NCBI GenBank assembly: GCA_965661765.1 | Contig: CBFIFE010000008.1 | Coordinates: 5,737-69,736, forward strand | Direction of reading: 5' to 3' | Length of the DNA stretch: 64,000 nucleotides | Origin: an uncultured Flavobacteriales bacterium | GTDB lineage: Bacteria > Bacteroidota > Bacteroidia > Flavobacteriales_D > Sanyastnellaceae | Shown: positions 1-64,000 of the stretch, piece after piece | Layout: each line of letters begins with the position of its first letter | How positions within the stretch are numbered: position 1 is the stretch's first letter | Position numbers and translations under genes: made by a program | The notes under the pieces: generated by a model | Told to the model about the DNA's origin: nothing | The model's database searches: none | What the model saw: only the letters and a program-made list of their open reading frames with translations

Positions 1-221
1 AGGTCTTGGGCCGGATTTGTGAATCGGGGCCTGTCCGGCCAAGGCAGGTCGTCGCCATGGCTGTCGCCGATCAAAACCATGTCGTGTGCATGAACCCCTG
101 CGACGGACTCCAGGGCCAGGCGGTGTTGCAGGGCATGCACGCCGAGGGCCAGGAGGACCAGTGTGCCCAAGAGGAGCAGCGGGCGTTGGAAGGAATGGGT
201 TTGGTCTGAATGGTGGCCCAT
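1..221 (-). CDS. SGNH/GDSL-like protein, probable partner of the upstream MBOAT (5' part only; gene runs off the window start)
   Basis: Hand translation from ATG at 221-219 gives MGHHSDQTHSFQRPLLLLGTLVLLALGVHALQHRLALESVAGVHAHDMVLIGDSHGDDLPW. This is a hydrophobic anchor followed by a GDS(H) block. The start shares one nt with the MBOAT stop (TGATG at 223-219). Confidence 0.5.
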   Translation of the reverse strand, partial: MGHHSDQTHSFQRPLLLLGTLVLLALGVHALQHRLALESVAGVHAHDMVLIGDSHGDDLPWPDRPRFTNPAQD

Positions 222-1663
222 CAGAAGGCAAAATAGATGAACGTGGTCGCCTCGTTTCGCAAGGAAAATGCGAATGTCAAGATGATGAGCAAGGCCTCCG
301 GCCAAACCCAGCCCAGCCCCCGCCGCCACGGCCAACGCACACCATAGCGGAACAGCGACCATTCCAGCACCAGAAAGCCGACCAGTGCATAGGCGAACAG
401 CCGTTCGTCGGGTGCGCCCCAGAAGGAGCGGTAGGCTTCCCAGTTGCCGAGTCCTTGGCCCCACCGGGCCTTGATGTTGCTCAAGTAGGTGCTTGCAGCG
501 CTGAGGTTCTCAGCCCGGAAAAAGACCCAAGCCAGGCAAACCCAGAAAAAGGTCACCACCGCTCGCCAGCCATGCCGCCAGTCCCATTCATCGCCGAAGC
601 TTTTGTTGCGGCCGAGAAGGAAGATGGGCACAAACAGCGCCGCATGGATGCCCCCCCAAACCACAAAGGTCCAATTCGCACCGTGCCACAAGCCACTCAC
701 CAAGAACACCACGGCAATGTTGCGCAGGCTTTTCCATTTTCCGCCACGCGACCCGCCGAGGGGGATGTACAGGTAATCCCGGAACCAAGTGTTCAGGGAC
801 ACGTGCCATCGGCGCCAAAACTCCGCGACATTCCGCGAGAAATACGGGAAACGAAAGTTGCTGCGCAGGCGGATTCCGAAGAGCCGGCCGAGGCCGATGG
901 CGATGTCGCTGTATCCGCTGAAGTCCCCGTAGATCTGGAGGGCGAAGGCGATGACGCCGATCACGAGGACAGGGCCGGTGAAGGACTCTGGGCTGGCAAA
1001 GGCGGCATTGGCGTACCCGGCGGCGCTGTCGGCAATGACCACTTTTTTGAAGAGTCCATAGGCGATGAGGCGCAGGCCAATTTTGACCGCCGTTGGGGTC
1101 ACCGGGCGCAACCGCTGGAGCTGCGGGAGCAGCCGAGTCGCGCGTTCGATGGGCCCGGCGACGAGTTGCGGAAAGAAGGACACGTAAGCGGCAAACTCCA
1201 AGGGGTGGCGGCTGGCTTTGAGTTGCCCCCGGTAGACGTCGATGGTGTAGGAGAGGGTTTGGAACGTGTAGAAACTGATGCCGACAGGGAGAACAATCTC
1301 CAAGCTCGGTTTGTGCATCGTCACCCCAAGGCCTGCCCAGGCGTCCACCCAGCTTTCAACAAAAAATCCCGCGTATTTGAAGACGCCCAGCAGACCGAGG
1401 TTGACGAACAGCGAAGCGAACAAGGTCAGGCGGCGCTGGACAGCGCTGAGCCCCGGCCGTTCGAGGTGTCGGGCGATGAGAAAGTCCGTCGCTGTGGAGA
1501 CGATGATCAGGGAGAGAAAACGCCAATCCCACCACCCGTAAAACGTGTAGGAGGCGATGAGGAGCAGGAGGTTTTGGCCTTGAAGCCGATGCCGCAAAGG
1601 GCCATGGAACAGCAGCAAAACCACTGGAAGGAACACCCAAAAAATGCCCGAGGTGAACGACAT
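221..1663 (-). CDS. MBOAT family O-acyltransferase (AlgI/DltB-like)
   Basis: Multi-TM protein with MBOAT signatures: FWRRWHVSLNTWFRDYLYIPLGGSRGG, and LWHGANW carrying the conserved His. ATG at 1663 (MSFTSGIFWVF) chosen over the upstream ORF start at 1738. Confidence 0.9.
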   Translation of the reverse strand: MSFTSGIFWVFLPVVLLLFHGPLRHRLQGQNLLLLIASYTFYGWWDWRFLSLIIVSTATDFLIARHLERPGLSAVQRRLTLFASLFVNLGLLGVFKYAGFFVESWVDAWAGLGVTMHKPSLEIVLPVGISFYTFQTLSYTIDVYRGQLKASRHPLEFAAYVSFFPQLVAGPIERATRLLPQLQRLRPVTPTAVKIGLRLIAYGLFKKVVIADSAAGYANAAFASPESFTGPVLVIGVIAFALQIYGDFSGYSDIAIGLGRLFGIRLRSNFRFPYFSRNVAEFWRRWHVSLNTWFRDYLYIPLGGSRGGKWKSLRNIAVVFLVSGLWHGANWTFVVWGGIHAALFVPIFLLGRNKSFGDEWDWRHGWRAVVTFFWVCLAWVFFRAENLSAASTYLSNIKARWGQGLGNWEAYRSFWGAPDERLFAYALVGFLVLEWSLFRYGVRWPWRRGLGWVWPEALLIILTFAFSLRNEATTFIYFAF

Positions 1664-1722
1664 GGGCGGAAAATTACGACCGCTCGGCCGATTGCTCGAA
1701 AGAAACCTCCGAACTTCGTGGC

Positions 1723-2271
1723 ATGGAAAGCGATTCACGGGCGCTGTCTTGGCACAATGATCCGGTTCCGTTGGCTGATTGGCCGGCGTTGCGCGAGGAG
1801 TCTTTTGCGCCGCTGCCGCGGCGTTACCGACGATTGCGCATGATGCTGCTGGTGGTGCTGGCCGTGGCGCCGTCGGTGTTGGCGTTTCTGATCACCGGGC
1901 TGTGCGCTTGGTTCACGGATGGGTTTCGAATGCCTTGGTTGGCCGCTGGGGGGCCATCGGTGGTTTGGTCGCTTGTGATGAGCGGGGTGCTCTGGGCGGA
2001 GCGGCGTGCCTTTCCGCTGCGCGGGTATCTGCTCCGCGAGCACGATTTGACCTTCCGAAAGGGGTGGTTGTTCCGCAGCCGGGTGACCGTTCCATTCAAC
2101 CGGGTACAGCACAGCGAAGTGGTGCAAGGGCCGCTTCAGCGCTGGAAAAACCTCAGCACCCTCAAAATTTACACAGCTGGCTCATCGGGGGCGAACTTGA
2201 GCATCGCGGGGTTGGACGATGAGGTGGCCCAAATCTTGCGTCAGACCCTCAACGACCGCATCGGTGATTGA
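1723..2271 (+). CDS. PH-domain (bPH_2) membrane protein, YdbS-like
   Basis: Two TM helices followed by LTFRKGWLFRSRVTVPFNRVQHSEVVQGPLQRWKNLSTLKIYTAG, typical of the bacterial PH (YdbS/YdbT) fold. Confidence 0.75.
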   Translation: MESDSRALSWHNDPVPLADWPALREESFAPLPRRYRRLRMMLLVVLAVAPSVLAFLITGLCAWFTDGFRMPWLAAGGPSVVWSLVMSGVLWAERRAFPLRGYLLREHDLTFRKGWLFRSRVTVPFNRVQHSEVVQGPLQRWKNLSTLKIYTAGSSGANLSIAGLDDEVAQILRQTLNDRIGD

Positions 2272-3799
2272 CCTGAGCACACCACAACGGCAGCACATTG
2301 CGGGGTTGGTGATTTTTCTCGCCCTCAACATCGGCCGGACCATCCGGGCATTTTTCCCGATTCTCATCGCCCTGACCGTCGCGGAGAACACACGCCTGGC
2401 CATCGCGGCCGGAAGCATCGCACTGGGTGTTCTCGTGGTGGTGTTCACCGTGTTGGAATTTTTGCGCTTTCGCTACCATGTGGAAAAGGACAACGTGCTG
2501 GTGGTCACCCGCGGTGTGATCCGCCGCGAGCGCTTGGAGATCCCCTTCAGCCGAATTCAAGCGGTGCACTTGACCCGGTCGGTTCTCCAGCGGTTGATGG
2601 GGCTTACAGGTGTATCGATTGACACCGCGGGCAGTGCCGAAAGTGAGTTGCAAATTCGCGCCCTTCGATCCGCAGAAGCCCATGCCCTTCGTCAGCTTCT
2701 CAGCCCGCACCCCTCACACATCGCCCAGCCTGAAGCCGGTTCGACAGCCACGCGCACGCCTGCGCCCGGCTCCTCGGTTTTGTCAGCTTCGCCAACCGAG
2801 GCAGCGAGCGATCGGCCTTTGTTTGCCTTGTCGAGCCGCGACCTCCTGCGCATCGGGTTGACCATGAACCACTTCCGCAACGGGATGATTGCCTTTGGGG
2901 GCGTGGTGGGCCTCGGCGGCCAGGTGACCGATTTGATTGTGGGGCGCATTGAAGCCTTGCCAGCCTGGCAGGTCACGCTCTTCGGCCTGCTGAGCGGTCT
3001 GCTGTGGTTTGCGGGCATTTTCTTCTTCGCAGGCCTGGGCATTTTCATCAGCATGTTGCTGGCATGGGTGCAATTCCATGGGTTGCGGCTGACCTTGGCC
3101 GGTGATCGCTTGGAGCTGGCCTCGGGGTTGTTGAAGCGCAATGAATTTGCCATTTTGCTGCGCAAAGTCCAAATCCTGCGCTGGCGCAGCTCCTGGCTTC
3201 AGCGTGCTTTCGGCCTCGAGTCGTTGTCCATTTTGCAGGCACGCGCATCCTCCGAAGCGGACGAAAAAGCGGTCAAAATGGTGGTGCCCGGATTGCGTCC
3301 TGCAGATACGCGGGCCTTGTTGGCCATTTTCACTGACATCGACCCATCGAGTGCGGGATTTCGCGAAATCCGACCGATTCCCTTTCACTTGTGGTTGATG
3401 CGGTTTGCCTACGCCTTGCCGCTGGCTCTGCCGGCCCTCGCCCTCCTCACTTTGGCAGGGTGGACGATCTTGCCTTTGTTGTTGTTGGGCGCTGGTTTGC
3501 CTTTTGCTTGGCATGCGGGGCGCTGGGCGCATGAGGCCCGCATGGTTCGAACCGATGGTCATGTGGTTTGGGTTTATGAGGGTTGGTGGAACCAAACCCG
3601 GTCCTTCCTTCAACCCCATCAACTCCAACGCATCAGCGTCACGCAGCATTTCTTGCAATCGCGACGTGGTTCCGCCCACCTTCATCTGCACACCGCAGCA
3701 GGCACCTCCACTTTGCGCCACATTGATGCCCAAACGGCTCATGCCCTTGCCGACGAATTCCTCGCCCGGGTTGAGACCCACCGCGGACCTTGGATGTGA
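2264..3799 (+). CDS. YdbT-like membrane protein with three bPH_2 repeats
   Basis: Repeated motifs (IPFSRIQAVHLTRSVLQRLMGLTGVSIDTAG; ILLRKVQILRWRSSWLQRAFGLESLSI; LQRISVTQHFLQSRRGSAHLHLHTAAG) separated by TM pairs. A GTG at 2264 overlaps the ydbS-like stop by 8 nt. The ORF-track start at 2219 is also possible. Confidence 0.75.
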   Translation: MIDLSTPQRQHIAGLVIFLALNIGRTIRAFFPILIALTVAENTRLAIAAGSIALGVLVVVFTVLEFLRFRYHVEKDNVLVVTRGVIRRERLEIPFSRIQAVHLTRSVLQRLMGLTGVSIDTAGSAESELQIRALRSAEAHALRQLLSPHPSHIAQPEAGSTATRTPAPGSSVLSASPTEAASDRPLFALSSRDLLRIGLTMNHFRNGMIAFGGVVGLGGQVTDLIVGRIEALPAWQVTLFGLLSGLLWFAGIFFFAGLGIFISMLLAWVQFHGLRLTLAGDRLELASGLLKRNEFAILLRKVQILRWRSSWLQRAFGLESLSILQARASSEADEKAVKMVVPGLRPADTRALLAIFTDIDPSSAGFREIRPIPFHLWLMRFAYALPLALPALALLTLAGWTILPLLLLGAGLPFAWHAGRWAHEARMVRTDGHVVWVYEGWWNQTRSFLQPHQLQRISVTQHFLQSRRGSAHLHLHTAAGTSTLRHIDAQTAHALADEFLARVETHRGPWM

Positions 3800-3848
3800 A
3801 CGGGGACGGCTTCGCCCACGAGTTGGGACCGGAACGGCTTGCGGTAGG

Positions 3849-4631
3849 TCAAAGTTTGCCAAGCAACTTCTGGATTTCGAAGTTGAGGTCTTCTTCAGAG
3901 GTCAATTGCATCTTGCGACGAATCGATGAGCGCAAATTGTACAAGTAGCTGGGCGTGCAGCTCATGTGCTGAGCGATGGTGTTGACGGGCAGGTGTTGGG
4001 CGAGATGGCGGGCGAGCTCTTGTTCGGATTTTGTTAATGTATGCCAAATCTTCACATCCACAACCTCTGAATCGTCTTCCTGCCTTGCCTTGAATGCTCT
4101 CCACGCTTCACGCGCTGAATTCGTCCAATCTCCAGTACGGATCGCCTGCTGCAATCCCTGCCATTGTGGCAAAACTTGACGGTGGTTTTGCCGCTTGAGC
4201 CACGCGTACCCGCCTGCCAAAAGTATCCACATTAGGACTGCGAAACCGAACAAGAATTGCCACAACTGCCGCTCGGATGCCGTCATCAAGGCACGCGTTT
4301 GGGATGCATCGAGTGGAACGTTGAGGGATTGAGGAGCGTGGTTGTAGTCCTGGGTCAATGTAGGTTTAGACTGTTGGTAAAGGGACCACAGGGCACTATC
4401 TGACACCTGCGCCCAAGCGGGGCGTGTTTCGAAGGGCATCAGCGGTGCCTTCAAGGTGAGAGGGAGGTCTGGCCGTGGCGAATCTGGTGCCGCTTGCCAG
4501 GCAGCCACACCGTCGAGCCATTCTTGTTGCGCTTCGATTTCAATCCAGTGCATCAGCGAATCGGCTGGAGGTTGTGCGCCACCACATGCGAGGCAGTGGA
4601 TCATGCAGATGAGCAAAAATGCAAATTTCAT
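3849..4631 (-). CDS. Membrane-anchored LuxR-type HTH regulator (signal/lipoprotein-like N-terminus, one TM, C-terminal HTH)
   Basis: MKFAFLLICMIHCLACGG signal; TM helix LWQFLFGFAVLMWILLAGGYAWL; C-terminal LTKSEQELARHLAQHLPVNTIAQHMSCTPSYLYNLRSSIRRKMQL. ATG at 4631 overlaps the stop of the upstream gene (ATGA). Confidence 0.65.
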   Translation of the reverse strand: MKFAFLLICMIHCLACGGAQPPADSLMHWIEIEAQQEWLDGVAAWQAAPDSPRPDLPLTLKAPLMPFETRPAWAQVSDSALWSLYQQSKPTLTQDYNHAPQSLNVPLDASQTRALMTASERQLWQFLFGFAVLMWILLAGGYAWLKRQNHRQVLPQWQGLQQAIRTGDWTNSAREAWRAFKARQEDDSEVVDVKIWHTLTKSEQELARHLAQHLPVNTIAQHMSCTPSYLYNLRSSIRRKMQLTSEEDLNFEIQKLLGKL

Positions 4632-6190
4632 TTCAGGTTCGATTGCAGCCATTCATCGAGTTGGACTTCTTTGCGAAGGTTCAGCCGTTGCCGAATGTCC
4701 CGACGCGCTTGGTAGATGCGCTGCACTGAGAGATTTTCTGTGGTTGCGAGTTGCTTCGTGGTTTTTCCTTGTGCCAAACCCAGCGCCACCTTGCGTTCCA
4801 GCTCCGACCAATCCGCCATCAGTTCGTCGCTCAAGTCTTTTGCCTCGGTTGCGGATCGGGCCATCAGGACTTCAAACGCGGCAGCGGCCTTTCGGCGTTG
4901 AATTTGGGTCACGGATTCACCCTGGTTCTGTTTCGGGACGGCGGACTGGATCTGGTCCATCAAGAACGCAGGATCTCGACGCTGCATACGCCACTGTTGC
5001 CCAGGAACACTGCTGAAAATGGCTGCGGCAACCAGAACAGCAAGCCCCAAGGCGCCACAAGCGATCCATTTCCAGAGCGCGCCACCTGCAGCGGCGACAG
5101 CTGCATTGAGCGAATGTGCCTGCACAACTGGATCCTTGCAGCGGCCGATGTTCAGACCTTTCATGTCGAAAGGAAGCGGCGCAAGCGATCGCCACTGCGC
5201 CAACCAATTTTCTTGCGACTCAGGCGCCCCGGCGCCAAACAGTACAGAATTGACGCCTAAAGTGGCAGATTTGTCGGCCGCATTCAAGTCCGCCACCCAA
5301 CGATCGAAACGCGGACGCAAGGCCAGCGCTGTGGTTTCATCCCCAATCCATTGGAGGTATGCAGTGAGGATTTGGACGCCCACTGATTTGCGTTCCTCAA
5401 ACATGTCATTGCGCGGTTCCACATTCGCGAAGCACGACCTCGCCCGGATTTGATCGTCTAAAGCCATGCACACCTTCAATTCAGTCAGGTGAAGCATCTG
5501 CGAAGTGACGGTTGTCCAGGATGCATCCAAGCCATTCGCCTCAGCTTGTTGTACCCGTTCTTGGCCGTTTTGACACCACTGCAAGGCTTCTCCACAATGC
5601 CCCAATTCCAAGTGAAGTTCCGCCATGTTATTGAATCCCTCCGCATTCTGTTGCTCTGGGGCCAATTCCAAGGACATCATGAGTGCATCAATGGCATGTT
5701 GCGGCTCGCCCAACAATACCCAAGTTGAACTGAGTGCGATCCATGCCGAAGCGGCGTAGGACTGCGGGGAGTCCTCACTGAGTTCCACAGCGGTTTCAAA
5801 CCATAGCCTCGCCGCGTTCAAATTGTCCTTCCTGAACTCACAGATGCCGGCCAAATGCGCCAACATTCCGGTTTGCATGACACAACCGCTCTCGTGCTTT
5901 AAATCATCCAAAAAGGGCTCGTACGCATAGTTCTCGAGCATCACAGCTCCCTGTAGCATCATGTAAGTTGCCAGTTCCAAGCTGTCACAAGAGGACGTGT
6001 CCGAGTGACGCTGCCACAAGGCATCCCCCGTCGCAATGAGCGCTGTGGGGTTGTACTCAGCAGCGATGAGAGCCGAAGTCATCTGCTCGGCAAGGGAAAG
6101 GGAGGTGGACTGCCCCCACAAACCCTGGACACATGAAAACAAGCCGATTGCGGCCAGAAGACGAGACGTGAACAGTGCACTCCGAGACAT
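4628..6190 (-). CDS. Membrane-anchored TPR-like sensor with C-terminal LuxR-type HTH
   Basis: Signal peptide, about 370 aa of helical/TPR-like exo-domain, TM helix (ACGALGLAVLVAAAIFSSV), then LERKVALGLAQGKTTKQLATTENLSVQRIYQARRDIRQRLNL. Confidence 0.65.
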   Translation of the reverse strand: MSRSALFTSRLLAAIGLFSCVQGLWGQSTSLSLAEQMTSALIAAEYNPTALIATGDALWQRHSDTSSCDSLELATYMMLQGAVMLENYAYEPFLDDLKHESGCVMQTGMLAHLAGICEFRKDNLNAARLWFETAVELSEDSPQSYAASAWIALSSTWVLLGEPQHAIDALMMSLELAPEQQNAEGFNNMAELHLELGHCGEALQWCQNGQERVQQAEANGLDASWTTVTSQMLHLTELKVCMALDDQIRARSCFANVEPRNDMFEERKSVGVQILTAYLQWIGDETTALALRPRFDRWVADLNAADKSATLGVNSVLFGAGAPESQENWLAQWRSLAPLPFDMKGLNIGRCKDPVVQAHSLNAAVAAAGGALWKWIACGALGLAVLVAAAIFSSVPGQQWRMQRRDPAFLMDQIQSAVPKQNQGESVTQIQRRKAAAAFEVLMARSATEAKDLSDELMADWSELERKVALGLAQGKTTKQLATTENLSVQRIYQARRDIRQRLNLRKEVQLDEWLQSNLK

Positions 6191-6205
6191 TCCTTAAAAA
6201 AGTCC

Positions 6206-6213
6206 CAAAAATA
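6206..6213 (-). promoter_or_regulatory. Candidate Bacteroidota -7 promoter box (TATTTTTG) for the 6190-3849 regulator pair
   Basis: The reverse complement of CAAAAATA at 6206-6213 is TATTTTTG, which matches TAnnTTTG. It lies 16 nt upstream of the ATG at 6190. Confidence 0.35.
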
Positions 6214-6232
6214 GGTGTTCGCTCATATTTGG

Positions 6233-6293
6233 ATGTGTGATGCACTTCACAGCATGATGTGATAGGGTGTCAGATTCGTTGTGCATCACACAT
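6233..6293. promoter_or_regulatory. Perfect 13-bp inverted repeat (ATGTGTGATGCAC / GTGCATCACACAT) with a 35-bp spacer in a divergent promoter region
   Basis: 6233-6245 is the exact reverse complement of 6281-6293. It lies in the AT-rich 184-bp spacer between the starts at 6190 (-) and 6375 (+). Confidence 0.5.
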
Positions 6294-6374
6294 TTATTCA
6301 CGTGTTTTGAGGGAGGGCTGTGTTTGTCTCGTCGTTTCTTTGCGGGGTTAAGTCGAATAAATGCCCTCTTTCGC

Positions 6375-9017
6375 ATGAATTTTCCTCAATCCCGTATTGT
6401 TCTGTTGCTCGTGGCGCTTTTGCCATTGGGAGCAATTACAGCACAGCAGCAAGTCGCTGTGGTGTCGGACGAATCTGGAAACAAAGTATTTCTTCGCATC
6501 GATCCGCTGTTGTTGCGTGGTGATTTGGACACGTTGTATGCGTCATTCGGTGATCTGCAAGACCAAATTGACAATTTGTCCTGGGCTGATGTCCTGGAAA
6601 ATGGCACTTCCCCTGGGATCGATGTCAATTTCTTCGGGTTTGACGCGACAGGCTTGGGCCAGGTGACCACAACGGGTACATTGACGGGTGACAGTTTGGT
6701 GCTCAACAAAGACGCCGCGATTACAGGGCGATTGAATGTCTCTGGTGTGACAACTTTGAATGATTCCCTGATGGTGCAAGGAACAGTCGTGTTGAACGAC
6801 TCGCTGCGTGTGGTGAAGGCAACCTCCTTAGGGTCTCGCTTGCATGTGACTGGGGTGACCGCGCTTGGCGATTCGCTTCACGTTGTGGGCAATGTGGATT
6901 TGGATGCACTCTTTCACGTTGATGGAGCGGCCACTTTCGGGAGCACCGTGACGGTGACGGGTGAAACCACGCTCATGGACACGTTGCAAGCGCAAAGCGC
7001 GGCATTGCTCGATGATTCTCTTCGGGTCGGGGGCAACACGCACCTTCAACAAGACTTGCAGGTGGATGGGAGCACCAATATTGGCGGTTCGCTGAGCGTC
7101 ACTGGGCCGACGTCGCTGAGCGGGACGCTCAACGTCACAGGGGTCACTTCACTCGGCGATTCACTGCAAGTCACAGGGGCATCTGATTTTGCAGGCAACC
7201 TCAATGTCGACGGCAACACCACGTTGAATGCTGTTCGGATGGATGGCGACCTGGAGCTCAACGGCAACGCCAACATCTCGGATTCGCTCGTTGTGGTTGG
7301 CGCTGCGGACTTCAGTTCTACCGTGGACGTTGCCGGCGCCACCACGCTCAACGCTTCATTGGACGTCAATGGCGTCACTTCGTTGAATGACTCGTTGCAT
7401 GTGAGCGGAGGTGTGGATATCGACAGCAACCTCAATGTCGACGGCCACACGACATTGAACACCTCGACCCTCAACGGTGCAACCACAGTCGCCGGTATGA
7501 GCACATTCAGCGACGAGGTCAACTTCAACGACACGATTCACGCAAATGCACCAGCGATGTTCAGTGATTCCGTCATGATGACAGGTGGAGCAAGTGTGGG
7601 AGGCACCCTTTCCGTTTCTGAGTTGATCATCGACGGCGTCACCATTCCCGCGCTCGACAACACCGATGCGTTGCCTGAAGGAGACAGCAACCTCTACTTT
7701 ACGGCGGATCGGGAAGCTGCATTGCAGGACCAAATCGATGCGGCGGCGGAGCGAGAAGCCGCAATGCAGAACCAAATTGACGCCGCGGATTCAGTCAATC
7801 AAGTCTTGACGACGACGCTGAGCAACTTGCTCAATCAGTTGTTCGATCCAGCAACCGTGACGACAGGCAGCGCAACGAGTGTGTCAGCATTTACTGCGAA
7901 TTTGAACGCGACTTATGATGACGGCGGCGCGGAAGTCGATGATGCGGGGTTCATGCTGTCCTCGAACAGCGATTTGTCCGATTCGACAGAATATTCGACC
8001 ACCATTTCCGGTTCACTGGCAGAGGCCGTCGCGAGTTTGTCGAAGGGCACCACGTATTACTACCGTGGTTATGTTGAGACCCTCATGGGGCGCGCTGTGG
8101 GTGACACTCAGAGCTTCACCACCATCGGTGACGCCGTGGTGGGCTCATCTTCCTCAAGCAATGTAACGAAGACGGATGCCACGCTCAGCTCGAGCATCAC
8201 CTCTGCTGGTGGTGGAACGGTTTCGCAGGCAGGCTTCCAATATGGCACTACGACGAGTTGGTCATCCGCTTCCACGGTCACTTCGAGTTCCACTTCGGGG
8301 AGCTTTTCGAAGAGCATCACTGGCTTGGCTGAGGGCACCACTTATTACTTCAGGCCCTTCGTCACAAATGAGGCGGGGACCGCTTACGGGTCCTCCCAGA
8401 GCTTCACCACAGATTCTGGGCCTTGCACTGTGGAATCGGTTGCCTATGAAGGTTTCACCTACAACACAGTAGAAATTGGGGACCAGTGCTGGTTCCAAGA
8501 GCGTCTTCAAAATACGAATTTCAGAAATGGCGACCCCATCGCACAGGGTCCTGGTGATTATTCCAATCCGGGGCCTGTTTACTATGTTTTCAATGATGAA
8601 ACACATGGGGACATTCATTACTATAACTTCTTTGCAATTGATGATGCTCGTGGCCTTTGTCCATCGGGATGGCATGTGCCGAGTCTTTCGGAATTCGAGA
8701 CCATGGGCAGCCTTTATTCCACCGAGGCTGATTGGTCCGATGCCGCATTTTTGGCTCCAATCGGCAGCAATAGTTCTGGCTTTTCACTTCTGCCAAACCA
8801 GGGTTGGGTGAGGGACGGAAAAGGGTTTGCCTCTACTGAAGTTGAGAATACAATTGCTACATACATTGCAACTACTTCACAACCGACATCTGTACCCTTT
8901 GGTTCACCTGAGGATTTTTTTGTGTCTATGAATTTCAGGGATGGCGCAATGGATACTTGGAACACCACCAGTATTGACGATAAAGGGGTTGGGGTGCGTT
9001 GCTTGATGGACGACTGA
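6375..9017 (+). CDS. Secreted modular surface protein: beta-helix-like repeat region, tail-fibre-like motif with coiled coil, two Fn3-like modules, C-terminal FISUMP domain
   Basis: Signal MNFPQSRIVLLLVALLPLGAITAQ (ATG 6375). About 20 imperfect repeats of the type ..GVTSLNDSLxVxG... LPEGDSNLYFTADREAALQDQID motif. TTYYYRGYVE and TTYYFRPFVTNEAGTAYG modules. C-terminal YEGFTYNTVEIGDQCWFQERL resembles the Fibrobacter succinogenes major paralogous domain. Confidence 0.8.
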   Translation: MNFPQSRIVLLLVALLPLGAITAQQQVAVVSDESGNKVFLRIDPLLLRGDLDTLYASFGDLQDQIDNLSWADVLENGTSPGIDVNFFGFDATGLGQVTTTGTLTGDSLVLNKDAAITGRLNVSGVTTLNDSLMVQGTVVLNDSLRVVKATSLGSRLHVTGVTALGDSLHVVGNVDLDALFHVDGAATFGSTVTVTGETTLMDTLQAQSAALLDDSLRVGGNTHLQQDLQVDGSTNIGGSLSVTGPTSLSGTLNVTGVTSLGDSLQVTGASDFAGNLNVDGNTTLNAVRMDGDLELNGNANISDSLVVVGAADFSSTVDVAGATTLNASLDVNGVTSLNDSLHVSGGVDIDSNLNVDGHTTLNTSTLNGATTVAGMSTFSDEVNFNDTIHANAPAMFSDSVMMTGGASVGGTLSVSELIIDGVTIPALDNTDALPEGDSNLYFTADREAALQDQIDAAAEREAAMQNQIDAADSVNQVLTTTLSNLLNQLFDPATVTTGSATSVSAFTANLNATYDDGGAEVDDAGFMLSSNSDLSDSTEYSTTISGSLAEAVASLSKGTTYYYRGYVETLMGRAVGDTQSFTTIGDAVVGSSSSSNVTKTDATLSSSITSAGGGTVSQAGFQYGTTTSWSSASTVTSSSTSGSFSKSITGLAEGTTYYFRPFVTNEAGTAYGSSQSFTTDSGPCTVESVAYEGFTYNTVEIGDQCWFQERLQNTNFRNGDPIAQGPGDYSNPGPVYYVFNDETHGDIHYYNFFAIDDARGLCPSGWHVPSLSEFETMGSLYSTEADWSDAAFLAPIGSNSSGFSLLPNQGWVRDGKGFASTEVENTIATYIATTSQPTSVPFGSPEDFFVSMNFRDGAMDTWNTTSIDDKGVGVRCLMDD

Positions 9018-9030
9018 CCCAAATGAACAT

Positions 9031-9072
9031 GCCCGAGGTGCGGAGGAATTCTTATTCCTCTTGACCTCGGGC
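9031..9072. terminator. Two-tier hairpin between convergent genes (possible bidirectional terminator)
   Basis: GCCCGAGGT(9031-9039) pairs with ACCTCGGGC(9064-9072). An inner stem GAGGAAT/ATTCCTC closes a TCTT loop. There is no clear U-tract on either side. Confidence 0.45.
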
Positions 9073-9084
9073 AAATTCATCAAG

Positions 9085-11928
9085 TTACTCAGTGCGCCGC
9101 ATGATTTCGAGGGTGCCCGTGCAGTAATCGCGAAGCTCCGGCGTCGTGCCGCAATCCAGGTCGATTGTCTCCAGCGTGTAATAGTACATGCCATCGGCCA
9201 GCGGATCGCCGTTTTCGTCCTCGCCGGCGAAAGGCTCCTTGTCGTGCCGTTGGACATACACGCGCTTGCCCCAACGATTGAAAATCGACAGTTCGTAGCG
9301 CAGGCATTCGTTCGCCACGCCGTTGAACTGCAGGATTTCGTTGTCGCCGTCACGGTTGGGCGTGATGACATTGGGGATGTAGAAATTGGCCAAATCAAAC
9401 TCGCTCTCCAATTCCTCCACCTGCGTCACCCCGTACGTACACCCAAACTCGTCGGTGAGCTCGAGCTCAATCGAATACGTGCCCGTCGTCATGAAGGGAT
9501 AATCCGCGATCGCGGCCACCTCCACCAGGTCCCCATCGAACGACCACGCATAAGTCAACAACCCCTCATCGCTCAGCGCGTTCGGCGTCAGCACCACCCG
9601 GTTGCACTTGATCTCGGGCGTGAAGGCCAGGTCGTCAAACGGCTCGGGGATGATGTACGCTGAAGTGGTCGAGCCGCCGCATCCAAATTGGTCAAAGTAC
9701 GTGTACGTGACTTCGTAATTGCCAGGGCTCGCAGCGGTGTGGTTCAACTGCCCACCGTCCACAAAGGGTCCGCTGAGTGTACCACCCGGAGGCACAGGGT
9801 CAATTGGGATGGTGGTCAGCTCGGGGCAGTAACTCGGAGCGATGTTGGGGCTGACGAAGGGGATGTCCTGCACGGCGAGGTTGACCGTGTAGTTGCTGTC
9901 GCAGCCGAGGGTTGTCACGTTTTCGAAGAAGTACGTGCCGGCGTTGGACACGCTTGAGCCGTCGGGCAGGGTGTAACTGTCCCCGTTGCAAATGGTCTCA
10001 TTGAGCACCAGTTCATAGGCCGGTTGCAAAGTCAAGTTCAAAATGATGCTGCTGTCGCATCCCCAAACCGACTGCAAATTGAACGCAAACACCCCCGATT
10101 CCTCGGCGAGGTCCCCATCAGGCAAGACGTAGGGTTCGTTCGAACAAAGCGTCGCTTCGATGAGCTCATCCTCATATGCGGGATGCACGGTGATGTCATA
10201 CTGCGCGGTGCTGTCGCAACCCGTTACCGCAGAGGTGTACACGATTTCGTAAATGCCGGTGGTGTCGGCTTGGCCACCACCGGGAATGTTGACGTATTGC
10301 CCCTCGCAGATGTCGTAGGCATACTCGGTGTAAATCGTCGGAACGACCTCCGCAACGGTGGTGATTGTGCTGTCGCAGCCGGCAATGGCAGAAGGCAACA
10401 CCGTCACATATGTTCCGGATTCGGTCACCAAGGTCGTGTCGTCTGGCAAGTAGAACGGATCGTCCTGGCAAATGGTGATTTCTTGGCTCAGCTGGTACAA
10501 AGGTGTCTCAATGAGGTCGGTCAGGATGATGCTGTCGCAACCGGCGACGCTGACGAGAGAGCTGGTGTAGTCGCCTGGGGTCTCCGCAATCACGCCGTCT
10601 GGCAAGACGTAGGTGCTGCCCTCGCAGAAATAGATTTCTTGAGCCACGGTGATGGCGTATCCCACAGTGACGGTGGTGTCTGTGCTGCAACCGGTTGTGG
10701 TGCCTGTGATGGTGTAGGTGGTGGTTTCTTCTGGGGTGGCGATGACGGTGCTGCCAAAAGTTGTATTCAAGCCGGTGGCCGGGGTCCACTGGTAAGCATT
10801 TGCTCCCGTGACCGTGATGACGGCTTGCTCGTCGTTGCAGGTGGTGGGGTAGGGGGGATCGATGGTCAAGACGGGATAAGGCACGACCACCACGGTGACG
10901 TCCACGGTGTCCTCGCATTCTGGGGTAGTCACGTAAATCGAATATGTGGTGGTGGAATCGGGCGACGCGACAACTTCGTTGCTGTTCGGGTCGCTGATGC
11001 CATCGGCTGGCAACCATTCATAGGTGTCTGCACCTTCCAAGGCGATGTTCACTTCGCCGCCTTCGCAAAAGAAGGGGTTTGCCGGTGAGATGCTCAATCC
11101 GATGCCGCCGATGGGGGTGATGGTGACCGATCCATCGCCGGAGACGTTGCCCGCCACGCAGCTTCCTCCCGGCGGGGTGAGGCTTGAACCACCGCCGCCG
11201 CCGCCGCCACCCACGGAACTGGTGAACGTCACACAGTCCGATCCACCGCCGCCGCCGCCGAACCGACCGCCACCTCCACCGCCTCCGGGTGCATTGCTGC
11301 CGCAGGGATCAGAACCGCCGTCGCCTCCAGCACCGATCACCCCGTTCGCACCCGAGTTGCCGCCGGCGGCCCAGGCTGCCCCGCCGAAGCCGCCCATGAA
11401 GGCAGTGCCCGGCCCGCCGCCATCTCCAAATGTATTCTCGCCGGCCACGCCGGAGCTGCATCCGCCGTTGCCCCCATCGCCATCGGACGTTCCGCCGCCC
11501 ATGCCCCCACCGCCGGCAGCAATCGCCAGCCGGTCGCCCAATCCATAGGGGGCTTGGCGAATGTCGGACCCCCCGCCGCCCCCGCAGGAACGCGAAGCAA
11601 AAGGCGAGGCATTCGCGCCATCCCCACCGCCATTCCATCCCCCGGCAAAACATTCGCCTTCGCCACCGACACGCACCTCCAACACGTCACCCGACATCAC
11701 ATCGAGGGTGGCGGTGACTGTGGCACCGTTGCCGCCATTCGCTCCGCCACCGGCCCCGCCTTTGAGGGTGACCTGGATTTGGCTCACACAAGGCGGAACG
11801 GTATAGGTTTGAACAGCTCCTGTGTAGTTGAATGTCACCGCTTCCTGAGCGAAAGCCCCAGAAGAAATGCCGAAGAATAACAAGGTCAAAACCTTGAAGG
11901 TGAGGACGAAACGGAGGTTCTTGTTCAT
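9085..11928 (-). CDS. T9SS type B cargo: glycine-rich domain protein with Cys-containing repeat modules and a gliding-motility-type C-terminal domain
   Basis: ATG at 11928 (MNKNLRFVLTFKVLTLLFFGISSGAFAQ). Gly-rich domain (FNYTGAVQTYTVP..VTLKGGAGGGANGGNGATV..LEVRVGGEG). At least 5 repeats of C.G..Y.LPDG...G.Y......GCDS. C-terminus FYIPNVITPNRDGDNE..SIFNRWGKRVY..GMYYYTLE. Confidence 0.85.
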   Translation of the reverse strand: MNKNLRFVLTFKVLTLLFFGISSGAFAQEAVTFNYTGAVQTYTVPPCVSQIQVTLKGGAGGGANGGNGATVTATLDVMSGDVLEVRVGGEGECFAGGWNGGGDGANASPFASRSCGGGGGSDIRQAPYGLGDRLAIAAGGGGMGGGTSDGDGGNGGCSSGVAGENTFGDGGGPGTAFMGGFGGAAWAAGGNSGANGVIGAGGDGGSDPCGSNAPGGGGGGGRFGGGGGGSDCVTFTSSVGGGGGGGGSSLTPPGGSCVAGNVSGDGSVTITPIGGIGLSISPANPFFCEGGEVNIALEGADTYEWLPADGISDPNSNEVVASPDSTTTYSIYVTTPECEDTVDVTVVVVPYPVLTIDPPYPTTCNDEQAVITVTGANAYQWTPATGLNTTFGSTVIATPEETTTYTITGTTTGCSTDTTVTVGYAITVAQEIYFCEGSTYVLPDGVIAETPGDYTSSLVSVAGCDSIILTDLIETPLYQLSQEITICQDDPFYLPDDTTLVTESGTYVTVLPSAIAGCDSTITTVAEVVPTIYTEYAYDICEGQYVNIPGGGQADTTGIYEIVYTSAVTGCDSTAQYDITVHPAYEDELIEATLCSNEPYVLPDGDLAEESGVFAFNLQSVWGCDSSIILNLTLQPAYELVLNETICNGDSYTLPDGSSVSNAGTYFFENVTTLGCDSNYTVNLAVQDIPFVSPNIAPSYCPELTTIPIDPVPPGGTLSGPFVDGGQLNHTAASPGNYEVTYTYFDQFGCGGSTTSAYIIPEPFDDLAFTPEIKCNRVVLTPNALSDEGLLTYAWSFDGDLVEVAAIADYPFMTTGTYSIELELTDEFGCTYGVTQVEELESEFDLANFYIPNVITPNRDGDNEILQFNGVANECLRYELSIFNRWGKRVYVQRHDKEPFAGEDENGDPLADGMYYYTLETIDLDCGTTPELRDYCTGTLEIMRRTE

Positions 11929-12009
11929 GGTCTCGGCCAAATTAGGGACATTTTCACAACGATTCACACGCAAAAAGGTTGCAAATTGCCCCTCCAGTCG
12001 AATTTGAGG

Positions 12010-12489
12010 ATGATGAATACAGCAGGCATCAGGGAGTGGGACCTGGATGAGGTCAATGAGGAAGACCAAACCTTGCTCCGCGCAGCCTTCTCCGCTGCCG
12101 AGCAAGCCTATGCGCCGCACTCCGGCTTTCACGTGGGCGCCGCCGCTCGGCTCGCCAACGGCGAGATCGTCATCGGCAGCAACCAGGAAAACGTGGCCTT
12201 CCCGTCCGGCCTTTGCGCCGAGCGGGTCGCGGCCTTCGCCGCAGGCGCCCAATTCCCGGGCGTCACCATCGAGGCCATGGCGATTGTCACCACGAATGGC
12301 GAAAAGGTCGAGTCTGGCTTCAGCCCCTGCGGCGGATGTCGGCAGGTCCTCGTCGAAAGCGAGCACCGCCAGCAATTCTCGCTCCGCCTGCTCCTCCAAG
12401 GAGGGAGGGAGGCCAAGGTGGTCGAAGTGGATGATTGCAATGTATTGCTGCCCATGGCCTTCCATGCCAAGGGATTGGGGCGCGGCTAA
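12010..12489 (+). CDS. cdd: Cytidine deaminase
   Basis: APHSGFHVGAAARLANGEIVIGSNQEN, the zinc-ligand motifs CAERVA and SPCGGCRQVL. ATG at 12010 preferred over TTG at 11986. Confidence 0.9.
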   Translation: MMNTAGIREWDLDEVNEEDQTLLRAAFSAAEQAYAPHSGFHVGAAARLANGEIVIGSNQENVAFPSGLCAERVAAFAAGAQFPGVTIEAMAIVTTNGEKVESGFSPCGGCRQVLVESEHRQQFSLRLLLQGGREAKVVEVDDCNVLLPMAFHAKGLGRG

Positions 12490-12576
12490 CGCCGCTTCGA
12501 GGAGGCGCGGCTCTCGCCTCGCTTGAGGGCGCGGCTGGAGCCTACCATCCACTGACCATCGTCCATCGTCTACCGA

Positions 12577-13452
12577 CTAATCAAAGGAGAAGGTCCAACT
12601 GATCCAAGGCAGCGGGACCGTGAATTCCCCATCCGTCACCATCACCATGGCATAGTCGAACAGTGAGTCCTTGGATTTGGAAGCCCGCCGGATGCCGATG
12701 CTCGCCAAGATGCCCTCGCCGAGGACGTAGTTTTCGGACATTAGCCAGGTTTGGTCATTCATCGGCACCATGAAGGACGCATTCCAAACCAACTGGTTCG
12801 ATGACTCCGAAAACGCATTGCCTACGCTCACTGTGAAATTCGAGACCTCCCGGCCGAAAGTGACGTTTGCGAAGGCGATGCCCACTGGGCCCTCTAGGAA
12901 ATTTGTCGACCAGTCGAAGAGGACAATGCCGCCAGCCGAAGCGTGAACACCTCCATTTTCGAGATCCCCGGACAGGGTCCCGCCCAGTTTGCCCGTCAGG
13001 CCTGCGCCGATGAATGGGATCAGCGGGACGCCGATGGTCAAGTTGTCGGTGACGCCGTAGGAAACTTGGGAGTAGAGCAGGTAGCCGTTTTGGTAATAGC
13101 CCTCGCCCTGGCGCAGTTGGATGCCGCTCGGGGCGAAGTAATAGCGGCTGGATTGCGGGTTCGCGCGCGGCTCGCGGTAGGGGGTGAGCCGGTCGATCGT
13201 CGTTCGGCGCAAGATGTCGATTTTCTGCACTTGAAGGATACCGAGGCCTTCGGTTTGCACGCGCAGGTAAGCTTCGTTTTCTTCGAGGATTTCGCCTTCG
13301 AGCGTCCGGCCGTTGGCCAAATCCAACCTCACCAACTCCCCCGACACCACCGCCGTTCCCAAGGAATCCGTTTGCCCCACGGCGGGGTTGAGTCCTGCGA
13401 GGCTGACAGCCAAGAAAACCAGGACGAAAAGCGCGGTAGCATTGATTTTCAT
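12577..13452 (-). CDS. Hypothetical secreted protein
   Basis: Signal peptide MKINATALFVLVFLAVSLAGLNPAVGQ. No family recognised. Coding-like composition and no competing ORF. Confidence 0.6.
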   Translation of the reverse strand: MKINATALFVLVFLAVSLAGLNPAVGQTDSLGTAVVSGELVRLDLANGRTLEGEILEENEAYLRVQTEGLGILQVQKIDILRRTTIDRLTPYREPRANPQSSRYYFAPSGIQLRQGEGYYQNGYLLYSQVSYGVTDNLTIGVPLIPFIGAGLTGKLGGTLSGDLENGGVHASAGGIVLFDWSTNFLEGPVGIAFANVTFGREVSNFTVSVGNAFSESSNQLVWNASFMVPMNDQTWLMSENYVLGEGILASIGIRRASKSKDSLFDYAMVMVTDGEFTVPLPWISWTFSFD

Positions 13453-13518
13453 GGCATTGGGGTTGGGACGAAGCTACTCGATAACTGGGCGTGTTTTTCT
13501 GACAGGGGTCAGTTTTTC

Positions 13519-14214
13519 TCACGGGCGGAACGGGATTTTCCGCCATTTCTTGGCGGCCTTGTCGATGTCGAGTTTCAATCCGACGTTCACGATGGCCGTT
13601 CCCTCGTCGGACGGCGCCGCCCATGGGGCATCCCAAACCCACTTCACCTGAAGATCTGCCCATTTGTTGAGTTCGTGCTCGAGGCTGGCAAAGAGGCGAT
13701 ACTCGTCGAGGTGCCAAGGGGCTCCTGGCGTGTTCGGCAGGAACAACTCCCCACCCAGCTCGCCGTCCCAGTCTTTGCGGATGTCAAAGCTGCCGGAGAG
13801 TTTGAGGCGGGAGGTCCGGTCCGCGCTGCGGCCGTTCTCGCTGCTCAGGACGTCCGTGTGTTTGAATTGCTGGCGAAGGCGGACTTTGATTTTGACTTCG
13901 CCGATTTTGTCGTCGAAGGCGGCGTCGAACTGGTAGCGGTGGCCGAGGTGGTCGACCCCGTTCAGCGGACCTTCAGCGAAGTAGCGGTAGCCCAGGCTGA
14001 AGTCCCAATGTTTGTTGGCCTTCCATGAAAAGCTGGCTTCCGCGAAGGAGTTGTCGGTGAAGCCGTTTTCGCGGCGGTGCGCCAGTTCGACGGAGGCCTC
14101 GAAGGGACCGGGCAGCCCAAGGGAGCCGCCGAGGTCGAACCAGGTGGCTGGGGTTTGGCCGGAGGCCCAAAGCGGCATTGCCGCCATCAGGAACCACAAT
14201 CCGCGAAGCCTCAT
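13519..14214 (-). CDS. DUF2490-like putative outer-membrane protein
   Basis: Signal MRLRGLWFLMAAMPLWASGQ followed by alternating beta-strand-like pattern (SFSWKANKHWDFSLGYRYF). Last gene of the VTC cluster. The ATG at 14256 is an alternative start. Confidence 0.55.
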   Translation of the reverse strand: MRLRGLWFLMAAMPLWASGQTPATWFDLGGSLGLPGPFEASVELAHRRENGFTDNSFAEASFSWKANKHWDFSLGYRYFAEGPLNGVDHLGHRYQFDAAFDDKIGEVKIKVRLRQQFKHTDVLSSENGRSADRTSRLKLSGSFDIRKDWDGELGGELFLPNTPGAPWHLDEYRLFASLEHELNKWADLQVKWVWDAPWAAPSDEGTAIVNVGLKLDIDKAAKKWRKIPFRP

Positions 14215-14224
14215 CGCCTGCAGG

Positions 14225-14656
14225 TCAATTGTCCAGGACTGTGAGGGTGCCGACATCCACGGTGTCTCGCTTGCCCAGGATTTCCACAGTTTGCATCACA
14301 ATGGTGTCTCCTGCCGGAAACGCACCAGAGCTGTCCCGAGAGTATGCATAGACCGTGTAGCTTCCGGGCAGCAAGTGGCTGAACCGAAAGGAGCCATCGA
14401 AGTGGGTCGCCGTTTTGTCCCCGTAATGGTCGCCGTCGCCGTAAATGATGAACACATCGTGGTCTCCGGCAGGGCCTTGGTGAATGATTTGGCCAAAATT
14501 CGAAGTGTACTCCACTTCCCAGACCGATCCCTCCAACACGGCCCGACCGCCCTCACCGGGCCCCACGCGGCATCCCGCCAGCAACACCACCGCTGCCGCC
14601 GCGCCCCAAGCCCAGCAATTACTCGCCTTTGTGGTAATCCGAAAACGCTTGTTCAT
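14225..14656 (-). CDS. Carboxypeptidase-regulatory-like (Ig-fold) lipoprotein
   Basis: Lipobox AAAVVLLAGC. GSVWEVEY...GSFRFSHLLPGSYTVYAYSRD is typical of the CarboxypepD_reg fold. Confidence 0.55.
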   Translation of the reverse strand: MNKRFRITTKASNCWAWGAAAAVVLLAGCRVGPGEGGRAVLEGSVWEVEYTSNFGQIIHQGPAGDHDVFIIYGDGDHYGDKTATHFDGSFRFSHLLPGSYTVYAYSRDSSGAFPAGDTIVMQTVEILGKRDTVDVGTLTVLDN

Positions 14657-15248
14657 CGTCGTAGTAGTAAATGCGCACTTGCGCGGTGTCATTCAGGAAA
14701 TCGATGCGACCGATGTCAAATCGGTTGATTTTGAGTCCGGTGCGCGTCTCCAAATCGGCGTGCATTTCTTCCGATCGATCGGGCACAATGAGGTCAATGC
14801 GTTCGTAAATCAGCGTCTTCCGGGTTTCGTGTTTCAGAAGCCACAAGTATTCCAAACCATACGTCATGCCCACCACAGTTGCATTGATGAGCAAGGTTTC
14901 TGCGACACTGATTCGGTTGGCCGCCAAGGCATTGACCACCGAAATCCCGATGACAATGAACAGGTAGGTCATCTCCTTGATCTCGATGGCGTCTGTGCGG
15001 TAGCGAATGATGCCGAAAATCGCAAACAGGCCGAGCCCCATGCCCGTATCAATGTCAAGTTTCTTCAGACCGAAGCACAGGAAAAAGGTCACCAGCCCGA
15101 TCAGGTAATAGGTGAAGAGGTAGTCTTTCCGCTTGGTTTTCGGGTAGTACAGGAATCGGATGATCACGGTCATGAAGACCAAATTCGACACCAACCTCGC
15201 CATCAGTTTGTAAATGTCGGGGTCCATCCATGTGATTTCAAACGGCAT
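14619..15248 (-). CDS. DUF4956 family membrane protein
   Basis: 209-aa protein with several TM helices (FLYYPKTKRKDYLFTYYLIGLVTFFLCF..., GLGLFAIFGIIRYRT). Overlaps the VTC gene by 11 nt, the usual bacterial VTC partner arrangement. Confidence 0.7.
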   Translation of the reverse strand: MPFEITWMDPDIYKLMARLVSNLVFMTVIIRFLYYPKTKRKDYLFTYYLIGLVTFFLCFGLKKLDIDTGMGLGLFAIFGIIRYRTDAIEIKEMTYLFIVIGISVVNALAANRISVAETLLINATVVGMTYGLEYLWLLKHETRKTLIYERIDLIVPDRSEEMHADLETRTGLKINRFDIGRIDFLNDTAQVRIYYYDDEQAFSDYHKGE

Positions 15249-16011
15249 GTGCGGTCAATTGAGAGAGTTTTCTGCGCTTCGCCTTGAAGCGGTTCGATTT
15301 GAGTCCTGGTCGTGTGTCGGCCAAGCCCATGCAATATTTGCTGATGCGTTCCGGCCGAATCTGTTGGGCCTTTGCCCACTGGGCGAATGGCGACCGCCGA
15401 TCGAGGCCAGATTGCTTCAGCTCAGCGATGCAGACCCCCTGCCACGCCATGGGGGCATCGGCTTCTCCTGGCGCCGCCACGACGATGTTCCAGTCGAGTG
15501 TCAATCGTTCGGTCCGGGCCCTGTTGACCAACGTGATCCGGTCAAACGCATTGAACAGGGAAGGGGCGAGGCCATCGCTGCAAATGCCCTGCGCTGAAAG
15601 GAATTGCAAGTGTTCCGGCGAAAGTTCTGAGGAGATGCGGGGCACGGGCAGGCGGCGCTTGTCGGTTTGGCCCTTGCGCTTGAGCTTCACTTCCAAGAAG
15701 GCCAAACCCGAATCCACGTAGGCACGCATCCTCACCTTGTGCCGCTGCACTTTCTGACTGTGATGCGCAAAGTAGAGGGACAGGGCGTCGTGGTCGAAAT
15801 ACAGCGTTTCATAGCGAGCGCTCCTTCGGTTGTCAATGCACAAAACGTCGAAGTCATTTCGCAAAACGTGCAGCGCATCCGCCAATTGGGTCTCGCTCAT
15901 CAGGTACTTTGTGTCCGTCCGCCGCAACAGCCGAACAGCGTCCATCTCCACCAAGGAGAGGGGCGAATACAGCCCGAGGGCCTCGTCGAATCGATTCGCG
16001 AAGGGGTGCAT
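15238..16011 (-). CDS. VTC-domain (polyphosphate-polymerase-like, triphosphate tunnel) protein
   Basis: RRTDTKYLM, YETLYFDHDALSLYFAHHSQKVQRHKVRMRAY...FLEVKLKRKG are typical VTC/CYTH-like motifs. ATG at 16011 chosen. The ORF-track N-terminal 99 aa are Arg/Pro-rich and overlap the divergent gene. Confidence 0.75.
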   Translation of the reverse strand: MHPFANRFDEALGLYSPLSLVEMDAVRLLRRTDTKYLMSETQLADALHVLRNDFDVLCIDNRRSARYETLYFDHDALSLYFAHHSQKVQRHKVRMRAYVDSGLAFLEVKLKRKGQTDKRRLPVPRISSELSPEHLQFLSAQGICSDGLAPSLFNAFDRITLVNRARTERLTLDWNIVVAAPGEADAPMAWQGVCIAELKQSGLDRRSPFAQWAKAQQIRPERISKYCMGLADTRPGLKSNRFKAKRRKLSQLTAHAV

Positions 16012-16091
16012 GCAGGTTTTTTGCAGTTTTCGAAGATAGGCAATCTGTTCATCTGTGCTCACATCAACAACGAAGGCATAACTTGCAAAGC

Positions 16092-19000
16092 ATGATGCGA
16101 TGTGTTGCGCTGGGGCTCCTGTTGTGTGCCCTGATTCCCTTTGCTGCAGGCCAAACCGTGCCTCAAACCCCATACGCCACCTCTCCGGACGATCCTGCTT
16201 GGGTCCTGATGATGTACGAGGCGGTGGCGGCGGGCGACCGATCGGACGAAACCTTGGCCGCCGTGCGCGGTGCCTTCGCCGATCATTTCGCCACGACCCC
16301 TTTCTCAAAAAACAGACACACCCAATTCTTCAAGCGGTGGGTTCGTCAGGTGGATTTGGCCCAAACCGGGCGGCCGATCTCGGCGGCTGGCGGCGCACGA
16401 CTTGCGGGCGAATGGTCAGAGCTCGGGCCATGGCATTACGACCCGGAGGTGGCCATGCATTTTCAGGTGCAATCTCCCGGGGCGTGCCACGTCTACACCG
16501 TTGAGCAGGCGCCGTCGAATCATCAGGTGGTGTGGGCCGGCACGGCGACAGCAGGCGCTTGGAAATCGGAGGATCACGGAGCGACTTGGACACTCATGAC
16601 GCGGGATTTGCCGGTGGGCAGCGTCTACGCGCTGGCCATTGACCCAAATGATGCTCAGCGGGTTTGGTTCGGGGAAGGAGATGGCCAACTCTGGCGAACG
16701 GAGGATGGTGGCGTGACTTGGACGATGTGTGGGCTGGCGGCCTTCCAAAACGTCGATCGCTGGTACCGCGACCTGAAGTTGATTCCCGGTGAATCGGGCG
16801 CCTTGACCTTGATGGCGGCGACCAACTACGGCATGTGGCGCAGCACAAATGGCGGCGATGACATGATTTACATTGCTGCTGGTGAATTCATGGAGCTCGA
16901 GGTGCACCCCCTCCATCCCGACACCCTGTACACCGTGCAGCTCACGAACAACGCCACGGCTTTTCGGAAATCCATCGATGGCGGACAGACCTTTCTGACG
17001 GCGGGTTCCTCTGGCGGAAACGGCTGGCCCTCGACGCCTTCCGGCGACTACGTGCAGCGCCGCTGTGAAATCGCCGTCTCTCCTGCGGCACCCGATCGGG
17101 TGGCGGTGTTGGCGGCTGGAACCACGCCAGATGGGGCGGGATTGTACGGGTTGTACCTCAGCGAAGATGGAGGGGAGAATTTTGGCCAAACCTGTTGCGG
17201 CGACGGCCCCGGAGGTCCGTGGTCTCCGGAGGAAAACCCGAACATCCTCGGCTGGTCCGAAGACGGATCCGGCGACGGTGGGCAGTTTTATTACGACCTG
17301 GCCCTCGGCCTGTCGCCGGACACGCCGGACCGTTGGATGGCGGCGGGCATCAATGTTTGGCGCAGCCTGGACAACGGCGAAAACTGGGACCTCAATGGCC
17401 ACTGGGTGACCTGGGCAGGCGAATTCACGGCGGAGCGGTACACGCATGCCGATGTGCACGATGTCAAGTTCTTCGTCCGCCCTGACGGCTCCATTGACAT
17501 GTGGGTGGCATCTGACGGCGGGCTGCATTATTCCGCGGACCAGGGTGATCATTTCGAACCGCGGATGTACGGCATGCACGGGACGGACTTTTGGGGCTGG
17601 CAAGCCGGTTGGCGCGAGGCGGAGGTGATGGTGGGGGGCACGTACCACAACGGGACCCTGATCCGCAATGGTGACATGTACCATTGGGGGGCGGACAGCG
17701 ACTCTTCGGGGGGGTGGTTGGCGGAGCTGGCCGGCGACAACTACCGAGGTTTTGTCAATCCTGTCGATGCGCGTCGGGGTTACCATGATGGCGGCGCGTT
17801 TGACTTCAGCACCGACCGTTGGACCCGCATTCAGGCCGCGGCTTTTGACGGCTCAAAAAAGCCCAACACCAGCTACGTCATCGGCGAATACGGGAACTTG
17901 GCGTGGGATCCACGTTGTTCGAACTGCATGTATTCTCCTGTGGGCAGTTCATTGTGGTACAGTGACAATGGTGGGGTTTCATGGAGTGAATTGCACGATT
18001 TTGGTGGTGAGAAAATCATTTCGGTCAAGGTCAGCCCGAGGCACCCCGAACGCATTTACGTTTCGCACAAACAAAGCAGCTCGGCATGGCGCATTCATCG
18101 TTCAGACGATGGAGGGCAGAGTTGGCAGAACGTTTCCATGAGCCTGGCTGAGAATGGGAACAACGGAAACAAGCCGATATACTTGGAGGCCGATGGGGAG
18201 AATGCGGACCGGGTTTGGGCCATTTTGACAGGGGGCCAAACCGGGCACAAGGTCTTCGAATCCACCGACGCGGGCGAATCTTGGCAGGACCTCACCACCG
18301 ATGTCATCGCCGATCAACGCGTCATCAGCATCGCGCACCAACGCGGCACAGCTGGCGGCTTGTACATCGGAACCCTGGGCTCTGTTTTTTATATGGATGA
18401 CACCTCAACGGAGTGGGCGGTTGTGGGCACCTCCGGCCTGCCTGCGCGCACCACGAATTTGTTCCTGCAGCCCAACTATTGCGGGGGCACCTTGCGCAGC
18501 GCTGGCAATCGCGGCGTTCATGAAGTCGATTTTGTGGCGCCGTCTTCCGTGCAGTCTGGCTTCATGGCCGATCGGTTGCAGGTCAACCTCGCCACACCTT
18601 GCGAAACGCCACCAGTGCGCTTTGCCGAAGTCGCTGTGGCCAGTTGCGGGGACTTGAGTTTTGATTGGACCTTCGAAGGGGCCACGCCGGCCACAGCCAC
18701 CGGTTCAGAGGTCTTCGTGACCTATGACGGACCCGGGCAATACGATGTCACTTGCACCGTCACGGATGGGGCGGGCAATGTTGACACTTGGACTTGGCCG
18801 GCGATGATCTCCGTGGTGGATGAGCCCGTGTTGCCAGGAGGGGGTTTTGCAGAGGATTTTGACGGTCCGCTCTTTCCACCGGCAAACTGGCGGATGGACA
18901 CCCCCGGGCGCGCTTGGGAGCAAGCCTGGGACTTGCAAGATGAGACGAACGGCGTGGCCCAGTTCCCGAATTATTGGGCCGACACCGGCGGGGCTGAAGA

Positions 19001-19601
19001 TCTCCTGATCACCCCTGGCTTTGACCCCACCGGGCTGGACAACGTCACCTTCGATGTCACCTACCAAACCTACGCTGATGCTGTCGACGGTCTTGCCCTC
19101 TGGGGACGCCCTGCGGGTGCCGAGAATTGGACGTCGCTTTGGTCAGCGGCTGGCGAGGCGCTGGCGGTGCCGGGGTGTTACACGTGGTTTTGGTACGATA
19201 CTGGGGGAACGCCAGCATCGGAGACCTACGAAGTGCTTTTGCCTGCGGCGTGGACATCGGGAGAGGTGGGGTGCATGGAACTGGCGTGGGTGAACATTGG
19301 GGGACATGGGAACCACATTTGGTTGGACAATGTGGCTGTCAATCAGGCCAAATCCGTCGACCCCCTTCACCGCTCGACCTGGTCGCTGTACCCGAACCCG
19401 AACCGTGGGGATGTGCTGCACCTTTCGGCGGCCCCTGACCTCGTGGAGCTGCGCGATGCCGCAGGGGCGCTCATTCGCCAATGGCGCGGTGGAGGTGGGC
19501 AGACCAGGATGTCTGTGGATGTCTCAGGATTGCCGGCAGGGCTCTATTTCATTGTCGCGGAGGGGCGCCCAGCCCTGAAGTTTCACCGGGTGGGTCGGTA
19601 A
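16092..19601 (+). CDS. T9SS type A cargo: BNR/Asp-box repeat (sialidase-like propeller) protein with a PKD domain and a MAM/choice-of-anchor-like domain
   Basis: Signal MMRCVALGLLLCALIPFAAGQ (ATG 16092). About 10 Asp-boxes (SEDHGATW, TEDGGVTW, SIDGGQTF, SEDGGENF, SLDNGENW, SDNGGVSW, SDDGGQSW, STDAGESW). PKD-like YDGPGQYDVTCTVTDGAGN. CTD LYPNPNRGDVLHL...GLYFIVAEG. Confidence 0.85.
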   Translation: MMRCVALGLLLCALIPFAAGQTVPQTPYATSPDDPAWVLMMYEAVAAGDRSDETLAAVRGAFADHFATTPFSKNRHTQFFKRWVRQVDLAQTGRPISAAGGARLAGEWSELGPWHYDPEVAMHFQVQSPGACHVYTVEQAPSNHQVVWAGTATAGAWKSEDHGATWTLMTRDLPVGSVYALAIDPNDAQRVWFGEGDGQLWRTEDGGVTWTMCGLAAFQNVDRWYRDLKLIPGESGALTLMAATNYGMWRSTNGGDDMIYIAAGEFMELEVHPLHPDTLYTVQLTNNATAFRKSIDGGQTFLTAGSSGGNGWPSTPSGDYVQRRCEIAVSPAAPDRVAVLAAGTTPDGAGLYGLYLSEDGGENFGQTCCGDGPGGPWSPEENPNILGWSEDGSGDGGQFYYDLALGLSPDTPDRWMAAGINVWRSLDNGENWDLNGHWVTWAGEFTAERYTHADVHDVKFFVRPDGSIDMWVASDGGLHYSADQGDHFEPRMYGMHGTDFWGWQAGWREAEVMVGGTYHNGTLIRNGDMYHWGADSDSSGGWLAELAGDNYRGFVNPVDARRGYHDGGAFDFSTDRWTRIQAAAFDGSKKPNTSYVIGEYGNLAWDPRCSNCMYSPVGSSLWYSDNGGVSWSELHDFGGEKIISVKVSPRHPERIYVSHKQSSSAWRIHRSDDGGQSWQNVSMSLAENGNNGNKPIYLEADGENADRVWAILTGGQTGHKVFESTDAGESWQDLTTDVIADQRVISIAHQRGTAGGLYIGTLGSVFYMDDTSTEWAVVGTSGLPARTTNLFLQPNYCGGTLRSAGNRGVHEVDFVAPSSVQSGFMADRLQVNLATPCETPPVRFAEVAVASCGDLSFDWTFEGATPATATGSEVFVTYDGPGQYDVTCTVTDGAGNVDTWTWPAMISVVDEPVLPGGGFAEDFDGPLFPPANWRMDTPGRAWEQAWDLQDETNGVAQFPNYWADTGGAEDLLITPGFDPTGLDNVTFDVTYQTYADAVDGLALWGRPAGAENWTSLWSAAGEALAVPGCYTWFWYDTGGTPASETYEVLLPAAWTSGEVGCMELAWVNIGGHGNHIWLDNVAVNQAKSVDPLHRSTWSLYPNPNRGDVLHLSAAPDLVELRDAAGALIRQWRGGGGQTRMSVDVSGLPAGLYFIVAEGRPALKFHRVGR

Positions 19602-19613
19602 GGTGGGATTGCG

Positions 19614-19621
19614 TACATTTG
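19614..19621 (+). promoter_or_regulatory. Candidate -7 promoter box TACATTTG upstream of the cold-shock gene
   Basis: Exact match to TAnnTTTG, 34 nt upstream of the start at 19656. I found no convincing -33 TTTG at canonical spacing. Confidence 0.35.
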
Positions 19622-19655
19622 GCGAGAAATTCAATTCATCAATTCACAACACATT

Positions 19656-20105
19656 TTGGGTAGATCAAATCAAACATTCAGCAAGCGGGAACGGGAACTG
19701 AAAAGAGAAAAGAAGCGGAAGGAGAAGGAGGCCAAAAAACTGGTCAGAGCGGAGAACAAGACAACGCTGGATTCGGATGATATGATTGCCTACGTGGATG
19801 AATTCGGTCAAATCACGGACACACCACCAGACCCCACGCAGCGGGCGGAGGTGAGCCTTGAGGACATTGAGATCAGCGTCCCGAAGAAGGAAGAAGTCGA
19901 AGATGAGGGACCTCACGAGGGCATTGTCAGTTTTTACAATGCAGACAAGGGTTTCGGTTTCATCCGGGATTTGGTGACACAAGAACGCGTCTTCGTTCAC
20001 GTGAGCAACCTCGAGGAAGAGATTGCTGAGGATCAACGGGTGAAATTTGAGATTGAGATGACCGATCGGGGCCCAGGGGCCGTCAAGGTGTCTCGCGTGA
20101 AGTGA
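19656..20105 (+). CDS. Cold-shock domain protein with a Lys/Glu-rich N-terminal extension
   Basis: C-terminal GIVSFYNADKGFGFIRDLVTQERVFVHVSNL...VKFEIEMTDRGPGAVKV (CSD RNP motifs). TTG start gives MGRSNQTFSKRERELKREKKRKEKE. Confidence 0.85.
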   Translation: MGRSNQTFSKRERELKREKKRKEKEAKKLVRAENKTTLDSDDMIAYVDEFGQITDTPPDPTQRAEVSLEDIEISVPKKEEVEDEGPHEGIVSFYNADKGFGFIRDLVTQERVFVHVSNLEEEIAEDQRVKFEIEMTDRGPGAVKVSRVK

Positions 20106-20193
20106 TTCGTCCCGTCTCTCGGGTTTCGTTTCTCGCTGTCATCGTGGGGTTTTCCGCACGAGATTTTGTCAGGGAATCGGTAATTTTGCCTTT

Positions 20194-21471
20194 GTGAAGC
20201 GGCCCATCATCATCGGAGCTGGCGTGGCAGGGCTTTCGGCGTGCCTCGAATTTGAGGCGGCCGGTTGTGCCCCGATTCTGCTGGAGGCTCGGGGTGAATT
20301 GGGCGGCCGGTTGCGCACGGACTTTGTCGATGGGGTCCCCATTGATCATGGTTTTCAAGTGCTGTTGACGGCCTACCCGGAGGTCAAGCGCCTCTTGGAC
20401 GTGAAGGCCCTGAATCCCATCCGGTTTGACAGCGGCGCTCGTGTTTTTCGGTCGGCCGGTGGTGCCCCAGTCCTGGTGTCGGATCCCCGACGCCATCCGG
20501 GCGATGCCATGGCGACCTTGGGCAGTGGTTTGGTGAAAATCGGGGATGGCTGGCGGATGTTGCGCCACTTGCGTTCCATTCGCAGTGGCCAAAAGTTTGC
20601 TCGGGTTTTTTCTGATGCGGCGGTGAGCCGTTCGACGGCCGAGATGCTCGAAGCCCGGGGGTATTCTGTGGATCTCGTGGATGAATTCTTTCGCCCATTT
20701 TTCGGGGGGATTTTCCTCGACCGCGACCTCAAAACGCCCGAGAGCATGTTCAATTTTGTGCTGCGCATGTTTGCCTCAGGTTCTGCCGTCTTGCCGCATG
20801 GCGGGATGCGTGTCGTGGCTGCGCAGCTCGAAGGCAATCTTGCGAAGACGGAGGTCAGAAAGCAGGTCCAAGCGGTTTGGGTGAACGAGGAAGGCACTGA
20901 ACTTCGCTGTGCGGATGGGGAGGTCATTCGTGGGGATGGTGTGGTGTTGGCCGTGCCCGGCTTGACGCGAGACGTGGAAGGCAGGCTCGTTCGTGACAAT
21001 GACCTGAGGTGGAACCGAACCGTGCGGTATGTGTGGTCGATTGCGCCGGATGTGCGGCGTTTTGAGCGGCCCATCATCGGCCTGACCCCGGGGTCGAAGC
21101 GCATCACGAACATGCACTTTTTCCGAGACTTGGACCCGGAGTGGCCGGACTGGGTGTCGGTGACTGCTGTAGGCGATTCTGCCGATGTCGTGGACATCGC
21201 GGACGACAAGGCCATGCGCTTGGCGTTTCAGCACGCCACAGGCATAGCTGTTCGAGAGACCGTTGCCATGCACGACGTGCGTCAGGCTCTGCCCATTGTG
21301 GGCCGTCAGATGTACGAGCCAGACCCCGAGTCGACCTGGCTCATCGATGGGGTGCTCAAGGCTGGAGATGACCGGTCGAATCCGTCCTTCAACGGTGCTG
21401 CCCGGGCAGGCGCAGTTGCCGCGCAAGCTTTGGTCTCCTCTTGGGGCTCGAACCCTAAGCAGATGGCGTAA
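20194..21471 (+). CDS. NAD(P)/FAD-dependent oxidoreductase (amine oxidase / phytoene desaturase-like)
   Basis: N-terminal dinucleotide fold KRPIIIGAGVAGLSACLEFEAAG..LLEARGELGGR. GTG start at 20194. Confidence 0.8.
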   Translation: MKRPIIIGAGVAGLSACLEFEAAGCAPILLEARGELGGRLRTDFVDGVPIDHGFQVLLTAYPEVKRLLDVKALNPIRFDSGARVFRSAGGAPVLVSDPRRHPGDAMATLGSGLVKIGDGWRMLRHLRSIRSGQKFARVFSDAAVSRSTAEMLEARGYSVDLVDEFFRPFFGGIFLDRDLKTPESMFNFVLRMFASGSAVLPHGGMRVVAAQLEGNLAKTEVRKQVQAVWVNEEGTELRCADGEVIRGDGVVLAVPGLTRDVEGRLVRDNDLRWNRTVRYVWSIAPDVRRFERPIIGLTPGSKRITNMHFFRDLDPEWPDWVSVTAVGDSADVVDIADDKAMRLAFQHATGIAVRETVAMHDVRQALPIVGRQMYEPDPESTWLIDGVLKAGDDRSNPSFNGAARAGAVAAQALVSSWGSNPKQMA

Positions 21472-21483
21472 CTTTCGCAGCAG

Positions 21484-21852
21484 ATGATTCGCTTTTGGTC
21501 CACCTTCTTGCTGTCGCTTTTTGTCACTGTTCTTGCAGGGGATGCGGTTCACGGGTGGTCGCATGTTGAGGTTGTCGATTTGGGGCCCGAGCCGGAGGCT
21601 CACCATCGCTGCCATGGAGACCACAGTCACCACCACGAGGATTCTCCCTCCGATGCACCGGGTCCTGCCGACTGCCACTTGTGCGATTGGGAAAACGCCA
21701 TCGTTCCGGAGCCGATTGCGCTCGACCTTCTGCCGGAAATGCCCTCGCGCATCGCAGGGATCCATGTACCCGGTGTTCATCCACCTTCGGCTGCATGCAG
21801 CCATTCACTGCTTGCATCTGCAGATCGCGGACCTCCGGCGAAAGTGCTTTGA
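21484..21852 (+). CDS. Small secreted His/Cys-rich protein
   Basis: Signal-like MIRFWSTFLLSLFVTVLAG, then HHRCHGDHSHHHED and CHLCDW, ending ..RGPPAKVL. Lies 12 nt after the oxidoreductase and just upstream of the TBDR. Confidence 0.5.
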   Translation: MIRFWSTFLLSLFVTVLAGDAVHGWSHVEVVDLGPEPEAHHRCHGDHSHHHEDSPSDAPGPADCHLCDWENAIVPEPIALDLLPEMPSRIAGIHVPGVHPPSAACSHSLLASADRGPPAKVL

Positions 21853-21914
21853 TTTTCGGCCGCTGAGCAGCGCCAGGGTGCGCTGAGTTGTCCACTTTTT
21901 TCTCAAACCTTTCG

Positions 21915-23945
21915 ATGCAATCCACAGTTCGCTTTCTGGGCGGGTGGTTGTGGGCATTCACCATGTTGATGGGCCATGTTTGGGGCCAATCCCCGAACGA
22001 TTCCCTCCCTCCACATGCGTGGCAGTTGGAATTGCCAGCTGCATCTGTTCATGCCGCCTCGCCGTTGCCTTCCCCTTCAAGTTCTGCCGCCACAGTGGTG
22101 GCTCGACTCGGCCAAACCCCCGGCGTTCGCTTGGCGAATCTCGGTGAGGGCTTGGTGCAGCCTGTGCTGGCTGGGCTGCAGGGCTCCCGGGTTCAGCTCA
22201 TCGAACGCGGCATGCCCATGCATGGGGGGCGCTGGGGCAGCGACCATGGTGCGGTCCTGCCGTTTCAATCGCTTTTGTCCCACGACATTCAAGTCGCTCA
22301 AGGCATGGACAGGCTGGGGTTTGGTGCGTTGATCATCGAGAGTGTGCCTTGGTTGCCTGGCCGGGACACCACACGGTGGGAAGTCGCTCTTCGCGGTCGA
22401 ATGGGGGACGGGCTCTGGGGGACGGAGGCCCGTTGGACCCAACGCAGGGATGACCTGCAAATCAGCGTGGAAGCGGTCCAAGCCACATTTGGTGATCGCA
22501 ATGTTCCCGACAGCGGGTTCGTTTATCTCGGTCGGACCTTGCCCATCCGGGATGGAAGGCTGCTCAACACCTCTGGTCGTTCTCAAACTGGCCGTGCAGC
22601 TTTGCGATGGCGAGGTCGGCACAGCTGGGAGATGGCGGTTTCCGGTGGGCGAGTGGAGCAGGGCTTGTTTCCTGGTTTTGTGGGGTTTCCTTTGGAAGCA
22701 GACCTCCGAGGGGACGATGCGCCATTTTTGCGATCGCTGCCGCTTGCTGAAAGCAGCCGGCTCTCGTTGACCCTCCGTTCGTGGCGGGCGGGCTCCGGTG
22801 GTCGCTGGCGGTTCGGGGTTCAATGGAATGATCGATCCGAGTTTGCGCCACCTCATGCACACGGTTGGGGACCGCTGCCTGACGATGCTTTGAGCTTTCA
22901 GTTGAAGGAATTCGGCGGGTTTGCTGGTTTTGACAAGAACTTGGCTCAGGGCTGGCAGATCAGCGCAGAGGCCGAATGGCTGAACGCCCAAACCGCGGGG
23001 TGGGAATTCCTGTTGCCCGATCACCAACGGCTTCGGCTCGCCGCTGGCCTCTTTCACGAGGGAGACGTCTGGACTTGGGGCGCGCGGTTCGCCTTTGCCG
23101 ATCATCGGGCTGCGGCGCACCAAGAGCCCCGGTACAACGCAGCAGGTGACACTGTGGGATTGGACGTTCGCGCAGAAGCACTCCACCGAGAATTTGTGGG
23201 GATGACCTTGCATCTTGAGCGTGGGCTTTCCACGCGCGGAACCCTGCGGGTGCGGGGGCTGTCTCGTCTTCCGGATGCGTACGAGCTCTCGGCGAATGGC
23301 ATCCACCACGGCACTGCGCGTTTTGAACAAGGCTCTCGCGATTTGCGCCCCGAGCATGAATTGGAAGTCGCAGTGGATTGGTCGGCGACCCGTTGGGCTG
23401 TGCGCGCATGGGGAGCTGCCTCGCCGGATTTCATTTTTTTGACCCCTACCTCAGCATTCGCGCCCATTGCCCATGCGGGTCAGGTCATGGCCTTCGAGCA
23501 GGCGCCAGCTTGGCGAATGGGGCTGGAGGCCCATTGGCAAACGCAGACAGCGCGCCCAGAATCCCCTTGGTTCATGGATGTCCGGGGCGCGGCGCTGGCC
23601 GCGTGGCGTTTGGATGAAGGCACCGGGCTTCCATTCACCCCACCATTCGATGCCACGATCACCTTGGGCTGGCGCCCCATCGCTTGGATGCAATGCACGC
23701 TGGCAGCACAGGCCATTGCGCCCTCGCTGATGCTTGCTCGCAACGAAGTCTACACCCCAGGGGTGCTGTTGGTGGACGCTGGGGTGGAAGCGGAGGGCCA
23801 AGTTTGGCAAAACCCTTTCACCCTTCGCCTGCAAGTCCGAAATGCAGGCAACACCGCTTACTTCAACCACATCAATCCTTACCGCGTCCTTGATCTTTCG
23901 GAACAAGGGCGCACCATTGAATTGTCTTTAAACACTCAATTTTGA
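21915..23945 (+). CDS. TonB-dependent receptor (small, about 676 aa)
   Basis: Plug-like TPGVRLANLGEGLVQPVLAGLQGSRVQLIERGMPMHGGRWGSDHG; beta-barrel pattern; C-terminal ...IELSLNTQF ends in an aromatic residue. ATG at 21915 (TTG at 21888 is possible). Confidence 0.8.
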   Translation: MQSTVRFLGGWLWAFTMLMGHVWGQSPNDSLPPHAWQLELPAASVHAASPLPSPSSSAATVVARLGQTPGVRLANLGEGLVQPVLAGLQGSRVQLIERGMPMHGGRWGSDHGAVLPFQSLLSHDIQVAQGMDRLGFGALIIESVPWLPGRDTTRWEVALRGRMGDGLWGTEARWTQRRDDLQISVEAVQATFGDRNVPDSGFVYLGRTLPIRDGRLLNTSGRSQTGRAALRWRGRHSWEMAVSGGRVEQGLFPGFVGFPLEADLRGDDAPFLRSLPLAESSRLSLTLRSWRAGSGGRWRFGVQWNDRSEFAPPHAHGWGPLPDDALSFQLKEFGGFAGFDKNLAQGWQISAEAEWLNAQTAGWEFLLPDHQRLRLAAGLFHEGDVWTWGARFAFADHRAAAHQEPRYNAAGDTVGLDVRAEALHREFVGMTLHLERGLSTRGTLRVRGLSRLPDAYELSANGIHHGTARFEQGSRDLRPEHELEVAVDWSATRWAVRAWGAASPDFIFLTPTSAFAPIAHAGQVMAFEQAPAWRMGLEAHWQTQTARPESPWFMDVRGAALAAWRLDEGTGLPFTPPFDATITLGWRPIAWMQCTLAAQAIAPSLMLARNEVYTPGVLLVDAGVEAEGQVWQNPFTLRLQVRNAGNTAYFNHINPYRVLDLSEQGRTIELSLNTQF

Positions 23946-23948
23946 TCC

Positions 23949-24704
23949 ATGAAACATGTTCATTTCACCCTCGCGGCGCTCGCTGCTGCTGTCCTCTTCG
24001 GTTGCCAAGAAGCAGACCTCACCCCGCCGTCCATCGCGCTTGTAGCGAACGGATCTCTGGCTCCTGGAGAGGCAGAAGCTCTGGCAGGCACACCCCTCAA
24101 CGTCACCATCGAGTTGACGGACAATGAAAAACTCGGTTCGGTGCGCATCGATCTCCATGATGCTGCCGGACACTCCCACGATGGGGAAGAAGCCGAGCTC
24201 ATCTTGTTCTCCGGCGCTGAAGATTGGGCCTTGCTTGAAACGTCGAATCTGGCCGGATCGCAGCGGCTGTTGACCAAATCTTACGACATCCCTGGACACA
24301 TTCGCGGCATGTGGGATTTGGTCGTGGACCTCACGGACGCCGAAGGCAACGAGGCTGAAACCGCGTACCTGCAAGTGCATGTGGAAAATGACAGCATTCC
24401 GCTCTTTGTCGTGCCGTACACAACGGAGCCGGTTTGGTCGGCAGGCAGTTCGGTTGCCTTGGCGGGTGACTTAACGGATGCTGACGGGCTGCTGTCGGGC
24501 GTGGCCAGGCTTCGAGACCACGATGGAACCCTGATCACCGAGCAGAACATCCCTTTGAGCGAAGGTGATTTGGCGGCGGACTTGTCCTTGGTGTCTTTCA
24601 ACATCCCGACAGATGCCGGGGGAGAAGAGCTGGAGGTGGAGTTGGAAGCGACAGATTTGGCAGGCCAAACCTGCCTCACCTCCTTTCACGTTGAAATCGA
24701 ATGA
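23949..24704 (+). CDS. Lipoprotein with two Ig-like modules, DUF4625-like, carrying a His cluster
   Basis: Lipobox LAAAVLFGC; LNVTIELTDNEKLGSVRIDLHDAAGHSHDGEE. Starts 3 nt after the TBDR stop. Confidence 0.6.
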   Translation: MKHVHFTLAALAAAVLFGCQEADLTPPSIALVANGSLAPGEAEALAGTPLNVTIELTDNEKLGSVRIDLHDAAGHSHDGEEAELILFSGAEDWALLETSNLAGSQRLLTKSYDIPGHIRGMWDLVVDLTDAEGNEAETAYLQVHVENDSIPLFVVPYTTEPVWSAGSSVALAGDLTDADGLLSGVARLRDHDGTLITEQNIPLSEGDLAADLSLVSFNIPTDAGGEELEVELEATDLAGQTCLTSFHVEIE

Positions 24705-24748
24705 TGGCTCCGATTTCGCCGTGAACCGATCGGCCTGCACCGAGCAAC

Positions 24749-24785
24749 GGTGGCGAGGCGTTCCATGAGAAGCGCCTCGCCCACC
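24749..24785 (+). terminator. Hairpin (12-bp stem with one bulge) downstream of the TBDR/lipoprotein genes
   Basis: GGTGGCGAGGCG-ttccatgagaag-CGCCTCGC(C)CACC. It runs directly into repeat array 1. No U-tract. Confidence 0.4.
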
Positions 24786-24893
24786 TAGTTCCCTAGTCAC
24801 CTTAGTCCCCTTAGTCCCCCTAGTTCCCTAGTCCCCCTGGTTCCCTAGTCACCCTCGTCACCCTAGTCTCCCTAGTCTCCCTAGTCTCCCTGG
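24783..24893. repeat. C3-tract/CTAG 8-9-nt tandem array 1 (13 units)
   Basis: Units CCCTAGTYY / CCTTAGTCC / CCCTGGTTC / CCCTCGTCA. TAG at 24786, 24794, 24803, 24812, 24821, 24829, 24846, 24864, 24873 and 24882. The array ends directly at the icd stop (24894-24896). Confidence 0.9.
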
Positions 24894-27122
<2,229 letters not shown>

Positions 27123-28292
27123 TTAAGGCATCTTGCCGACCTGCCGGTTGCCGACAATGTGGGCTGCGACGTTGAAAAAGTTCTGGGCCGTATCGGCGTA
27201 GGGTTGTGCTGTGGGAATCTCAATGGTCAACTTGTGGGTTCCTGGAGGAAGCTGGCCCAAATCCACAAGCCGCGCCGGCACATCGCTGCCCGGGCACCAA
27301 CCCGATCGCGAATAGTCGCTGCTCGCGATCCGTTCTTCGATGCTGTCACCTCGCCACAGTGTCTTTTCCGTCCAAACCCCAGCGCTCGGGTTGAAGCGAC
27401 GGAAGCTCGCGCAGTCGTCTCGCCAGGGGGTGAACCGATCGATTTCTGCCTCGTTCAACAGCACAATGTGCTCGCACGGGGTGAATTCATCGCCGCTGCT
27501 GTGGCCACCATGTCCCGTCGTGGTCAGGTGGAGCGTGGCGTTTGCCAATGGTTCGGTGAGCGTGAATTCCGTGGAGACAGGGCCATCGGCGAAGGCGGTG
27601 AACTGGGTTTGGTCTGCGAACAACTTCGTCGTATTCATCACAGGAACAACCACTTTCGGCTGCTTTGTGTGCAGCTCTGCGGCCGTGGGGGTCCAATGCA
27701 ACGCAGCATCCACAACGTGGCCATGGCCGCTCCAAGTGTCGATGAACAGCCCGATGAAAAACGGGCCTTCCAGCACAGGCAGGAGCGAGGTCAAATCGGC
27801 TGTCCACTGCACCGAATCGGCCCATCGCGGGATGTACACTGGGCGGTACTCGTCTGCACGCGGGCCGTCCGAAAAATGCCCCACGCCGAATGGTGTGATG
27901 AACCTGAGCAATTCAATGGCCGGGGCGCTCGGGGCCAAACCCTGTTCGATGGCCGCCCGCGTGCCAGGATCGTCGGGCCAGGCGCACAGCAACCCCGATT
28001 TGTCCCATGGGTCCCCGGCTGACCGCAAGGTGACCTCGGCCGTGACCCGTGGCTGCTGTTGAAATTCGGGGCCTGAGACGCGCCGGATGAGCAGGCGACC
28101 GTTGTCCAGCCTTTGCCAACCCGCCATCTCCGTCAACAATGTGTCTGGCTGAAAGGCGACCGGCAAGCCATCGGCGATTTGCAGGCGGACGGGGGTGTCG
28201 GGGTTTGGCGAGGCGCAGCCGAGCAGGCCCCAAAAGATGCAACATCCGATCCAAGCAGCCGACGCGCGGCTTGTGAGTTTCAATTTGTTCAT
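27123..28292 (-). CDS. PNGase F-like (peptide-N-glycosidase F family) lipoprotein
   Basis: Lipobox LLGCASP. Matches to remembered PNGase F blocks: RFITPFGVG (RFITPY), TTTGHGGH (TTISGWGH), SRSGWCPGSDVPARLVDL (DRAGWCPGMAVPTRIDVL). ATG at 28292. Confidence 0.7.
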   Translation of the reverse strand: MNKLKLTSRASAAWIGCCIFWGLLGCASPNPDTPVRLQIADGLPVAFQPDTLLTEMAGWQRLDNGRLLIRRVSGPEFQQQPRVTAEVTLRSAGDPWDKSGLLCAWPDDPGTRAAIEQGLAPSAPAIELLRFITPFGVGHFSDGPRADEYRPVYIPRWADSVQWTADLTSLLPVLEGPFFIGLFIDTWSGHGHVVDAALHWTPTAAELHTKQPKVVVPVMNTTKLFADQTQFTAFADGPVSTEFTLTEPLANATLHLTTTGHGGHSSGDEFTPCEHIVLLNEAEIDRFTPWRDDCASFRRFNPSAGVWTEKTLWRGDSIEERIASSDYSRSGWCPGSDVPARLVDLGQLPPGTHKLTIEIPTAQPYADTAQNFFNVAAHIVGNRQVGKMP

Positions 28293-28362
28293 GGAAAATT
28301 TGACTGGGAGAAAGCACAAATTCGGCCTCCAAATTAGCTGCCTTTCGCTCTAAATTGTGGGC

Positions 28363-29643
28363 ATGAACCTGTCTACTTTTCAACGGCCTGCAATGATCCT
28401 GGCCTGTGCACTGGGCATGTCGCCCATGTCAAATCTCGCGCAAAATGATTGCGATGGTGAGCGTTACCGGTACACTTCGGCATTTCCGGATGTCAATGTG
28501 ATGTATGATGTGCCTTACGGGTCAAATATCAACGCCCTCGGACTGGAGGAGACGCTTGTGGCGGACATATATATGCCTGAAAACGATGCGGCGATGAATC
28601 GGGCGTTGGTGGTGGTGGCCCATGGTGGGTTTTTCCTCAGCGGGGCGAATGACGGTGAAGACGTTGTGTCCATCTGTGACGACCTCGCTCGAATGGGCTA
28701 TGTCGTCGCTTCCATCTCTTACCGCCTTGGGGTGGATGACCTCTTCGATTTGGAGACCTCGATGGTGGAGGCGGTTTGGCGAGGGGTGCATGATTCGCGC
28801 GCGGCGGTTCGATATTTCCGGAAGAGTGTGGCCGAGGATGGGAACCCCTACGGAATTGATTCTGAACGGATTCTGTTGGGCGGGGTGTCTGCGGGTGGAT
28901 TCATCGCCTTGCACCATGCCTATGTGGATGAAGAGGCGGAGATTCCCGAACAAATCGACGAGTCGGCACCGGGTCTTGGCGGGGGGCTTGAAGGAGAATC
29001 GGGCAACCCTGGATACAGCTCGGATGTCTTGGGCATTTTCAATGTCGCCGGCGCCATTCGCTCGGTGGAGTGGATCACGCCGGGCTCAGAGCCTGTGGTG
29101 TCTGTGCATGGCACGGAGGACAACACGGTACCCTATGGCACAGACGTGATCACACTGACCGCCATTCCCATCATTGAGGTCGATGGCTCCTCTGTGGTCC
29201 ACCAAGCTGCGGATGCCGCTGGCGTGGAAAATTGCCTCCACACCTTGGAAGGGCTGGACCATGTGGCCCACATCGGCAACGCGGACGCCTATGACGCCAC
29301 GTTGTCTGCGATCGCTGGTGGCATGTCGGGTTGGTTGTGTGCGGATTGGTCTGCCAGTTGTGACACCTACGATTACACCAGCGATGTCCCGGACTTTGCG
29401 GCATTGGCTGCTTGGAACCTGTACCCCAATCCGATGGCCGCAGGCGATGAACTCCGTTGGACGGGGCTGTCAGATGTGGCCACCCTCGACGTTGTGGACG
29501 CAGCAGGCAGATGCATCGACCGGGAGCTTGTGGCGGGCGCGCAATCGGTTGTGTTGTCCCTGAGCCCCGGTGCGTATTTCGTGACGGCGAAGGACAGGCA
29601 GGGCGAGGTGTTGGGCAGGCCTTTGCAGGTGATGGTGCGCTGA
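28363..29643 (+). CDS. T9SS type A cargo: alpha/beta hydrolase (carboxylesterase/lipase type)
   Basis: VVAHGGFF oxyanion motif, GGVSAGG nucleophile elbow, C-terminal LYPNPMAAGDEL...GAYFVTAKD sorting domain. Confidence 0.8.
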   Translation: MNLSTFQRPAMILACALGMSPMSNLAQNDCDGERYRYTSAFPDVNVMYDVPYGSNINALGLEETLVADIYMPENDAAMNRALVVVAHGGFFLSGANDGEDVVSICDDLARMGYVVASISYRLGVDDLFDLETSMVEAVWRGVHDSRAAVRYFRKSVAEDGNPYGIDSERILLGGVSAGGFIALHHAYVDEEAEIPEQIDESAPGLGGGLEGESGNPGYSSDVLGIFNVAGAIRSVEWITPGSEPVVSVHGTEDNTVPYGTDVITLTAIPIIEVDGSSVVHQAADAAGVENCLHTLEGLDHVAHIGNADAYDATLSAIAGGMSGWLCADWSASCDTYDYTSDVPDFAALAAWNLYPNPMAAGDELRWTGLSDVATLDVVDAAGRCIDRELVAGAQSVVLSLSPGAYFVTAKDRQGEVLGRPLQVMVR

Positions 29644-29656
29644 GTTTCGTTGCGCG

Positions 29657-30817
29657 CTACTTCAAGTGGAAAGGGCATTCCAGGGGATGAACCGAAGGTT
29701 GTGCATCCATTTCACCTGGGCCGATTTGGTAAAAAAAGTTGGTGTGTTGGGCGACTTCGTTGGTGTAAGTCCTGTGGAACTGTGGGGTTTGGGGCGAAGT
29801 CATCGGTGGATTGAGCCAAACCCAGTCGCCCGTCACTTCACGGCCCGCTCCGGCCTCGGCAAGACAGAACTTTTCGAAAGCTTCACCCAGTCCGTGGTGA
29901 TCGCCCAAGGTCACCCCGGCTTCGTCGAAACTGTGCAGGACAGCGCGGTTGAGTTCGACCATGGCCCGGTCTCGCCACAGCGTACGATCCGATGATGTGT
30001 CCAGGCCCAGTGCTTTCGCCACGGCAGGCAGCAGGTTGTACCGATCGCGGTCGGCGAGGTTGCGGGCGCCGATTTCAGTGCCCATATAATACCCATTGAA
30101 GGGGGCGCAAGGGTACACAATGCCCCCAATTTTCAGGGCCAATTCCGACAACAAGGGAATGGCGTACCACTTCCAACCCGCTTCAGCAATTGCCGGGCAT
30201 TCCGGGTGGCTGATGGCGACCTCTCGGAGCAACTCAGGGCGCTCGGCAAAGACATCCCTCGGCGGCAACGCTTGGCCATTCCAGTGCATGGACCAGGGCA
30301 GTGCGGTGAAATGAGTTTGGGTTTTAGGTTGCCAGCCCTCGGAGCGCATCTGCGCGGTGAAAGCAACGGAAGCGGGGTCACCGGTGCCATCGGCCCATCC
30401 TGCGTAACGGATGAGTTGGTGGTTCGCCAGCCTGACCTTGTCGGGCACACCGGGTCGGCGTGGGGCAAAAACAGTGATGAAACTCCGGATTTTTCCGCCG
30501 TTGAATGCCGCCGAAATGTGTTCGGTCAAGGCCGAGAGGACGTCATCGGGGTGATCCACGGTTCGGGCATCGCGCACTTGAAGCGATCGCCAAACATGCC
30601 GTCCCACACAACGGTTGCTGTTTCGCCAGGCCAGTTTTGCCCCGTATGTCAGTTCTTCGGAGGTGTGGGTGTAAGTGCCCGTTGCTTTGATTTCTGATTC
30701 CACTTCGCGGAGTCGGGCGTCCAAGTTGGAAGCATTCGACAGGGGAGAGGCGCCACGCGGGTCTTCGGCCCAGGTTTGGAAAAACAAACGGGCATCGTTC
30801 AGAAGTACGCTATCCAT
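29657..30817 (-). CDS. nos: Nitric-oxide synthase, oxygenase domain only (bacterial NOS)
   Basis: Collinear with B. subtilis NOS as I remember it: AKLAWRNSNRCVGRHVW (heme Cys), NHQLIRYAGW, APFNGYYMGTEIGARNLADRDRYN, VELNRAVLHSF, TGDWVWLNPPMSP. ATG at 30817. Confidence 0.9.
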   Translation of the reverse strand: MDSVLLNDARLFFQTWAEDPRGASPLSNASNLDARLREVESEIKATGTYTHTSEELTYGAKLAWRNSNRCVGRHVWRSLQVRDARTVDHPDDVLSALTEHISAAFNGGKIRSFITVFAPRRPGVPDKVRLANHQLIRYAGWADGTGDPASVAFTAQMRSEGWQPKTQTHFTALPWSMHWNGQALPPRDVFAERPELLREVAISHPECPAIAEAGWKWYAIPLLSELALKIGGIVYPCAPFNGYYMGTEIGARNLADRDRYNLLPAVAKALGLDTSSDRTLWRDRAMVELNRAVLHSFDEAGVTLGDHHGLGEAFEKFCLAEAGAGREVTGDWVWLNPPMTSPQTPQFHRTYTNEVAQHTNFFYQIGPGEMDAQPSVHPLECPFHLK

Positions 30818-30851
30818 GAAGCCCAAATTACGTCAACGCATTGCGTGTTCG

Positions 30852-33800
30852 TCAACGGGTCAATACGACAGCTCCCGTTTTCTCCATTCGCCGTCCGTCG
30901 AGGAGCCTCAGTTGAAGGGAGTAAGCGTAGACGCCATCTTCGGCGAAATGCGCGCCGCCACTGATGTCGCCCACCCAAGGTTCCCCAGGGACCGTGGATT
31001 CAAAAACAATGTGTCCCCATCGATCGAGGACCACACAGCGGTAATCCAAAACTTCTGATGCGGTGAATCCGAATGGGCGCACAATCCAGGCATCGTTCAA
31101 TCCGTCGTTGTCAGGTGTGAATGCGCTCGGGGCAAAAAAGTCAACCGGCTCGACAAATGGAATGCTCCTGCAAGTGGTGGCCGAACAACCTGTGCTGTCT
31201 GTGACCGTGAGGCAAACCGTGGCGGGTTCGACTGGCGCAAGGAGAAGGTTGATGTTTGCCGAGGGGGCGTCTTGGCCCATGCCGTCGTCCCCTTGAAAAT
31301 GCCAATCCCAATCCACCAAGGCTGAATCTGCCGCGTCATAGACGGAGGTGGCAACGATCCAGGGCGCAAAGCGAGAGGGGTCGGGCGGGCTGACTTGGAA
31401 ACCCGACGAGGGCGAGGGTGCGCCACAAACGATCACCGCGTCGCTGGAAGCGGTGCATCCTGCCGAGGAGGTGACGGTTCGCGACAATTCCCCACAGCCA
31501 GCCTGGTACATGGTGAACACAGCGTTGTCCGAGGTGCCTTCGGTCGCGACACCGCCATTGGCATCCGTGAAACTCCAGAGGCTGCTGCCTTCACCAGCCA
31601 CCGTTGCTGTGCCCTCCACCACAAAAGGCACACACCCGGACAAGGGTGTCGCGTCAAATCCTGGGTCAGGCAAGGGATGGACGGTCAGGGTCTGGGTTGT
31701 TGTCGAACCACAGAAACCAGGCAAGGTGTGAGAAACCTCAAATTCGCCTGCGACAATCGGGTTGAAACCGCCGCTGGCTGAAACCCCAGGTCCTGAGAAC
31801 TCACCTCCACCGGTAACGGGCAGGAGGGCCACTGGCAACGCATTGATGCAGAAATCAGATGCAGGAGAAAAGCCAGACGACGGGTTCGCGGTGACTTCGA
31901 AGGTGGCGTTGGCTGTAGCCGGACAATCGCCGAAGGTGTCGTAGGCGATGTACCAGGTGCCTTCTCCCGCAACAGCGGGCAAAAATGCATCGCCATCGAT
32001 ACAACCTGCGCAGCCTGGGGCACTCCACTGGCCACCACCCAACGCTGCGACCAAATCCACCGAAGGGGTGCCCACACAAGCCGGTTCTGGCAGAACAATG
32101 CCGGGGTCGGGTGTCAACAAAATGTCAAAGCTCACTGTCATGCTGGCCGGGCAGACGCCGGTTCCGTTGTAGGTGACTTCCACCGGACCTTCCCCCGCAG
32201 CAGCGGGGTCGAAAAGCCCAGTGCTGGGGTTGATGCAAAACGTGCATGAAGCGTCCCAGTTTCCCGGTCCGATGTAGCTTGTGCTCAGCTCAAACGGATC
32301 GCCGAGGGTGCAGAGGAATTCGGGCACGCCCAGCACCAAGTCTTGCGGCTGTACCACGACCATCCACAACGAATCCGGCATGACCTCGCAACCATCGGCA
32401 TCGCCTTGGAGCACCCACCAGCCCGCTTCGTTCAACCCCAAATCTTGCCAAGCATCTCCAGGTCCGATGCCCAAGTTGTTCCCTTCAATGTGCCAAAACA
32501 AGCCACCGCTGGCGACGTTGCCCAGGGGCAAATCCACGGCGTCGCCCGCACACGCCGTGATCTCATCGGTGCCGAGGTCGATGGTCGCCGTGGGGACCAC
32601 ATTGATGCTGAGGACTGCCGGGGATGATCCACAACCGTCTGTGTAGGCGGAGACGCTCCAGTCGCCATTGAACGCGGGGTCAGCCGACGGCCAGTCCAGG
32701 TCTTGCGACACTGTGGCATTGCCATTGGGGGCCATCCAAACGACCGAATCGGCGGTCGCAGGTGCGCCACTGCTGAGCACCACAGCCGCCCCTTCGCAAA
32801 TCGGGGCGTCCACCGTCGGGGTCAAAGCAGGAGGTCCCGCGGCCACCTCCAGAATGAAGGTGTCGGGCTCGATTTCGCAGCCATCGGCCGTGACGCCACT
32901 CAAAATGTACATGCCAGCGTCGGCCGTGCTCACTGGGGCGAACGTCAAGGTGTCCGTCACGCTGTAGGGTGCGTCGTTGAAGGTCCAGTTGTAGGTGGCG
33001 TTGGGAATGGGCGCGGGCTGGATTTGGACTGATTCTCCAGCACATACATCGTCGTCGGAGATGGCCAAATCAAAAGTCGGCTTGGCGAAATCCGAGAAAT
33101 ACCCGAACCTCGCATAGCTTCCACCTGTCCCCATCATCAGTCCCAAGTGGAAGGCGCCGGAAGGGTTGATGACCTGCGTGGCGGCCCCCGTTCCGACAAA
33201 CCCGGGGTTGACGAGTTGCGCAAACAGCCAGTCCCCGCCTGTGGCAGGGACGACAGCAAAGTCTGCGGCCTGGAGCAAATTCGGGTTGCCGTTGATCGTG
33301 AAATCCCCTTCGGTGCCTGCCGGCGTCAGCACGTTCATGCGGAAGTTGTCCGTGGTGGACCGCACGAAGACGACCTCTCCCGACCCTGTGCATTCGAGCG
33401 CGGGCAGCAACCCGCCGCCCACCTCGCAGCCGAACCCCGTCACCTGAAAGATGAGAACGGGCTCGGTTGTGGCGATGTGCAATGTGGGGGTGGTCAATTG
33501 CAACGAAAGGGTTTCTCCTGCATTGAGGTTGCCCAGCAAGGGCGTGCCGTTTTGGGTGATGCCCGTTCCGTCCGTCGTGGCGAGAATGAAGATGCGCTCG
33601 TTGGTCGCCAACGCACCCCGCTGCGCGATGAATTCCACCCCAGCTTCTGTGATGGGGGTGATTTGGTCGCCAATCAGGTCGAAGCAGAGTTGGTTGTTCG
33701 CGAACTGTTCCGCCGAATCATCGGCGATGGTGATGGCGATCGGTGCTGAACTGGTCACAGACGTCCCAGCCGGGTGCGCCGGTCCGGTGAGGCCAGCGGC

Positions 33801-34475
33801 GCGGCAGCCATAGGTTTGGCCTGCATTCAACACCACATCAAAAGCCACGCCGGCGGGATGCCCGATCAAATCTTCTGTCGGCACAATGGTCACCACGGTG
33901 TTGTCCTCCGTGGCCACAATGTCGAAACTCGCGGGCGCCTCCGGGAAATGATTCGTGAGTTGCGTTTGAAAAGGCAGCAGAAATTCGGTGCCCAAGGCGT
34001 TGCTGCCCTTCAAGACAAACAAATCTGCATTCAAATCGTTGTCAATTTCGTAATAGCAGGAGATGTCAGATGTGCTTGTGATGTGAATGCCTTTTTGCAA
34101 TACCAAATTCGCCGGTCGGTTTTCCACGTCCTCCATGTAGGGGGTCATGTTCAAACTCACCGCCGCGTTTGCACCGATGTTCACCACCAGTGGCGCAAAG
34201 GCGGGGTTTGCGGGCATCTCGAGGGTGACGGTGGCCGGGGCATCGCTCGTGCTGAACCGGAACATGATGGGTTCGTCCCCGTGGTTTGCCCACACTTCTG
34301 GCGCCACAAACCAAAACTCAGTGTCAAGCTGCGCCCGCAATTCCCCCGAGACCCACCCGAGAAGCGACGCGCCAAGGCAAACGAGCCGCACCAGAAGGTG
34401 CCGTCGCGTCGCTCCGAGCGAGTTGTTGAAAACTCGGTTTTTTGTGACAAATGAGGTCAATATTTGGTCAAACAT
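30852..34475 (-). CDS. T9SS type B cargo: giant adhesin-like protein (IgGFc-binding-protein-like N-domain, Ig/PKD-like repeats, gliding-motility CTD)
   Basis: N-terminal LDTEFWFVAPEVWANHGDEPIMFRFST... C-terminal FFAPSAFTPDNDGLNDAW...VVLDRWGHIVFES...GVYAYSLQL. ATG at 34475 chosen because the upstream ORF part overlaps the divergent WYL gene. Confidence 0.85.
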   Translation of the reverse strand: MFDQILTSFVTKNRVFNNSLGATRRHLLVRLVCLGASLLGWVSGELRAQLDTEFWFVAPEVWANHGDEPIMFRFSTSDAPATVTLEMPANPAFAPLVVNIGANAAVSLNMTPYMEDVENRPANLVLQKGIHITSTSDISCYYEIDNDLNADLFVLKGSNALGTEFLLPFQTQLTNHFPEAPASFDIVATEDNTVVTIVPTEDLIGHPAGVAFDVVLNAGQTYGCRAAGLTGPAHPAGTSVTSSAPIAITIADDSAEQFANNQLCFDLIGDQITPITEAGVEFIAQRGALATNERIFILATTDGTGITQNGTPLLGNLNAGETLSLQLTTPTLHIATTEPVLIFQVTGFGCEVGGGLLPALECTGSGEVVFVRSTTDNFRMNVLTPAGTEGDFTINGNPNLLQAADFAVVPATGGDWLFAQLVNPGFVGTGAATQVINPSGAFHLGLMMGTGGSYARFGYFSDFAKPTFDLAISDDDVCAGESVQIQPAPIPNATYNWTFNDAPYSVTDTLTFAPVSTADAGMYILSGVTADGCEIEPDTFILEVAAGPPALTPTVDAPICEGAAVVLSSGAPATADSVVWMAPNGNATVSQDLDWPSADPAFNGDWSVSAYTDGCGSSPAVLSINVVPTATIDLGTDEITACAGDAVDLPLGNVASGGLFWHIEGNNLGIGPGDAWQDLGLNEAGWWVLQGDADGCEVMPDSLWMVVVQPQDLVLGVPEFLCTLGDPFELSTSYIGPGNWDASCTFCINPSTGLFDPAAAGEGPVEVTYNGTGVCPASMTVSFDILLTPDPGIVLPEPACVGTPSVDLVAALGGGQWSAPGCAGCIDGDAFLPAVAGEGTWYIAYDTFGDCPATANATFEVTANPSSGFSPASDFCINALPVALLPVTGGGEFSGPGVSASGGFNPIVAGEFEVSHTLPGFCGSTTTQTLTVHPLPDPGFDATPLSGCVPFVVEGTATVAGEGSSLWSFTDANGGVATEGTSDNAVFTMYQAGCGELSRTVTSSAGCTASSDAVIVCGAPSPSSGFQVSPPDPSRFAPWIVATSVYDAADSALVDWDWHFQGDDGMGQDAPSANINLLLAPVEPATVCLTVTDSTGCSATTCRSIPFVEPVDFFAPSAFTPDNDGLNDAWIVRPFGFTASEVLDYRCVVLDRWGHIVFESTVPGEPWVGDISGGAHFAEDGVYAYSLQLRLLDGRRMEKTGAVVLTR

Positions 34476-34508
34476 CAAAAAATGCTTTCGTTTGCGTTCC
34501 GTCAAGTC

Positions 34509-35426
34509 ATGGAGTTCAACCAAAACAGAATTCACAGGATATTCCAGCTCATCCGGCTGATGAAAGTCCCGCCCTTTCGGACGAAAGAACAACTCGGGGA
34601 GTCAGTGGGTTGCACGGTTCGGTCCATTTACCGATATATTCACTTGCTGGAAGACCTTGGATTCGTTGTCAAGGATGACCTCGAAGGACGGCTGTGGTTG
34701 GAAGGAGGCGATGTGCACGGTGGTTTGACACCGAACGAAATTGAATTCGTTGTTCAAATTCTGACAGCCTCTGCCCCCAACCACGCCCTGGCGACAAGCA
34801 TTGTTCGCAAGTTAAGCGCTGAAGAGCAAACCGACACCACGTCTGAGTCGATTGCGGAAGCCAGCCACATGCGTGTGTTGGAGCAATGCACAGCTGCGAT
34901 CGAGAATCGCCTGCAATTGGTCCTTGTGGGCTATGCATCTGCCCATTCCGGATCCATTCGGGACCGGTTGGTGGAGCCCGTGAGTTTCGTTCACAATTAC
35001 CAGAGCTTGAGCGCTTTTGAAGTGATTTCAGGCCAAATGAAGCTCTTCAAACTCCACCGCGTCGCAGATGCTGTGATGACCACCCAGCCTTTCGAACACG
35101 AGAACGCCCACCTTCAAATGCAGACGGATTGTTTCGGGTTTGCTTGGCGAGCGGATCAGCCCGCCCGGTTCATTGAGATGCACCTTTCCCTGCGCGCAGG
35201 GCTCGTGCTTCAAGAGGAACATCCACGAACCAAGGACTACATTTCGCCATCCTCAGATGCGGAGGGGTTCGACATTCGCGTGCCGGTCGCCGATTACCGC
35301 GCCCCGGGCCGATTTGTCAAGGGCTGGGGGGCAGCCGATGCCGTGGCCAGAGGCGATGAAGGATTCCTCGCTTTTTTGGCCTCAACCCCCGCTGACGACA
35401 GTCTCCCGACCGCCTTGGATTCTTGA
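34509..35426 (+). CDS. YafY-like HTH + WYL domain transcriptional regulator
   Basis: RIHRIFQLIRLMKVPPFRTKEQLGESVGCTVRSIYRYIHLLEDLGFVV (HTH_11-type), then a WYL-like segment RLVEPVSFVHNYQSLSAFEVISGQMKLFKLHRV. Confidence 0.8.
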   Translation: MEFNQNRIHRIFQLIRLMKVPPFRTKEQLGESVGCTVRSIYRYIHLLEDLGFVVKDDLEGRLWLEGGDVHGGLTPNEIEFVVQILTASAPNHALATSIVRKLSAEEQTDTTSESIAEASHMRVLEQCTAAIENRLQLVLVGYASAHSGSIRDRLVEPVSFVHNYQSLSAFEVISGQMKLFKLHRVADAVMTTQPFEHENAHLQMQTDCFGFAWRADQPARFIEMHLSLRAGLVLQEEHPRTKDYISPSSDAEGFDIRVPVADYRAPGRFVKGWGAADAVARGDEGFLAFLASTPADDSLPTALDS

Positions 35427-35440
35427 GGTAGATTTGGCGC

Positions 35441-36208
35441 ATGACCCAGTCCGTTTTTTCCGCCTCGGCCCTTTTGTGGGCTGGCAGCCATTTGATGGGG
35501 TGCGCAACGGCCGAAGCCCCTCCGCCACCCTTGGCGTCTGAGGGGACAACACCTGCCCCTCACACCCCTGAATCTGCGTTGCCTCGCGACACCCTGTACG
35601 AGGGGATCGGCGTGGACATTTCCCACCACCAAGACACAGTGGATTGGCCCCTCCTCGCCGGCGCGACGGATTTTGCCTTCGTTAAAGCCTCCGGTGGATT
35701 GGACTACACAGACCCGATGTTCCCCCACAACTGGCGGGCCTCCGCGGCATCTGGTCTGCCACGCGGTGCTTACCATTTCTTCTACACAAACGACGATCCC
35801 GTACAACAGGCCATCTGGTTCCTTTCCCACCTCTCCAGCGATGATTGGGGGGACCTGCCGCCCGTTTTGGACATCGAAAGCCACAGTTTGCAGTCCGATT
35901 TGACACCAGAAGATTTGGATGGCCAAATCCTGCGTTGGCTGCGCCGTGTCGAGGCAGTCACAGGTCAGCGGCCGATCATCTACACGGGGGCAAATTTTGC
36001 CGCCCAATACCTCACCGATACATTGCTTCAGCGCTACCCGCTGTGGTTGGCGCAATATGAAGTGGACACCCCGCGTGTGCCGGAGATTTGGGCACAGAAC
36101 GGTTGGACGTTTTGGCAGTTCTCTTCAAATGACTCCCTTCCTGGCGTCCGAACGCAGGTCGACCACAGCCGCTACCGGGCCAGCCCCACCTTGACCATCG
36201 TGCACTGA
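35441..36208 (+). CDS. GH25 family lysozyme (muramidase), lipoprotein
   Basis: GIGVDISHHQDTVDW, FAFVKASGG.DYTDP.F, RGAYHFF, PPVLDIE, PLWLAQYE, WTFWQFS. Lipobox-like HLMGC. Confidence 0.85.
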   Translation: MTQSVFSASALLWAGSHLMGCATAEAPPPPLASEGTTPAPHTPESALPRDTLYEGIGVDISHHQDTVDWPLLAGATDFAFVKASGGLDYTDPMFPHNWRASAASGLPRGAYHFFYTNDDPVQQAIWFLSHLSSDDWGDLPPVLDIESHSLQSDLTPEDLDGQILRWLRRVEAVTGQRPIIYTGANFAAQYLTDTLLQRYPLWLAQYEVDTPRVPEIWAQNGWTFWQFSSNDSLPGVRTQVDHSRYRASPTLTIVH

Positions 36209-36246
36209 CCCTCGCGCGCTGACCTTCGTGCCCTGACCCTCGCGCG
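36191..36246. repeat. Four tandem copies of a 14-nt unit (YTGACCNTCGYGCN)
   Basis: TTGACCATCGTGCA / CTGACCCTCGCGCG / CTGACCTTCGTGCC / CTGACCCTCGCGCG. The first unit is the 3' end of the GH25 CDS (stop 36206-36208). Confidence 0.8.
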
Positions 36247-36253
36247 CCGCTCC

Positions 36254-36589
36254 CTACCCGTTCGCCATCAACTTCGATGCAATGATGAACCGGACGCCAT
36301 GTGGGATCTCCAAGGAAAAAGACGAACCCCGTCCGGCCACCACGTCGAGGGTCAAGTGGGTGTGTTTCCAGTACTCGAATTGGTCTGAAGCCATGAAAAA
36401 CGGCTGGCCATGAACGTCACCGAGCTTGACGTCCGATTGCCCGATCCGGAACTCTCCCCGCGGGAAGCACATCGGCGCGGAGCCATCGCAACAACCACCT
36501 GACTGGTGAAACATCAGTGGTCCGTGCATATCGACCAGTTTGTCAATCAGCAAAGCTGCCGCGGGTGTGCATGTGACGCGTTCGATCAT
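36254..36589 (-). CDS. DUF779 domain protein
   Basis: PAAALLIDKLVDMHGPLMFHQSGGCCDGSAPMCFP is typical of DUF779. Lies downstream of the aldehyde dehydrogenase, as usual. ATG at 36589. Confidence 0.8.
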   Translation of the reverse strand: MIERVTCTPAAALLIDKLVDMHGPLMFHQSGGCCDGSAPMCFPRGEFRIGQSDVKLGDVHGQPFFMASDQFEYWKHTHLTLDVVAGRGSSFSLEIPHGVRFIIASKLMANG

Positions 36590-36674
36590 CGGGAGGGAGG
36601 GTTGGGGAAGGGGGAGGGAGGTCGGCCCCGCGCAGGAGCCGACCCTCTGTGAATCCATTGTTTTCAGCCGAAGC

Positions 36675-38210
36675 TCAAAAGAATCCGAGCTTTTGCTTGC
36701 TGTAAGAAATCAGCATGTTCTTTGTCTGGCGGTAGTGGTTGAGCATCATTTTGTGGGTCTCCCGACCAAACCCAGATTTCTTGTATCCGCCAAATGGCGC
36801 ATGCGCAGGGTATGCATGGTAGCAGTTGACCCAAACCCGGCCCGCCTCAATCGCCCGCGGCATGGTGTACATCTCATGCGCGTCCCGCGTCCACAGGCCG
36901 GCGCCCAATCCGTACATCGTATCATTTGCGATGGCCAAGGCTTCTTCCTGGGTCTTGAAGGTGGTGACGCAGGTAACGGGACCGAAGATCTCTTCTTGGA
37001 AGACGCGCATCTTGTTGTGGCCCTTCAGAATCGTGGGTTCGATGTAATATCCGTTTTCCAAGCCGCTGTTCAGCCCTGCAGCTTGCCCACCGCACAACAC
37101 CTCTGCACCCTCTTCTCGGCCGATGTTGATGTAATTGAGGATTTTTTCGAATTGGTCATTTGAAGCCTGCGCCCCCATCATGGTTTCCGCATCCATCGGG
37201 TGCCCCATTTTGATTGCATTTGTTCGCGCAATCACGCGTTCCATGAAGACGTCGTAAATGTCCTCATGAACCAAAATCCGCGAGGGGCACGTGCACACTT
37301 CCCCTTGGTTCAATGCAAACATGACGGCCCCTTCCACTGCCTTGTCGAAGAAATCGTCGTCCGCCGCCGCCACAGAAGGCATGAAGATGTTGGGCGATTT
37401 GCCGCCAAGCTCCATGGTCACAGGGTTCAAATTCTCCGACGCGTACTGCATGATCAGCCGACCGGTTGTGGTCTCTCCTGTGAAGGCCACTTTCGCCACG
37501 CGGGGGTTTTGGGCCAGCGGCTTGCCAGCCTCCAGGCCAAACCCAGTCACCACATTCAACACGCCAGCAGGAATCAAATCCCCGATGAGCTCCAACAAGA
37601 CCATGATGCTTGTGGGGGTCTGTTCGGCTGGTTTCACGACCGTGCAGCACCCTGCCGCGAGGGCTGGAGCAATCTTCCAAGTCGCCATGAGGAGCGGGAA
37701 ATTCCACGGGATGATTTGGCCTACCACGCCCAACGGTTCATGCAAATTGATGGACACAGTGGTCTCATCGTGCTCACTGATGCCGCCCTCTTCACCCCGA
37801 ATCACCCCGGCGAAGTATCGGAAGTGGTCCACACACAATGGCAAATCCGCAACCGTCGTCTCGCGCAACGCCTTGCCATTGTCGGCCGTCTCGATCCGGG
37901 CCAGCATGTCCAAATTCTCCTCGATGCGATCTGCAATTTTCAGCAACATGTTCGATCGCTCAACCACGCTCGTCTTGCTCCACCCTGGAAGGGCCTTGTG
38001 GGCGGCGTCGAGTGCAGCTTCGATGTCGGCGGCGTTTCCACGGGCGGCCTGTGTCCAAACCTGGCCATTGATGGGCGAAATGTTGTCGAAGTACTCGCCT
38101 GCGTTGGGGCTCACCCAGCGGCCACCGATGTAGTGGTCGTATCGGGATTTGACTTGGGGCAATTCGAACGCCACTTTTTCCGCATATGCGGTCGTTGTTT
38201 CTACTGACAT
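36675..38210 (-). CDS. NAD-dependent aldehyde dehydrogenase (acetaldehyde dehydrogenase II-like, about 510 aa)
   Basis: [42 protein letters not shown] (catalytic Cys), EEIFGPV. Confidence 0.95.
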
Positions 38211-38332
38211 GTTTCAGAGATTTTGTAGGTGTTTGACTCTTTTGGCCAAAGGAATCACAACCTTGTATCAAAAAATCGGCATTTTGTGCTTTGTCATGTG
38301 CACTTTGTGACTTTTCGTGTACTTTGGACATC

Positions 38333-39259
38333 ATGCCAATGAAGCACCGCTTGTCTCCCGTCTCCTTGACCCCTTCCACGGCCTTGCCCACCCTCGTGGA
38401 GCACCGCCGCATCGTGGACATGGAGACCTGTCAGCTGAATGTATTTGAAACCCATGCGGCCGCAAGCCGCGTGCATTTGCAATTTGACAACCTTCTGCTG
38501 ACCAGCATGATGCGCGGGAAGAAGGTCATGCACTTGCCGGATCGGCCTGCGTTCGATTACTTGCCGGGTGAATCTGTTTTGGTCCGTCCGCAGGAAAAAA
38601 TGATCATCGATTTCCCAGACGCATCCTTTGATGAGCCCACCCAATGCATCGCGTTGGCCATCAGCGCTGATGCTGTGCGCGGCACACTGGACATGCTCAA
38701 CGAAAACTACCCTCGCATCGGGCAAACCGAACAATGGGGCCTGGATGATGAGTTTGTTCACCTCCAAAATGACCAAGCCACAGCCGCCACCATTGAACGG
38801 ATGGTGTACCTCGGCATGTTTGAACAAGGCAAACACAAGGACATCCTTGCGAGCCTGGCCTTGCAAGAGCTCCTCGTGCGTTTGATGCAAGGCTCCGCGC
38901 GCTCTCTATTTGCCCGCGATTTTCGGCAACTCTCTGCCTCTCACCCGCTTGCGGCGGTAATGACTTACATTGAGGACCACCTCACCGAATCCCTCGAAGT
39001 CACAAAACTCGCGTCCATTGCGTGCATGAGCCGGGCCCACTTTCAACGAAAGTTCAAGGAGGCCTTCGGATGGACCCCCAAGGAATACGTGACCCGCGCC
39101 CGGATCGAAATGGCGAAGAAGCAATTGGCCACGCCGCATGCCTGCGTGCAAGAAGTGGCTTATGCTTGTGGTTTCAACGGCCCGAACCCCTTCATCCGCG
39201 CCTTTCGCCTCGCGGAGGGCATCACGCCCAAGCAATACGCGAGACAATTCGCAGCTTGA
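38333..39259 (+). CDS. AraC family transcriptional regulator
   Basis: C-terminal double HTH: LASIACMSRAHFQRKFKEAFGWTPKEYVTRARIEMAKKQL...VAYACGFNGPNPFIRAFRLAEGITPKQY. Divergent from the aldehyde dehydrogenase. Confidence 0.85.
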   Translation: MPMKHRLSPVSLTPSTALPTLVEHRRIVDMETCQLNVFETHAAASRVHLQFDNLLLTSMMRGKKVMHLPDRPAFDYLPGESVLVRPQEKMIIDFPDASFDEPTQCIALAISADAVRGTLDMLNENYPRIGQTEQWGLDDEFVHLQNDQATAATIERMVYLGMFEQGKHKDILASLALQELLVRLMQGSARSLFARDFRQLSASHPLAAVMTYIEDHLTESLEVTKLASIACMSRAHFQRKFKEAFGWTPKEYVTRARIEMAKKQLATPHACVQEVAYACGFNGPNPFIRAFRLAEGITPKQYARQFAA

Positions 39260-39275
39260 ACAAACAGTCCTCCCG

Positions 39276-39869
39276 ATGTCCGAAGAAGTTTTCGATCAGA
39301 CGTTCGCCCATTGGCACCAAGTCTGCGCTCACCCCTCGGGCACGCGGTTTGATTCCTGCCGTTTCACGGGTTGGGGCTTGCCAGCAGACCCTTCTGAACG
39401 TCGACCCTTTCGGTTCTCTGGTTTCCGTTTCGAAGAATGCACCTTCACAGATTGCGACCTCAGCAACGTCGACGTTCGCAATGCCGCATTTCGGTCGGTC
39501 AAATTTGTCGGTTGCAAATTGCAAGGAATCCGGTGGGACGCTGCGGCCCCCATGGGCTTTGCGTGCGAGTGGCGGCAGTGCAATTTGAATTTCAGCGTGT
39601 TTGAGGGCGTGGACTTGAGGTACAGTCGATTCGTGGATGCCGAGGTGAAAGAAGCGGACTTCAGCCGATCCTTATGCCAGTCTCTCCGCTTTGAAAATTG
39701 CGTCCTTTCTGGGGCGGTTTGGACGGCTTCGGATTGCACGGATGCCGACTTTTCTGCGTCCGAAGGCATCACCATGGACCCCGATGAGGTGCGACTTGGC
39801 GGGGCCCATTTTCGGCAGGATCAACTCCATGGCCTTTTGGTGAAACACGGCATCCAAATCGTCCCTTAG
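39276..39869 (+). CDS. Pentapeptide-repeat protein
   Basis: Runs of A(D/N)LXX-type pentapeptides (FEECTFTDCDLSNVDVRNAAFRSVKFVGCKLQGIRW..., NLNFSVFEGVDLRYSRFVDAEVKEADFSRS). ATG at 39276. The stop TAG lies inside repeat array 2. Confidence 0.75.
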   Translation: MSEEVFDQTFAHWHQVCAHPSGTRFDSCRFTGWGLPADPSERRPFRFSGFRFEECTFTDCDLSNVDVRNAAFRSVKFVGCKLQGIRWDAAAPMGFACEWRQCNLNFSVFEGVDLRYSRFVDAEVKEADFSRSLCQSLRFENCVLSGAVWTASDCTDADFSASEGITMDPDEVRLGGAHFRQDQLHGLLVKHGIQIVP

Positions 39870-39918
39870 TCCCCCTAGTCTCCCTAGTCTCCCTAGTCTC
39901 CCTAGTCCCCCTAGTTCC
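39864..39918. repeat. C3-tract/CTAG 9-nt tandem array 2 (6 units)
   Basis: CCCTTAGTC CCCCTAGTC TCCCTAGTC TCCCTAGTC TCCCTAGTC CCCCTAGTT CC, with TAG exactly every 9 nt (39867...39912). Confidence 0.9.
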
Positions 39919-40549
39919 TCATCCATCCCGTCACACTCATCCGATCTTTGTGTGAACGCAAAACCTCGTGTTCAATCTCCGCACTTGGGAACATGACAGT
40001 CCGACCAAAAACCGGCTCAACAGTCACCGGCAAATCATCCTCCCCGTAAATGATCAACTCCCCGCCATGCTTCGGCTGCCATCCCACATTCAAATAGGTG
40101 ATCAACGAGAAGAGGCGGGCATTTTTGTTCTGGAAATCGTCAATGTGCCTCGCATAGCGAGCGCCAGGTGGGTAAATGGCGAAATGGAACTCTCGGTTCC
40201 GAATCCCGGCAAAGCACGTGCGATTCAGGTAGGCCGACAACGCGTCGATTCGGTCGAGATAGGCCTGCTGGTGCGGATCTGTCGGCGCATCGGGCCACCA
40301 AGCAATGAGGTCCGATCGAATGTCCCGGTGGATGGTGGCGCGGTCCGAGCCACCAATGGCGGCTTGGCGCAAGGATTCGGCGGCCGACAGCGCCTTGAGT
40401 TGCTGGCAAAGTGCCGACAACATCGGGGGGGGCCAGAGGTCGTCGATGACGGCCCAGTTTTGGCCCAAAATCTGCTGCACCATGCGCTCGAAACGCGCTT
40501 CAATTTGCACCATGATCGCGATGTCTAGAATTTCGCAACGTTCGCCCAT
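39911..40549 (-). CDS. 2OG-Fe(II) oxygenase (prolyl 4-hydroxylase-like)
   Basis: YARHIDDF (HxD), LITYLNVGW, GGELIIY, RTVMFPSAEIEHEV (distal His). The ATG at 40513 is an alternative start. The stop is supplied by repeat array 2. Confidence 0.8.
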   Translation of the reverse strand: MGERCEILDIAIMVQIEARFERMVQQILGQNWAVIDDLWPPPMLSALCQQLKALSAAESLRQAAIGGSDRATIHRDIRSDLIAWWPDAPTDPHQQAYLDRIDALSAYLNRTCFAGIRNREFHFAIYPPGARYARHIDDFQNKNARLFSLITYLNVGWQPKHGGELIIYGEDDLPVTVEPVFGRTVMFPSAEIEHEVLRSHKDRMSVTGWMRN

Positions 40550-40573
40550 TTTTGCAATCGAAACACCAAGCCC

Positions 40574-41761
40574 ATGCCTCTTTTTTTCGCATCCTTTTCA
40601 TGGTTGGCCAGTGCCCTGCTGATGCCGGCTGGAGCGCCCTGCCTCGCACCCGATTCGGTGCCGGTCACTTTTGAAGTTCACGCCCCGCTGCTGTCCCCGG
40701 ACAGCTTGGTGTGGGTGGCCGGCAGTCCCTCGGCATGGGGCCCTTGGAAGCCGGACGGATTCGCCTTGACCTACAGCGGAAATCACGCTTGGACAGGCAC
40801 GACTTGGATGCAACATCCGCAGACCTTTGAATACAAATTCACCCTCGGTCGATGGGAGAATGAAGCCACAGATGACGATGGCTATCCTCGAGCAAATGCC
40901 GTTGCTCCCACCCAAGCAGGAGGCATCATGCTCCGCGACACGGTGGCCGCGTGGTTGCAGGGTGGGCCGCCGCCCAGGCGCCTCATTGGCCAGGTCACAG
41001 GGGAGGTGGCGCATTGGCCAGGTTGGTCCTGGGCTGGGCTGGCTGATCGCGACGTTTGGGTCTGGACACCACCAGGTTACGCCGAGATGCCCGAGCTTTT
41101 CTGCGATGTTTTGGTGATGCACGATGGGCGCAATGTCTTCGACCCAGCAACGAGCAACTTTGGGGTGGATTGGGGGGTGGATGAAGTGATGGATTCCTTG
41201 ATTCGATCAGGCCAAACCCGACCCACAATCGTCGTCGCTGCCGACTGCACCGATGCGCGGGCCGACGAGTATGCCCCCGGTGCTGGGGGAGAGGCCTACA
41301 TGGATTGGCTGGTGAATGGGCTATTGCCTTGGATTCGGAAACACTACCGCGTTCATGAAGGGCCCCTGCACACCACGGTGGCCGGCGCATCGATGGGCGG
41401 ATTGATCAGTTTCATGCTCGCCGAGCGCCACCCCGAGACCTTTGGGGCCGCGATTTGCATGTCACCTGCGTTTCAGTACAAGGGCCTCGATTGGTCTGCA
41501 GCCGTTGCCTCGCGTCCTTGGCCCTCCGATGTGGGGTTCATCTACATCGACAACGGAGGGGTGGGTCTCGAGGAGGTGTTGCAGCCCGGGGTGGAAGCCA
41601 TGGTGCAGGTGTTGTCTGACAAGGGATTGGGGACATCCAACATGACCGTGGCGTTTTTCCCTGACGCACGGCATTTCGAGGCGGATTGGGGTGCGCGCTT
41701 TGGCGATGCGCATCAGGCGACGGCGGCTGCGCGGGCCCGGCGTTTGGCAGAGCGCCATTGA
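40574..41761 (+). CDS. Esterase (esterase D / enterochelin-esterase-like fold) with an N-terminal CBM20/48-like module
   Basis: VTFEVHAP..VWVAGSPSAWGPWKPDGFAL..FEYKFTLGRWENEA, then VLVMHDGRNVFD, VAGASMGGLISFMLAERHPETFGAAICMSPAF. Confidence 0.75.
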   Translation: MPLFFASFSWLASALLMPAGAPCLAPDSVPVTFEVHAPLLSPDSLVWVAGSPSAWGPWKPDGFALTYSGNHAWTGTTWMQHPQTFEYKFTLGRWENEATDDDGYPRANAVAPTQAGGIMLRDTVAAWLQGGPPPRRLIGQVTGEVAHWPGWSWAGLADRDVWVWTPPGYAEMPELFCDVLVMHDGRNVFDPATSNFGVDWGVDEVMDSLIRSGQTRPTIVVAADCTDARADEYAPGAGGEAYMDWLVNGLLPWIRKHYRVHEGPLHTTVAGASMGGLISFMLAERHPETFGAAICMSPAFQYKGLDWSAAVASRPWPSDVGFIYIDNGGVGLEEVLQPGVEAMVQVLSDKGLGTSNMTVAFFPDARHFEADWGARFGDAHQATAAARARRLAERH

Positions 41762-42927
41762 AGGTTCGCTCCGCCGAGACCCACCAAACCGACAGCCACC
41801 ACCACCCATGAGACGCCGCCGAAAACACAAGCGGCCAACATCACCAGGTCGCTGACCGGCCCCGTCATCCAAGCGGGCAGCGACCGACCGTCCCAAACCG
41901 CTCCGACCCACCACAAGTTCCAAAGGACCCAACCGATGCCGATCAGTTGAACCCCGACCGGCAGGGCGGCTTGCCCCAACAACAAGGCGAAGGCCCCCGC
42001 AAGCGTTGCGCCCCAACGGAACAACAGGCCGGGCAAGAGTCCGGAGGGCGGTGTCGCTTCGAATTTGGCCTCCTCTCCTGTGATCGGTGGTGGCGAAACA
42101 AAGCCCTGAGGCGTCCAGCCCGGCGGGGCGAACAAGAACCGGATTTTGTCCCGCCATCCGGGGATGGCCAGAACATTCCGGACCAGCCTGACCCAAGGTT
42201 GAAGTTGCGCGCGAACGGGGTTGAACGTATCAGCAGGGGTGGTGATGCCATAAACGGGACGTTCTCTCTCGGCTTGAAATGTGCCGAACAGACGGTCCCA
42301 AACAATGAACACCCCGCCGTGGTTTTTGTCGATGTATTCCGGGTTGCGCCCGTGGTGAACCCGGTGGTGAGAAGGCGTGTTGAGGACCCATTCCAGCGGT
42401 CCGAGGTGTCGGATGGCCTGGGTGTGAATCCAAAATTGGTAGACCAAATTCAGCGCCATCACCGTCGCAAACATCCAAGGCGGCAAGCCTGCCAGGGCCA
42501 GCGGCCAATAGACCCACATCATCAACACTTTCTGCGCAGCACTTTGCCGCAAAGCCACACCGAGGTTGTAGTCCTCGGATTGGTGATGCACCACGTGCCC
42601 GATCCAAAACACGTTCACCCGGTGCGACCAGCGATGCGCCCAGTAATAGGCAAAATCCGCCACCACAAAGGCGGCCCAAAACCCCCACGATGTGTCCGGC
42701 CAAACCCACGATCCGCGCAGCGACGCCCCCCAATGGAACATGCCCGCGAAGGCCGCAATGGTCAGCAACTTGGCCAGGACGCCTGTGGTTTGGTCCATGA
42801 TGCCACACCCCAAATTCGCCAGCGTATCCCCCAGTCGGTACACGCCCTGTTTTCCGCGCCGATCCCACGCCCATTCGAGCCCGATGAGCAGAAAGAAAAC
42901 AGGAATCGCGAACAAAATGATGCGCAT
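41713..42927 (-). CDS. Fatty-acid hydroxylase / sterol desaturase family membrane protein with an extra C-terminal TM region
   Basis: His boxes HRWSHRV, GHVVHHQSEDYN, HHRVHHG. The C-terminal about 120 aa are hydrophobic. Confidence 0.8.
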   Translation of the reverse strand: MRIILFAIPVFFLLIGLEWAWDRRGKQGVYRLGDTLANLGCGIMDQTTGVLAKLLTIAAFAGMFHWGASLRGSWVWPDTSWGFWAAFVVADFAYYWAHRWSHRVNVFWIGHVVHHQSEDYNLGVALRQSAAQKVLMMWVYWPLALAGLPPWMFATVMALNLVYQFWIHTQAIRHLGPLEWVLNTPSHHRVHHGRNPEYIDKNHGGVFIVWDRLFGTFQAERERPVYGITTPADTFNPVRAQLQPWVRLVRNVLAIPGWRDKIRFLFAPPGWTPQGFVSPPPITGEEAKFEATPPSGLLPGLLFRWGATLAGAFALLLGQAALPVGVQLIGIGWVLWNLWWVGAVWDGRSLPAWMTGPVSDLVMLAACVFGGVSWVVVAVGLVGLGGANLQWRSAKRRARAAAVA

Positions 42928-42996
42928 CAGGTAGAGCCGTTGTGGGTGTCGTAATATTGTGCCTTTACTTGTTCTTTTCGGACAAAACTTGGACGC

Positions 42997-44055
42997 ATGA
43001 ACCTGTCAAATGTACGATGCCAGTTGCTGAAATGCCTGGCAATTTCCGCTCTTCTTCTGGCGCCAGAAGCGCATTATGCCCAACTCTCACTGCTCTCGGG
43101 TGTTCCCTTTCAGGGATTGATTCGTTCTGCTGAGGGCGAGCCCTTGGCGAATGCGAATTGCACCATGGCGTTTGCGTTTGTGACGCCGTCAGATTCGGTG
43201 GTTTGGGCCGATACGTTGGCCGTGACAACAGACGCGTACGGTTTGGTGAGCACCCGGGTGGGCACCTCGTCTGCCTTGCAGGCGTTGCCCTGGAAGGACG
43301 AACTTTCGTTGCGGACGCAAGTGGATCTCGGTGGTGGTTTTTCGCTGCTTTCGACAGAACCAGTAGGGTTCGTCCCAGTCGCAGGGTTCGCGGCGAACGG
43401 ATTTTATGAGCAATCGCCGGAGGATTACCGGTTGGGTTTTACAGCGGATACGGTGCGCTTTCATGCCGACAGTGTGATTGTCATCGGGGATACGGATGTG
43501 GCTGGGGTGTTGACAAAGGTGGTGCGGCTGCAAGCGGAGGAAGATGTCATTTTCTCTGGGCGAGATGATGTCGTGGCCTTTGCTGATGACCAAATCAAGC
43601 TCAACGCCTTCACCGACATCTGGCTCAATGCGACAGACGATGTTCGCCTCGAGGGTGCTGATGACGTGCGGGGCACAGCGGCGAACGAGCTGGAGATGGT
43701 CGGTATGCGGCGAACGAACATCGGAACCGCCGCGGGCATCACCCCGACATCAGACACCACCACAGTGATGGGGGATTTGTACCTGAACATCGGGATGCCC
43801 GTGTTTCCTCCGCTGACAGGCACCGCTGCCGATACCGTTTATTTGTCCAACCAGGTCAATATCGGTGGAGAAAACATCAGCATCCACGGTCCTGTCACTT
43901 TCCATGGTCAGGCCTTGGGGTTGGACCCCACGGCCCCACAACATTTTGTGACGTTGAATTACCTCAACGCGGCCATGTTCAATTTGGTTCAGCAGGTCAA
44001 CGCCTTGCAGGCGGAACTGGAGGTGCTTCAAGGAAACGGTCTGCAAAATGACTAA
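42997..44055 (+). CDS. Hypothetical secreted protein with a beta-helix-like middle region and a C-terminal coiled coil
   Basis: Signal CLAISALLLAPEAHYAQ. Repetitive DDV.. segments. C-terminal GLDPTAPQHFVTLNYLNAAMFNLVQQVNALQAELEVLQ. Confidence 0.6.
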   Translation: MNLSNVRCQLLKCLAISALLLAPEAHYAQLSLLSGVPFQGLIRSAEGEPLANANCTMAFAFVTPSDSVVWADTLAVTTDAYGLVSTRVGTSSALQALPWKDELSLRTQVDLGGGFSLLSTEPVGFVPVAGFAANGFYEQSPEDYRLGFTADTVRFHADSVIVIGDTDVAGVLTKVVRLQAEEDVIFSGRDDVVAFADDQIKLNAFTDIWLNATDDVRLEGADDVRGTAANELEMVGMRRTNIGTAAGITPTSDTTTVMGDLYLNIGMPVFPPLTGTAADTVYLSNQVNIGGENISIHGPVTFHGQALGLDPTAPQHFVTLNYLNAAMFNLVQQVNALQAELEVLQGNGLQND

Positions 44056-44455
44056 GTGCTCATGGATCGCGGTGGTGGCCGGCCTGTTGCTGGGTTCAGC
44101 CGCCACTGCTCAAACCACCGGCCCGACCCTGCACGAACATGGAATGTCCTGTGCCACACCCTCTGGCACCTTGGATTCGGGCGAATCGGTGACCCTGGCT
44201 TTTGGGGTGCCTTTCTCTGGCGCTGTTGCTTGGGGAGCTGTCGGCTGGTTGCACCATCATCCTCCCATCGCTGGCAATGATTGTCCGCCGGACTTGGACA
44301 ACGACGGGGTGGTGGCGACATCGGATTTGCTGTTGCTGCTGGCGGACTTTGGTTGCACCAATTCTTGCGCTGCCGATATCAACGGAGATGGCCTGGTGTC
44401 ATCCGCGGATTTGCTCTCCTTGCTCGCTGCCTATGGAGACTTTTGCCAAACCTGA
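44048..44455 (+). CDS. Small secreted protein with dockerin-like (EF-hand-type) double repeat
   Basis: Signal MTKCSWIAVVAGLLLGSAATAQ. DLDNDGVVATSDLLLLLADFG and DINGDGLVSSADLLSLLAAYG. Overlaps the upstream gene by 8 nt. Confidence 0.55.
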   Translation: MTKCSWIAVVAGLLLGSAATAQTTGPTLHEHGMSCATPSGTLDSGESVTLAFGVPFSGAVAWGAVGWLHHHPPIAGNDCPPDLDNDGVVATSDLLLLLADFGCTNSCAADINGDGLVSSADLLSLLAAYGDFCQT

Positions 44456-44488
44456 GGATGTCCAAGGCCCCAAACAATTCGCTGGAGA

Positions 44489-45325
44489 TCAACGGCCAGT
44501 GATGCCCTCGCACTCCAACAGAATGCGAGCCACTTGGTTGGGCGGCAAGTGCAAAAGCCCCAACACCTCGGCGTTGAGGTCGCGGCAGAGAACGATGCCT
44601 TCCTCGAGCAGGGTTTTCTTGTCTCTGCGATTCAAACTTGTGAGGCACGTCAGCGGATGAAGCCCGCTTCCATCAATTCGGGCCTTCAGCGATCCGTCCG
44701 CAGGCGAGTCCCAGTCCACAAGGTGCAAGCCCACGCAATTGCCGTAGTCTCTGGCGTCCTGAGAGAAACGCGTGTTGGTGAAAATCCAGCCCTCGATGTC
44801 CCCGGCACGTTCCGGCGTCGCTTGGCGAATGTCTCGGAACCGGGAATCGATGTACAGCGGCACCTGAATCGTACTCTTGCGACTGGGGTCCCGGTGGAAT
44901 TTGCACTCCATGAGGCGCGTGGTTTGGCCTTTCGTGGCCAAAACATCGACTTCGTGCGATACACATGCCCCGTCGAGGATGACCCCCACTTCCACATCAT
45001 ACCCCTGGTGTGCGAACAGTTCACCGATGAAATGCTCGAAAGGAAAGCCGGAGGGGCCCAAATCGAAAATGGCTCGCTTCAAGCGGTACCTGCCAGCGCT
45101 GTGCGGGGCGCGCTGACGAAGTTTTCGGAAGGCGATGTTGTAGATCTTGCCCGAGGTCATGTTCCGGGGATCCGCGGCTGCAATCTCTGCAAGCACCTCG
45201 TCGATGACCGATTCGCCCGCCCCCGTTCTTTCCAGCGACAACCTCAGTTTCTCGGGGTTGAAAGTCTGGGTCTCGCCGTTGGATTTTTGGATGTCGAAGG
45301 ACAATGGGGCATTGGATGTGGGCAT
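44489..45325 (-). CDS. ATP-cone domain fused to a PD-(D/E)xK (Mrr-like) nuclease-fold domain
   Basis: N-terminal ATP-cone-like FNPEKLRLSLERTGAGESVIDEVLAEI. Nuclease core FEHFIGELFAHQGYDV...HEVDVLATKGQTTRLMECKFH (D...ExK). Confidence 0.75.
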   Translation of the reverse strand: MPTSNAPLSFDIQKSNGETQTFNPEKLRLSLERTGAGESVIDEVLAEIAAADPRNMTSGKIYNIAFRKLRQRAPHSAGRYRLKRAIFDLGPSGFPFEHFIGELFAHQGYDVEVGVILDGACVSHEVDVLATKGQTTRLMECKFHRDPSRKSTIQVPLYIDSRFRDIRQATPERAGDIEGWIFTNTRFSQDARDYGNCVGLHLVDWDSPADGSLKARIDGSGLHPLTCLTSLNRRDKKTLLEEGIVLCRDLNAEVLGLLHLPPNQVARILLECEGITGR

Positions 45326-45351
45326 GCGGCAAATGAACTAATTTTGACCGG

Positions 45352-48300
45352 ATGTTGAAGTCCAAGTCACGCCTTTTTTGGGTGGCCACATGCATGATGT
45401 TGGTGCCCGTGGCGCGGATTGCATTTGTCTTGAGCACCGGGCCCGGAGATTCTGGCGAACAGCCCCTGCTGTATCAACTTTTTCCTGAGCGTGTGTTTGA
45501 CGTTGAGGTGTCGTTGTCGCTGGCAGATGCAGACGGTGAAAGCACCATGCGAATGTATGTTCCGGTGGGGGATGAGCGCCAGGAAGTGCTGGTCGAAGGA
45601 ACGCTTGAGGGGCCTGGGCCTGCAGAATTGACAAATGAACCATCGGGTCGTTTGGCGACCTGGAAAGGAAGTTCCTTTTCAGACCCTTCCAAGGTCATGA
45701 TGGTGCGGCACGGTTACCGGGTGCGCCTTCGCGCTTTGCGCGTGAATTTGGACAGTTTGCCAGATGAAATGGCGCGCGTTCGACCGACACATGAAGTGCA
45801 TTTGGCCAGTACAGCGGACATTCAAACCTCGGCACCGGACATCGCCGACAGATTGCGGGCCATCGGCGCCCTCGCAGACACCCTATCGGTTTTGGAGAAG
45901 GTTCGTCGGGTGTATGACGATGTTTTGGCCCTGCGTCGGGCGCCCTTCAAAGGCACAACAGATGCGCTGACCGCCCTGCGATTGCAAGAGGCCTCCTGCA
46001 ACGGGCGCAGCCGCTTGATGGTCGCCATGCTCAGGACCCTCGGCATTCCGTCGCGCCTTGTGGGGGGCATCATTCTGGAGAACGGAACCAAGCGAACCAG
46101 CCACCAATGGCTCGAGGCCCATCTGGGCGGGATTTGGGTCCCTTTTGACGCCCTCAATGATCACTTCGCCGCTTTGCCCGACCGCTACCTGAAGCTCTAT
46201 ACGGGGGATGAGCCCTTGTTTCGGCATGCCATCGGTCTGCCCTTTGATTACAGTTTTTCTGTGACCTCCCGTCTGGTGATGCCAGCCGAAGGGTTGCGGG
46301 CTCATCAGGTCTGGCGTGCTTTCGATGCTGCCGGCATTCCGGTCTCCCTGTTGCAGTTTTTGCTCCTGATGCCCATTGGCGCGGTGGTTGTCGCCTTGAT
46401 GCGAAATGTGGTCGGCGCAAAGACCTTCGGGTTGTTTTTGCCTGCTTTGCTCGCCGTTTCGATGCGAGAGACTGGCTTCTTGATTGGCTCTGTCGCATTT
46501 GTCTCTGTGATAGGCCTGGTCGCTTTGTTGCACCCTTTGCTCGAGCGTTGGCGGCTGATGTACACCCCGAGGCTGGTCATTTTGCTCATTGCTGTGGTGA
46601 GTTTGTTCCTGGGCATCAGTGCTTTGGGCGTTTTTTTGGGCCAAACCCAGTTCGCCTACATCACCCTCTTTCCGATTGTGATTGTCGCCATCACCGCCGA
46701 GCGGTTGGCACGGAAGTGGGAGGAGTGGGGGGGGCGTGCGGCCCTGGCCACTGCAGCCCAAACCTTGCTTGTCGTTGGCCTCGCCTACCTCACCATGGGG
46801 TCATTGACGTTGGAGACAGCACTGCTGGCGTTTCCTGAGTTGTTTTTGGTGCTGGTGGGTGCGATGCTGTTGCTGGGCCGGTGGACCGGTGTCCGGGTTT
46901 CAGAGCTCTGGCGATTTCGCAGGGTCGGGAGGTCCGCCTTGGGGATGAACGCGAGAAATGTCCATGGGGTATTTGCCGCCAATTCCCCGCAGGCCATCGC
47001 CGTGGCGAATGACAAAATCGCCACGAAGACCTTGCTCGCGGAGGCTGGGATTCCCGTGTCTCCTCAACGCGGGGTGTTCGACTCGGTGATGTCGCTTTCG
47101 GGCCTTCGGGCGGTTTTGGACCGGCCAGTTGCGCTGAAACCAGCTGCGGGGCGAGGGGGAGGGGGCATTTTGTTGATTCAGCCCAGTCCGACCGGAGGAT
47201 TCGAGAACATCCATGGCGAACCGTTGCCATGGGATTTGGTCTTGCAGCATGCCACGGAAATCATTCACGGCCGGTTTTCTTTCGGGGATGAGGACACCCT
47301 GTTGGTGGAAGACATGCTTGTGCCCGACCCCGCGATCGCTGCCTTGCATGGCAAAGGCGTTGCCGATTTCCGTTTCATCTTCGAACAGGGGCGTCTGCTG
47401 ATGGCGATGCTCCGGTTGCCCACGAAGGCGTCGGATGGCAAGGCGAATTTGCATGCCGGTGGGGTGGGGGTTGCAGTGGATTTGGCGACCGGTGTATTGG
47501 GAGAGGTGGTGGGCCAGGATGGGGTTTCACCGGTGCATCCGGATGGGGCCCGGGTGCAAGGGAAAACGGTGCCACGTTGGGCGGATCTCCTCGGTGTGGC
47601 GGAGCGAGCGGCGGCCTTTTCGCCGCTTGGGTTCGTCGGGGTTGACCTCGTCTTGGACCAGCATCTGGGCCCCGTGGTGCTCGAGTGGAATGCCCGGCCG
47701 GGCTTAGAGATCCAGAACGTGCACGCTCAACCGTTGCCCCTGGCAGCTGGCCGCGCTGACCGTTTCCCGATGCCTTGGGGCATTGTGGCGTTGGGGCTGC
47801 TGTTGGCGATGGGTTTGGTGCTCTCAGACCAAATCCTGCTCAACCGATGGGCAGCCGCAGAAACCGAGACTTGGATCGCAGGCAATGCCCAATCCCAACC
47901 GAGTTTGTGGCAATGGGACGAGGAAGTCGATGGGAATGAGGAGGACGCAAGCGGTGCCTCATCCAGCGGGGATCCTTTGGTCCCTTCGGCTGAGGCAGAG
48001 GCAGCGGCTTCGATGGTGGCGCTGGCCGAGTCTGCCGAAGCGCGCGGGGATTGGTTGAAGGCGGAAGCCATTTGGCGTCAAATCGCCACCCGATCGACAA
48101 ATCCTCGGGCATGGATGGGGGTGGGCAAGTCGTGTCTTCGCCAAGAAGAATGGTCCAAGGCCTTGGCGGCCTACGATGCGGCATTGGCCATGGACAGTTT
48201 GCGGCATGGGGCATGGGTCAATGGGGGCATTGCCTTGAGCCAAATGCAGCGGCACGCTTCTGCCGCCGAGCGATACAGAAAGGCCCAACGTGTGGCCCCA

Positions 48301-50070
48301 GAGCGCATGAGCGCCTGGTTGAATGAGGGGATTGCTTGGCTTCGCGCCGGGGAGCCGGATCGCGCGCTTCCGCCGCTGGTGCATGCCGCCGATCGAACGA
48401 CTGGTGCTTTGAGGGCGAAGGTGTTGACGTATTTGGCGCAAGCCCAAACCGCCCGCAACGAGACCCAAGCCGCTCGAGCGAATTTTTCGGAAGCCATCAG
48501 TTTGAATCCCCGCACGGAACTCGCGCGCCTCGGTCTGGCCATGCTCGCCCCCAATCCTGAGGAGCAGCGACGCCTGATCGAGCAAGTGCTGCGTTTGAAC
48601 CCCACGTCGGCCATTGCCCATTTCCGGATGGCCGAAGCAGAATTTGCTGCTGGAAGGCGCTCCGAGGCGGAATTCCATTTTGAGCGGGCGCTGGATTTGG
48701 ATGCGAGCAACGCGGACTTCAAGCGGGGCCTTGTCACCTTCTACTTGTCAGAGCGCCGCTGGGCGGAGGCAGAGGCCTTGGTCCGCAGCGATCGAGCGAC
48801 AGATGCCGCCGATGCGTTCATCGCTGGCAGGATTGCCGCGGAGCGCGAGGCCTGGGAGGTAGCCGTGGCAGAATACGACACTGCGTTGGCGGCTTCCCAC
48901 AACGAAATGGCCGAGGCTTGGCTCAACCGGGGTGTCGCCTTGCGTCGCCTGGATCGCCTCGAGGACGCGCTGGCCTCCTACCGCTGGGCCGCATCCAAGC
49001 GAGAGCGTTACCCCGAAGCTTGGTACAACATGGCCTTGTCTTTTGCGGAGCTTGGGCAGTCCGATTCGGCGATTTTCGCGTACCGGCGTTGTTTGGATTT
49101 GGATTCGACAAAGGCGAATGCCCATTACAATCTGGGAATTTTGTTGGGCCAAACCGGGGACGCCCCAGCCGCCATCGCTGCATGGAAACAAGCCGTTTCA
49201 TTGGATCCGGCCATGCGCAAGGCGTGGTTCAACATCGGGGTGAACCTTCGGCAGCTGGGCGACAATCTCGGGGCCGTTCAGGCCTACGATTCCCTGCTGG
49301 CGCGCTTCCCGAACGATGAACGTGCCTGGTTCAACCGTGGCATTGCCCTGCGCGCGGAAGGCCGTGACAGCGAAGCCAAGGCCAGTTATCGGGCGGCGCT
49401 TGACGCGGACCCAGGTTACATCGCTGCATGGATCAACCTCGGCAGTTTGCAAGCGGATGCCGGAGACTATGCCGCCGCTGCATTCTCGTTCCAAGAGGCT
49501 GTGGAGCGGTCGCCGGGTCATGCCGAGGCCCGCTTCAACCTCGGATTGCAGTTGCGTCGTCTCGATCGGCAAGACGAAGCGGTCCTCGCCTTCGAACAGT
49601 CTGCTCAACTCGACCTGAACTTCCGCCGGCCCCGAGAGCAACTGCTCGAATTGTATGAAGTGATGGGGGCGGCCGACGATCGGCTGCGCATCGCGGACGA
49701 GCTGTTGACGAGGGCAGAAGTGGAAACTTGGGGGGGCGATTCGATTTATGAATACGCCCGGGAATTGCACCGCGCTGACCTTCAGAACCAAGCCATCCCG
49801 CGTTACGAGCTTTCAGTCAGCAATGGCAAAACGGGTGAATGGCCGTTGTACTGGCGCGCCAAGGCATTCGAGGAGCTCGGCGCAACAGCCGATGCCATCG
49901 CGGGTTACGACGATGTCCTGGACAGGGACCCTTCCTTCAAGTTTGCGTTGTACCGTTCGTCCATGCTGCTCGCGGTCACTGGAGATCGCAACGAAGCTGT
50001 CGCGCGCTGGGCCGAATTGGAGAACTTGCACCCTGAATTTGCGAAAGAAAAATGGTCCGACAAACCTTGA
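45352..50070 (+). CDS. Fusion protein: transglutaminase-like core + 7-TM module + RimK-related ATP-grasp ligase + TM + long TPR array
   Basis: QEASCNGRSRLMVAMLRTLGIPSRLVGG / SHQWLEAHLGG / WVPFD (C216, H251, D266). Seven hydrophobic helices at aa about 320-512. LGMNARNVHGVF..NDKIATKTLL, KANLHAGGVG, GVDLVLD..LEWNARPGLEIQN. TPR consensus repeats (W.N.G.AL...G....A...Y..AL.LDP) from aa about 885 to the end. Confidence 0.85.
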   Translation: MLKSKSRLFWVATCMMLVPVARIAFVLSTGPGDSGEQPLLYQLFPERVFDVEVSLSLADADGESTMRMYVPVGDERQEVLVEGTLEGPGPAELTNEPSGRLATWKGSSFSDPSKVMMVRHGYRVRLRALRVNLDSLPDEMARVRPTHEVHLASTADIQTSAPDIADRLRAIGALADTLSVLEKVRRVYDDVLALRRAPFKGTTDALTALRLQEASCNGRSRLMVAMLRTLGIPSRLVGGIILENGTKRTSHQWLEAHLGGIWVPFDALNDHFAALPDRYLKLYTGDEPLFRHAIGLPFDYSFSVTSRLVMPAEGLRAHQVWRAFDAAGIPVSLLQFLLLMPIGAVVVALMRNVVGAKTFGLFLPALLAVSMRETGFLIGSVAFVSVIGLVALLHPLLERWRLMYTPRLVILLIAVVSLFLGISALGVFLGQTQFAYITLFPIVIVAITAERLARKWEEWGGRAALATAAQTLLVVGLAYLTMGSLTLETALLAFPELFLVLVGAMLLLGRWTGVRVSELWRFRRVGRSALGMNARNVHGVFAANSPQAIAVANDKIATKTLLAEAGIPVSPQRGVFDSVMSLSGLRAVLDRPVALKPAAGRGGGGILLIQPSPTGGFENIHGEPLPWDLVLQHATEIIHGRFSFGDEDTLLVEDMLVPDPAIAALHGKGVADFRFIFEQGRLLMAMLRLPTKASDGKANLHAGGVGVAVDLATGVLGEVVGQDGVSPVHPDGARVQGKTVPRWADLLGVAERAAAFSPLGFVGVDLVLDQHLGPVVLEWNARPGLEIQNVHAQPLPLAAGRADRFPMPWGIVALGLLLAMGLVLSDQILLNRWAAAETETWIAGNAQSQPSLWQWDEEVDGNEEDASGASSSGDPLVPSAEAEAAASMVALAESAEARGDWLKAEAIWRQIATRSTNPRAWMGVGKSCLRQEEWSKALAAYDAALAMDSLRHGAWVNGGIALSQMQRHASAAERYRKAQRVAPERMSAWLNEGIAWLRAGEPDRALPPLVHAADRTTGALRAKVLTYLAQAQTARNETQAARANFSEAISLNPRTELARLGLAMLAPNPEEQRRLIEQVLRLNPTSAIAHFRMAEAEFAAGRRSEAEFHFERALDLDASNADFKRGLVTFYLSERRWAEAEALVRSDRATDAADAFIAGRIAAEREAWEVAVAEYDTALAASHNEMAEAWLNRGVALRRLDRLEDALASYRWAASKRERYPEAWYNMALSFAELGQSDSAIFAYRRCLDLDSTKANAHYNLGILLGQTGDAPAAIAAWKQAVSLDPAMRKAWFNIGVNLRQLGDNLGAVQAYDSLLARFPNDERAWFNRGIALRAEGRDSEAKASYRAALDADPGYIAAWINLGSLQADAGDYAAAAFSFQEAVERSPGHAEARFNLGLQLRRLDRQDEAVLAFEQSAQLDLNFRRPREQLLELYEVMGAADDRLRIADELLTRAEVETWGGDSIYEYARELHRADLQNQAIPRYELSVSNGKTGEWPLYWRAKAFEELGATADAIAGYDDVLDRDPSFKFALYRSSMLLAVTGDRNEAVARWAELENLHPEFAKEKWSDKP

Positions 50071-51317
50071 ACTTCCTGAACCACCTGGCCGTCTTTTGCT
50101 TGTGCGGGTTGTGGATGGCGCCAGCCTTGGGCCAAACCTGGGATCGCGACATTGAAATCGGTGCCCTCGGCGGGGTCGAATGGAATGTGTTTCATTCCCC
50201 GGAAACCTATGTCACAAATGACGGAACGGTGTTCCCTACAGATTCCATTGTTTTGCACGATCAGCTCACCCTGTTCGACATTGAAGTGGATTTCGACCGG
50301 GAAGATGACAACGGGGAATGGTACATTCAAGCGGATGCCGGGGCCTCTCGTTACGCCACGCTGTCATCGGCAAACCGCCGTTCCATCGATTTTCGGGTGG
50401 GACGTGAACAGACCTTGAATCGCCAAATGACAGCTTCTGCAGAAGCCCGTCTTCGGGACGAGAAGCGACTCGGAATCAACATCTTGGGCGACGAATTGCT
50501 GACATCTTTCAGTTTCACCCAGGCGCAGCTGGAAGGGGCCCTGGAGGTGGAGGCCCGCGACAACCTCGCGTTGGACCTCGAAGTGGAAGTGTTTCGAAAA
50601 TGGTTTGACCAGCGGGTGACGGGGGTGTCTTTGGACCAAACCGAATGGTCCATCTCCCTCGAGTCCTCCTGGGTGCCCAAGCGCCGGCGGCGGGGATTGC
50701 TGAATTTGGACCTCGTGGGCGAAAAGCGCATCGACGAATCGGGCGAGCTCACCACCGAACTCAGTTACAGGCAAAAAAACTATGCGAACTGGGTCAATTT
50801 CGACATCCTCGATCCCGCGCGCGACCCGCTGGCCCCGACGCCCTTTCTGCCTTTCGATTCGCTCTACGCCCACCCTTTGCGGCAGTGGACCTATGCCACG
50901 TTGACGGTGCGCTACGAATGGCCTGAATGGCGCGGCTGGTCGCTGCGGGTGGACGCCAGAACGCAACGAAGGAATGACCTGAGTTTTGGCGACTTCGGTT
51001 ACGTCGACGCGAAATCCGCTCTGCGGTTGGCCCATGAAGGGAAGGACTTGGAATTGGCAGGGTCTCTCTCTTATACCTGGCGAGAGTACACGGATCGACT
51101 CGCTGAGCAGCAGTCCCCTGCGCCTTTCCCATTGCTCAAGTACAACTACATCCGCCTCGACCTGTCTGCAGAATACCGGCTCAAGAAGGGGCTTCTGCTC
51201 CTGGCAATGGCGGACTTCACCCAACGGACCTCCAACACCACAGCCATCGACCGGCGCACCCGGCGAGAATACGCCACAGCAACGGTTCTGGTGGGGCTGA
51301 GCGCCGAATTCAATTGA
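50052..51317 (+). CDS. Hypothetical putative outer-membrane beta-barrel protein
   Basis: Signal LAVFCLCGLWMAPALGQ. Alternating amphipathic strands. C-terminal ...ATVLVGLSAEFN, with an aromatic residue at the penultimate position (terminal residue is Asn). Overlaps the preceding giant ORF by 19 nt. Confidence 0.55.
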   Translation: MVRQTLNFLNHLAVFCLCGLWMAPALGQTWDRDIEIGALGGVEWNVFHSPETYVTNDGTVFPTDSIVLHDQLTLFDIEVDFDREDDNGEWYIQADAGASRYATLSSANRRSIDFRVGREQTLNRQMTASAEARLRDEKRLGINILGDELLTSFSFTQAQLEGALEVEARDNLALDLEVEVFRKWFDQRVTGVSLDQTEWSISLESSWVPKRRRRGLLNLDLVGEKRIDESGELTTELSYRQKNYANWVNFDILDPARDPLAPTPFLPFDSLYAHPLRQWTYATLTVRYEWPEWRGWSLRVDARTQRRNDLSFGDFGYVDAKSALRLAHEGKDLELAGSLSYTWREYTDRLAEQQSPAPFPLLKYNYIRLDLSAEYRLKKGLLLLAMADFTQRTSNTTAIDRRTRREYATATVLVGLSAEFN

Positions 51318-51332
51318 CGTAGATTCGCGACC

Positions 51333-52592
51333 ATGGGAATTTTTCTGAGCCTTTTCGGCATGGCCGTCCTGATCGGGGGCGGCTGGTTGCTTTCATCTGA
51401 CCGGAAATCCATCGTTTGGCGCACCGTTCTCGGTGCCTTCGCCATCCAATTCGCCTTTGGGGCCTTCGTGCTGTACGTGCCTTGGGGCAAGCGGGTGTTG
51501 CAGACAATGTCTGATGCTGTCAACCGTGTGGTGCAATATGGACAGGATGGCATTGACTTCATGTTTGGTGCACTGGCTTCAGACCAAATGGGCCAGGTCT
51601 TCTCCGGTGGCGGCTTCGTCTTTGCTTTTCAGGTTCTGCCCATCATCATCTTTTTTTCCGCCCTCATTTCCGTCCTCTACTACATCGGCGTGATGCAGTG
51701 GGTCATTCAAATCCTCGGCGGCGGGCTGCGCATGCTCCTGGGCACCTCACGAGCGGAATCGATGTCTGCGACGGCCAACATTTTTGTCGGTCAGACCGAG
51801 GCACCACTTGTGGTGAAGCCGTTCATCGCTGGGATGACCAAATCTGAGCTCTTCGCCATCATGGTCGGTGGCCTGGCATCGGTCGCGGGGTCGGTCCTGG
51901 TCGGTTACGCCTCTCTCGGGGTCCCCGTGCCTTACCTGATTGCTGCCTCTTTCATGGCGGCCCCGGGCGGCCTCCTTTTCGCCAAGCTCATCAAGCCCGA
52001 AGTCGAAACACCCCGTGAGGACCTCACCTTGACCAGCGATGAAGCGGACGACGAGGCACCGGTCAATGTCATTGACGCCGCTGCGAAGGGCGCGGCATCT
52101 GGTGTTCAGCTGGCCTTCAATGTCGGTGCAATGCTTTTGGCCTTCGTCGGCATCATCGCCTTGATGAATGGAATGATTGGCGGAATCGGCGGTTGGTTCG
52201 GGCAGGACAATTGGTCCCTCGAAGGCGGACTGGGCTATCTGTTCGCTCCGGTGGCCTTCCTCATCGGCGTGCCTTGGTCAGAGGCCACCATTGCGGGCTC
52301 CTTCATCGGCCAGAAGTTCATCGTCAATGAGTTCGTGGCCTACCTGAATTTCTCACCTTATCTCGCTGAAGACGCTTCGGTCGTGTTGTCGGAAAAAACG
52401 AAGGCCATCATTTCGTTCGCCCTTTGCGGCTTTGCAAACCTTTCCTCCATCGCCATCCTCCTTGGGGGCATCGGTTCTTTGGCCCCTTCTCGCAGAAGTG
52501 AAATCGCCCGTTTCGGCATGCTCGCTGTGGTCGCTGCCACCCTCTCCAACCTCATGTCGGCGACCATCGCCGGTTTCTTTCTCAGCTTATGA
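51333..52592 (+). CDS. nupC: NupC/NupG-family concentrative nucleoside transporter
   Basis: 419 aa, multi-TM, with typical CNT blocks ([48 protein letters not shown]). Confidence 0.9.
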
Positions 52593-53875
52593 TGGCATCC
52601 TCCCGCAAGTTGCTTCCAGTGGAAGTCATTCGGCGCAAGCGCGATGGCCTCGTGCTCTCCGCCGAAGCCATCGGCCAATTCATCGATGGCGTGGTCTCCG
52701 GGGACGTCACCGACGCTCAAATCGCTGCCTTTTCGATGGCCACCTATTTTCAGGGACTCGACCCCACAGAGCGCACCGCCATCACGCGCGCCATGGCGCT
52801 GTCGGGCCGGTCGCTTCAATGGGACGCTGAGCGCCTCGGTGGTCCGGTGCTGGACAAGCACTCCACAGGCGGCGTGGGCGACGCGGTCTCCCTGATTCTC
52901 GCCCCCTTGCTCGCCGCCGTCGGCGGTTTCGTCCCCATGATTGCCGGTCGTGGCCTCGCGCACACGGGGGGCACCATTGACAAGTTGGAGGCCATCCCTG
53001 GCTACAATGTGGCGATTGATTTGGCATCTTTCCAAGCCATTGTTGCCCGGCATGGTTTCGCCATCTGCGGCCAAACCGCCGATCTCGCTCCCGCCGATGC
53101 CCGCATGTACGCCACCCGGGATGTCACTGCGACCGTCGAACAAAATGGCCTCATCACCGCCTCAATTCTCTCCAAAAAGCTCGCCGCGGGACTTGGGTTT
53201 TTGCTCATGGACATCAAGACGGGTTCTGGTGCCTTCATGCGAACGCGTGCTGAAGCTGAGTCGCTCGCTGAGGTCATCTGCGCGGTGGGCAACGCCGCTG
53301 GCATGAAGACCGAAGCGATGATCACGCCGATGGAGGAACCGCTGGCCGATTCGGCAGGCAATGCCTTGGAGGTCCGGGAGGCAGTCCAAATCTTGCGCGG
53401 CGAACGCACCGACGGCCCGCTTTTGGACGTGACGCTCTCCCTGGCCGAGCGGATGTGCCGGCAATCGGGACTGGACCCCGCGGCCCTTCAAGCGGCATTG
53501 ACCTCCGGTGCGGCACTGGAGCGGTTTGCCCGCGTTGTCCATGCCATGGGTGGTCCGTCCGACTTCGCTGACAATCTCGACGCCTACCTGCCTCAGGCCC
53601 CCATTGTTCGGGCTGTCCATGCGCCGGTGGGTGCCGAAGGCGTCGTCACAGGGATGGATACCCGAGAATTGGGCCTGGCGGTGGTGGATTTGGGAGGGGG
53701 CAGGAAGCGAACAGGTGACCCCATCGACACCCGCGTGGGCTGCCTTGATTGGGCACGGGCGGGTGATCCAACGAGCCGGCACCTGGCGGTGTTGCATGCC
53801 GCGGACGAAGCCAGTTTTGAACTCGCTGCCGCTCGCATTCAATCGGCCTACCGCTTCACCCCCTGGTCCCCCTAG
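52589..53875 (+). CDS. deoA: Thymidine (pyrimidine-nucleoside) phosphorylase
   Basis: [38 protein letters not shown] overlap with nupC. The stop TAG lies inside repeat array 3. Confidence 0.92.
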
Positions 53876-53938
53876 TTCCCTAGTCCCCCTAGTCTCCCTA
53901 GTATCCCTAGTCCCCCTAGTCCCCCTAGTCCCTCGTTC
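53861..53938. repeat. C3-tract/CTAG 8-9-nt tandem array 3 (9 units, 7 CTAG)
   Basis: CCCTGGTCC CCCTAGTT CCCTAGTCC CCCTAGTCT CCCTAGTAT CCCTAGTCC CCCTAGTCC CCCTAGTCC CTCGTTC, followed directly by the ATG at 53939. Confidence 0.9.
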
Positions 53939-54721
53939 ATGGTCAAAGTCAAAGTCTTCGACACCACCCGCCTCCAAGGCAAACCCCGCCCAGCGGCTCC
54001 GGCCGAATCCTTCAACCCATCGGATTTCCACAACCTCGTGGCGTCCCGCCGCAGCGTCCGCGTGTACACCGATCGTGCCATCCCAGAGGATGCCGTGCGC
54101 CGCGTGCAGCATTCCGCCTTGCAAGCGGCCACTTCGAGCAACCTGCAGACCACCGAGATTCACTGGGTTCGGAATCCTGAGAAGAAGCAGCAACTCGTCG
54201 CCGCTTGCCTCGGTCAACCCGCCGCAGCGACGGCCAAGGAGTTGTTTGTGGTGGTTGCCCGCCCAGATTTGTGGAAGCGGAACAACGATTGGATGATTGC
54301 CCACTTGAAGGCCACGCCAGATGCCCCCGAGCGGGCCATCCAATACTTCACGAAAATCACACGCTTGGTGTACACCATGGGACCCTTTGGGGTGTTGGGC
54401 CCGTTGAAGCGGATTTGGTTCGCTTTGCGCGGACTCCAGCAACCCACACCGCGAGAGCCAGTGAGCCTAGCCGACATGCGGACATGGGCCCAGAAAACTG
54501 CTGCCTTGGCCGCCGCCCATTTCATGCTGGGCATGCGCGCCGAAGGCTTTGACACGTGCCCGATGGAGGGAATGGACAGCAAGCGGATGCGCCAAATCTT
54601 GGGGCTCCCTCGCCAGGCCTGCATCACAATGGTGCTTTCAGCGGGTGAACGCGCCGAAGGCGGGGTTTACGGCCCGCGTTTCCGCTTTGATGCGGAACAC
54701 TTTTTGAAGGACCATTTCTAG
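53939..54721 (+). CDS. Nitroreductase family protein
   Basis: RRSVRVYTDRAIPEDAV..., GFDTCPMEGMD are typical nitroreductase-fold motifs. Confidence 0.8.
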   Translation: MVKVKVFDTTRLQGKPRPAAPAESFNPSDFHNLVASRRSVRVYTDRAIPEDAVRRVQHSALQAATSSNLQTTEIHWVRNPEKKQQLVAACLGQPAAATAKELFVVVARPDLWKRNNDWMIAHLKATPDAPERAIQYFTKITRLVYTMGPFGVLGPLKRIWFALRGLQQPTPREPVSLADMRTWAQKTAALAAAHFMLGMRAEGFDTCPMEGMDSKRMRQILGLPRQACITMVLSAGERAEGGVYGPRFRFDAEHFLKDHF

Positions 54722-55896
54722 CGTTCGGGCACGAGAATCACGCGGCTCTGCAGCCCGTTGATGCCACGAAAGAGATAGGTACCGACGGGTTCGCCCGATA
54801 GATCGAGGTGAAGCTGGGTTTGGCCTTCTGCCACCACCCCTTGTCGAACCTGTCGCCCGGCCAAATCACACAAAACCCATGGCCCCTGCCAGCCCTTGGG
54901 AAGCACGATGTTCAGCATGCCACGTGTGGGGTTGGGCGAAAGGACAGCTTGCGGGACAGGTGCCTGCGAAACCGAAGATTGCAGGTTGTTGAAGTGGAGG
55001 GTTTGGGTTTGCTCGTACAGGTTGTCTGCCATCATGACAAAGTCACAGGCAATTTCATCGTTCCACCCGGATGCGGGGACCTCGAACACCACTGTGAAGC
55101 GCTCGCCCGGATAGATGGACAACGTGTCAGGGGACCAAGGTTCGACCGGACGACCGTCCGACATCACCACCTCTGCGCCCAGGACCGATGGCAAGGCCAC
55201 ATCAATGCGGGAATAGGCCATGGACCCCAATCTCAAGGCGATCGTTTCGCCTGGGTTGTAGGGCATCTGGGCTTCTGGGGCCTCGAGTTGCGCCCCGTTG
55301 CGCCCATTGATCATGAAGTAGTTGGGCCGGATGTCGTGAAACGGGAAGGCCCCGGGTGGATTGAAGTTCACGGCAAGTTCCAAGTCGCTGAAGAGCAAGG
55401 GAAATGCTGCATCCGGAACGGGGCCACCCTCAAAGAGGGAGCCGTCCGGCCGCTCCACGATGAACATGCCGTACATGCCCATCGTCAAGTGCAAGGTGGT
55501 GGTGACGTGACAATGGTAGAGGTAAGTGCCGGAGTGGTCCGCCAGAAATGCATAGGTCGCACTGGAATCCGTGGGGACGAGAAATGAAGTGGATGGGACA
55601 CCATCATTGGCTTGGTTCACATCGAGGCCATGCCAATGAATGGTGTGAGACTCCGGACTGGGGTTGTCCATTTGAACACGCACAGAATCTCCCTGCATGC
55701 AGCTGAGCAGCGGCGCCGGCAAGGTGATGAATTCGTCCTCGGCCCACCCATAGCCCCAAATCGGAATCTCCCCGCCGCCCGCTGTCAAGTGGACCCCGTC
55801 CATGCCAGTGAAGAGGTGATGCTCCACGAGGGCCTGCGCATCGCTGGCCACGGCACAACAGAGCGCGGCGAAGAACGAAAAGCTGCGTCGAATCAT
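54718..55896 (-). CDS. T9SS type A cargo: multicopper oxidase subunit/domain protein (carries HxHG and HCH...M copper sites)
   Basis: Signal MIRRSFSFFAALCCAVASDAQA (ATG 55896). HTIHWHGLDV, YLYHCHVTTTLHLTMGMYGMF. CTD LSPNPTRGMLNIVL...GTYLFRGINGL. Confidence 0.8.
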   Translation of the reverse strand: MIRRSFSFFAALCCAVASDAQALVEHHLFTGMDGVHLTAGGGEIPIWGYGWAEDEFITLPAPLLSCMQGDSVRVQMDNPSPESHTIHWHGLDVNQANDGVPSTSFLVPTDSSATYAFLADHSGTYLYHCHVTTTLHLTMGMYGMFIVERPDGSLFEGGPVPDAAFPLLFSDLELAVNFNPPGAFPFHDIRPNYFMINGRNGAQLEAPEAQMPYNPGETIALRLGSMAYSRIDVALPSVLGAEVVMSDGRPVEPWSPDTLSIYPGERFTVVFEVPASGWNDEIACDFVMMADNLYEQTQTLHFNNLQSSVSQAPVPQAVLSPNPTRGMLNIVLPKGWQGPWVLCDLAGRQVRQGVVAEGQTQLHLDLSGEPVGTYLFRGINGLQSRVILVPER

Positions 55897-56771
55897 GGCG
55901 TCACGTGAATTTGGGTCAACATGCCACCTGGATAGAGCCCCGCGTTGGTGACCGCGATGAGGTTGTGGTCGTGGACGGGGTAGATGCCGGTTTGGTCTGC
56001 AAACAGGCGGAAAGTGATGCCTTCGCCCACTTTCACAGGCTGGGTATCCTTGGACCAACCCACCCGCTCTGGGTGATGTGTGCTGGACAAAATCTCGACA
56101 TGAAAGCCGTGAAAATGAAGCACATGGTCCATCGCGCCGGCATTGTGCACGCGGATCAAAGCCGAGGCATTCACGGGCAAGGCCACGAGGGCCTCCGGAT
56201 CCTCCAGGGTCTGTGGATGCATGGCTTCGTTGATGGTGAAATAGCGGGGGATGTAGGGGCCAAACCCAGAAGGCGTTCCGCCTGCTGCCACAGAATCCAT
56301 TCGATCGGTGTCCCACTCGGCGAGGTTCCAGTAAAATGTGGGGAGGGTGTCCGACGCTGAGGTCACGGCCAGGAGGCTGCGGCCCCCATGCCATTTGCCG
56401 AGGTCGTCGGTCAGGCCGATGCCATAAGTGCCGGCAGCCAGCGCGGGCCATGCCAACGTCGCGGTTCCCCCAGCTGCCACTTCCACGTTGGCCAACTCCT
56501 CGTCCGCCCACACCGCAGCCACGTGGGCTGCGTCGTCCAAATTGACCAGCACCACTGAGGCGGCCTCATCGGCCGGGCGCTCAACGCGGGCGTTGCGCAG
56601 GGCAAATTCAGAGGAGGCATTCAATCGAATCGCTGGCACTGCCTGCCCTTGAGGCGTCCACGTGTTGGCATTGATCCACAGCGTGTCTTGGGCTCCGGCG
56701 AGGCCGGTGACGAAGACGAGCCCGGTGAGGGCTTTCAAATGCAGTCGTTTATACTTTCGGAGGTTTCGCAT
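55893..56771 (-). CDS. Multicopper oxidase (cupredoxin) domain protein, no T9SS CTD
   Basis: HVLHFHGFHVE and IYPVHDHNL copper-ligand motifs. Signal MRNLRKYKRLHLKALTGLVFVTGLAGAQ. Alternative ATGs at 56801 and 56807. The stop overlaps the next ATG (ATGA). Confidence 0.7.
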   Translation of the reverse strand: MRNLRKYKRLHLKALTGLVFVTGLAGAQDTLWINANTWTPQGQAVPAIRLNASSEFALRNARVERPADEAASVVLVNLDDAAHVAAVWADEELANVEVAAGGTATLAWPALAAGTYGIGLTDDLGKWHGGRSLLAVTSASDTLPTFYWNLAEWDTDRMDSVAAGGTPSGFGPYIPRYFTINEAMHPQTLEDPEALVALPVNASALIRVHNAGAMDHVLHFHGFHVEILSSTHHPERVGWSKDTQPVKVGEGITFRLFADQTGIYPVHDHNLIAVTNAGLYPGGMLTQIHVTP

Positions 56772-58467
56772 CGCCCGACGAAAGTACGTCTTGCGCGCCA
56801 TATGCATCCCGGTGGACGCCGGCAACTGCGCGGCCGGAGGGGTCAACGACGTTTTGGAGGGATTCGCTCCACTCGAGCGCCTTTTCGGTGCTGCACGCCA
56901 CCGACTTGCCGCCTGGGACCGTGGCGGCGCAGGCGCTGCCGGGGAAGTGCTGCTCGAACATGGTCCGGTACCAGTACCCTTCCTTTGTGGCTGGGGGATT
57001 GATGGGGAAGCGGATGGCGGCTCTGGCCAATTCCTCATCGCTGACACGCCGTTCGGCCTCATCTTTCAGGGCGTCGATCCAACCATACCCCACACCATCG
57101 GAGAATTGTTCCTTTTGACGCCACAAGATTTCGTCTGGCAATAGCCCCTCGAAAGCTTCTCGCAAAATGTGTTTTTCGATGCGGCCCTTGCCGCCCATTT
57201 TTGCCTCGGGATCCGTCTGCATGGCATGATGGACAAAAGGAGTGTGCAGGAAGGGCACACGGGCTTCAATGCCCCAAGCCATCATGGATTTGTTCGCGCG
57301 TGCGCAGTCGTATTTGCTGAGGTCGAGCACCTTTCTCACCGTCTCCTCGTGAAATTCCCGGGCATTGGGGGCCATGTGGAAGTACAGGTAGCCGCCAAAC
57401 AGTTCGTCGGCGCCCTCGCCACTCAGCACCATTTTGATGCCGTGAGCCTTGATGGCACGGGCCATGAGGTACATCGGGGTGGAAGCACGGATGGTGGTCA
57501 CGTCGTAGGTTTCGATGTGGCGGATCACCTCCGACAGCGCGTCAAGCCCCTCCTGAATCGTGAAGGTGAGGGGGTGGTGCACCGTTCCTATTCTTTCGGC
57601 CACCTTTCCAGCGGCCGCCACATCGGGGCTGCCTTCAAGGCCGATGCTGAAACTGTGCACACGAGGCCACCACGCTTCTGTGGTCCCGTTGTCCTCCACG
57701 CGGTTTCGTGAAAATTTCATCGCTAAGGCTGCGACGAGTGACGAGTCCAAACCGCCACTGATCAGCAAACCGTAGGGCACATCGCCCATCAGATGGGATC
57801 GCACCGCATCGGTCAAAGCTTCGGCTAGGGCGGTGGGGGAGTGGGGCTGGATTTGGTCTGAAGACATCCAACGCTCGTGCATCCAATCCGCATCAAAATA
57901 CCGCTCTGGTGCAGCCATGTCCGACGCCCAAACCGATCCCGGGGGAAAGGCCTGCAAATCATCCGAGATCCCAGCGAGGCCTTTCATTTCGGACGCCACC
58001 AGCAGCCGACCGGTCGCATCATGGCCGAAATACAGCGGAATGATTCCAATCGGATCGCGCCCGATCAGCCACGAACCATCCCGCGGATCATACAACACGA
58101 AGCCAAACATCCCGTGCAAGTGCGTGACCAAATCCTTCCCATGTTTTCTGTACAGGGCGAGAATCACCTCGCAATCGCTGCCCGTGACAAAGGGGTAATC
58201 GCCACAGGCAGCCCGCAGGTCCTTGTGGTTGTAAATTTCCCCGTTGACGGCAAGGGCCACGCCCGTGTCGGGATCGATGAGCGGTTGAGCGCCACTGGTG
58301 ACATCGACGATGGCGAGCCGCTCGTGGGCAAGAATCGCGTGGTCGTGTTGATAGACCCCACTCCAGTCGGGGCCGCGGTGCCGTTGGGCCTGAGAAATTT
58401 GAAGGGCGAGCGATCGGTCGGCATCTCCGGCCGACGACAATCCGAGCAATGCGGTGATGGAACACAT
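56749..58467 (-). CDS. asnB: Asparagine synthase (glutamine-hydrolysing)
   Basis: N-terminal nucleophile MC(S)ITALLG, RGPDWSG, SGGLDSS PP-loop, 572 aa. Confidence 0.95.
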   Translation of the reverse strand: MCSITALLGLSSAGDADRSLALQISQAQRHRGPDWSGVYQHDHAILAHERLAIVDVTSGAQPLIDPDTGVALAVNGEIYNHKDLRAACGDYPFVTGSDCEVILALYRKHGKDLVTHLHGMFGFVLYDPRDGSWLIGRDPIGIIPLYFGHDATGRLLVASEMKGLAGISDDLQAFPPGSVWASDMAAPERYFDADWMHERWMSSDQIQPHSPTALAEALTDAVRSHLMGDVPYGLLISGGLDSSLVAALAMKFSRNRVEDNGTTEAWWPRVHSFSIGLEGSPDVAAAGKVAERIGTVHHPLTFTIQEGLDALSEVIRHIETYDVTTIRASTPMYLMARAIKAHGIKMVLSGEGADELFGGYLYFHMAPNAREFHEETVRKVLDLSKYDCARANKSMMAWGIEARVPFLHTPFVHHAMQTDPEAKMGGKGRIEKHILREAFEGLLPDEILWRQKEQFSDGVGYGWIDALKDEAERRVSDEELARAAIRFPINPPATKEGYWYRTMFEQHFPGSACAATVPGGKSVACSTEKALEWSESLQNVVDPSGRAVAGVHRDAYGAQDVLSSGDAKPPKV

Positions 58468-58562
58468 GGTCGTGGGATACGAAGTTGCGGCCTCAGAGGT
58501 TGCGGCTCACGAGCGGTTTTTGCCCAATTTTTCCCGAACATTGTGCTGCAGAAATTGAAATC

Positions 58563-61448
58563 ATGAAGAAAATCGCTCTCGCCCATGCCTTGGGGCTGCG
58601 TTTGACCACCATTTTGTGTGTCGCCCTCTTGTCCTTTCAGGCCTCCGGCCAAACCCTCCCTTCGCCCGCCCACGTTCCCGGTGAATTGTTGGTGATGCTG
58701 GACAATCCCGCGCGCAATGTGGACAAGGTCCTTGCCGAATTGCAGGCCTTTGGGCAGGTGTCCCTGCTCGATGTGCCCTCTCCCTCGACGGGCATTCTCC
58801 TGTTGGGGGTGGCTTCAGGAACGGAGGCGGTTTGGCTCGATCGTCTTTCAGGCCATGCCAAGCTCCGGGCAGTCCAGCTCAACCACATCGCTCACGAGCG
58901 CGAAACGGTGCCCAACGACCCCAATTTCGGCCAGCAGTGGCATCACGTTCAGTCTGGTGACCACGACATCGACTCTGACCTCGCCTGGGACATCACCACC
59001 GGTGGCGTCGCTGGAAATGGCGCACGCATTGTCGTTGCGGTGCTCGAAGGCGGGGGCTCCAATTACAGCCACCCCGATCTCATCGACAACCACTGGGTCA
59101 ACCTCGCTGAGATTCCGAACAACAACATCGACGACGACAACAACGGATACGTCGACGACTACAACGGCTGGAACCCCGGTTCTGGCGACGACAACATCGC
59201 TGGTGGTGGCCATGGGACCTCGGTGAGTGGCATGATCGGGGCGACAGGCGACAACGGCAATGGCGGTGTTGGGGTCAATTGGGACGTGGACATCATGCAG
59301 ATTGATATGCCAGGCGGGCTGACGGAATCCAACGTCATCAGCTCCTACGAGTACCCCAAGGTGATGCGGGACATTTTCAACGAAACGTCAGGTGAAGCCG
59401 GCGCCTTCGTCGTGGCCACGAACGCCTCTTGGGGCATCGACGCGGCGGATCCATCGGATTTCCCCGTTTGGTGTGCCTACTACGATGCGCTGGGGGCCTC
59501 GGGCATTCTGAACTGCGGCGCCACCACGAACCAAAGCCTCAACGTCGATGTGGCGGGGGACATGCCCACGGCATGCGGATCTGATTACATGCTTTCCATC
59601 ACTGCGACCAACAACAATGACGTTCGCACGTTCTCTGGCTACGGTCAAACCACCGTCGATCTGGGGGCTCCTGGAGACAACGTTTGGTTGACCAGCGGCA
59701 GCAATGGCGGTGGCACCACTTCCGGCACGTCCTTCGCCAGCCCTTGCGTTGCCGGCGCGATTGCTTTGGTGTACAGCGTTCCTTGCGCTGAACTTGCGGC
59801 CCTGGCCCTCGAAAACCCCCAGGGTGCGGCAGACCTCGTTCGTGGCTACATTTTCGACGGTGTCGATCCAGTTGACAACCTCACAACCGAGACCGTAACG
59901 GGCGGTCGCTTGAATGTGTTCAATTCGGTGGAATTGGCCTTGGCCAACTGTGGCCCCATCGAATGTGAGCCCATGTCCTTGGACTCCATCACTGCCGCCT
60001 GCGTTTACGACGAGCAATTGATGGCAGTCAGCATTTCGACTTCATTGAGCGCAAGTTTCAACAACTTCCTTTGCACCCCGGACTCCGTATGCCTGGCCGC
60101 TTCTGGCACGATGGATTATGCGTGTGTCAACCTCGCTGAGGCGGGACTTGACTTGTCGAATGCCTTGAACGGCGACTGGCTGGATTTGGCCTCTAACACG
60201 GCCTATGACGTCTATTTCACCCTCGACAGCACCACTTCAAATGTCTTGACCTTCAGCACCCCAGACTGCGCCTCGCTTGTGCCCGGTTGCACGGATGCGA
60301 ATGCCCTGAATTACAATGCAGAGGCCACCATTGACGACGGCAGCTGTGAGTTCCCTTGCCAAGATGTGGTGATGACCATCACGACAGATTGCTGGCCCGA
60401 GGAGACGGGCTGGAGCATTGTGGCCGCCGACGGCGAAGTCCTCGTTGATGTGCCAGAAGGTGAATACGACGGACAGGATGAGACGATCATTGAGTGGACG
60501 GGGTGTGTGGCGGAGGGCTGCCATGAGTTGATTGTGACGGACGCATACGGTGATGGCATGAATGGAAGCATGTGGGGCGCTTGTGAGGTCGATGGAAACA
60601 TGGTGTTCACGACCCTGGATGGTGCCGTTTTGGCGGCATTGGAAGAGCCCAATTTTGGAGACCAAATCTCGTTCTCCTTCTGCCTCCCAGCGATCCCCGG
60701 TTGCACGGACATGGCGGCGTGCAATTACGATGCCGCAGCGAATGCCAATGACGGATCTTGCATCTCCGTGGGCGATGCCTGCGACGACGGGGATGAAAAC
60801 ACGGTTCTGGACGCCATCCAAGAGGATTGTCTGTGCGCAGGTGTCCTCCCCATCAACGGCTGCACAGACGCCTCCGCCTGCAACTACGCGATGGATGCCA
60901 ACGTCGATGATGGTTCTTGTGTATTCGTGGGCACCGGTGCGATCGAAGGCAACATGACACCGCAAAGCGGCATCCAGGAGACCTATGTCTACAACGGGGC
61001 TACGGCGGGAAATGCCTACAGCTGGTCCGTCAATGGCGGTGAAATCTTGACGGAGTCTTTCGGCGTGGATGTGACAAGCGTGGACATCTTGTGGTCGGCT
61101 TCCGGATTTGGGAGTGTGGCTGTGAATGAGACGGATGCGAGCTTCCAATTCTGCGAGGAAATCGTCTCCGTTACAGTGAATGTGTTGGTCAACAACATCG
61201 AAGAGTGGACCGCGGCAGGGGTCTCTGTATTCCCCAACCCGGCCTCTTCAGACCTCAATCTTCATTGGCCTTCCGCCACCGGTGAGGCCGAATTCCGTCT
61301 CTTTGACAGCACCGGCCGCGAGGTGCGACAAGGGCGGTTGGCAGGCGAAACGATGGTTTGGGATGTCAGCGATTTGGCTCGGGGTGTATATTCCTTGATG
61401 CTCCGTTCAGAGGGGCTTCAGTTGTCCACGACAATCGTGCTCCGTTAA
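58563..61448 (+). CDS. T9SS type A cargo: S8 (subtilisin-family) peptidase with Cys-rich accessory modules
   Basis: Signal MKKIALAHALGLRLTTILCVALLSFQASGQ. Catalytic blocks VAVLEGG (Asp region), HGTSVSGMIGA, GTSFASPCVAGAIAL. Three CTD..A.NY...A..DDGSC modules. CTD VFPNPASSDLNLHW...GVYSLMLRS. Confidence 0.9.
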   Translation: MKKIALAHALGLRLTTILCVALLSFQASGQTLPSPAHVPGELLVMLDNPARNVDKVLAELQAFGQVSLLDVPSPSTGILLLGVASGTEAVWLDRLSGHAKLRAVQLNHIAHERETVPNDPNFGQQWHHVQSGDHDIDSDLAWDITTGGVAGNGARIVVAVLEGGGSNYSHPDLIDNHWVNLAEIPNNNIDDDNNGYVDDYNGWNPGSGDDNIAGGGHGTSVSGMIGATGDNGNGGVGVNWDVDIMQIDMPGGLTESNVISSYEYPKVMRDIFNETSGEAGAFVVATNASWGIDAADPSDFPVWCAYYDALGASGILNCGATTNQSLNVDVAGDMPTACGSDYMLSITATNNNDVRTFSGYGQTTVDLGAPGDNVWLTSGSNGGGTTSGTSFASPCVAGAIALVYSVPCAELAALALENPQGAADLVRGYIFDGVDPVDNLTTETVTGGRLNVFNSVELALANCGPIECEPMSLDSITAACVYDEQLMAVSISTSLSASFNNFLCTPDSVCLAASGTMDYACVNLAEAGLDLSNALNGDWLDLASNTAYDVYFTLDSTTSNVLTFSTPDCASLVPGCTDANALNYNAEATIDDGSCEFPCQDVVMTITTDCWPEETGWSIVAADGEVLVDVPEGEYDGQDETIIEWTGCVAEGCHELIVTDAYGDGMNGSMWGACEVDGNMVFTTLDGAVLAALEEPNFGDQISFSFCLPAIPGCTDMAACNYDAAANANDGSCISVGDACDDGDENTVLDAIQEDCLCAGVLPINGCTDASACNYAMDANVDDGSCVFVGTGAIEGNMTPQSGIQETYVYNGATAGNAYSWSVNGGEILTESFGVDVTSVDILWSASGFGSVAVNETDASFQFCEEIVSVTVNVLVNNIEEWTAAGVSVFPNPASSDLNLHWPSATGEAEFRLFDSTGREVRQGRLAGETMVWDVSDLARGVYSLMLRSEGLQLSTTIVLR

Positions 61449-61587
61449 GAGGGGGGCGCTCGGCTTCGCCTCGCTTGGGGTCGCGCCATCGGCGCTCGGG
61501 GGGCAAAAGGTTGTCGGTACAGAACAAAAATTCCGGCTTCGCCTCGACAAATCCGGACCTTCATGGTCGTTGTGAATCGTTCAAGAT

Positions 61588-61752
61588 CCTTGGTTCCCTT
61601 GGTTCCCTGGTCACCCTGGTTCCCTAGTCCCCTTGGTTCCCTGGTCCCCTTGGTTCCCTAGTCCCCTTGGTTCCCTGGTCCCCCTGGTTCCCTAGTCCCC
61701 TTGGTTCCCTAGTCCCCCTGGTCACCCTGGTCACCCTAGTCCCCCTAGTTCC
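61588..61752. repeat. C3-tract/CT(A/G)G 8-9-nt tandem array 4 (19 units, 6 CTAG)
   Basis: CCTTGGTTC / CCCTGGTCA / CCCTAGTCC units with a higher-order period of about 34 nt. The last unit, CCCCCTAGTTCC, supplies the stop of the minus-strand gene (61745-61747). Confidence 0.9.
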
Positions 61753-62614
61753 ATTGGTTCAAATCGATTTCGAAAACGTTGCCATTGTGGTGGACCTCGG
61801 CGATTGCATCGCACTCCCCGGAGCCAAAATCGATGACCACATTGTGCATCGGGCGATTGATGGTGATGGTACCTGCCACCAGGTAGCCGCATTCACCGTT
61901 CCAAGTCAGCCCCTCGACGATGCGCGATGTGCCATTGCCCTGTGGGCCCGTCCACGTCGCTTGAAAGTTGCGGACCCAAATGTCATCGCTGCAATCCATG
62001 GGCGTGCCATGCCCTGCGACCCAATCCCTCGTACCGCCTCCTGACTGGACAACGCTGCCCCAACCGTGCGAGAAAGTCATGTTGTGGGCCGTTTGGAACG
62101 TGGGTTGGCCGTTTGCATCGACTTCGGCAACGGAACGCGAACGTGTGCCATTGATCGTGCGGTTGCCGCGTTGCAGGTTCGAGTGGGTCACCGAGCGGCT
62201 GTCCCCGATGGCCAAAATGGAGTCGCCGCCCAAGATTTCGATCGTCATTGCGCCACCCAGGGCTTGACCTGAAGGGCCCGTACACCCATCGGCGAACGCG
62301 ATGTGGATGGTGCGTGGGTCCGAGTCGGATCCGGAGTCGGTCACTTCGGCGCAGGCGGGCCATGCCCAATCGTTGTTGGGCGCGCCAAATGGGTTGAAGG
62401 GGCCTTCGAAACAACCGTTCGGGTGAATGCTTCGGACCTCCAGGACCTCGCTGAGCTCCTCGGAGGCCAGCGCCTGCATCTCTCGCTCGACACGGGTTTC
62501 GGCAATTGCCGAGGCGCTTTCGTCGTTTTCGGTGTTTTGATTGCAGCTGGTGAACGCGGCGGTGCCGAGAAGGAGGATGGCCCAAGTGCGGGCCGGGGCA
62601 TTGAAAATAGTCAT
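61745..62614 (-). CDS. Hypothetical lipoprotein
   Basis: Lipobox LLLGTAAFTSC. No family recognised. No competing ORF with coding-like composition. Confidence 0.55.
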   Translation of the reverse strand: MTIFNAPARTWAILLLGTAAFTSCNQNTENDESASAIAETRVEREMQALASEELSEVLEVRSIHPNGCFEGPFNPFGAPNNDWAWPACAEVTDSGSDSDPRTIHIAFADGCTGPSGQALGGAMTIEILGGDSILAIGDSRSVTHSNLQRGNRTINGTRSRSVAEVDANGQPTFQTAHNMTFSHGWGSVVQSGGGTRDWVAGHGTPMDCSDDIWVRNFQATWTGPQGNGTSRIVEGLTWNGECGYLVAGTITINRPMHNVVIDFGSGECDAIAEVHHNGNVFEIDLNQWN

Positions 62615-62694
62615 GCTGATGAATTTTTTTGAATCAGCAGGTTGACGCGTCCGCAGACCAGGCGTTTAATTCCTGAGGCCCGGGAGGAGGGGAT

Positions 62695-63453
62695 TTAACC
62701 TTTGTTTCCACTTGCGGCGAAGTCCGTCCGCATGGCTTGGGTTTCGGCGGTTGCCCAGGCGTGCATGTCGAGGCGGGCCTGTTCGGGATCTTGGGGAACA
62801 AAGGTTTGGCCAAACCTCACGCGCACCCGAATCCTGCGCTTCCCAAAATGCTTCCAGGCATGCGGAATGAACCAGTCGCTCCCCACCCATGCGATGTCCG
62901 GATCCTCATACTCGATGGCGACTGGGGTGATGGGGAACTGGCCCTCATGCGCGATGTAGAACATCGAAGGCCGGTAAGGACCGATTTCGGGCCCCTTGTT
63001 TGTGGTGCCCTCCGGGAAGAGGACAATGCTGTAACCATCTTCGAGGCGGCGCTTGACCCGATCGCGCGTGGTGCGTCGGCTGTTCTTGTCTTTTCGATTC
63101 ACCCAAATCGTATTGAGCGCTGTGGCGCCCCAGCCGATGATGGGCCAGTGTTTGGATTCGCTTCGGGCCACGAAAACGACCGGTTGACGACTGGGCATCA
63201 GGACGGCGTCGACGTAGCTTCTGTGGTTGCCCATGAGCAGCGATGGCCCTTCTGGCAGGTCCCCTTCTTGCAGCACTTCAATGCCCATCAGCCGTTGAAC
63301 GCGATGGATGTAGGCCAAATAAAACGCGTGCAAAGCATGGCGATCGGCCTTTGTTTTCCGCCGCAACACGTACAGCTCAATGCACGCCCATCCGGACATG
63401 ATCAGGAAGGCGGGAATGCGGTAGGAGGAGCGGAGAAACCGAGCGAGGAGCAT
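62695..63453 (-). CDS. plsC: 1-acyl-sn-glycerol-3-phosphate acyltransferase family protein
   Basis: GNHRSYVDA (HX4D) and LFPEGTT motifs. ATG at 63453. Confidence 0.8.
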   Translation of the reverse strand: MLLARFLRSSYRIPAFLIMSGWACIELYVLRRKTKADRHALHAFYLAYIHRVQRLMGIEVLQEGDLPEGPSLLMGNHRSYVDAVLMPSRQPVVFVARSESKHWPIIGWGATALNTIWVNRKDKNSRRTTRDRVKRRLEDGYSIVLFPEGTTNKGPEIGPYRPSMFYIAHEGQFPITPVAIEYEDPDIAWVGSDWFIPHAWKHFGKRRIRVRVRFGQTFVPQDPEQARLDMHAWATAETQAMRTDFAASGNKG

Positions 63454-63491
63454 GACAAATGACAGATTCCGAGCGAAGATAGCCCCGCATG

Positions 63492-64000
63492 TCAAGTGGA
63501 CCACCATTGGATTTTTCGAAACTTTCGGGTCGGGGTGGCCTTGGCTTCGATGGGCTCGCCCGTGGCGGGGTGCGGCAGGCGCAATTGGTCGCCGCTCAGA
63601 AAAAGCCCATGGCCCTTGTACCGCGGGCCGTTGCCGTATCGGGCGTCGCCGATGACGCCATGCCCCAAGGCATGAAGGTGGCGTCGGATTTGGTGCGTGC
63701 GGCCTGTGTGCAGGCGGATGCGCAACAGCGAGGCTTCACCGATCAGCGGCCAAGGCCCGGAAGCAATGCGCTCGCACTCGGTTCGGCAGGGCTTCCCATC
63801 GAGTGGGAGGCGGATGTCCAGTCCTTTGGGGGTGAGGCCTGTGGCGAGCGCGAGGTAGGATTTGGTCACGTGGCCTTCAACGAATGCCCGTTGGAGCGAC
63901 AAGGTCATTGGCGCTGACTGGCTCACCACCACCCAACCCGATGTGTCCCTGTCCAGCCGATGGATGGGGTGGCCAGGGAGCTGACCGGCCAAGTGTTGCC
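63492..64000 (-). CDS. RluA-family pseudouridine synthase (3' part; gene continues beyond the window end)
   Basis: HRLDRDTSGWVVVS (catalytic Asp), LHTGRTHQIRRHLHALGHGVIGDARYG. The frame stays open to position 64000. Confidence 0.8.
   Translation of the reverse strand, partial: QHLAGQLPGHPIHRLDRDTSGWVVVSQSAPMTLSLQRAFVEGHVTKSYLALATGLTPKGLDIRLPLDGKPCRTECERIASGPWPLIGEASLLRIRLHTGRTHQIRRHLHALGHGVIGDARYGNGPRYKGHGLFLSGDQLRLPHPATGEPIEAKATPTRKFRKIQWWST

Follow-up and report, generated by a model that had tools for sequence, protein, structure and literature searches.

A six-unit tandem array holding both stop codons of a convergent gene pair, and its repeat family at gene 3' ends in a Flavobacteriales-like genome

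Background

Enterobacterial REP/BIME elements are concentrated in 3' UTRs and convergent spacers, and they have been proposed to stabilise the upstream mRNA or to terminate transcription. The REPs themselves are imperfect, hairpin-forming palindromes with a RAYT transposase as partner.

G-rich, quadruplex-prone repeats have been described between the genes of Xanthomonas (GGGAATC) and of Nostoc/Anabaena (GGGGA(C/T)T) (Rehm et al. 2015, PMC4692102). Direct repeats of TAACTGA are found in marine Beggiatoaceae, cyanobacteria and some Bacteroidetes, and their description carries an argument that applies here as well, namely that repeats bearing stop codons can enter coding sequence only peripherally (MacGregor 2015, PMC4679880).

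Here we analyse a tandem array in a 64,000-nt stretch of DNA (the window) from a 2.79-Mb Flavobacteriales-like genome. The array lies between two convergent genes, one for a pentapeptide-repeat protein and one for a 2OG-Fe(II) oxygenase, and an earlier note had singled it out as the source of both their stop codons. It belongs to a class of repeats that is already known, of which it is a new variant.

Results

The array and its two stop codons

The six units of the array are CCCTTAGTC, CCCCTAGTC, three copies of TCCCTAGTC and CCCCTAGTT; TRF places it at 39862-39915, with a period of 9, 5.9 copies and a score of 85. A recount of the coordinates confirmed that TAG occurs at 39867, 39876, 39885, 39894, 39903 and 39912, with a spacing of exactly 9 nt. 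As the earlier note had it, the first of these (39867-39869, in unit 1) is the stop of the pentapeptide gene, whose last codon, CCT, also falls within unit 1; the gene likely starts at the ATG at 39276. Its sense strand is the C-rich one, which is the minority orientation. The oxygenase takes its stop, a TAG, from the reverse complement of CTA at 39911-39913 in unit 6, again as claimed, and its last codon, AAC (Asn), is array-derived as well; here the G-rich strand is sense. Two further statements of the note also hold: the minus-strand stops of the array (five TAG and, from TTA at 39866, one TAA) share a single frame in all six cases, and the 41-nt convergent spacer (39870-39910) is array throughout. 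The shared frame is a matter of arithmetic, because a 9-nt period is combined with the palindrome CTAG.

In the window, CCCTAGTC occurs 20 times against 0.34 expected, and none of 100 shuffles reached 20; its occurrence is therefore not due to chance. TAG is the rarest stop genome-wide (173 of 2188, or 8%), so that two facing TAG stops would be expected by chance in about 0.6% of cases. Coordinates of the array, the flanking genes and three sister arrays are collected in Table 1.

Table 1. Arrays and genes in the window. G001 is an array-free genome of the same genus.
Feature	Coordinates	Strand	Remarks
Sister array, ~12-13 units	24784..24895	+	Ends at icd stop TAA; hairpin on far side
icd	24894-27110	-	1 residue longer than G001 orthologue, which uses TGA
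Pentapeptide-repeat protein gene	39276..39869	+	197 aa; Pfam Pentapeptide_4, 1.9e-17
Six-unit 9-nt tandem array	39863..39916	+	C-rich on + strand; both stop codons inside
2OG-Fe(II) oxygenase (SM-20-related) gene	39911..40549	-	212 aa; Pfam 2OG-FeII_Oxy_3, 2.9e-20
deoA	52589-53875		Length equal to G001 orthologue; last 6 residues unaligned; stop TAG instead of TAA
Sister array after deoA	53859..53932	+	deoA ORF reads through one CTGG unit, stops at TAG of next unit
Longest array in window, ~19 units	61587..61760	+	Gives last codons and TAG stop of gene 61745-62614 (-)

A repeat family across the genome

The array is one of about 198 arrays of NCCCT(A/G/C)GTY, or GAC(T/C/G)AGGGN on the other strand, with a unit of 8-9 nt. 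Together they hold 1434 units, with a median of 6 per array, and neighbouring units are spaced 9 nt (917), 8 nt (236; 19%) or 10 nt (56) apart. CCCTAGTC/GACTAGGG accounts for over half of the CTAG tetramers of the genome. Among the 40 relatives searched, the same-genus genome G001 (2.51 Mb) included, the array pattern was absent, and G001 contains no copy of CCCTAGTC.

The C-rich strand carries TAG in one of its three frames. The G-rich strand carries TAG and, only where N is T (339 GGGTGAC), also TGA, and one frame stays open. Outside called ORFs lie 184 of the 198 arrays; with gene calls that are a heuristic of this analysis, several of the 14 'inside-ORF' arrays are probably mis-called N-termini, while a few in-ORF arrays use units without stops. 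Assemblies break at the arrays too: 38 of 246 contig ends are no more than 250 nt from one. Arrays contain 29 of the genome's 173 TAG stops, and another 14 are found 30 nt or less away.

No conserved flank was found in 30-nt profiles on each side of 174 arrays, only decaying or degenerate units. What lies between inverted array pairs shows no homology across the set and no recurrent ORF, with only a few pairwise similarities. A collagen-like G-X-Y coding origin was rejected, since frequent 8- and 10-nt units and the stops argue against it. With regard to an origin of CTAGG from CCAGG by 5mC deamination (the Dcm/Vsr idea), the genome encodes two C5-methyltransferases but no Vsr, CCAGG outside arrays is barely depleted (observed/expected 0.90, against 0.84 in the congener), and the 198 units with a GAG core do not fit.

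Arrays lie flush with stop codons

The earlier note had proposed a genome-wide survey of whether array boundaries coincide with stops, and they do. Where at least 40 nt of free room was available, 21 of 56 stop-facing sides were flush with the stop against 2.0 expected, and among stop-facing sides generally 59 of 118 lay at most 3 nt from the stop (25.8 expected). Start-facing sides were flush in 1 of 32 cases (1.0 expected), no more than chance. Array flanks face stops 243 times and starts 79 times, and the 85 array-bearing spacers comprise 37 convergent, 44 tandem and 4 divergent ones, compared with 386, 1338 and 342 among all spacers. A single array supplies both stops in only 2 of the 37 array-bearing convergent spacers. 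This frequency, together with the stop-less variants inside ORFs, speaks against the suggestion that arrays are tolerated only where they terminate translation on both strands; that suggestion also fails on the strand rule described below, which a palindromic CTAG cannot explain.

Replacement of stops and C-termini

The stop lies inside an array in 61 genes, 29 of them ending in TAG, 17 in TAA and 15 in TGA, while stop use genome-wide is 8% TAG, 18% TAA and 74% TGA. A trivial account would be that arrays merely adjoin native TAG stops and leave the genes unaltered. We compared 50 of these genes with their G001 orthologues. The orthologue uses TGA in 38 of the 50, and this genome uses TAG or TAA in 37. 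Changes from TGA to another stop outnumber the reverse by 28 to 3 (p=4.6e-6), compared with 175 and 177 in control genes. C-terminal length equals that in G001 for 18 of 50 (36%), as the trivial account would have it, against 952 of 1470 controls (65%; p=6.6e-5). Genes with in-array stops have AAC or GAC as their final codon in 40% of cases, which that account does not explain; the figure is 12% among their orthologues and 6% among controls. Two docking registers recur, written here with a hyphen at each junction: T[GA]A-CYAGGG in 27 genes and [GA]AC-TAR-GG in 30. GGGTAAC is present once inside arrays, against the 339 GGGTGAC; even so, TAA is the stop in 26 cases (registers i and iii) where an array directly adjoins it. 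The TGA-biased orthologue stops and the unequal C-terminal lengths show that, relative to the array-free congener, arrays replaced native stops and last codons, a polarity read genome-wide from this single congener. With the enrichment of array edges at stops, this supports the proposal of the earlier note that arrays at ORF ends now define them.

At the locus under study the consequences are small. Neither gene has a usable counterpart in G001, where the oxygenase had no match and the pentapeptide gene none that passed the orthologue filter (at least 45% identity and at least 60% coverage); orthologues of both were taken instead from metagenomic and GTDB sequences. The pentapeptide gene and its orthologues of 31-57% identity stop at the same codon position, occupied by TAG in the 57%-identity relatives and by TAA in those of 31-41%. 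Its stop thus stands at the ancestral codon, and in the 57%-identity relatives the TAG is found although the pentapeptide side has other repeat types there, an observation that favours mere coincidence for this gene. Array-less oxygenase orthologues end one codon earlier, in GWLR followed by TAA or TGA, and this observation tells against it; the C-terminus reads MRK-TAG in close strains and LRK[DN]-TAG in 68%-identical relatives. By these alignments, the effect of the array on the two proteins is trivial (0 and +1 residue), and the truncation or extension envisaged for this locus is not supported.

The gene at 61745-62614, which had been said to take its last codon and stop from an array in the same manner, does so: it ends ...TTG AAC CAA TGG AAC TAG GGGG, giving LNQWN and the stop. 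Its orthologues, of 57-60% identity, extend 4 residues further (...HEISPI before the stop), and in one of them a TGA is followed by (GGGAACTA)n and then by a hairpin-plus-T-run terminator. The predicted protein has lost 4 residues and its tail is rewritten, again contrary to simple adjacency. The orthologue comparison suggested in the earlier note thus had a mixed outcome, with a difference at the C-termini of the oxygenase and the 61745 gene and the pentapeptide stop at an unchanged codon. Considering all of these genes, we judge it very unlikely that arrays adjoin native stops by coincidence.

The in-frame ladder is not maintained

The earlier note had presented the six stops in each frame as a feature of the array, and one might suppose that the array is kept as a ladder of in-frame backup stops guarding both convergent genes against translational read-through. 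In the strain analysed here, six of six TAGs are in the pentapeptide frame and six of six minus-strand stops are in the oxygenase frame, leaving each gene 5 further in-frame stops. The shift of stops beside arrays from leaky TGA to TAA or TAG is also consistent with protection of this kind. The comparison of strains largely refutes it. Among strains whose flanking proteins are 98% identical, the array has 4, 5, 6 or 9 units, some of them 8 nt long, and the spacer measures 31, 41 or 67 nt with both boundary stops unchanged. Other strains have only 1 of 4 or 3 of 8 TAGs in the pentapeptide frame, and 8-nt units break the ladder in every other strain recovered. The further stops are thus not maintained as conserved tandem stops would be, and the ladder does not stand as a feature. 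In addition, about half of all units are of the CTGG, CTCG or TTGG kind and carry no stop, the supply of both stops by one array is as rare as noted above, and a palindromic stop leaves the strand bias unexplained. We consider such a safeguard extremely improbable. The ladder is incidental, a numerical consequence of one strain carrying six 9-nt units in a row around the CTAG palindrome.

The same alleles speak against phase variation by a contingency repeat, in which a change in unit number would shift a reading frame or alter the promoter spacing of a neighbouring gene: whether the array has 4, 5, 6 or 9 units, the two proteins are the same apart from K/N as the final residue of the oxygenase. 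Both stops lie in boundary units.

Orientation and predicted structure

The arrays follow a strand rule. Of 138 arrays, 116 have their G-rich strand running 5' to 3' away from the gene closest to them; by position, this holds for 99 of 116 arrays near a stop and for 17 of 22 near a start. The G-rich strand also coincides with the sense strand of the nearer gene in 62 of the 68 arrays of convergent spacers, and is sense for 54 of the 61 genes with in-array stops. Neighbouring arrays of opposite orientation are ordered G-rich then C-rich in 25 of 25 pairs. A replication-strand cause of orientation was set aside, both orientations occurring in one spacer in this fixed order. For most arrays we likewise set aside a rut-like role (as C-rich RNA) in the gene's own transcript, the sense strand being G-rich in those 54 of 61 genes.

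The oxygenase-sense strand contains seven G3+ tracts, of which six follow one another every 9 nt inside the array. The G-rich strand matches G3+N1-7 x4, with (GACUAGGGN)4 as the four-unit repeat form of the candidate G-quadruplex, and its minimum-energy fold in ViennaRNA has a predicted G-quadruplex (-13.0 versus -11.3 kcal/mol). Folds at -5.6 kcal/mol (C-rich strand) and -11.3 kcal/mol pair via CUAG:CUAG only. The array does not qualify as an intrinsic bidirectional terminator, there being no G+C-rich stem-loop with a T run in the 41-nt spacer; between 39200 and 40700 no hairpin-plus-T-run terminator was found except an unrelated weak site at 39238-39253. Genome-wide, such sites occur in 19% of array-bearing spacers versus 32%, a difference that is suggestive only.

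These observations raise the possibility of a functional 3'-end module. As the tail of the upstream gene's mRNA, the G-rich copy may fold into an RNA G-quadruplex and so keep exonucleases out or make the polymerase pause, and the C-rich RNA made by convergent or antisense transcription coming in from the other side may load Rho; stops borne by the units would keep the array RNA free of ribosomes. At 39863-39916, the module would serve the oxygenase, for which the G-rich strand is sense, and act on transcripts arriving from the pentapeptide gene. The strand rule and the fixed order of inverted pairs speak for such a module, and the tracts, the predicted quadruplex, the spacer without a hairpin terminator and the relative poverty of array spacers in such sites agree with it. 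In the relative of the 61745 gene and at icd the array stands between stop and terminator hairpin, hence within the 3' UTR. In Xanthomonas, transcripts are reported to start or stop more often at the G4-forming repeats (Rehm et al. 2015, PMC4692102). Against a function, the same-genus genome lives without any such arrays, near-identical strains differ in copy number (4 to 9), and 17 of 116 stop-proximal arrays break the rule, as does the pentapeptide gene, which sees the C-rich strand. Conserved flanks and a partner gene were not found in this genome, and the closest known repeat class is likewise without an assigned function. On balance we hold a role of this kind to be possible but unlikely.

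Discussion

The array at 39863-39916 is probably a copy of a species-specific, slippage-prone simple-sequence repeat of 8-9 nt that colonises the 3' ends of genes. Both stops lie within it because arrays sit flush with coding sequence and their units carry stop triplets. A native stop, and often the last one or two codons, would thereby be overwritten, with the gene still terminating at or beside its original position. At this locus the convergent spacer would have shrunk to pure array, so that one array serves both genes; the pentapeptide gene would have kept its ancestral length (CCT-TAG) and the oxygenase gained one residue (AGG-AAC-TAG). Arrays may become flush with stops by turnover, in which units are gained and lost and deletions erode unconstrained flanks, perhaps helped by microhomology of TGA-C or TAG-G with the unit, and they would persist at 3' ends, where they do least harm. 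The TAG of the pentapeptide gene may be older than the present array, since TAG-bearing repeats are likewise present in the corresponding pentapeptide/oxygenase spacer of relatives at 57-68% identity.

A purely neutral model would by itself leave unexplained both the orientation rule and the excess of TAA at array-abutting stops, which hint at selection or at a directional mechanism. A bolder reading, which we think unlikely, is that of a satellite aware of gene boundaries, whose units dock on stops by microhomology and rewrite 3' ends, and whose polarity, with the G-rich strand leaving the gene, is kept to insulate gene ends. The G-rich tail of the mRNA would then withstand decay or make the polymerase pause, and C-rich antisense RNA, from which the stops in the units would exclude ribosomes, would load Rho and halt convergent or antisense transcription. 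If it were true, docking would take place at T[GA]A-CYAGGG or [GA]AC-TAG-GG, and the shift from TGA to TAA/TAG would be a co-adaptation of termination to a structured tail.

Measured against the congener, one fast-evolving simple-sequence repeat family has rewritten the stop codons of about 3% of genes, in many cases together with the final residues, within genus-level divergence. Such arrays contribute measurably to the evolution of protein C-termini and to bias in stop-codon usage, and they can mislead the annotation of gene ends. With its array-free congener, the array-bearing genome offers a clean comparison for asking whether such repeats have a function at 3' ends.

Comparison with known repeat systems

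In contrast to REP/BIME elements, the units here are not palindromic beyond CTAG and fold weakly, as the C-rich strand illustrates (-5.6 kcal/mol). Cyanobacterial STRR (short tandemly repeated repetitive) heptamers likewise form dispersed tandem arrays of short units directly after stops; they differ in unit length and sequence.

The TAACTGA repeats resemble the present family in being abundant, short and stop-containing, and some sets overlap and end the upstream ORF (PMC4679880). They differ in their 7-nt units, in having stops in all three forward frames and in forming sets of 2-6 copies, mostly just upstream of start codons and in forward orientation, and they are not repeats of G/C tracts (PMC4679880). 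In the family described here the stops do not fall in all three frames, and flanks face stops more often than starts (243 versus 79).

The closest likeness is to the repeats of Xanthomonas and Nostoc, which are short G3+ tandem units in hundreds of mostly intergenic arrays per genome (Rehm et al. 2015, PMC4692102). The family here shares short tandem G3+ units in many arrays, a predominantly intergenic location and the orientation rule. The geometry is as described there: downstream of ORFs the repeats lie on the coding strand, 0-50 bp from the stop or overlapping it, and upstream they lie on the non-coding strand (PMC4692102). At 39863-39916 the oxygenase conforms to this orientation and the pentapeptide gene does not. 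The Xanthomonas repeats are described as preferring 4 units and conserved locations, whereas the arrays here vary among near-identical strains and are absent from the congener (PMC4692102). The units here differ in their length of 8-9 nt, their CTAG/CCAG core and the stops they bear, which are TAG on either strand and additionally TGA on the G-rich one; by a sequence check, neither of the heptamers GGGAATC and GGGGA(C/T)T spells a stop codon when its G-rich strand is read. The present analysis puts numbers on the replacement of native stops and C-termini, which we did not find in the available portions of Rehm et al. 2015 (PMC4692102). The rule that the G-rich strand leaves the gene, known from the Xanthomonas and Nostoc repeats, is now extended to Bacteroidota.

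The array between two convergent genes

The spacer between the pentapeptide-repeat and 2OG-Fe(II) oxygenase genes measures 41 nt from stop to stop and is array throughout. The six 9-nt units of the array are CCCTTAGTC, CCCCTAGTC, three copies of TCCCTAGTC, and CCCCTAGTT (TRF: period 9, 5.9 copies), with TAG at 39867, 39876, 39885, 39894, 39903 and 39912; the description and TAG coordinates of the earlier note match the sequence exactly. With a 9-nt period and a palindromic CTAG, the stops of each strand necessarily share one frame, which is arithmetic and no independent observation. In the window, CCCTAGTC occurs 20 times against 0.34 expected.

The pentapeptide gene probably starts at ATG 39276 (197 aa), in agreement with a protein of equal length and 98% identity in other metagenomes. 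The longest ORF for this gene, with its start at 39138, would overlap the AraC-family gene; homologues favour the ATG. The named relatives closest to the oxygenase are MAGs of Flavobacteriales/Bacteroidota.

Coordinates of the genes and arrays discussed (no prefix, window; C, contigs of the same genome; L101, contig of a different species)
Feature	Position	Strand	Assignment or content
AraC-family gene	38291-39259		
Pentapeptide-repeat protein gene	stop ends 39869	+	Pfam Pentapeptide_4, 1.9e-17
Target array	39863-39916		six 9-nt units
2OG-Fe(II) oxygenase gene	39911-40549	-	2OG-FeII_Oxy_3, 2.9e-20; JGI name "SM-20-related"
Second array giving both convergent stops	C49:4050-4110		
Array-bearing end of a 61745 orthologue	L101:2392-2480		seven units of GGGAACTA
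Array within long ORF	C9:31356-31392		stop-less units
Array within long ORF	C14:14641-14767		stop-less units
Array within long ORF	C36:27596-27954		stop-less units
Array within long ORF	C43:1683-1721		stop-less units
C5-cytosine DNA methyltransferase gene	C21:37046-37972		PF00145
C5-cytosine DNA methyltransferase gene	C61:10172-11440		PF00145

The same gene pair occurs on contigs of seven other metagenomes, with proteins 98% identical. The spacer there is 31 nt long, with 4 or 5 units, or 67 nt long, with 9, and 8-nt units occur among them. The boundary stops have not moved, the left one reading GTC-CC(C/T)-TAG and the right one CTA-(T/G)TT-CCT-CAT, for MRK* or MRN*. In these alleles the pentapeptide frame contains just 1 of 4 or 3 of 8 TAGs, and the oxygenase frame 4 of 5 or 6 of 9 stops of the minus strand. 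The two-strand ladder of in-frame stops is therefore a property of this single allele, and the idea that it is a maintained feature fails. The last oxygenase residue also varies by strain, being AAC (Asn, CTAGTT, window 39911-39916) here and AAA (Lys, CTATTT) on the strain contigs L001-L007, so that the right boundary unit of this strain departs less from the array consensus than that of the others.

More distant relatives (oxygenase 68%, pentapeptide protein 57% identical) retain the convergent pair with spacers of 113-216 nt, built of other simple repeats that are G-rich in the sense of the preceding gene. The repeat types on their contigs, L008-L012, include three copies of TTCCCCAG, units resembling GGCTTTAGG, and CCCTCGTT units, and the G-rich sense of either half is that of the gene before it. 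The spacer position is reused in these relatives while the unit sequence turns over.

C-termini at the target locus and at 61745

The earlier note proposed that arrays inserted or expanded at ORF ends now define them. Every pentapeptide orthologue shares the final alignment column (..IQIVP in this genome versus ..LVVGQ, ..IIV-Q and ..IKV-D); the 57% relatives use TAG as the stop, and orthologues at 31-41% use TAA. The oxygenase family ends in ...GWLR* with TAA or TGA and no downstream repeats in array-less MAGs (51-57% identity), and in GWLRK[DN]-TAG or GWMR[KN]-TAG in the repeat-bearing clade, where [DN]-TAG-GG is a repeat unit (GAC/AAC TAG GG). At the target locus the array therefore provides the stop triplets, leaving one protein at the same length and the other one residue longer; both are essentially unaltered.

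The proposal holds at 61745, the second example of the earlier note, where the tail is altered. That gene ends ..EIDLNQWN*, its AAC-CAA-TGG-AAC-TAG itself unit-like, and orthologues at 57-60% identity end ..LETHE(I/L)(S/N)PI*, 4 residues longer. The impact of the array is greater here than at the target locus. One such orthologue, from a different species (L101), has TGA, directly followed by the array and then by a classical hairpin-plus-T-run terminator, a layout that puts the array within the 3' UTR and ahead of the terminator.

An array family across the genome

We scanned the genome holding the window (2.79 Mb, 56.7% G+C, 123 contigs) with the motif CC[CT][TC][AGC]GT, requiring three or more units per array, and found 198 arrays with 1,434 units (median 6, maximum 28 per array), spaced by 9 nt (917), 8 nt (236) or 10 nt (56). 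CTAG is scarce, 574 of its 1,084 occurrences lying within CCCTAGTC/GACTAGGG. Short-read assembly collapses or truncates arrays. Of 246 contig ends, 38 are at most 250 nt from an array, so arrays fragment the assembly and their number and length are underestimates. A three-unit CCCTAGTC pattern was found in 0 of 40 relatives, among them a congener, G001, whose retrieved 2.51 Mb contain no CCCTAGTC and two GACTAGGG. Five arrays of period 7-10 with four or more copies occur in G001, none belonging to this family.

A few arrays of stop-less units (CCAGG, CGAGG, CCAAG) lie within long ORFs; these putative coding insertions would give low-complexity stretches such as EPGNEGTKEPG and GPGGPGEPG. The genome also carries two C5-cytosine DNA methyltransferase genes, and no Vsr (PF03852) was found in it. 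The main unit variants (CCAGG, CTAGG, CCAAG, CTAAG) differ by transitions expected of 5-methylcytosine deamination at CCWGG; against such an origin stand the CGAGG units and a near-normal CCAGG frequency outside arrays.

Arrays at stop codons

With our own codon-usage log-likelihood heuristic we called 2,188 ORFs, ending in TGA (1,627), TAA (388) or TAG (173). Array-bearing spacers comprise 37 convergent, 44 tandem and 4 divergent ones, compared with 386, 1,338 and 342 among all spacers. As a positional null, we slid every array block uniformly inside its own spacer. Array edges proved to be enriched at stop codons genome-wide: 59 of 118 stop-facing sides lay at most 3 nt from the stop (25.8 expected, sd 3.3), as did 21 of 56 (2.0 expected) in spacers with at least 40 nt of room, while start-facing sides gave 1 of 32 against 1.0.

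The stop lies inside the array in 61 genes (TAG 29, TAA 17, TGA 15). Two registers of stop against unit recur: the stop forms the unit's first three bases (T[GA]A-CYAGGG, 27 genes) or falls mid-unit, making the last residue N or D ([GA]AC-TAR-GG, 30 genes, the oxygenase included); a rarer type with C-rich sense, CC(C/T)-TAG-TY, accounts for 8 genes, the pentapeptide gene included. A single one-orientation array gives both stops in 2 of the 37 array-bearing convergent spacers, the target and one on C49.

Replacement of native stops

Comparison with G001 by tblastn gave 1,566 orthologue pairs; the direction of replacement rests on this single congener. Among these are 50 genes whose stop lies inside an array: their G001 orthologues show a normal mix (TGA 38, TAA 7, TAG 5), the genes themselves TAG 20, TAA 17 and TGA 13. 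Changes from TGA to non-TGA outnumber the reverse by 28 to 3 (p=4.6e-6), against 175 to 177 in controls. Identical C-terminal length is found in 18 of 50 versus 952 of 1,470 controls (Fisher p=6.6e-5), and differences of at least 3 residues, both longer and shorter, in 18 of 50 versus 241 of 1,470 (p=9e-4). Immediately before the stop, AAC or GAC stands in 40% of these genes, 12% of their G001 orthologues and 6% of controls. For example, ..VYQGN* (GGG-AAC-TAG) corresponds to ..VYQAD* (GCG-GAT-TGA) in G001, ..GYAWN* to ..YAWGLTSSAHQP*, and ..GREYVGDQV* to ..GREYV*. Together with the edge enrichment, the 28 to 3 shift bears out, at the genome scale, the view that arrays define ORF ends and replaced native stops.

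Where the array begins 0-30 nt downstream, proteins often match G001 to the last residue, yet TGA has become TAA or TAG in 22 cases versus 2 in reverse. Proteins so preserved include those ending VKFIIR*, VIDNRL* and EVLLGL*; in the window, icd at 24894 has an array-abutting TAA (TAA-CCAGGG). In registers i and iii, 26 stops that abut an array are TAA; units cannot be their source, since arrays contain GGGTAAC once and GGGTGAC 339 times. The shift may stem from a mutation bias specific to array edges or from selection favouring a stronger stop before a G-rich, structured tail.

Orientation of the arrays

Of the 68 arrays in convergent spacers, 62 are G-rich in the sense of the nearer gene. More generally, the G-rich strand points outward, 5' to 3', from the nearest gene boundary; this holds for 99 of 116 arrays near a stop and 17 of 22 near a start. 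Wherever neighbouring arrays have opposite orientations (25 of 25 cases), the G-rich one precedes the C-rich one on the plus strand, which excludes a replication-strand cause. A transcript spanning such neighbours could pair into a long hairpin; the intervening sequences of these pairs have no shared element.

Proposed origin and comparison with known repeats

We favour, with some confidence, a slippage-prone repeat family that survives where it is least harmful and overwrites native stops. Unit turnover and erosion of unconstrained flanks would bring an array flush with coding sequence; because units carry stops, it could then replace the native stop, together with the final one or two codons, with little harm, and the ladder would be an incidental by-product.

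The polarity rule and the TAA excess at array-abutting stops lie outside this model and keep alive a reading that we think unlikely, in which the array would function at 3' ends as an RNA G-quadruplex tail and/or, through C-rich antisense RNA, as a Rho entry site. Consistent with it, the oxygenase-sense strand matches a canonical G4 motif and its ViennaRNA minimum-energy fold includes a predicted quadruplex, no hairpin terminator was found in the pentapeptide/oxygenase spacer, and hairpin-plus-T-run sites are fewer in array spacers (19% vs 32%); however, the congener lacks any such arrays and copy number is hypervariable.

In Rehm et al. 2015 (PMC4692102), GGGAATC and GGGGA(C/T)T repeats show the same orientation geometry of the G-rich strand, and repeats near or overlapping stops are also recorded. 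A parallel case is that of the TAACTGA repeats of MacGregor 2015 (PMC4679880), for which it was argued that stop-bearing repeats can overlap ORFs nowhere but at their ends. G-rich intergenic repeats are a known class, within which the stop-bearing 8-9-nt unit with a CTAG/CCAG core, in Bacteroidota, is a novel form; compared with the consulted part of Rehm et al., the quantified effect of such repeats on stop codons and C-termini is new.

Follow-up and report, generated by a model that had tools for sequence, protein, structure and literature searches.

A transglutaminase-like/7TM, ATP-grasp and TPR triple fusion in a protease-free variant of the Rlo stress-tolerance system

In the window, i.e. 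the whole 64-kb stretch of DNA analysed here, an uninterrupted frame of 1572 codons followed by a stop codon (45352-50070, +) codes for a single protein of 1572 residues, in agreement with the preliminary description of this DNA. Pfam and NCBIfam profile searches recovered the four domains that it had proposed, namely transglutaminase (TGase)-like, 7TM, ATP-grasp and TPR, and chance matches are excluded because the E-values are so low. We refer to the parts of the protein as C (TGase-like and 7TM), D (ATP-grasp) and E (TPR).

Part C begins with an N-terminal signal anchor, TM0 (45373-45429, +; residues 8-26), which follows the basic sequence MLKSKSR. It is evident from hydropathy, coincides with a helix spanning residues 4-28 in the AF2 model and is kept in the fused homologues of loci L016 and L019. 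A predicted periplasmic beta-sandwich domain (45487-45729, +; residues ~46-126, with strands over residues 46-126 in the AF2 model) precedes the TGase-like core (45886-46152, +; residues 179-267). The latter matches the Pfam PF01841 signature (Transglut_core) with an E-value of 4.9e-15 and a score of 56.2 bits for a cut-off of 23, and it harbours Cys, His and Asp in canonical motifs, which places it in the TGase superfamily. The triad residues C216 (codon 45997-45999, +), H251 (46102-46104, +) and D266 (46147-46149, +) align with the Cys, His and Asp residues of 3isr, a TGase-like cysteine protease of known structure. When the window protein is aligned with its 120 best homologues, all 121 sequences share Cys and His, and the third position is occupied by Asp in 81 and by Cys in 38 of them. 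The AF2 model of the TGase region has a pLDDT of 89.8, and its top Foldseek match is the same two-domain protease, 3isr (E=4.6e-13; TM-score of 0.70, normalised to the target; ~285 aligned columns). The TGase-like domain is predicted to be located in the periplasm and is apparently an active enzyme. The intact triad noted in the preliminary description is therefore real, but it is not special to the window protein, being the mark of a whole protease-free branch of the family.

The 7TM module (46342-46881, +; residues 331-510), with seven hydrophobic helices revealed by hydropathy, is the most conserved part of the protein, at 81-85% identity within the fused clade. It corresponds to the 7TM_transglut domain (PF14402; residues 333-524, E=7e-45, 153.9 bits for a cut-off of 25), and its loops obey the positive-inside rule. 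No 7TM-like fold was found among the top 50 PDB matches of Foldseek, all of which are on the two soluble domains.

The RimK-related ATP-grasp ligase (46933-47736, +; residues 528-795), predicted to be cytoplasmic from the positive-inside topology, matches the Pfam ATPgrasp_ST signature (PF14397; residues 542-791, E=3e-43). Its best NCBIfam match is TIGR02291 (rimK_rel_E_lig; residues 528-790, E=8e-56), with a score of 189.3 bits that remains far below the curated cut-off of 314.2, and it also scores below the cut-off of the RimK family TIGR00768 (48.3 for 143.4 bits). Its nucleotide- and Mg-binding motifs (ALKPAAGRGGGG, NLHAGG and EWNARPGLE), which align with those of RimK, are intact. Foldseek matches of the ligase include ArgX/LysX, RimK and CphA1, with D-Ala-D-Ala ligases also listed. 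RimK is the best solved sequence relative of the domain and, by analogy with RimK, glutamate is most plausibly the amino acid that the ligase would join.

An additional transmembrane helix, TM8, reported earlier and confirmed by hydropathy at residues 811-829 (helix 809-829 in the AF2 model), is found at the D/E fusion junction (47737-47838, +). It is followed, as also described, by an acidic and poorly conserved linker (47839-47991, +; residues 830-880; 32-45% identity within the fused clade). The protein ends with a TPR scaffold (47992-50067, +; residues 881-1572), in which TPR Pfam families cover residues ~880-1570 with E-values down to 5.6e-54, and which yields weak NCBIfam matches to NlpI and LapB. 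This region, predicted to be periplasmic, is acidic, with 112 Asp and Glu for 87 Lys and Arg residues. Hydropathy and the positive-inside rule agree on a predicted topology in which a cytoplasmic N-terminus is followed by TM0, the periplasmic TGase-like domain, the 7TM module, the cytoplasmic ATP-grasp domain, TM8 and the periplasmic TPR scaffold.

The preliminary description considered that these modules are normally encoded by separate neighbouring genes. This is the case in loci L001 and L004, where C, D and E are in three frames, with overlaps of 4-10 nt or a gap of ~5 nt, and code for proteins with which the window ORF is colinear from end to end (residues 11-525 for C, 528-795 for D and 803-1572 for E). 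The nearest unfused relatives have 44-46% identity with the window protein. The TPR part aligns with the separate TPR proteins of L001 and L004 (755-757 residues) up to a common C-terminus (HPEFA.EK...KP), and TM8 is the counterpart of the N-terminal membrane anchor of these separate E proteins, which start with basic residues followed by a TM helix. Because the TPR part represents a third conserved cluster gene with its own membrane anchor, we consider C+D+E as a triple fusion; the initial view of the TPRs as a scaffold appended ad hoc does not hold. The fusion of the first two genes emphasized earlier is genuine, but C+D fusions are common elsewhere, as are D+E fusions, and only the triple fusion is rare. 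At the C/D junction (46897-46956, +; residues 516-535, RFRRVGRSALGMNARNV), unfused relatives have ~8 additional tail residues, a stop codon and a Met codon, whereas the frame is continuous in L016, in L019 and in the P0150 cluster.

As the unfused genes are each in a different frame and overlap, or are spaced, by only a few nucleotides, two indels would suffice to join them into a long ORF by sequencing error or assembly chimerism, and in Aeromonas rloB and rloC even share the same frame, with only a stop codon between them. Nevertheless, an ORF of identical architecture is found uninterrupted in 32 database sequences (ENA, Logan, NCBI and JGI, four sources in all), on contigs of up to 74 kb, which excludes an assembly artefact. 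These sequences form three 90%-identity clusters (18, 7 and 7 members), and a search of 1.84 billion representatives places the full fusion in a single 50%-identity cluster. The search for this domain architecture that had been suggested thus found it in the database clusters and in two further lineages, L016 (1557 residues) and L019 (1561 residues), which have 62% identity with the window protein, a common N-terminus beginning at 45352 and the same synteny downstream. Both fusion junctions are kept in frame among members with only 62% mutual identity. In addition, contig L015 aligns with 4875 nt of the window at 98.8% identity and without gaps. The artefact explanation is effectively refuted and retains a negligible probability: three neighbouring genes of a conserved envelope cluster have truly been fused into this ORF, and selection has maintained the fusion. 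For a near-identical database protein of 1558 residues, gene callers placed the start at Met15. The triple fusion is already present in public data under the label 'alpha-L-glutamate ligase-like protein'.

The cluster occurs in several states, with C, D, E and F (see below) all separate, with C and D fused and E and F separate (L011 and L012), with C separate and D and E fused (L024), or with C, D and E fused and F separate, as in the window. As fusions of C+D, D+E and C+D+E are found, we therefore interpret the 7TM protein, the ligase and the TPR scaffold as a single physical complex, these 'Rosetta-stone' fusions indicating that C, D and E work together. The triple fusion would enforce a 1:1:1 stoichiometry of the three.

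Gene F (50052-51317, +), whose first 19 nt are shared with the end of the fusion ORF, codes for a predicted 16-stranded outer-membrane beta-barrel of ~420 residues and is probably translationally coupled to the fusion ORF. The protein has a signal peptide and a C-terminal Phe residue, and its AF2 model, based on an alignment from a database search for F homologues, displays 16 strands (pLDDT 76.7). Its Foldseek matches are porins, FadL, BcsC, AlgE and PgaA, with TM-scores of 0.35-0.44, its likeness to generic porins being no weaker than that to polymer exporters. In 16 related loci, the gene that immediately follows the ligase or TPR gene codes for an F homologue; in some lineages that have a C-D-E cluster (L020 and L024), no F was detected, and E is absent from clusters of Flavobacteriia. 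This fourth conserved partner, which overlaps the stop codon of the fusion, had been missed in the preliminary description. We also considered that F might have an electropositive, arginine-lined pore for a polyanion, but found no clear support for it, as the net charge of the lumen is negative despite 16 conserved basic residues that point into it.

Two accessory genes are present upstream. Gene A (42997-44055, +) codes for a secreted, fibre-like protein of 352 residues with a C-terminal coiled coil and a weak NCBIfam match to the Bdellovibrio MAT fibre N-domain (E=0.002). In L001-L004, its homologues (45-47% identity) immediately precede B and C and are co-operonic with C. Gene B (44048-44455, +) codes for a secreted protein of 135 residues with two dockerin-type Ca-binding repeats (Dockerin_1, E=3.8e-5; GC-type dockerin, E=3.3e-6), and its counterpart overlaps gene C in L001-L004. 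Between B and the fusion, a divergent gene (44489-45325, -) codes for a protein of 278 residues with ATP-cone and Mrr_cat (PD-(D/E)xK) Pfam domains. Homologues are found at this position in L016 (65% identity) and L019 (80%); the gene is absent from unfused relatives and is probably not part of the system.

The association of 7TM, inactive TGase and ATP-grasp domains was reportedly first described by Iyer et al. in 2009. The preliminary description linked the locus to a proteobacterial gene trio for a TGase-7TM protein, an ATP-grasp ligase and a retropepsin. This link stands, but the trio is no longer uncharacterised, since it corresponds to RloABC, an osmotic-stress tolerance operon of Pseudomonas aeruginosa. 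In this species, cells die without the secreted RloA proteases, which cleave polyglutamate, unless rloB or rloC is lost as well (Lormand et al. 2025, PMC12239564). We found no follow-up literature on the Rlo mechanism. The best NCBIfam models for the window protein are RloB (NF052267) and the RloC-type TIGR02291, the former with 137.6 bits for a curated cut-off of 900, i.e. far below the score expected of RloB. In both systems, a protein with a TGase-like domain, predicted to be periplasmic, followed by a PF14402 7TM module adjoins a RimK-related ATP-grasp ligase, predicted to be cytoplasmic. However, the TGase domain is not of the inactive type found in RloB: the triad is intact in the window protein, whereas non-catalytic residues occupy all three positions in RloB of Legionella and Aeromonas. 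The locus also differs from RloABC by its additional TPR and outer-membrane barrel genes, by the joining of three genes into one and by its Bacteroidota-type rather than gammaproteobacterial host.

Unlike RloABC, it also lacks a nearby gene for secreted RloA. Consistent with the initial observation that no protease partner is visible, Pfam detected no PF05618-type retropepsin among the 30 ORFs of the 64-kb window, and neither tblastn with Legionella RloA nor an RloA hmm profile (built from two sequences and run on the six-frame translation of the window) identified RloA in any locus with an active triad, the window included. The same searches do recover RloA in L022 and L023. Two kinds of candidates for a divergent RloA were rejected, namely gene B, whose small, secreted dockerin-repeat product has no match to the RloA profile, and genes for proteins of 170-186 residues upstream of flavobacterial clusters, which are ECF sigma factors. 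We conclude that the cluster is a sister of RloABC that has kept an apparently active TGase-like domain, is devoid of RloA and has gained TPR and barrel genes, i.e. that the locus represents an undescribed, protease-free variant of the Rlo stress-tolerance system. We are almost certain of the identity and reality of this fused Rlo-like cluster. As the triad is kept in the RloA-free branch and lost in two RloA loci, we predict that the TGase-like domain and RloA perform equivalent processing in the periplasm.

For the function of the cluster, we tentatively favour an export mechanism. The cytoplasmic ATP-grasp domain would join amino acids into an acidic oligo- or polypeptide, and the 7TM module, directly tethered to the ligase, would hand this product to the periplasmic face of the membrane. 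There, the TGase-like cysteine enzyme would trim or transfer it, which is the job of secreted RloA in Pseudomonas, and the TPR scaffold would bridge to barrel F, which would release or display the product. The presence of a dedicated outer-membrane barrel points to export of the ligase product. The strongest support for a periplasmic product is the published suppression of RloA-protease loss by rloB or rloC mutations (PMC12239564), and the reversal of ATP-grasp peptide tags, or the processing of the ligated peptide, is a published prediction for TGase-like domains (PMC3495828). Taken alone, this mechanism is possible but somewhat doubtful; the statement as a whole, fused Rlo-like cluster and export together, we regard as nearly evenly poised, though on the doubtful side. 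A bolder version, in which C-D-E-F would be a secretion system spanning both membranes for a ribosome-independent, poly-alpha-glutamate-like peptide made by the ligase, translocated by the 7TM module, trimmed or attached by the active periplasmic TGase and exported by the TPR scaffold and barrel, appears rather unlikely to us. It would be for peptides what the synthase-dependent alginate, cellulose and PNAG systems are for polysaccharides, and RloABC would then be a derived form that confines the product to the periplasm, its TGase having been inactivated and product turnover taken over by the retropepsin.

Several known systems share parts of this organization. Synthase-dependent systems export alginate (Alg8/44-AlgK-AlgE), cellulose (BcsA/B-BcsC), PNAG (PgaCD-PgaA) and Pel. 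Their operation is comparable, in that an enzyme of the inner membrane, whose catalytic domain is cytoplasmic, is encoded together with a TPR scaffold in the periplasm and a beta-barrel in the outer membrane, and BcsC, AlgE and PgaA are, among other barrels, Foldseek matches of F. However, homology is limited to the generic TPR and barrel folds, and the enzyme is an ATP-grasp peptide ligase rather than a family-2 glycosyltransferase, no glycosyltransferase domain being found by Pfam in proteins C, D, E, F, A and B. Moreover, the TPR protein has its anchor in the inner membrane here, and it is a lipoprotein or fused to the barrel in those systems. RimK, whose retropepsin-like partner is RimB, has the same ATP-grasp fold and conserved nucleotide/Mg motifs but only ~20-23% identity with the window ligase, and RimK is soluble with a cytoplasmic protein target, whereas the window ligase is covalently tethered between membrane segments.

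In Bacillus, PgsBCA/CapBCA with CapD mediate the synthesis and anchoring of poly-gamma-glutamate. As would be the case for the window system, an amide ligase that is associated with the membrane and independent of ribosomes makes an anionic peptide polymer, which is exported and then processed or attached by an extracytoplasmic enzyme, a comparison also discussed in PMC12239564. Nevertheless, PgsB has a Mur-ligase-like fold unrelated to ATP-grasp, the linkage is gamma rather than alpha, and the hosts are Gram-positive, hence with no outer-membrane step. Peptide-tagging operons (Iyer et al. 2009), which according to the summary in PMC3495828 pair a TGase-like peptidase and an ATP-grasp enzyme with an alpha-E domain protein, similarly combine an active TGase-like domain with an ATP-grasp peptide ligase; that summary makes no mention of membrane, TPR or barrel parts for them. 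In the window protein, the two enzymes are predicted to be on opposite sides of the membrane and are joined by the 7TM module.

A different reading is transmembrane signalling without export, with the periplasmic TGase-like and TPR domains binding an envelope ligand, the 7TM module relaying the signal and the ATP-grasp domain modifying a cytoplasmic target. RimK polyglutamylates ribosomal protein S6, and the closest solved relatives of the ligase are RimK enzymes acting on S6. Consistent with such a target, the L012 cluster is immediately downstream of rpsF-rpsR-rplI, but this adjacency is found in one locus only. The periplasmic domain attached to the 7TM-ligase core is also exchangeable, being TGase-like, a prenyltransferase-like toroid or absent, and sensor modules often vary in such a way. 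However, the strict invariance of the periplasmic Cys and His residues argues for catalysis rather than mere binding, an outer-membrane barrel is co-encoded by an overlapping ORF, and the product of Pseudomonas RloBC is genetically upstream of secreted proteases. We therefore consider signalling to be quite unlikely.

Alternatively, the system might remodel the cell wall, the TGase-like domain cutting or cross-linking peptidoglycan peptides or envelope proteins, the ATP-grasp domain acting on a wall precursor like Ddl or Mur enzymes, and the TPR scaffold and barrel providing a tether to the outer membrane. A peptidoglycan link was proposed by Lormand et al. (PMC12239564), and both the D-Ala-D-Ala ligases among the Foldseek matches and the weak resemblance of the TPRs to NlpI and LapB are in line with it. 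Nevertheless, RimK, LysX and ArgX outrank Ddl in these matches, the best family match is TIGR02291 rather than a Ddl or Mur family, and domain scans detected no LysM, SPOR or PG_binding domain in any protein of the cluster. Furthermore, RloA cleaves polyglutamate, not muropeptides (PMC12239564). We regard this reading as improbable. Finally, anti-phage defence or mobile-element cargo, brought to mind by the Mrr-type nuclease gene conserved 26 bp upstream in the fused clade, was rejected and is hardly credible, since PADLOC matches were limited to a spurious one for the TPRs (21 bits) and a weak PD-(D/E)xK one for that neighbour, PHROG yielded none, unfused relatives keep the cluster without the nuclease gene and the GC content is uniform across the region.

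The locus bears on the mechanism of the Rlo system, namely on what RloB and RloC make and on where their product acts, and the predicted equivalence of TGase and RloA processing is directly testable. If the export model is true, Gram-negative bacteria would secrete non-ribosomal peptide polymers by a synthase-dependent pathway, and the single-polypeptide version found in the window would then lend itself well to structural and biochemical work.

The reading frame at 45352-50070 (+) comprises 1572 codons in a single uninterrupted frame, and profile searches backed each of the modules that the preliminary description had read in it: Transglut_core (aa 179-267, E=4.9e-15), 7TM_transglut (aa 333-524, E=7e-45), ATPgrasp_ST (aa 542-791, E=3e-43) together with TIGR02291 'alpha-L-glutamate ligase-like' (aa 528-790, E=8e-56), and TPR families over aa ~880-1570 (E down to 5.6e-54). 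The nearest solved relatives of the ATP-grasp domain are RimK, LysX/ArgX and cyanophycin synthetase, and its motifs KPxxGxxGxG, NLHxGG and ExNxxPG are intact. Hydropathy analysis delineated nine TM segments, at aa 8-26, seven within 331-510, and one at 811-829. The topology predicted from the sequence is self-consistent under the positive-inside rule: the short basic N-terminus, the basic loops 394-408 and 453-463 and the ATP-grasp domain are predicted to be cytoplasmic, and the TGase domain, the acidic linker and the TPR region periplasmic. Polar or charged residues conserved within or at the edge of helices of the 7TM module include R351, N352, E450, R451 and E496. Gene callers begin P0150, a database protein of 1558 aa near-identical to that of the window, at Met15 (window 45394), which would cut into the N-terminal membrane helix. 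Position 45352 is the better start, because the homologues in L016 and L019, two fused relatives, lack a Met at that site and share the longer N-terminus.

The Cys-His-Asp triad, which had been described as intact, lines up with the catalytic motifs of 3isr, a TGase-like cysteine protease of solved structure. In a model of aa 1-830 (pLDDT 89.8), the periplasmic domain superposes on the whole of 3isr, with a target-normalised TM-score of 0.70. Cys216 and His251 are invariant in 121/121 aligned sequences (the window protein and its 120 best homologues), and the third triad position, aa 266, is Asp in 81, Cys in 38 and Gly in 2 of them.

The top database matches to aa 1-830, among those listed, are unfused TGase-7TM proteins of ~525 aa. 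At the loci L001-L004, L013 and L014, separate genes form a conserved cluster in the order C (TGase-7TM, 507-529 aa), D (ATP-grasp, 270-272 aa), E (TPR protein, 755-757 aa) and F (421-425 aa, no Pfam match). Unfused C, D and E lie in three different frames, with overlaps of 4-10 nt or a gap of ~5 nt, and their products are colinear with aa 11-525, 528-795 and 803-1572 of the window ORF, to a common C-terminal motif. The alignment of the separate E protein shows that TM helix 811-829 corresponds to the helix by which the TPR protein is anchored in the membrane at its N-terminus. Closer relatives came from a search with gene F. Two contigs bear the same single ORF (L016, 1557 aa; L019, 1561 aa), ~62% identical to the window protein with both junctions kept in frame, and share with the window the downstream order F, nucleoside transporter, pyrimidine-nucleoside phosphorylase and nitroreductase. 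The last three genes (window 51333-54721) have no obvious functional tie to the envelope cluster; the transporter and phosphorylase genes likewise follow F in L015.

Exact-sequence look-ups placed the fused form in three 90%-identity clusters (18, 7 and 7 members) collected from ENA, Logan, NCBI and JGI, on contigs of up to 74 kb, and one of these clusters (P0150, P0300) is ~99-100% identical to the window protein. In addition, L015 matches window 49053-53927 at 98.8% identity, gap-free. A chimeric assembly, the concern raised at the outset, or a frameshift is effectively excluded by this recurrence of the same ORF in three clusters of database sequences, by the diverged relatives and by the gap-free L015 match. 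Within the fused clade, identity is highest in the 7TM module (81-85%), followed by the ATP-grasp domain (73-79%), the TGase core (66-68%), the TPR region (55%) and the linkers (32-46%).

An exhaustive HMMER search over 1.84 billion representatives, using as query a segment across both junctions, yielded >20 C+D fusions (~800-900 aa), >12 D+E fusions (~940-1050 aa) and 7TM + ATP-grasp proteins that lack the TGase module (~470-680 aa). The complete C+D+E fusion was found in one representative only and is limited to a single 50%-identity cluster. The joining of TGase-7TM and ATP-grasp modules, initially regarded as unusual, is thus already frequent, and it is the triple fusion that is rare. JGI annotates the triple-fused proteins as 'alpha-L-glutamate ligase-like protein', and no description of them was found in the literature searched. 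On L024, the gene for P0204, a D+E fusion by Pfam, has a stand-alone C gene on one side and a gene for a secreted protein on the other. Four proteins of 1350-1420 aa (P0190, P0228, P0233 and P0283) match the 7TM + ATP-grasp core with their C-terminal parts. For P0190, Pfam detects a prenyltransferase/terpene-cyclase-like alpha/alpha toroid, with faint similarity to the A-macroglobulin TED, ahead of the core in place of the TGase-like domain, and the periplasmic module therefore looks exchangeable. In Aeromonas caviae (L023, 3671-6178), the classical rloB and rloC genes are in the same frame, one stop codon apart, so that a single stop-codon loss would suffice for a C+D fusion.

Gene F (50052-51317), which shares 19 nt with the 3' end of the fusion ORF, codes for a protein with a signal peptide and a C-terminal Phe. 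Its AlphaFold2 model (22-sequence alignment, pLDDT 76.7, pTM 0.74) consists of a signal helix and 16 long antiparallel strands, and Foldseek matched it to outer-membrane barrels only, including porins, FadL, BcsC, AlgE and PgaA. The modest TM-scores (0.35-0.44) indicate that F is a generic barrel and does not belong to one particular exporter family, and the lumen has no clear electropositive character. A profile HMM of F showed that in 16 related loci the ligase or TPR gene is directly followed by an F homologue. Among these are the Aquimarina, Dokdonia and Balneola loci, which are devoid of the TPR gene; no F was detectable in L020 and L024. Those species-representative genomes that carry related clusters belong to Bacteroidota (Aquimarina, Dokdonia, Balneola and one Bacteroidota MAG).

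Upstream of the fusion gene, gene A (42997-44055) codes for a secreted, fibre-like protein of 352 aa that ends in a coiled coil and weakly matches the Bdellovibrio mosaic adhesive trimer N-domain, and gene B (44048-44455) for a secreted protein of 135 aa that bears two Ca-binding repeats of the dockerin type (GC-type). In unfused Bacteroidota-type relatives, A and B overlap gene C as one operon; as other lineages lack them, we treated them as accessory. Their products may be a cargo, an anchor or an adhesin. Between B and the fusion gene lies a divergent gene for a 278-aa ATP-cone + Mrr_cat (PD-(D/E)xK) protein (44489-45325, -), 26 bp from the fusion gene start. L016 (65% identity) and L019 (80%) keep this gene, and the unfused relatives lack it. 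Conservation extends to the 26-bp spacer (GCGCAAATGAACTAATTTTG-like), which in the window holds, 13 nt ahead of the ATG, an exact copy of the Bacteroidota -7 promoter motif (TAATTTTG); the mRNA would then be almost leaderless. The window also encodes three large cargo proteins of the T9SS, which point to a Bacteroidota-type host: PKD + CHU_C (9085-12552, -), IgGFc_binding + Ig_7 + CHU_C (30852-34592, -) and S8 subtilase + Por_Secre_tail (58485-61448, +). At another locus (L012, 7637-11394), the cluster of a C+D-fused relative is directly 3' of rpsF-rpsR-rplI, a single case that may be a coincidence. The known substrate of RimK is ribosomal protein S6 (RpsF).

The proteobacterial trio to which the ORF had been compared is now named RloABC (PMC12239564). 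RloA proteins are secreted retropepsin-like proteases that cut polyglutamate in vitro, RloB is an 'inactive transglutaminase' fused to a 7TM module, with its TGase domain predicted to be periplasmic, and RloC is a cytoplasmic ATP-grasp protein; the hypo-osmotic lethality of a triple rloA mutant is suppressed by deletion of rloB or rloC (PMC12239564). We compared the window with two true Rlo trios, from a Legionella plasmid (L022) and Aeromonas (L023). In each trio, none of the three triad positions of RloB holds a catalytic residue, whereas the window triad is intact, and an RloA gene lies upstream, unlike in the window locus. Conversely, no F homologue was found in either trio, and no TPR gene follows the annotated Legionella trio, whereas the window cluster has both. 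The protease partner reported missing is indeed absent: no RloA homologue was found within the 64-kb window, nor in any of the active-triad loci examined. The NCBIfam scores are far under the curated cut-offs (RloB, 137.6 vs 900; TIGR02291, 189.3 vs 314.2). Given the intact triad, the lack of RloA and these scores, we place the locus beside Rlo, as a sister variant, and not within it. The names RloB and RloC are also borne by unrelated restriction-linked and anticodon-nuclease proteins of the anti-phage literature.

We tentatively propose, at somewhat less than even confidence, that the cluster exports a peptide. By analogy with RimK and with the polyglutamate specificity of RloA, the cytoplasmic ligase would build an acidic peptide, which the 7TM module, we infer, would conduct to the periplasm. 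There, the active TGase-like domain may hydrolyse or transfer it, thus taking the role of RloA in systems whose TGase is dead. Such a processing step would fit a published prediction, in which TGase-like domains undo the peptide tags added by ATP-grasp enzymes (PMC3495828). The TPR scaffold and barrel F might then carry the product over the outer membrane, a layout that parallels those of the alginate, cellulose and PNAG systems. Against export, F is a generic barrel without a clear electropositive lumen, and E or F is missing in some lineages.

A signalling device, in which the ligase modifies a cytoplasmic target, appears unlikely: the likeness to RimK and the one locus adjoining rpsF speak for it, but the conserved periplasmic catalytic residues, the presence of the barrel gene and the Pseudomonas epistasis do not. 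Slightly less probable still is a peptidoglycan-remodelling complex, which would agree with the Rlo phenotypes, but the proteins have neither a peptidoglycan-binding domain nor Ddl/Mur affinity. A role as a defence system is effectively excluded.

Altogether, the observation made in the preliminary description was confirmed and its interpretation was mostly right, if incomplete as to the triple fusion, gene F and the Rlo link. The main result lies in what the fusion reveals, not in how large the protein is: the Rlo family has a conserved branch with an active triad and no protease, to which a TPR scaffold and an outer-membrane barrel are joined. Several directly testable predictions on the Rlo mechanism follow from the cluster.
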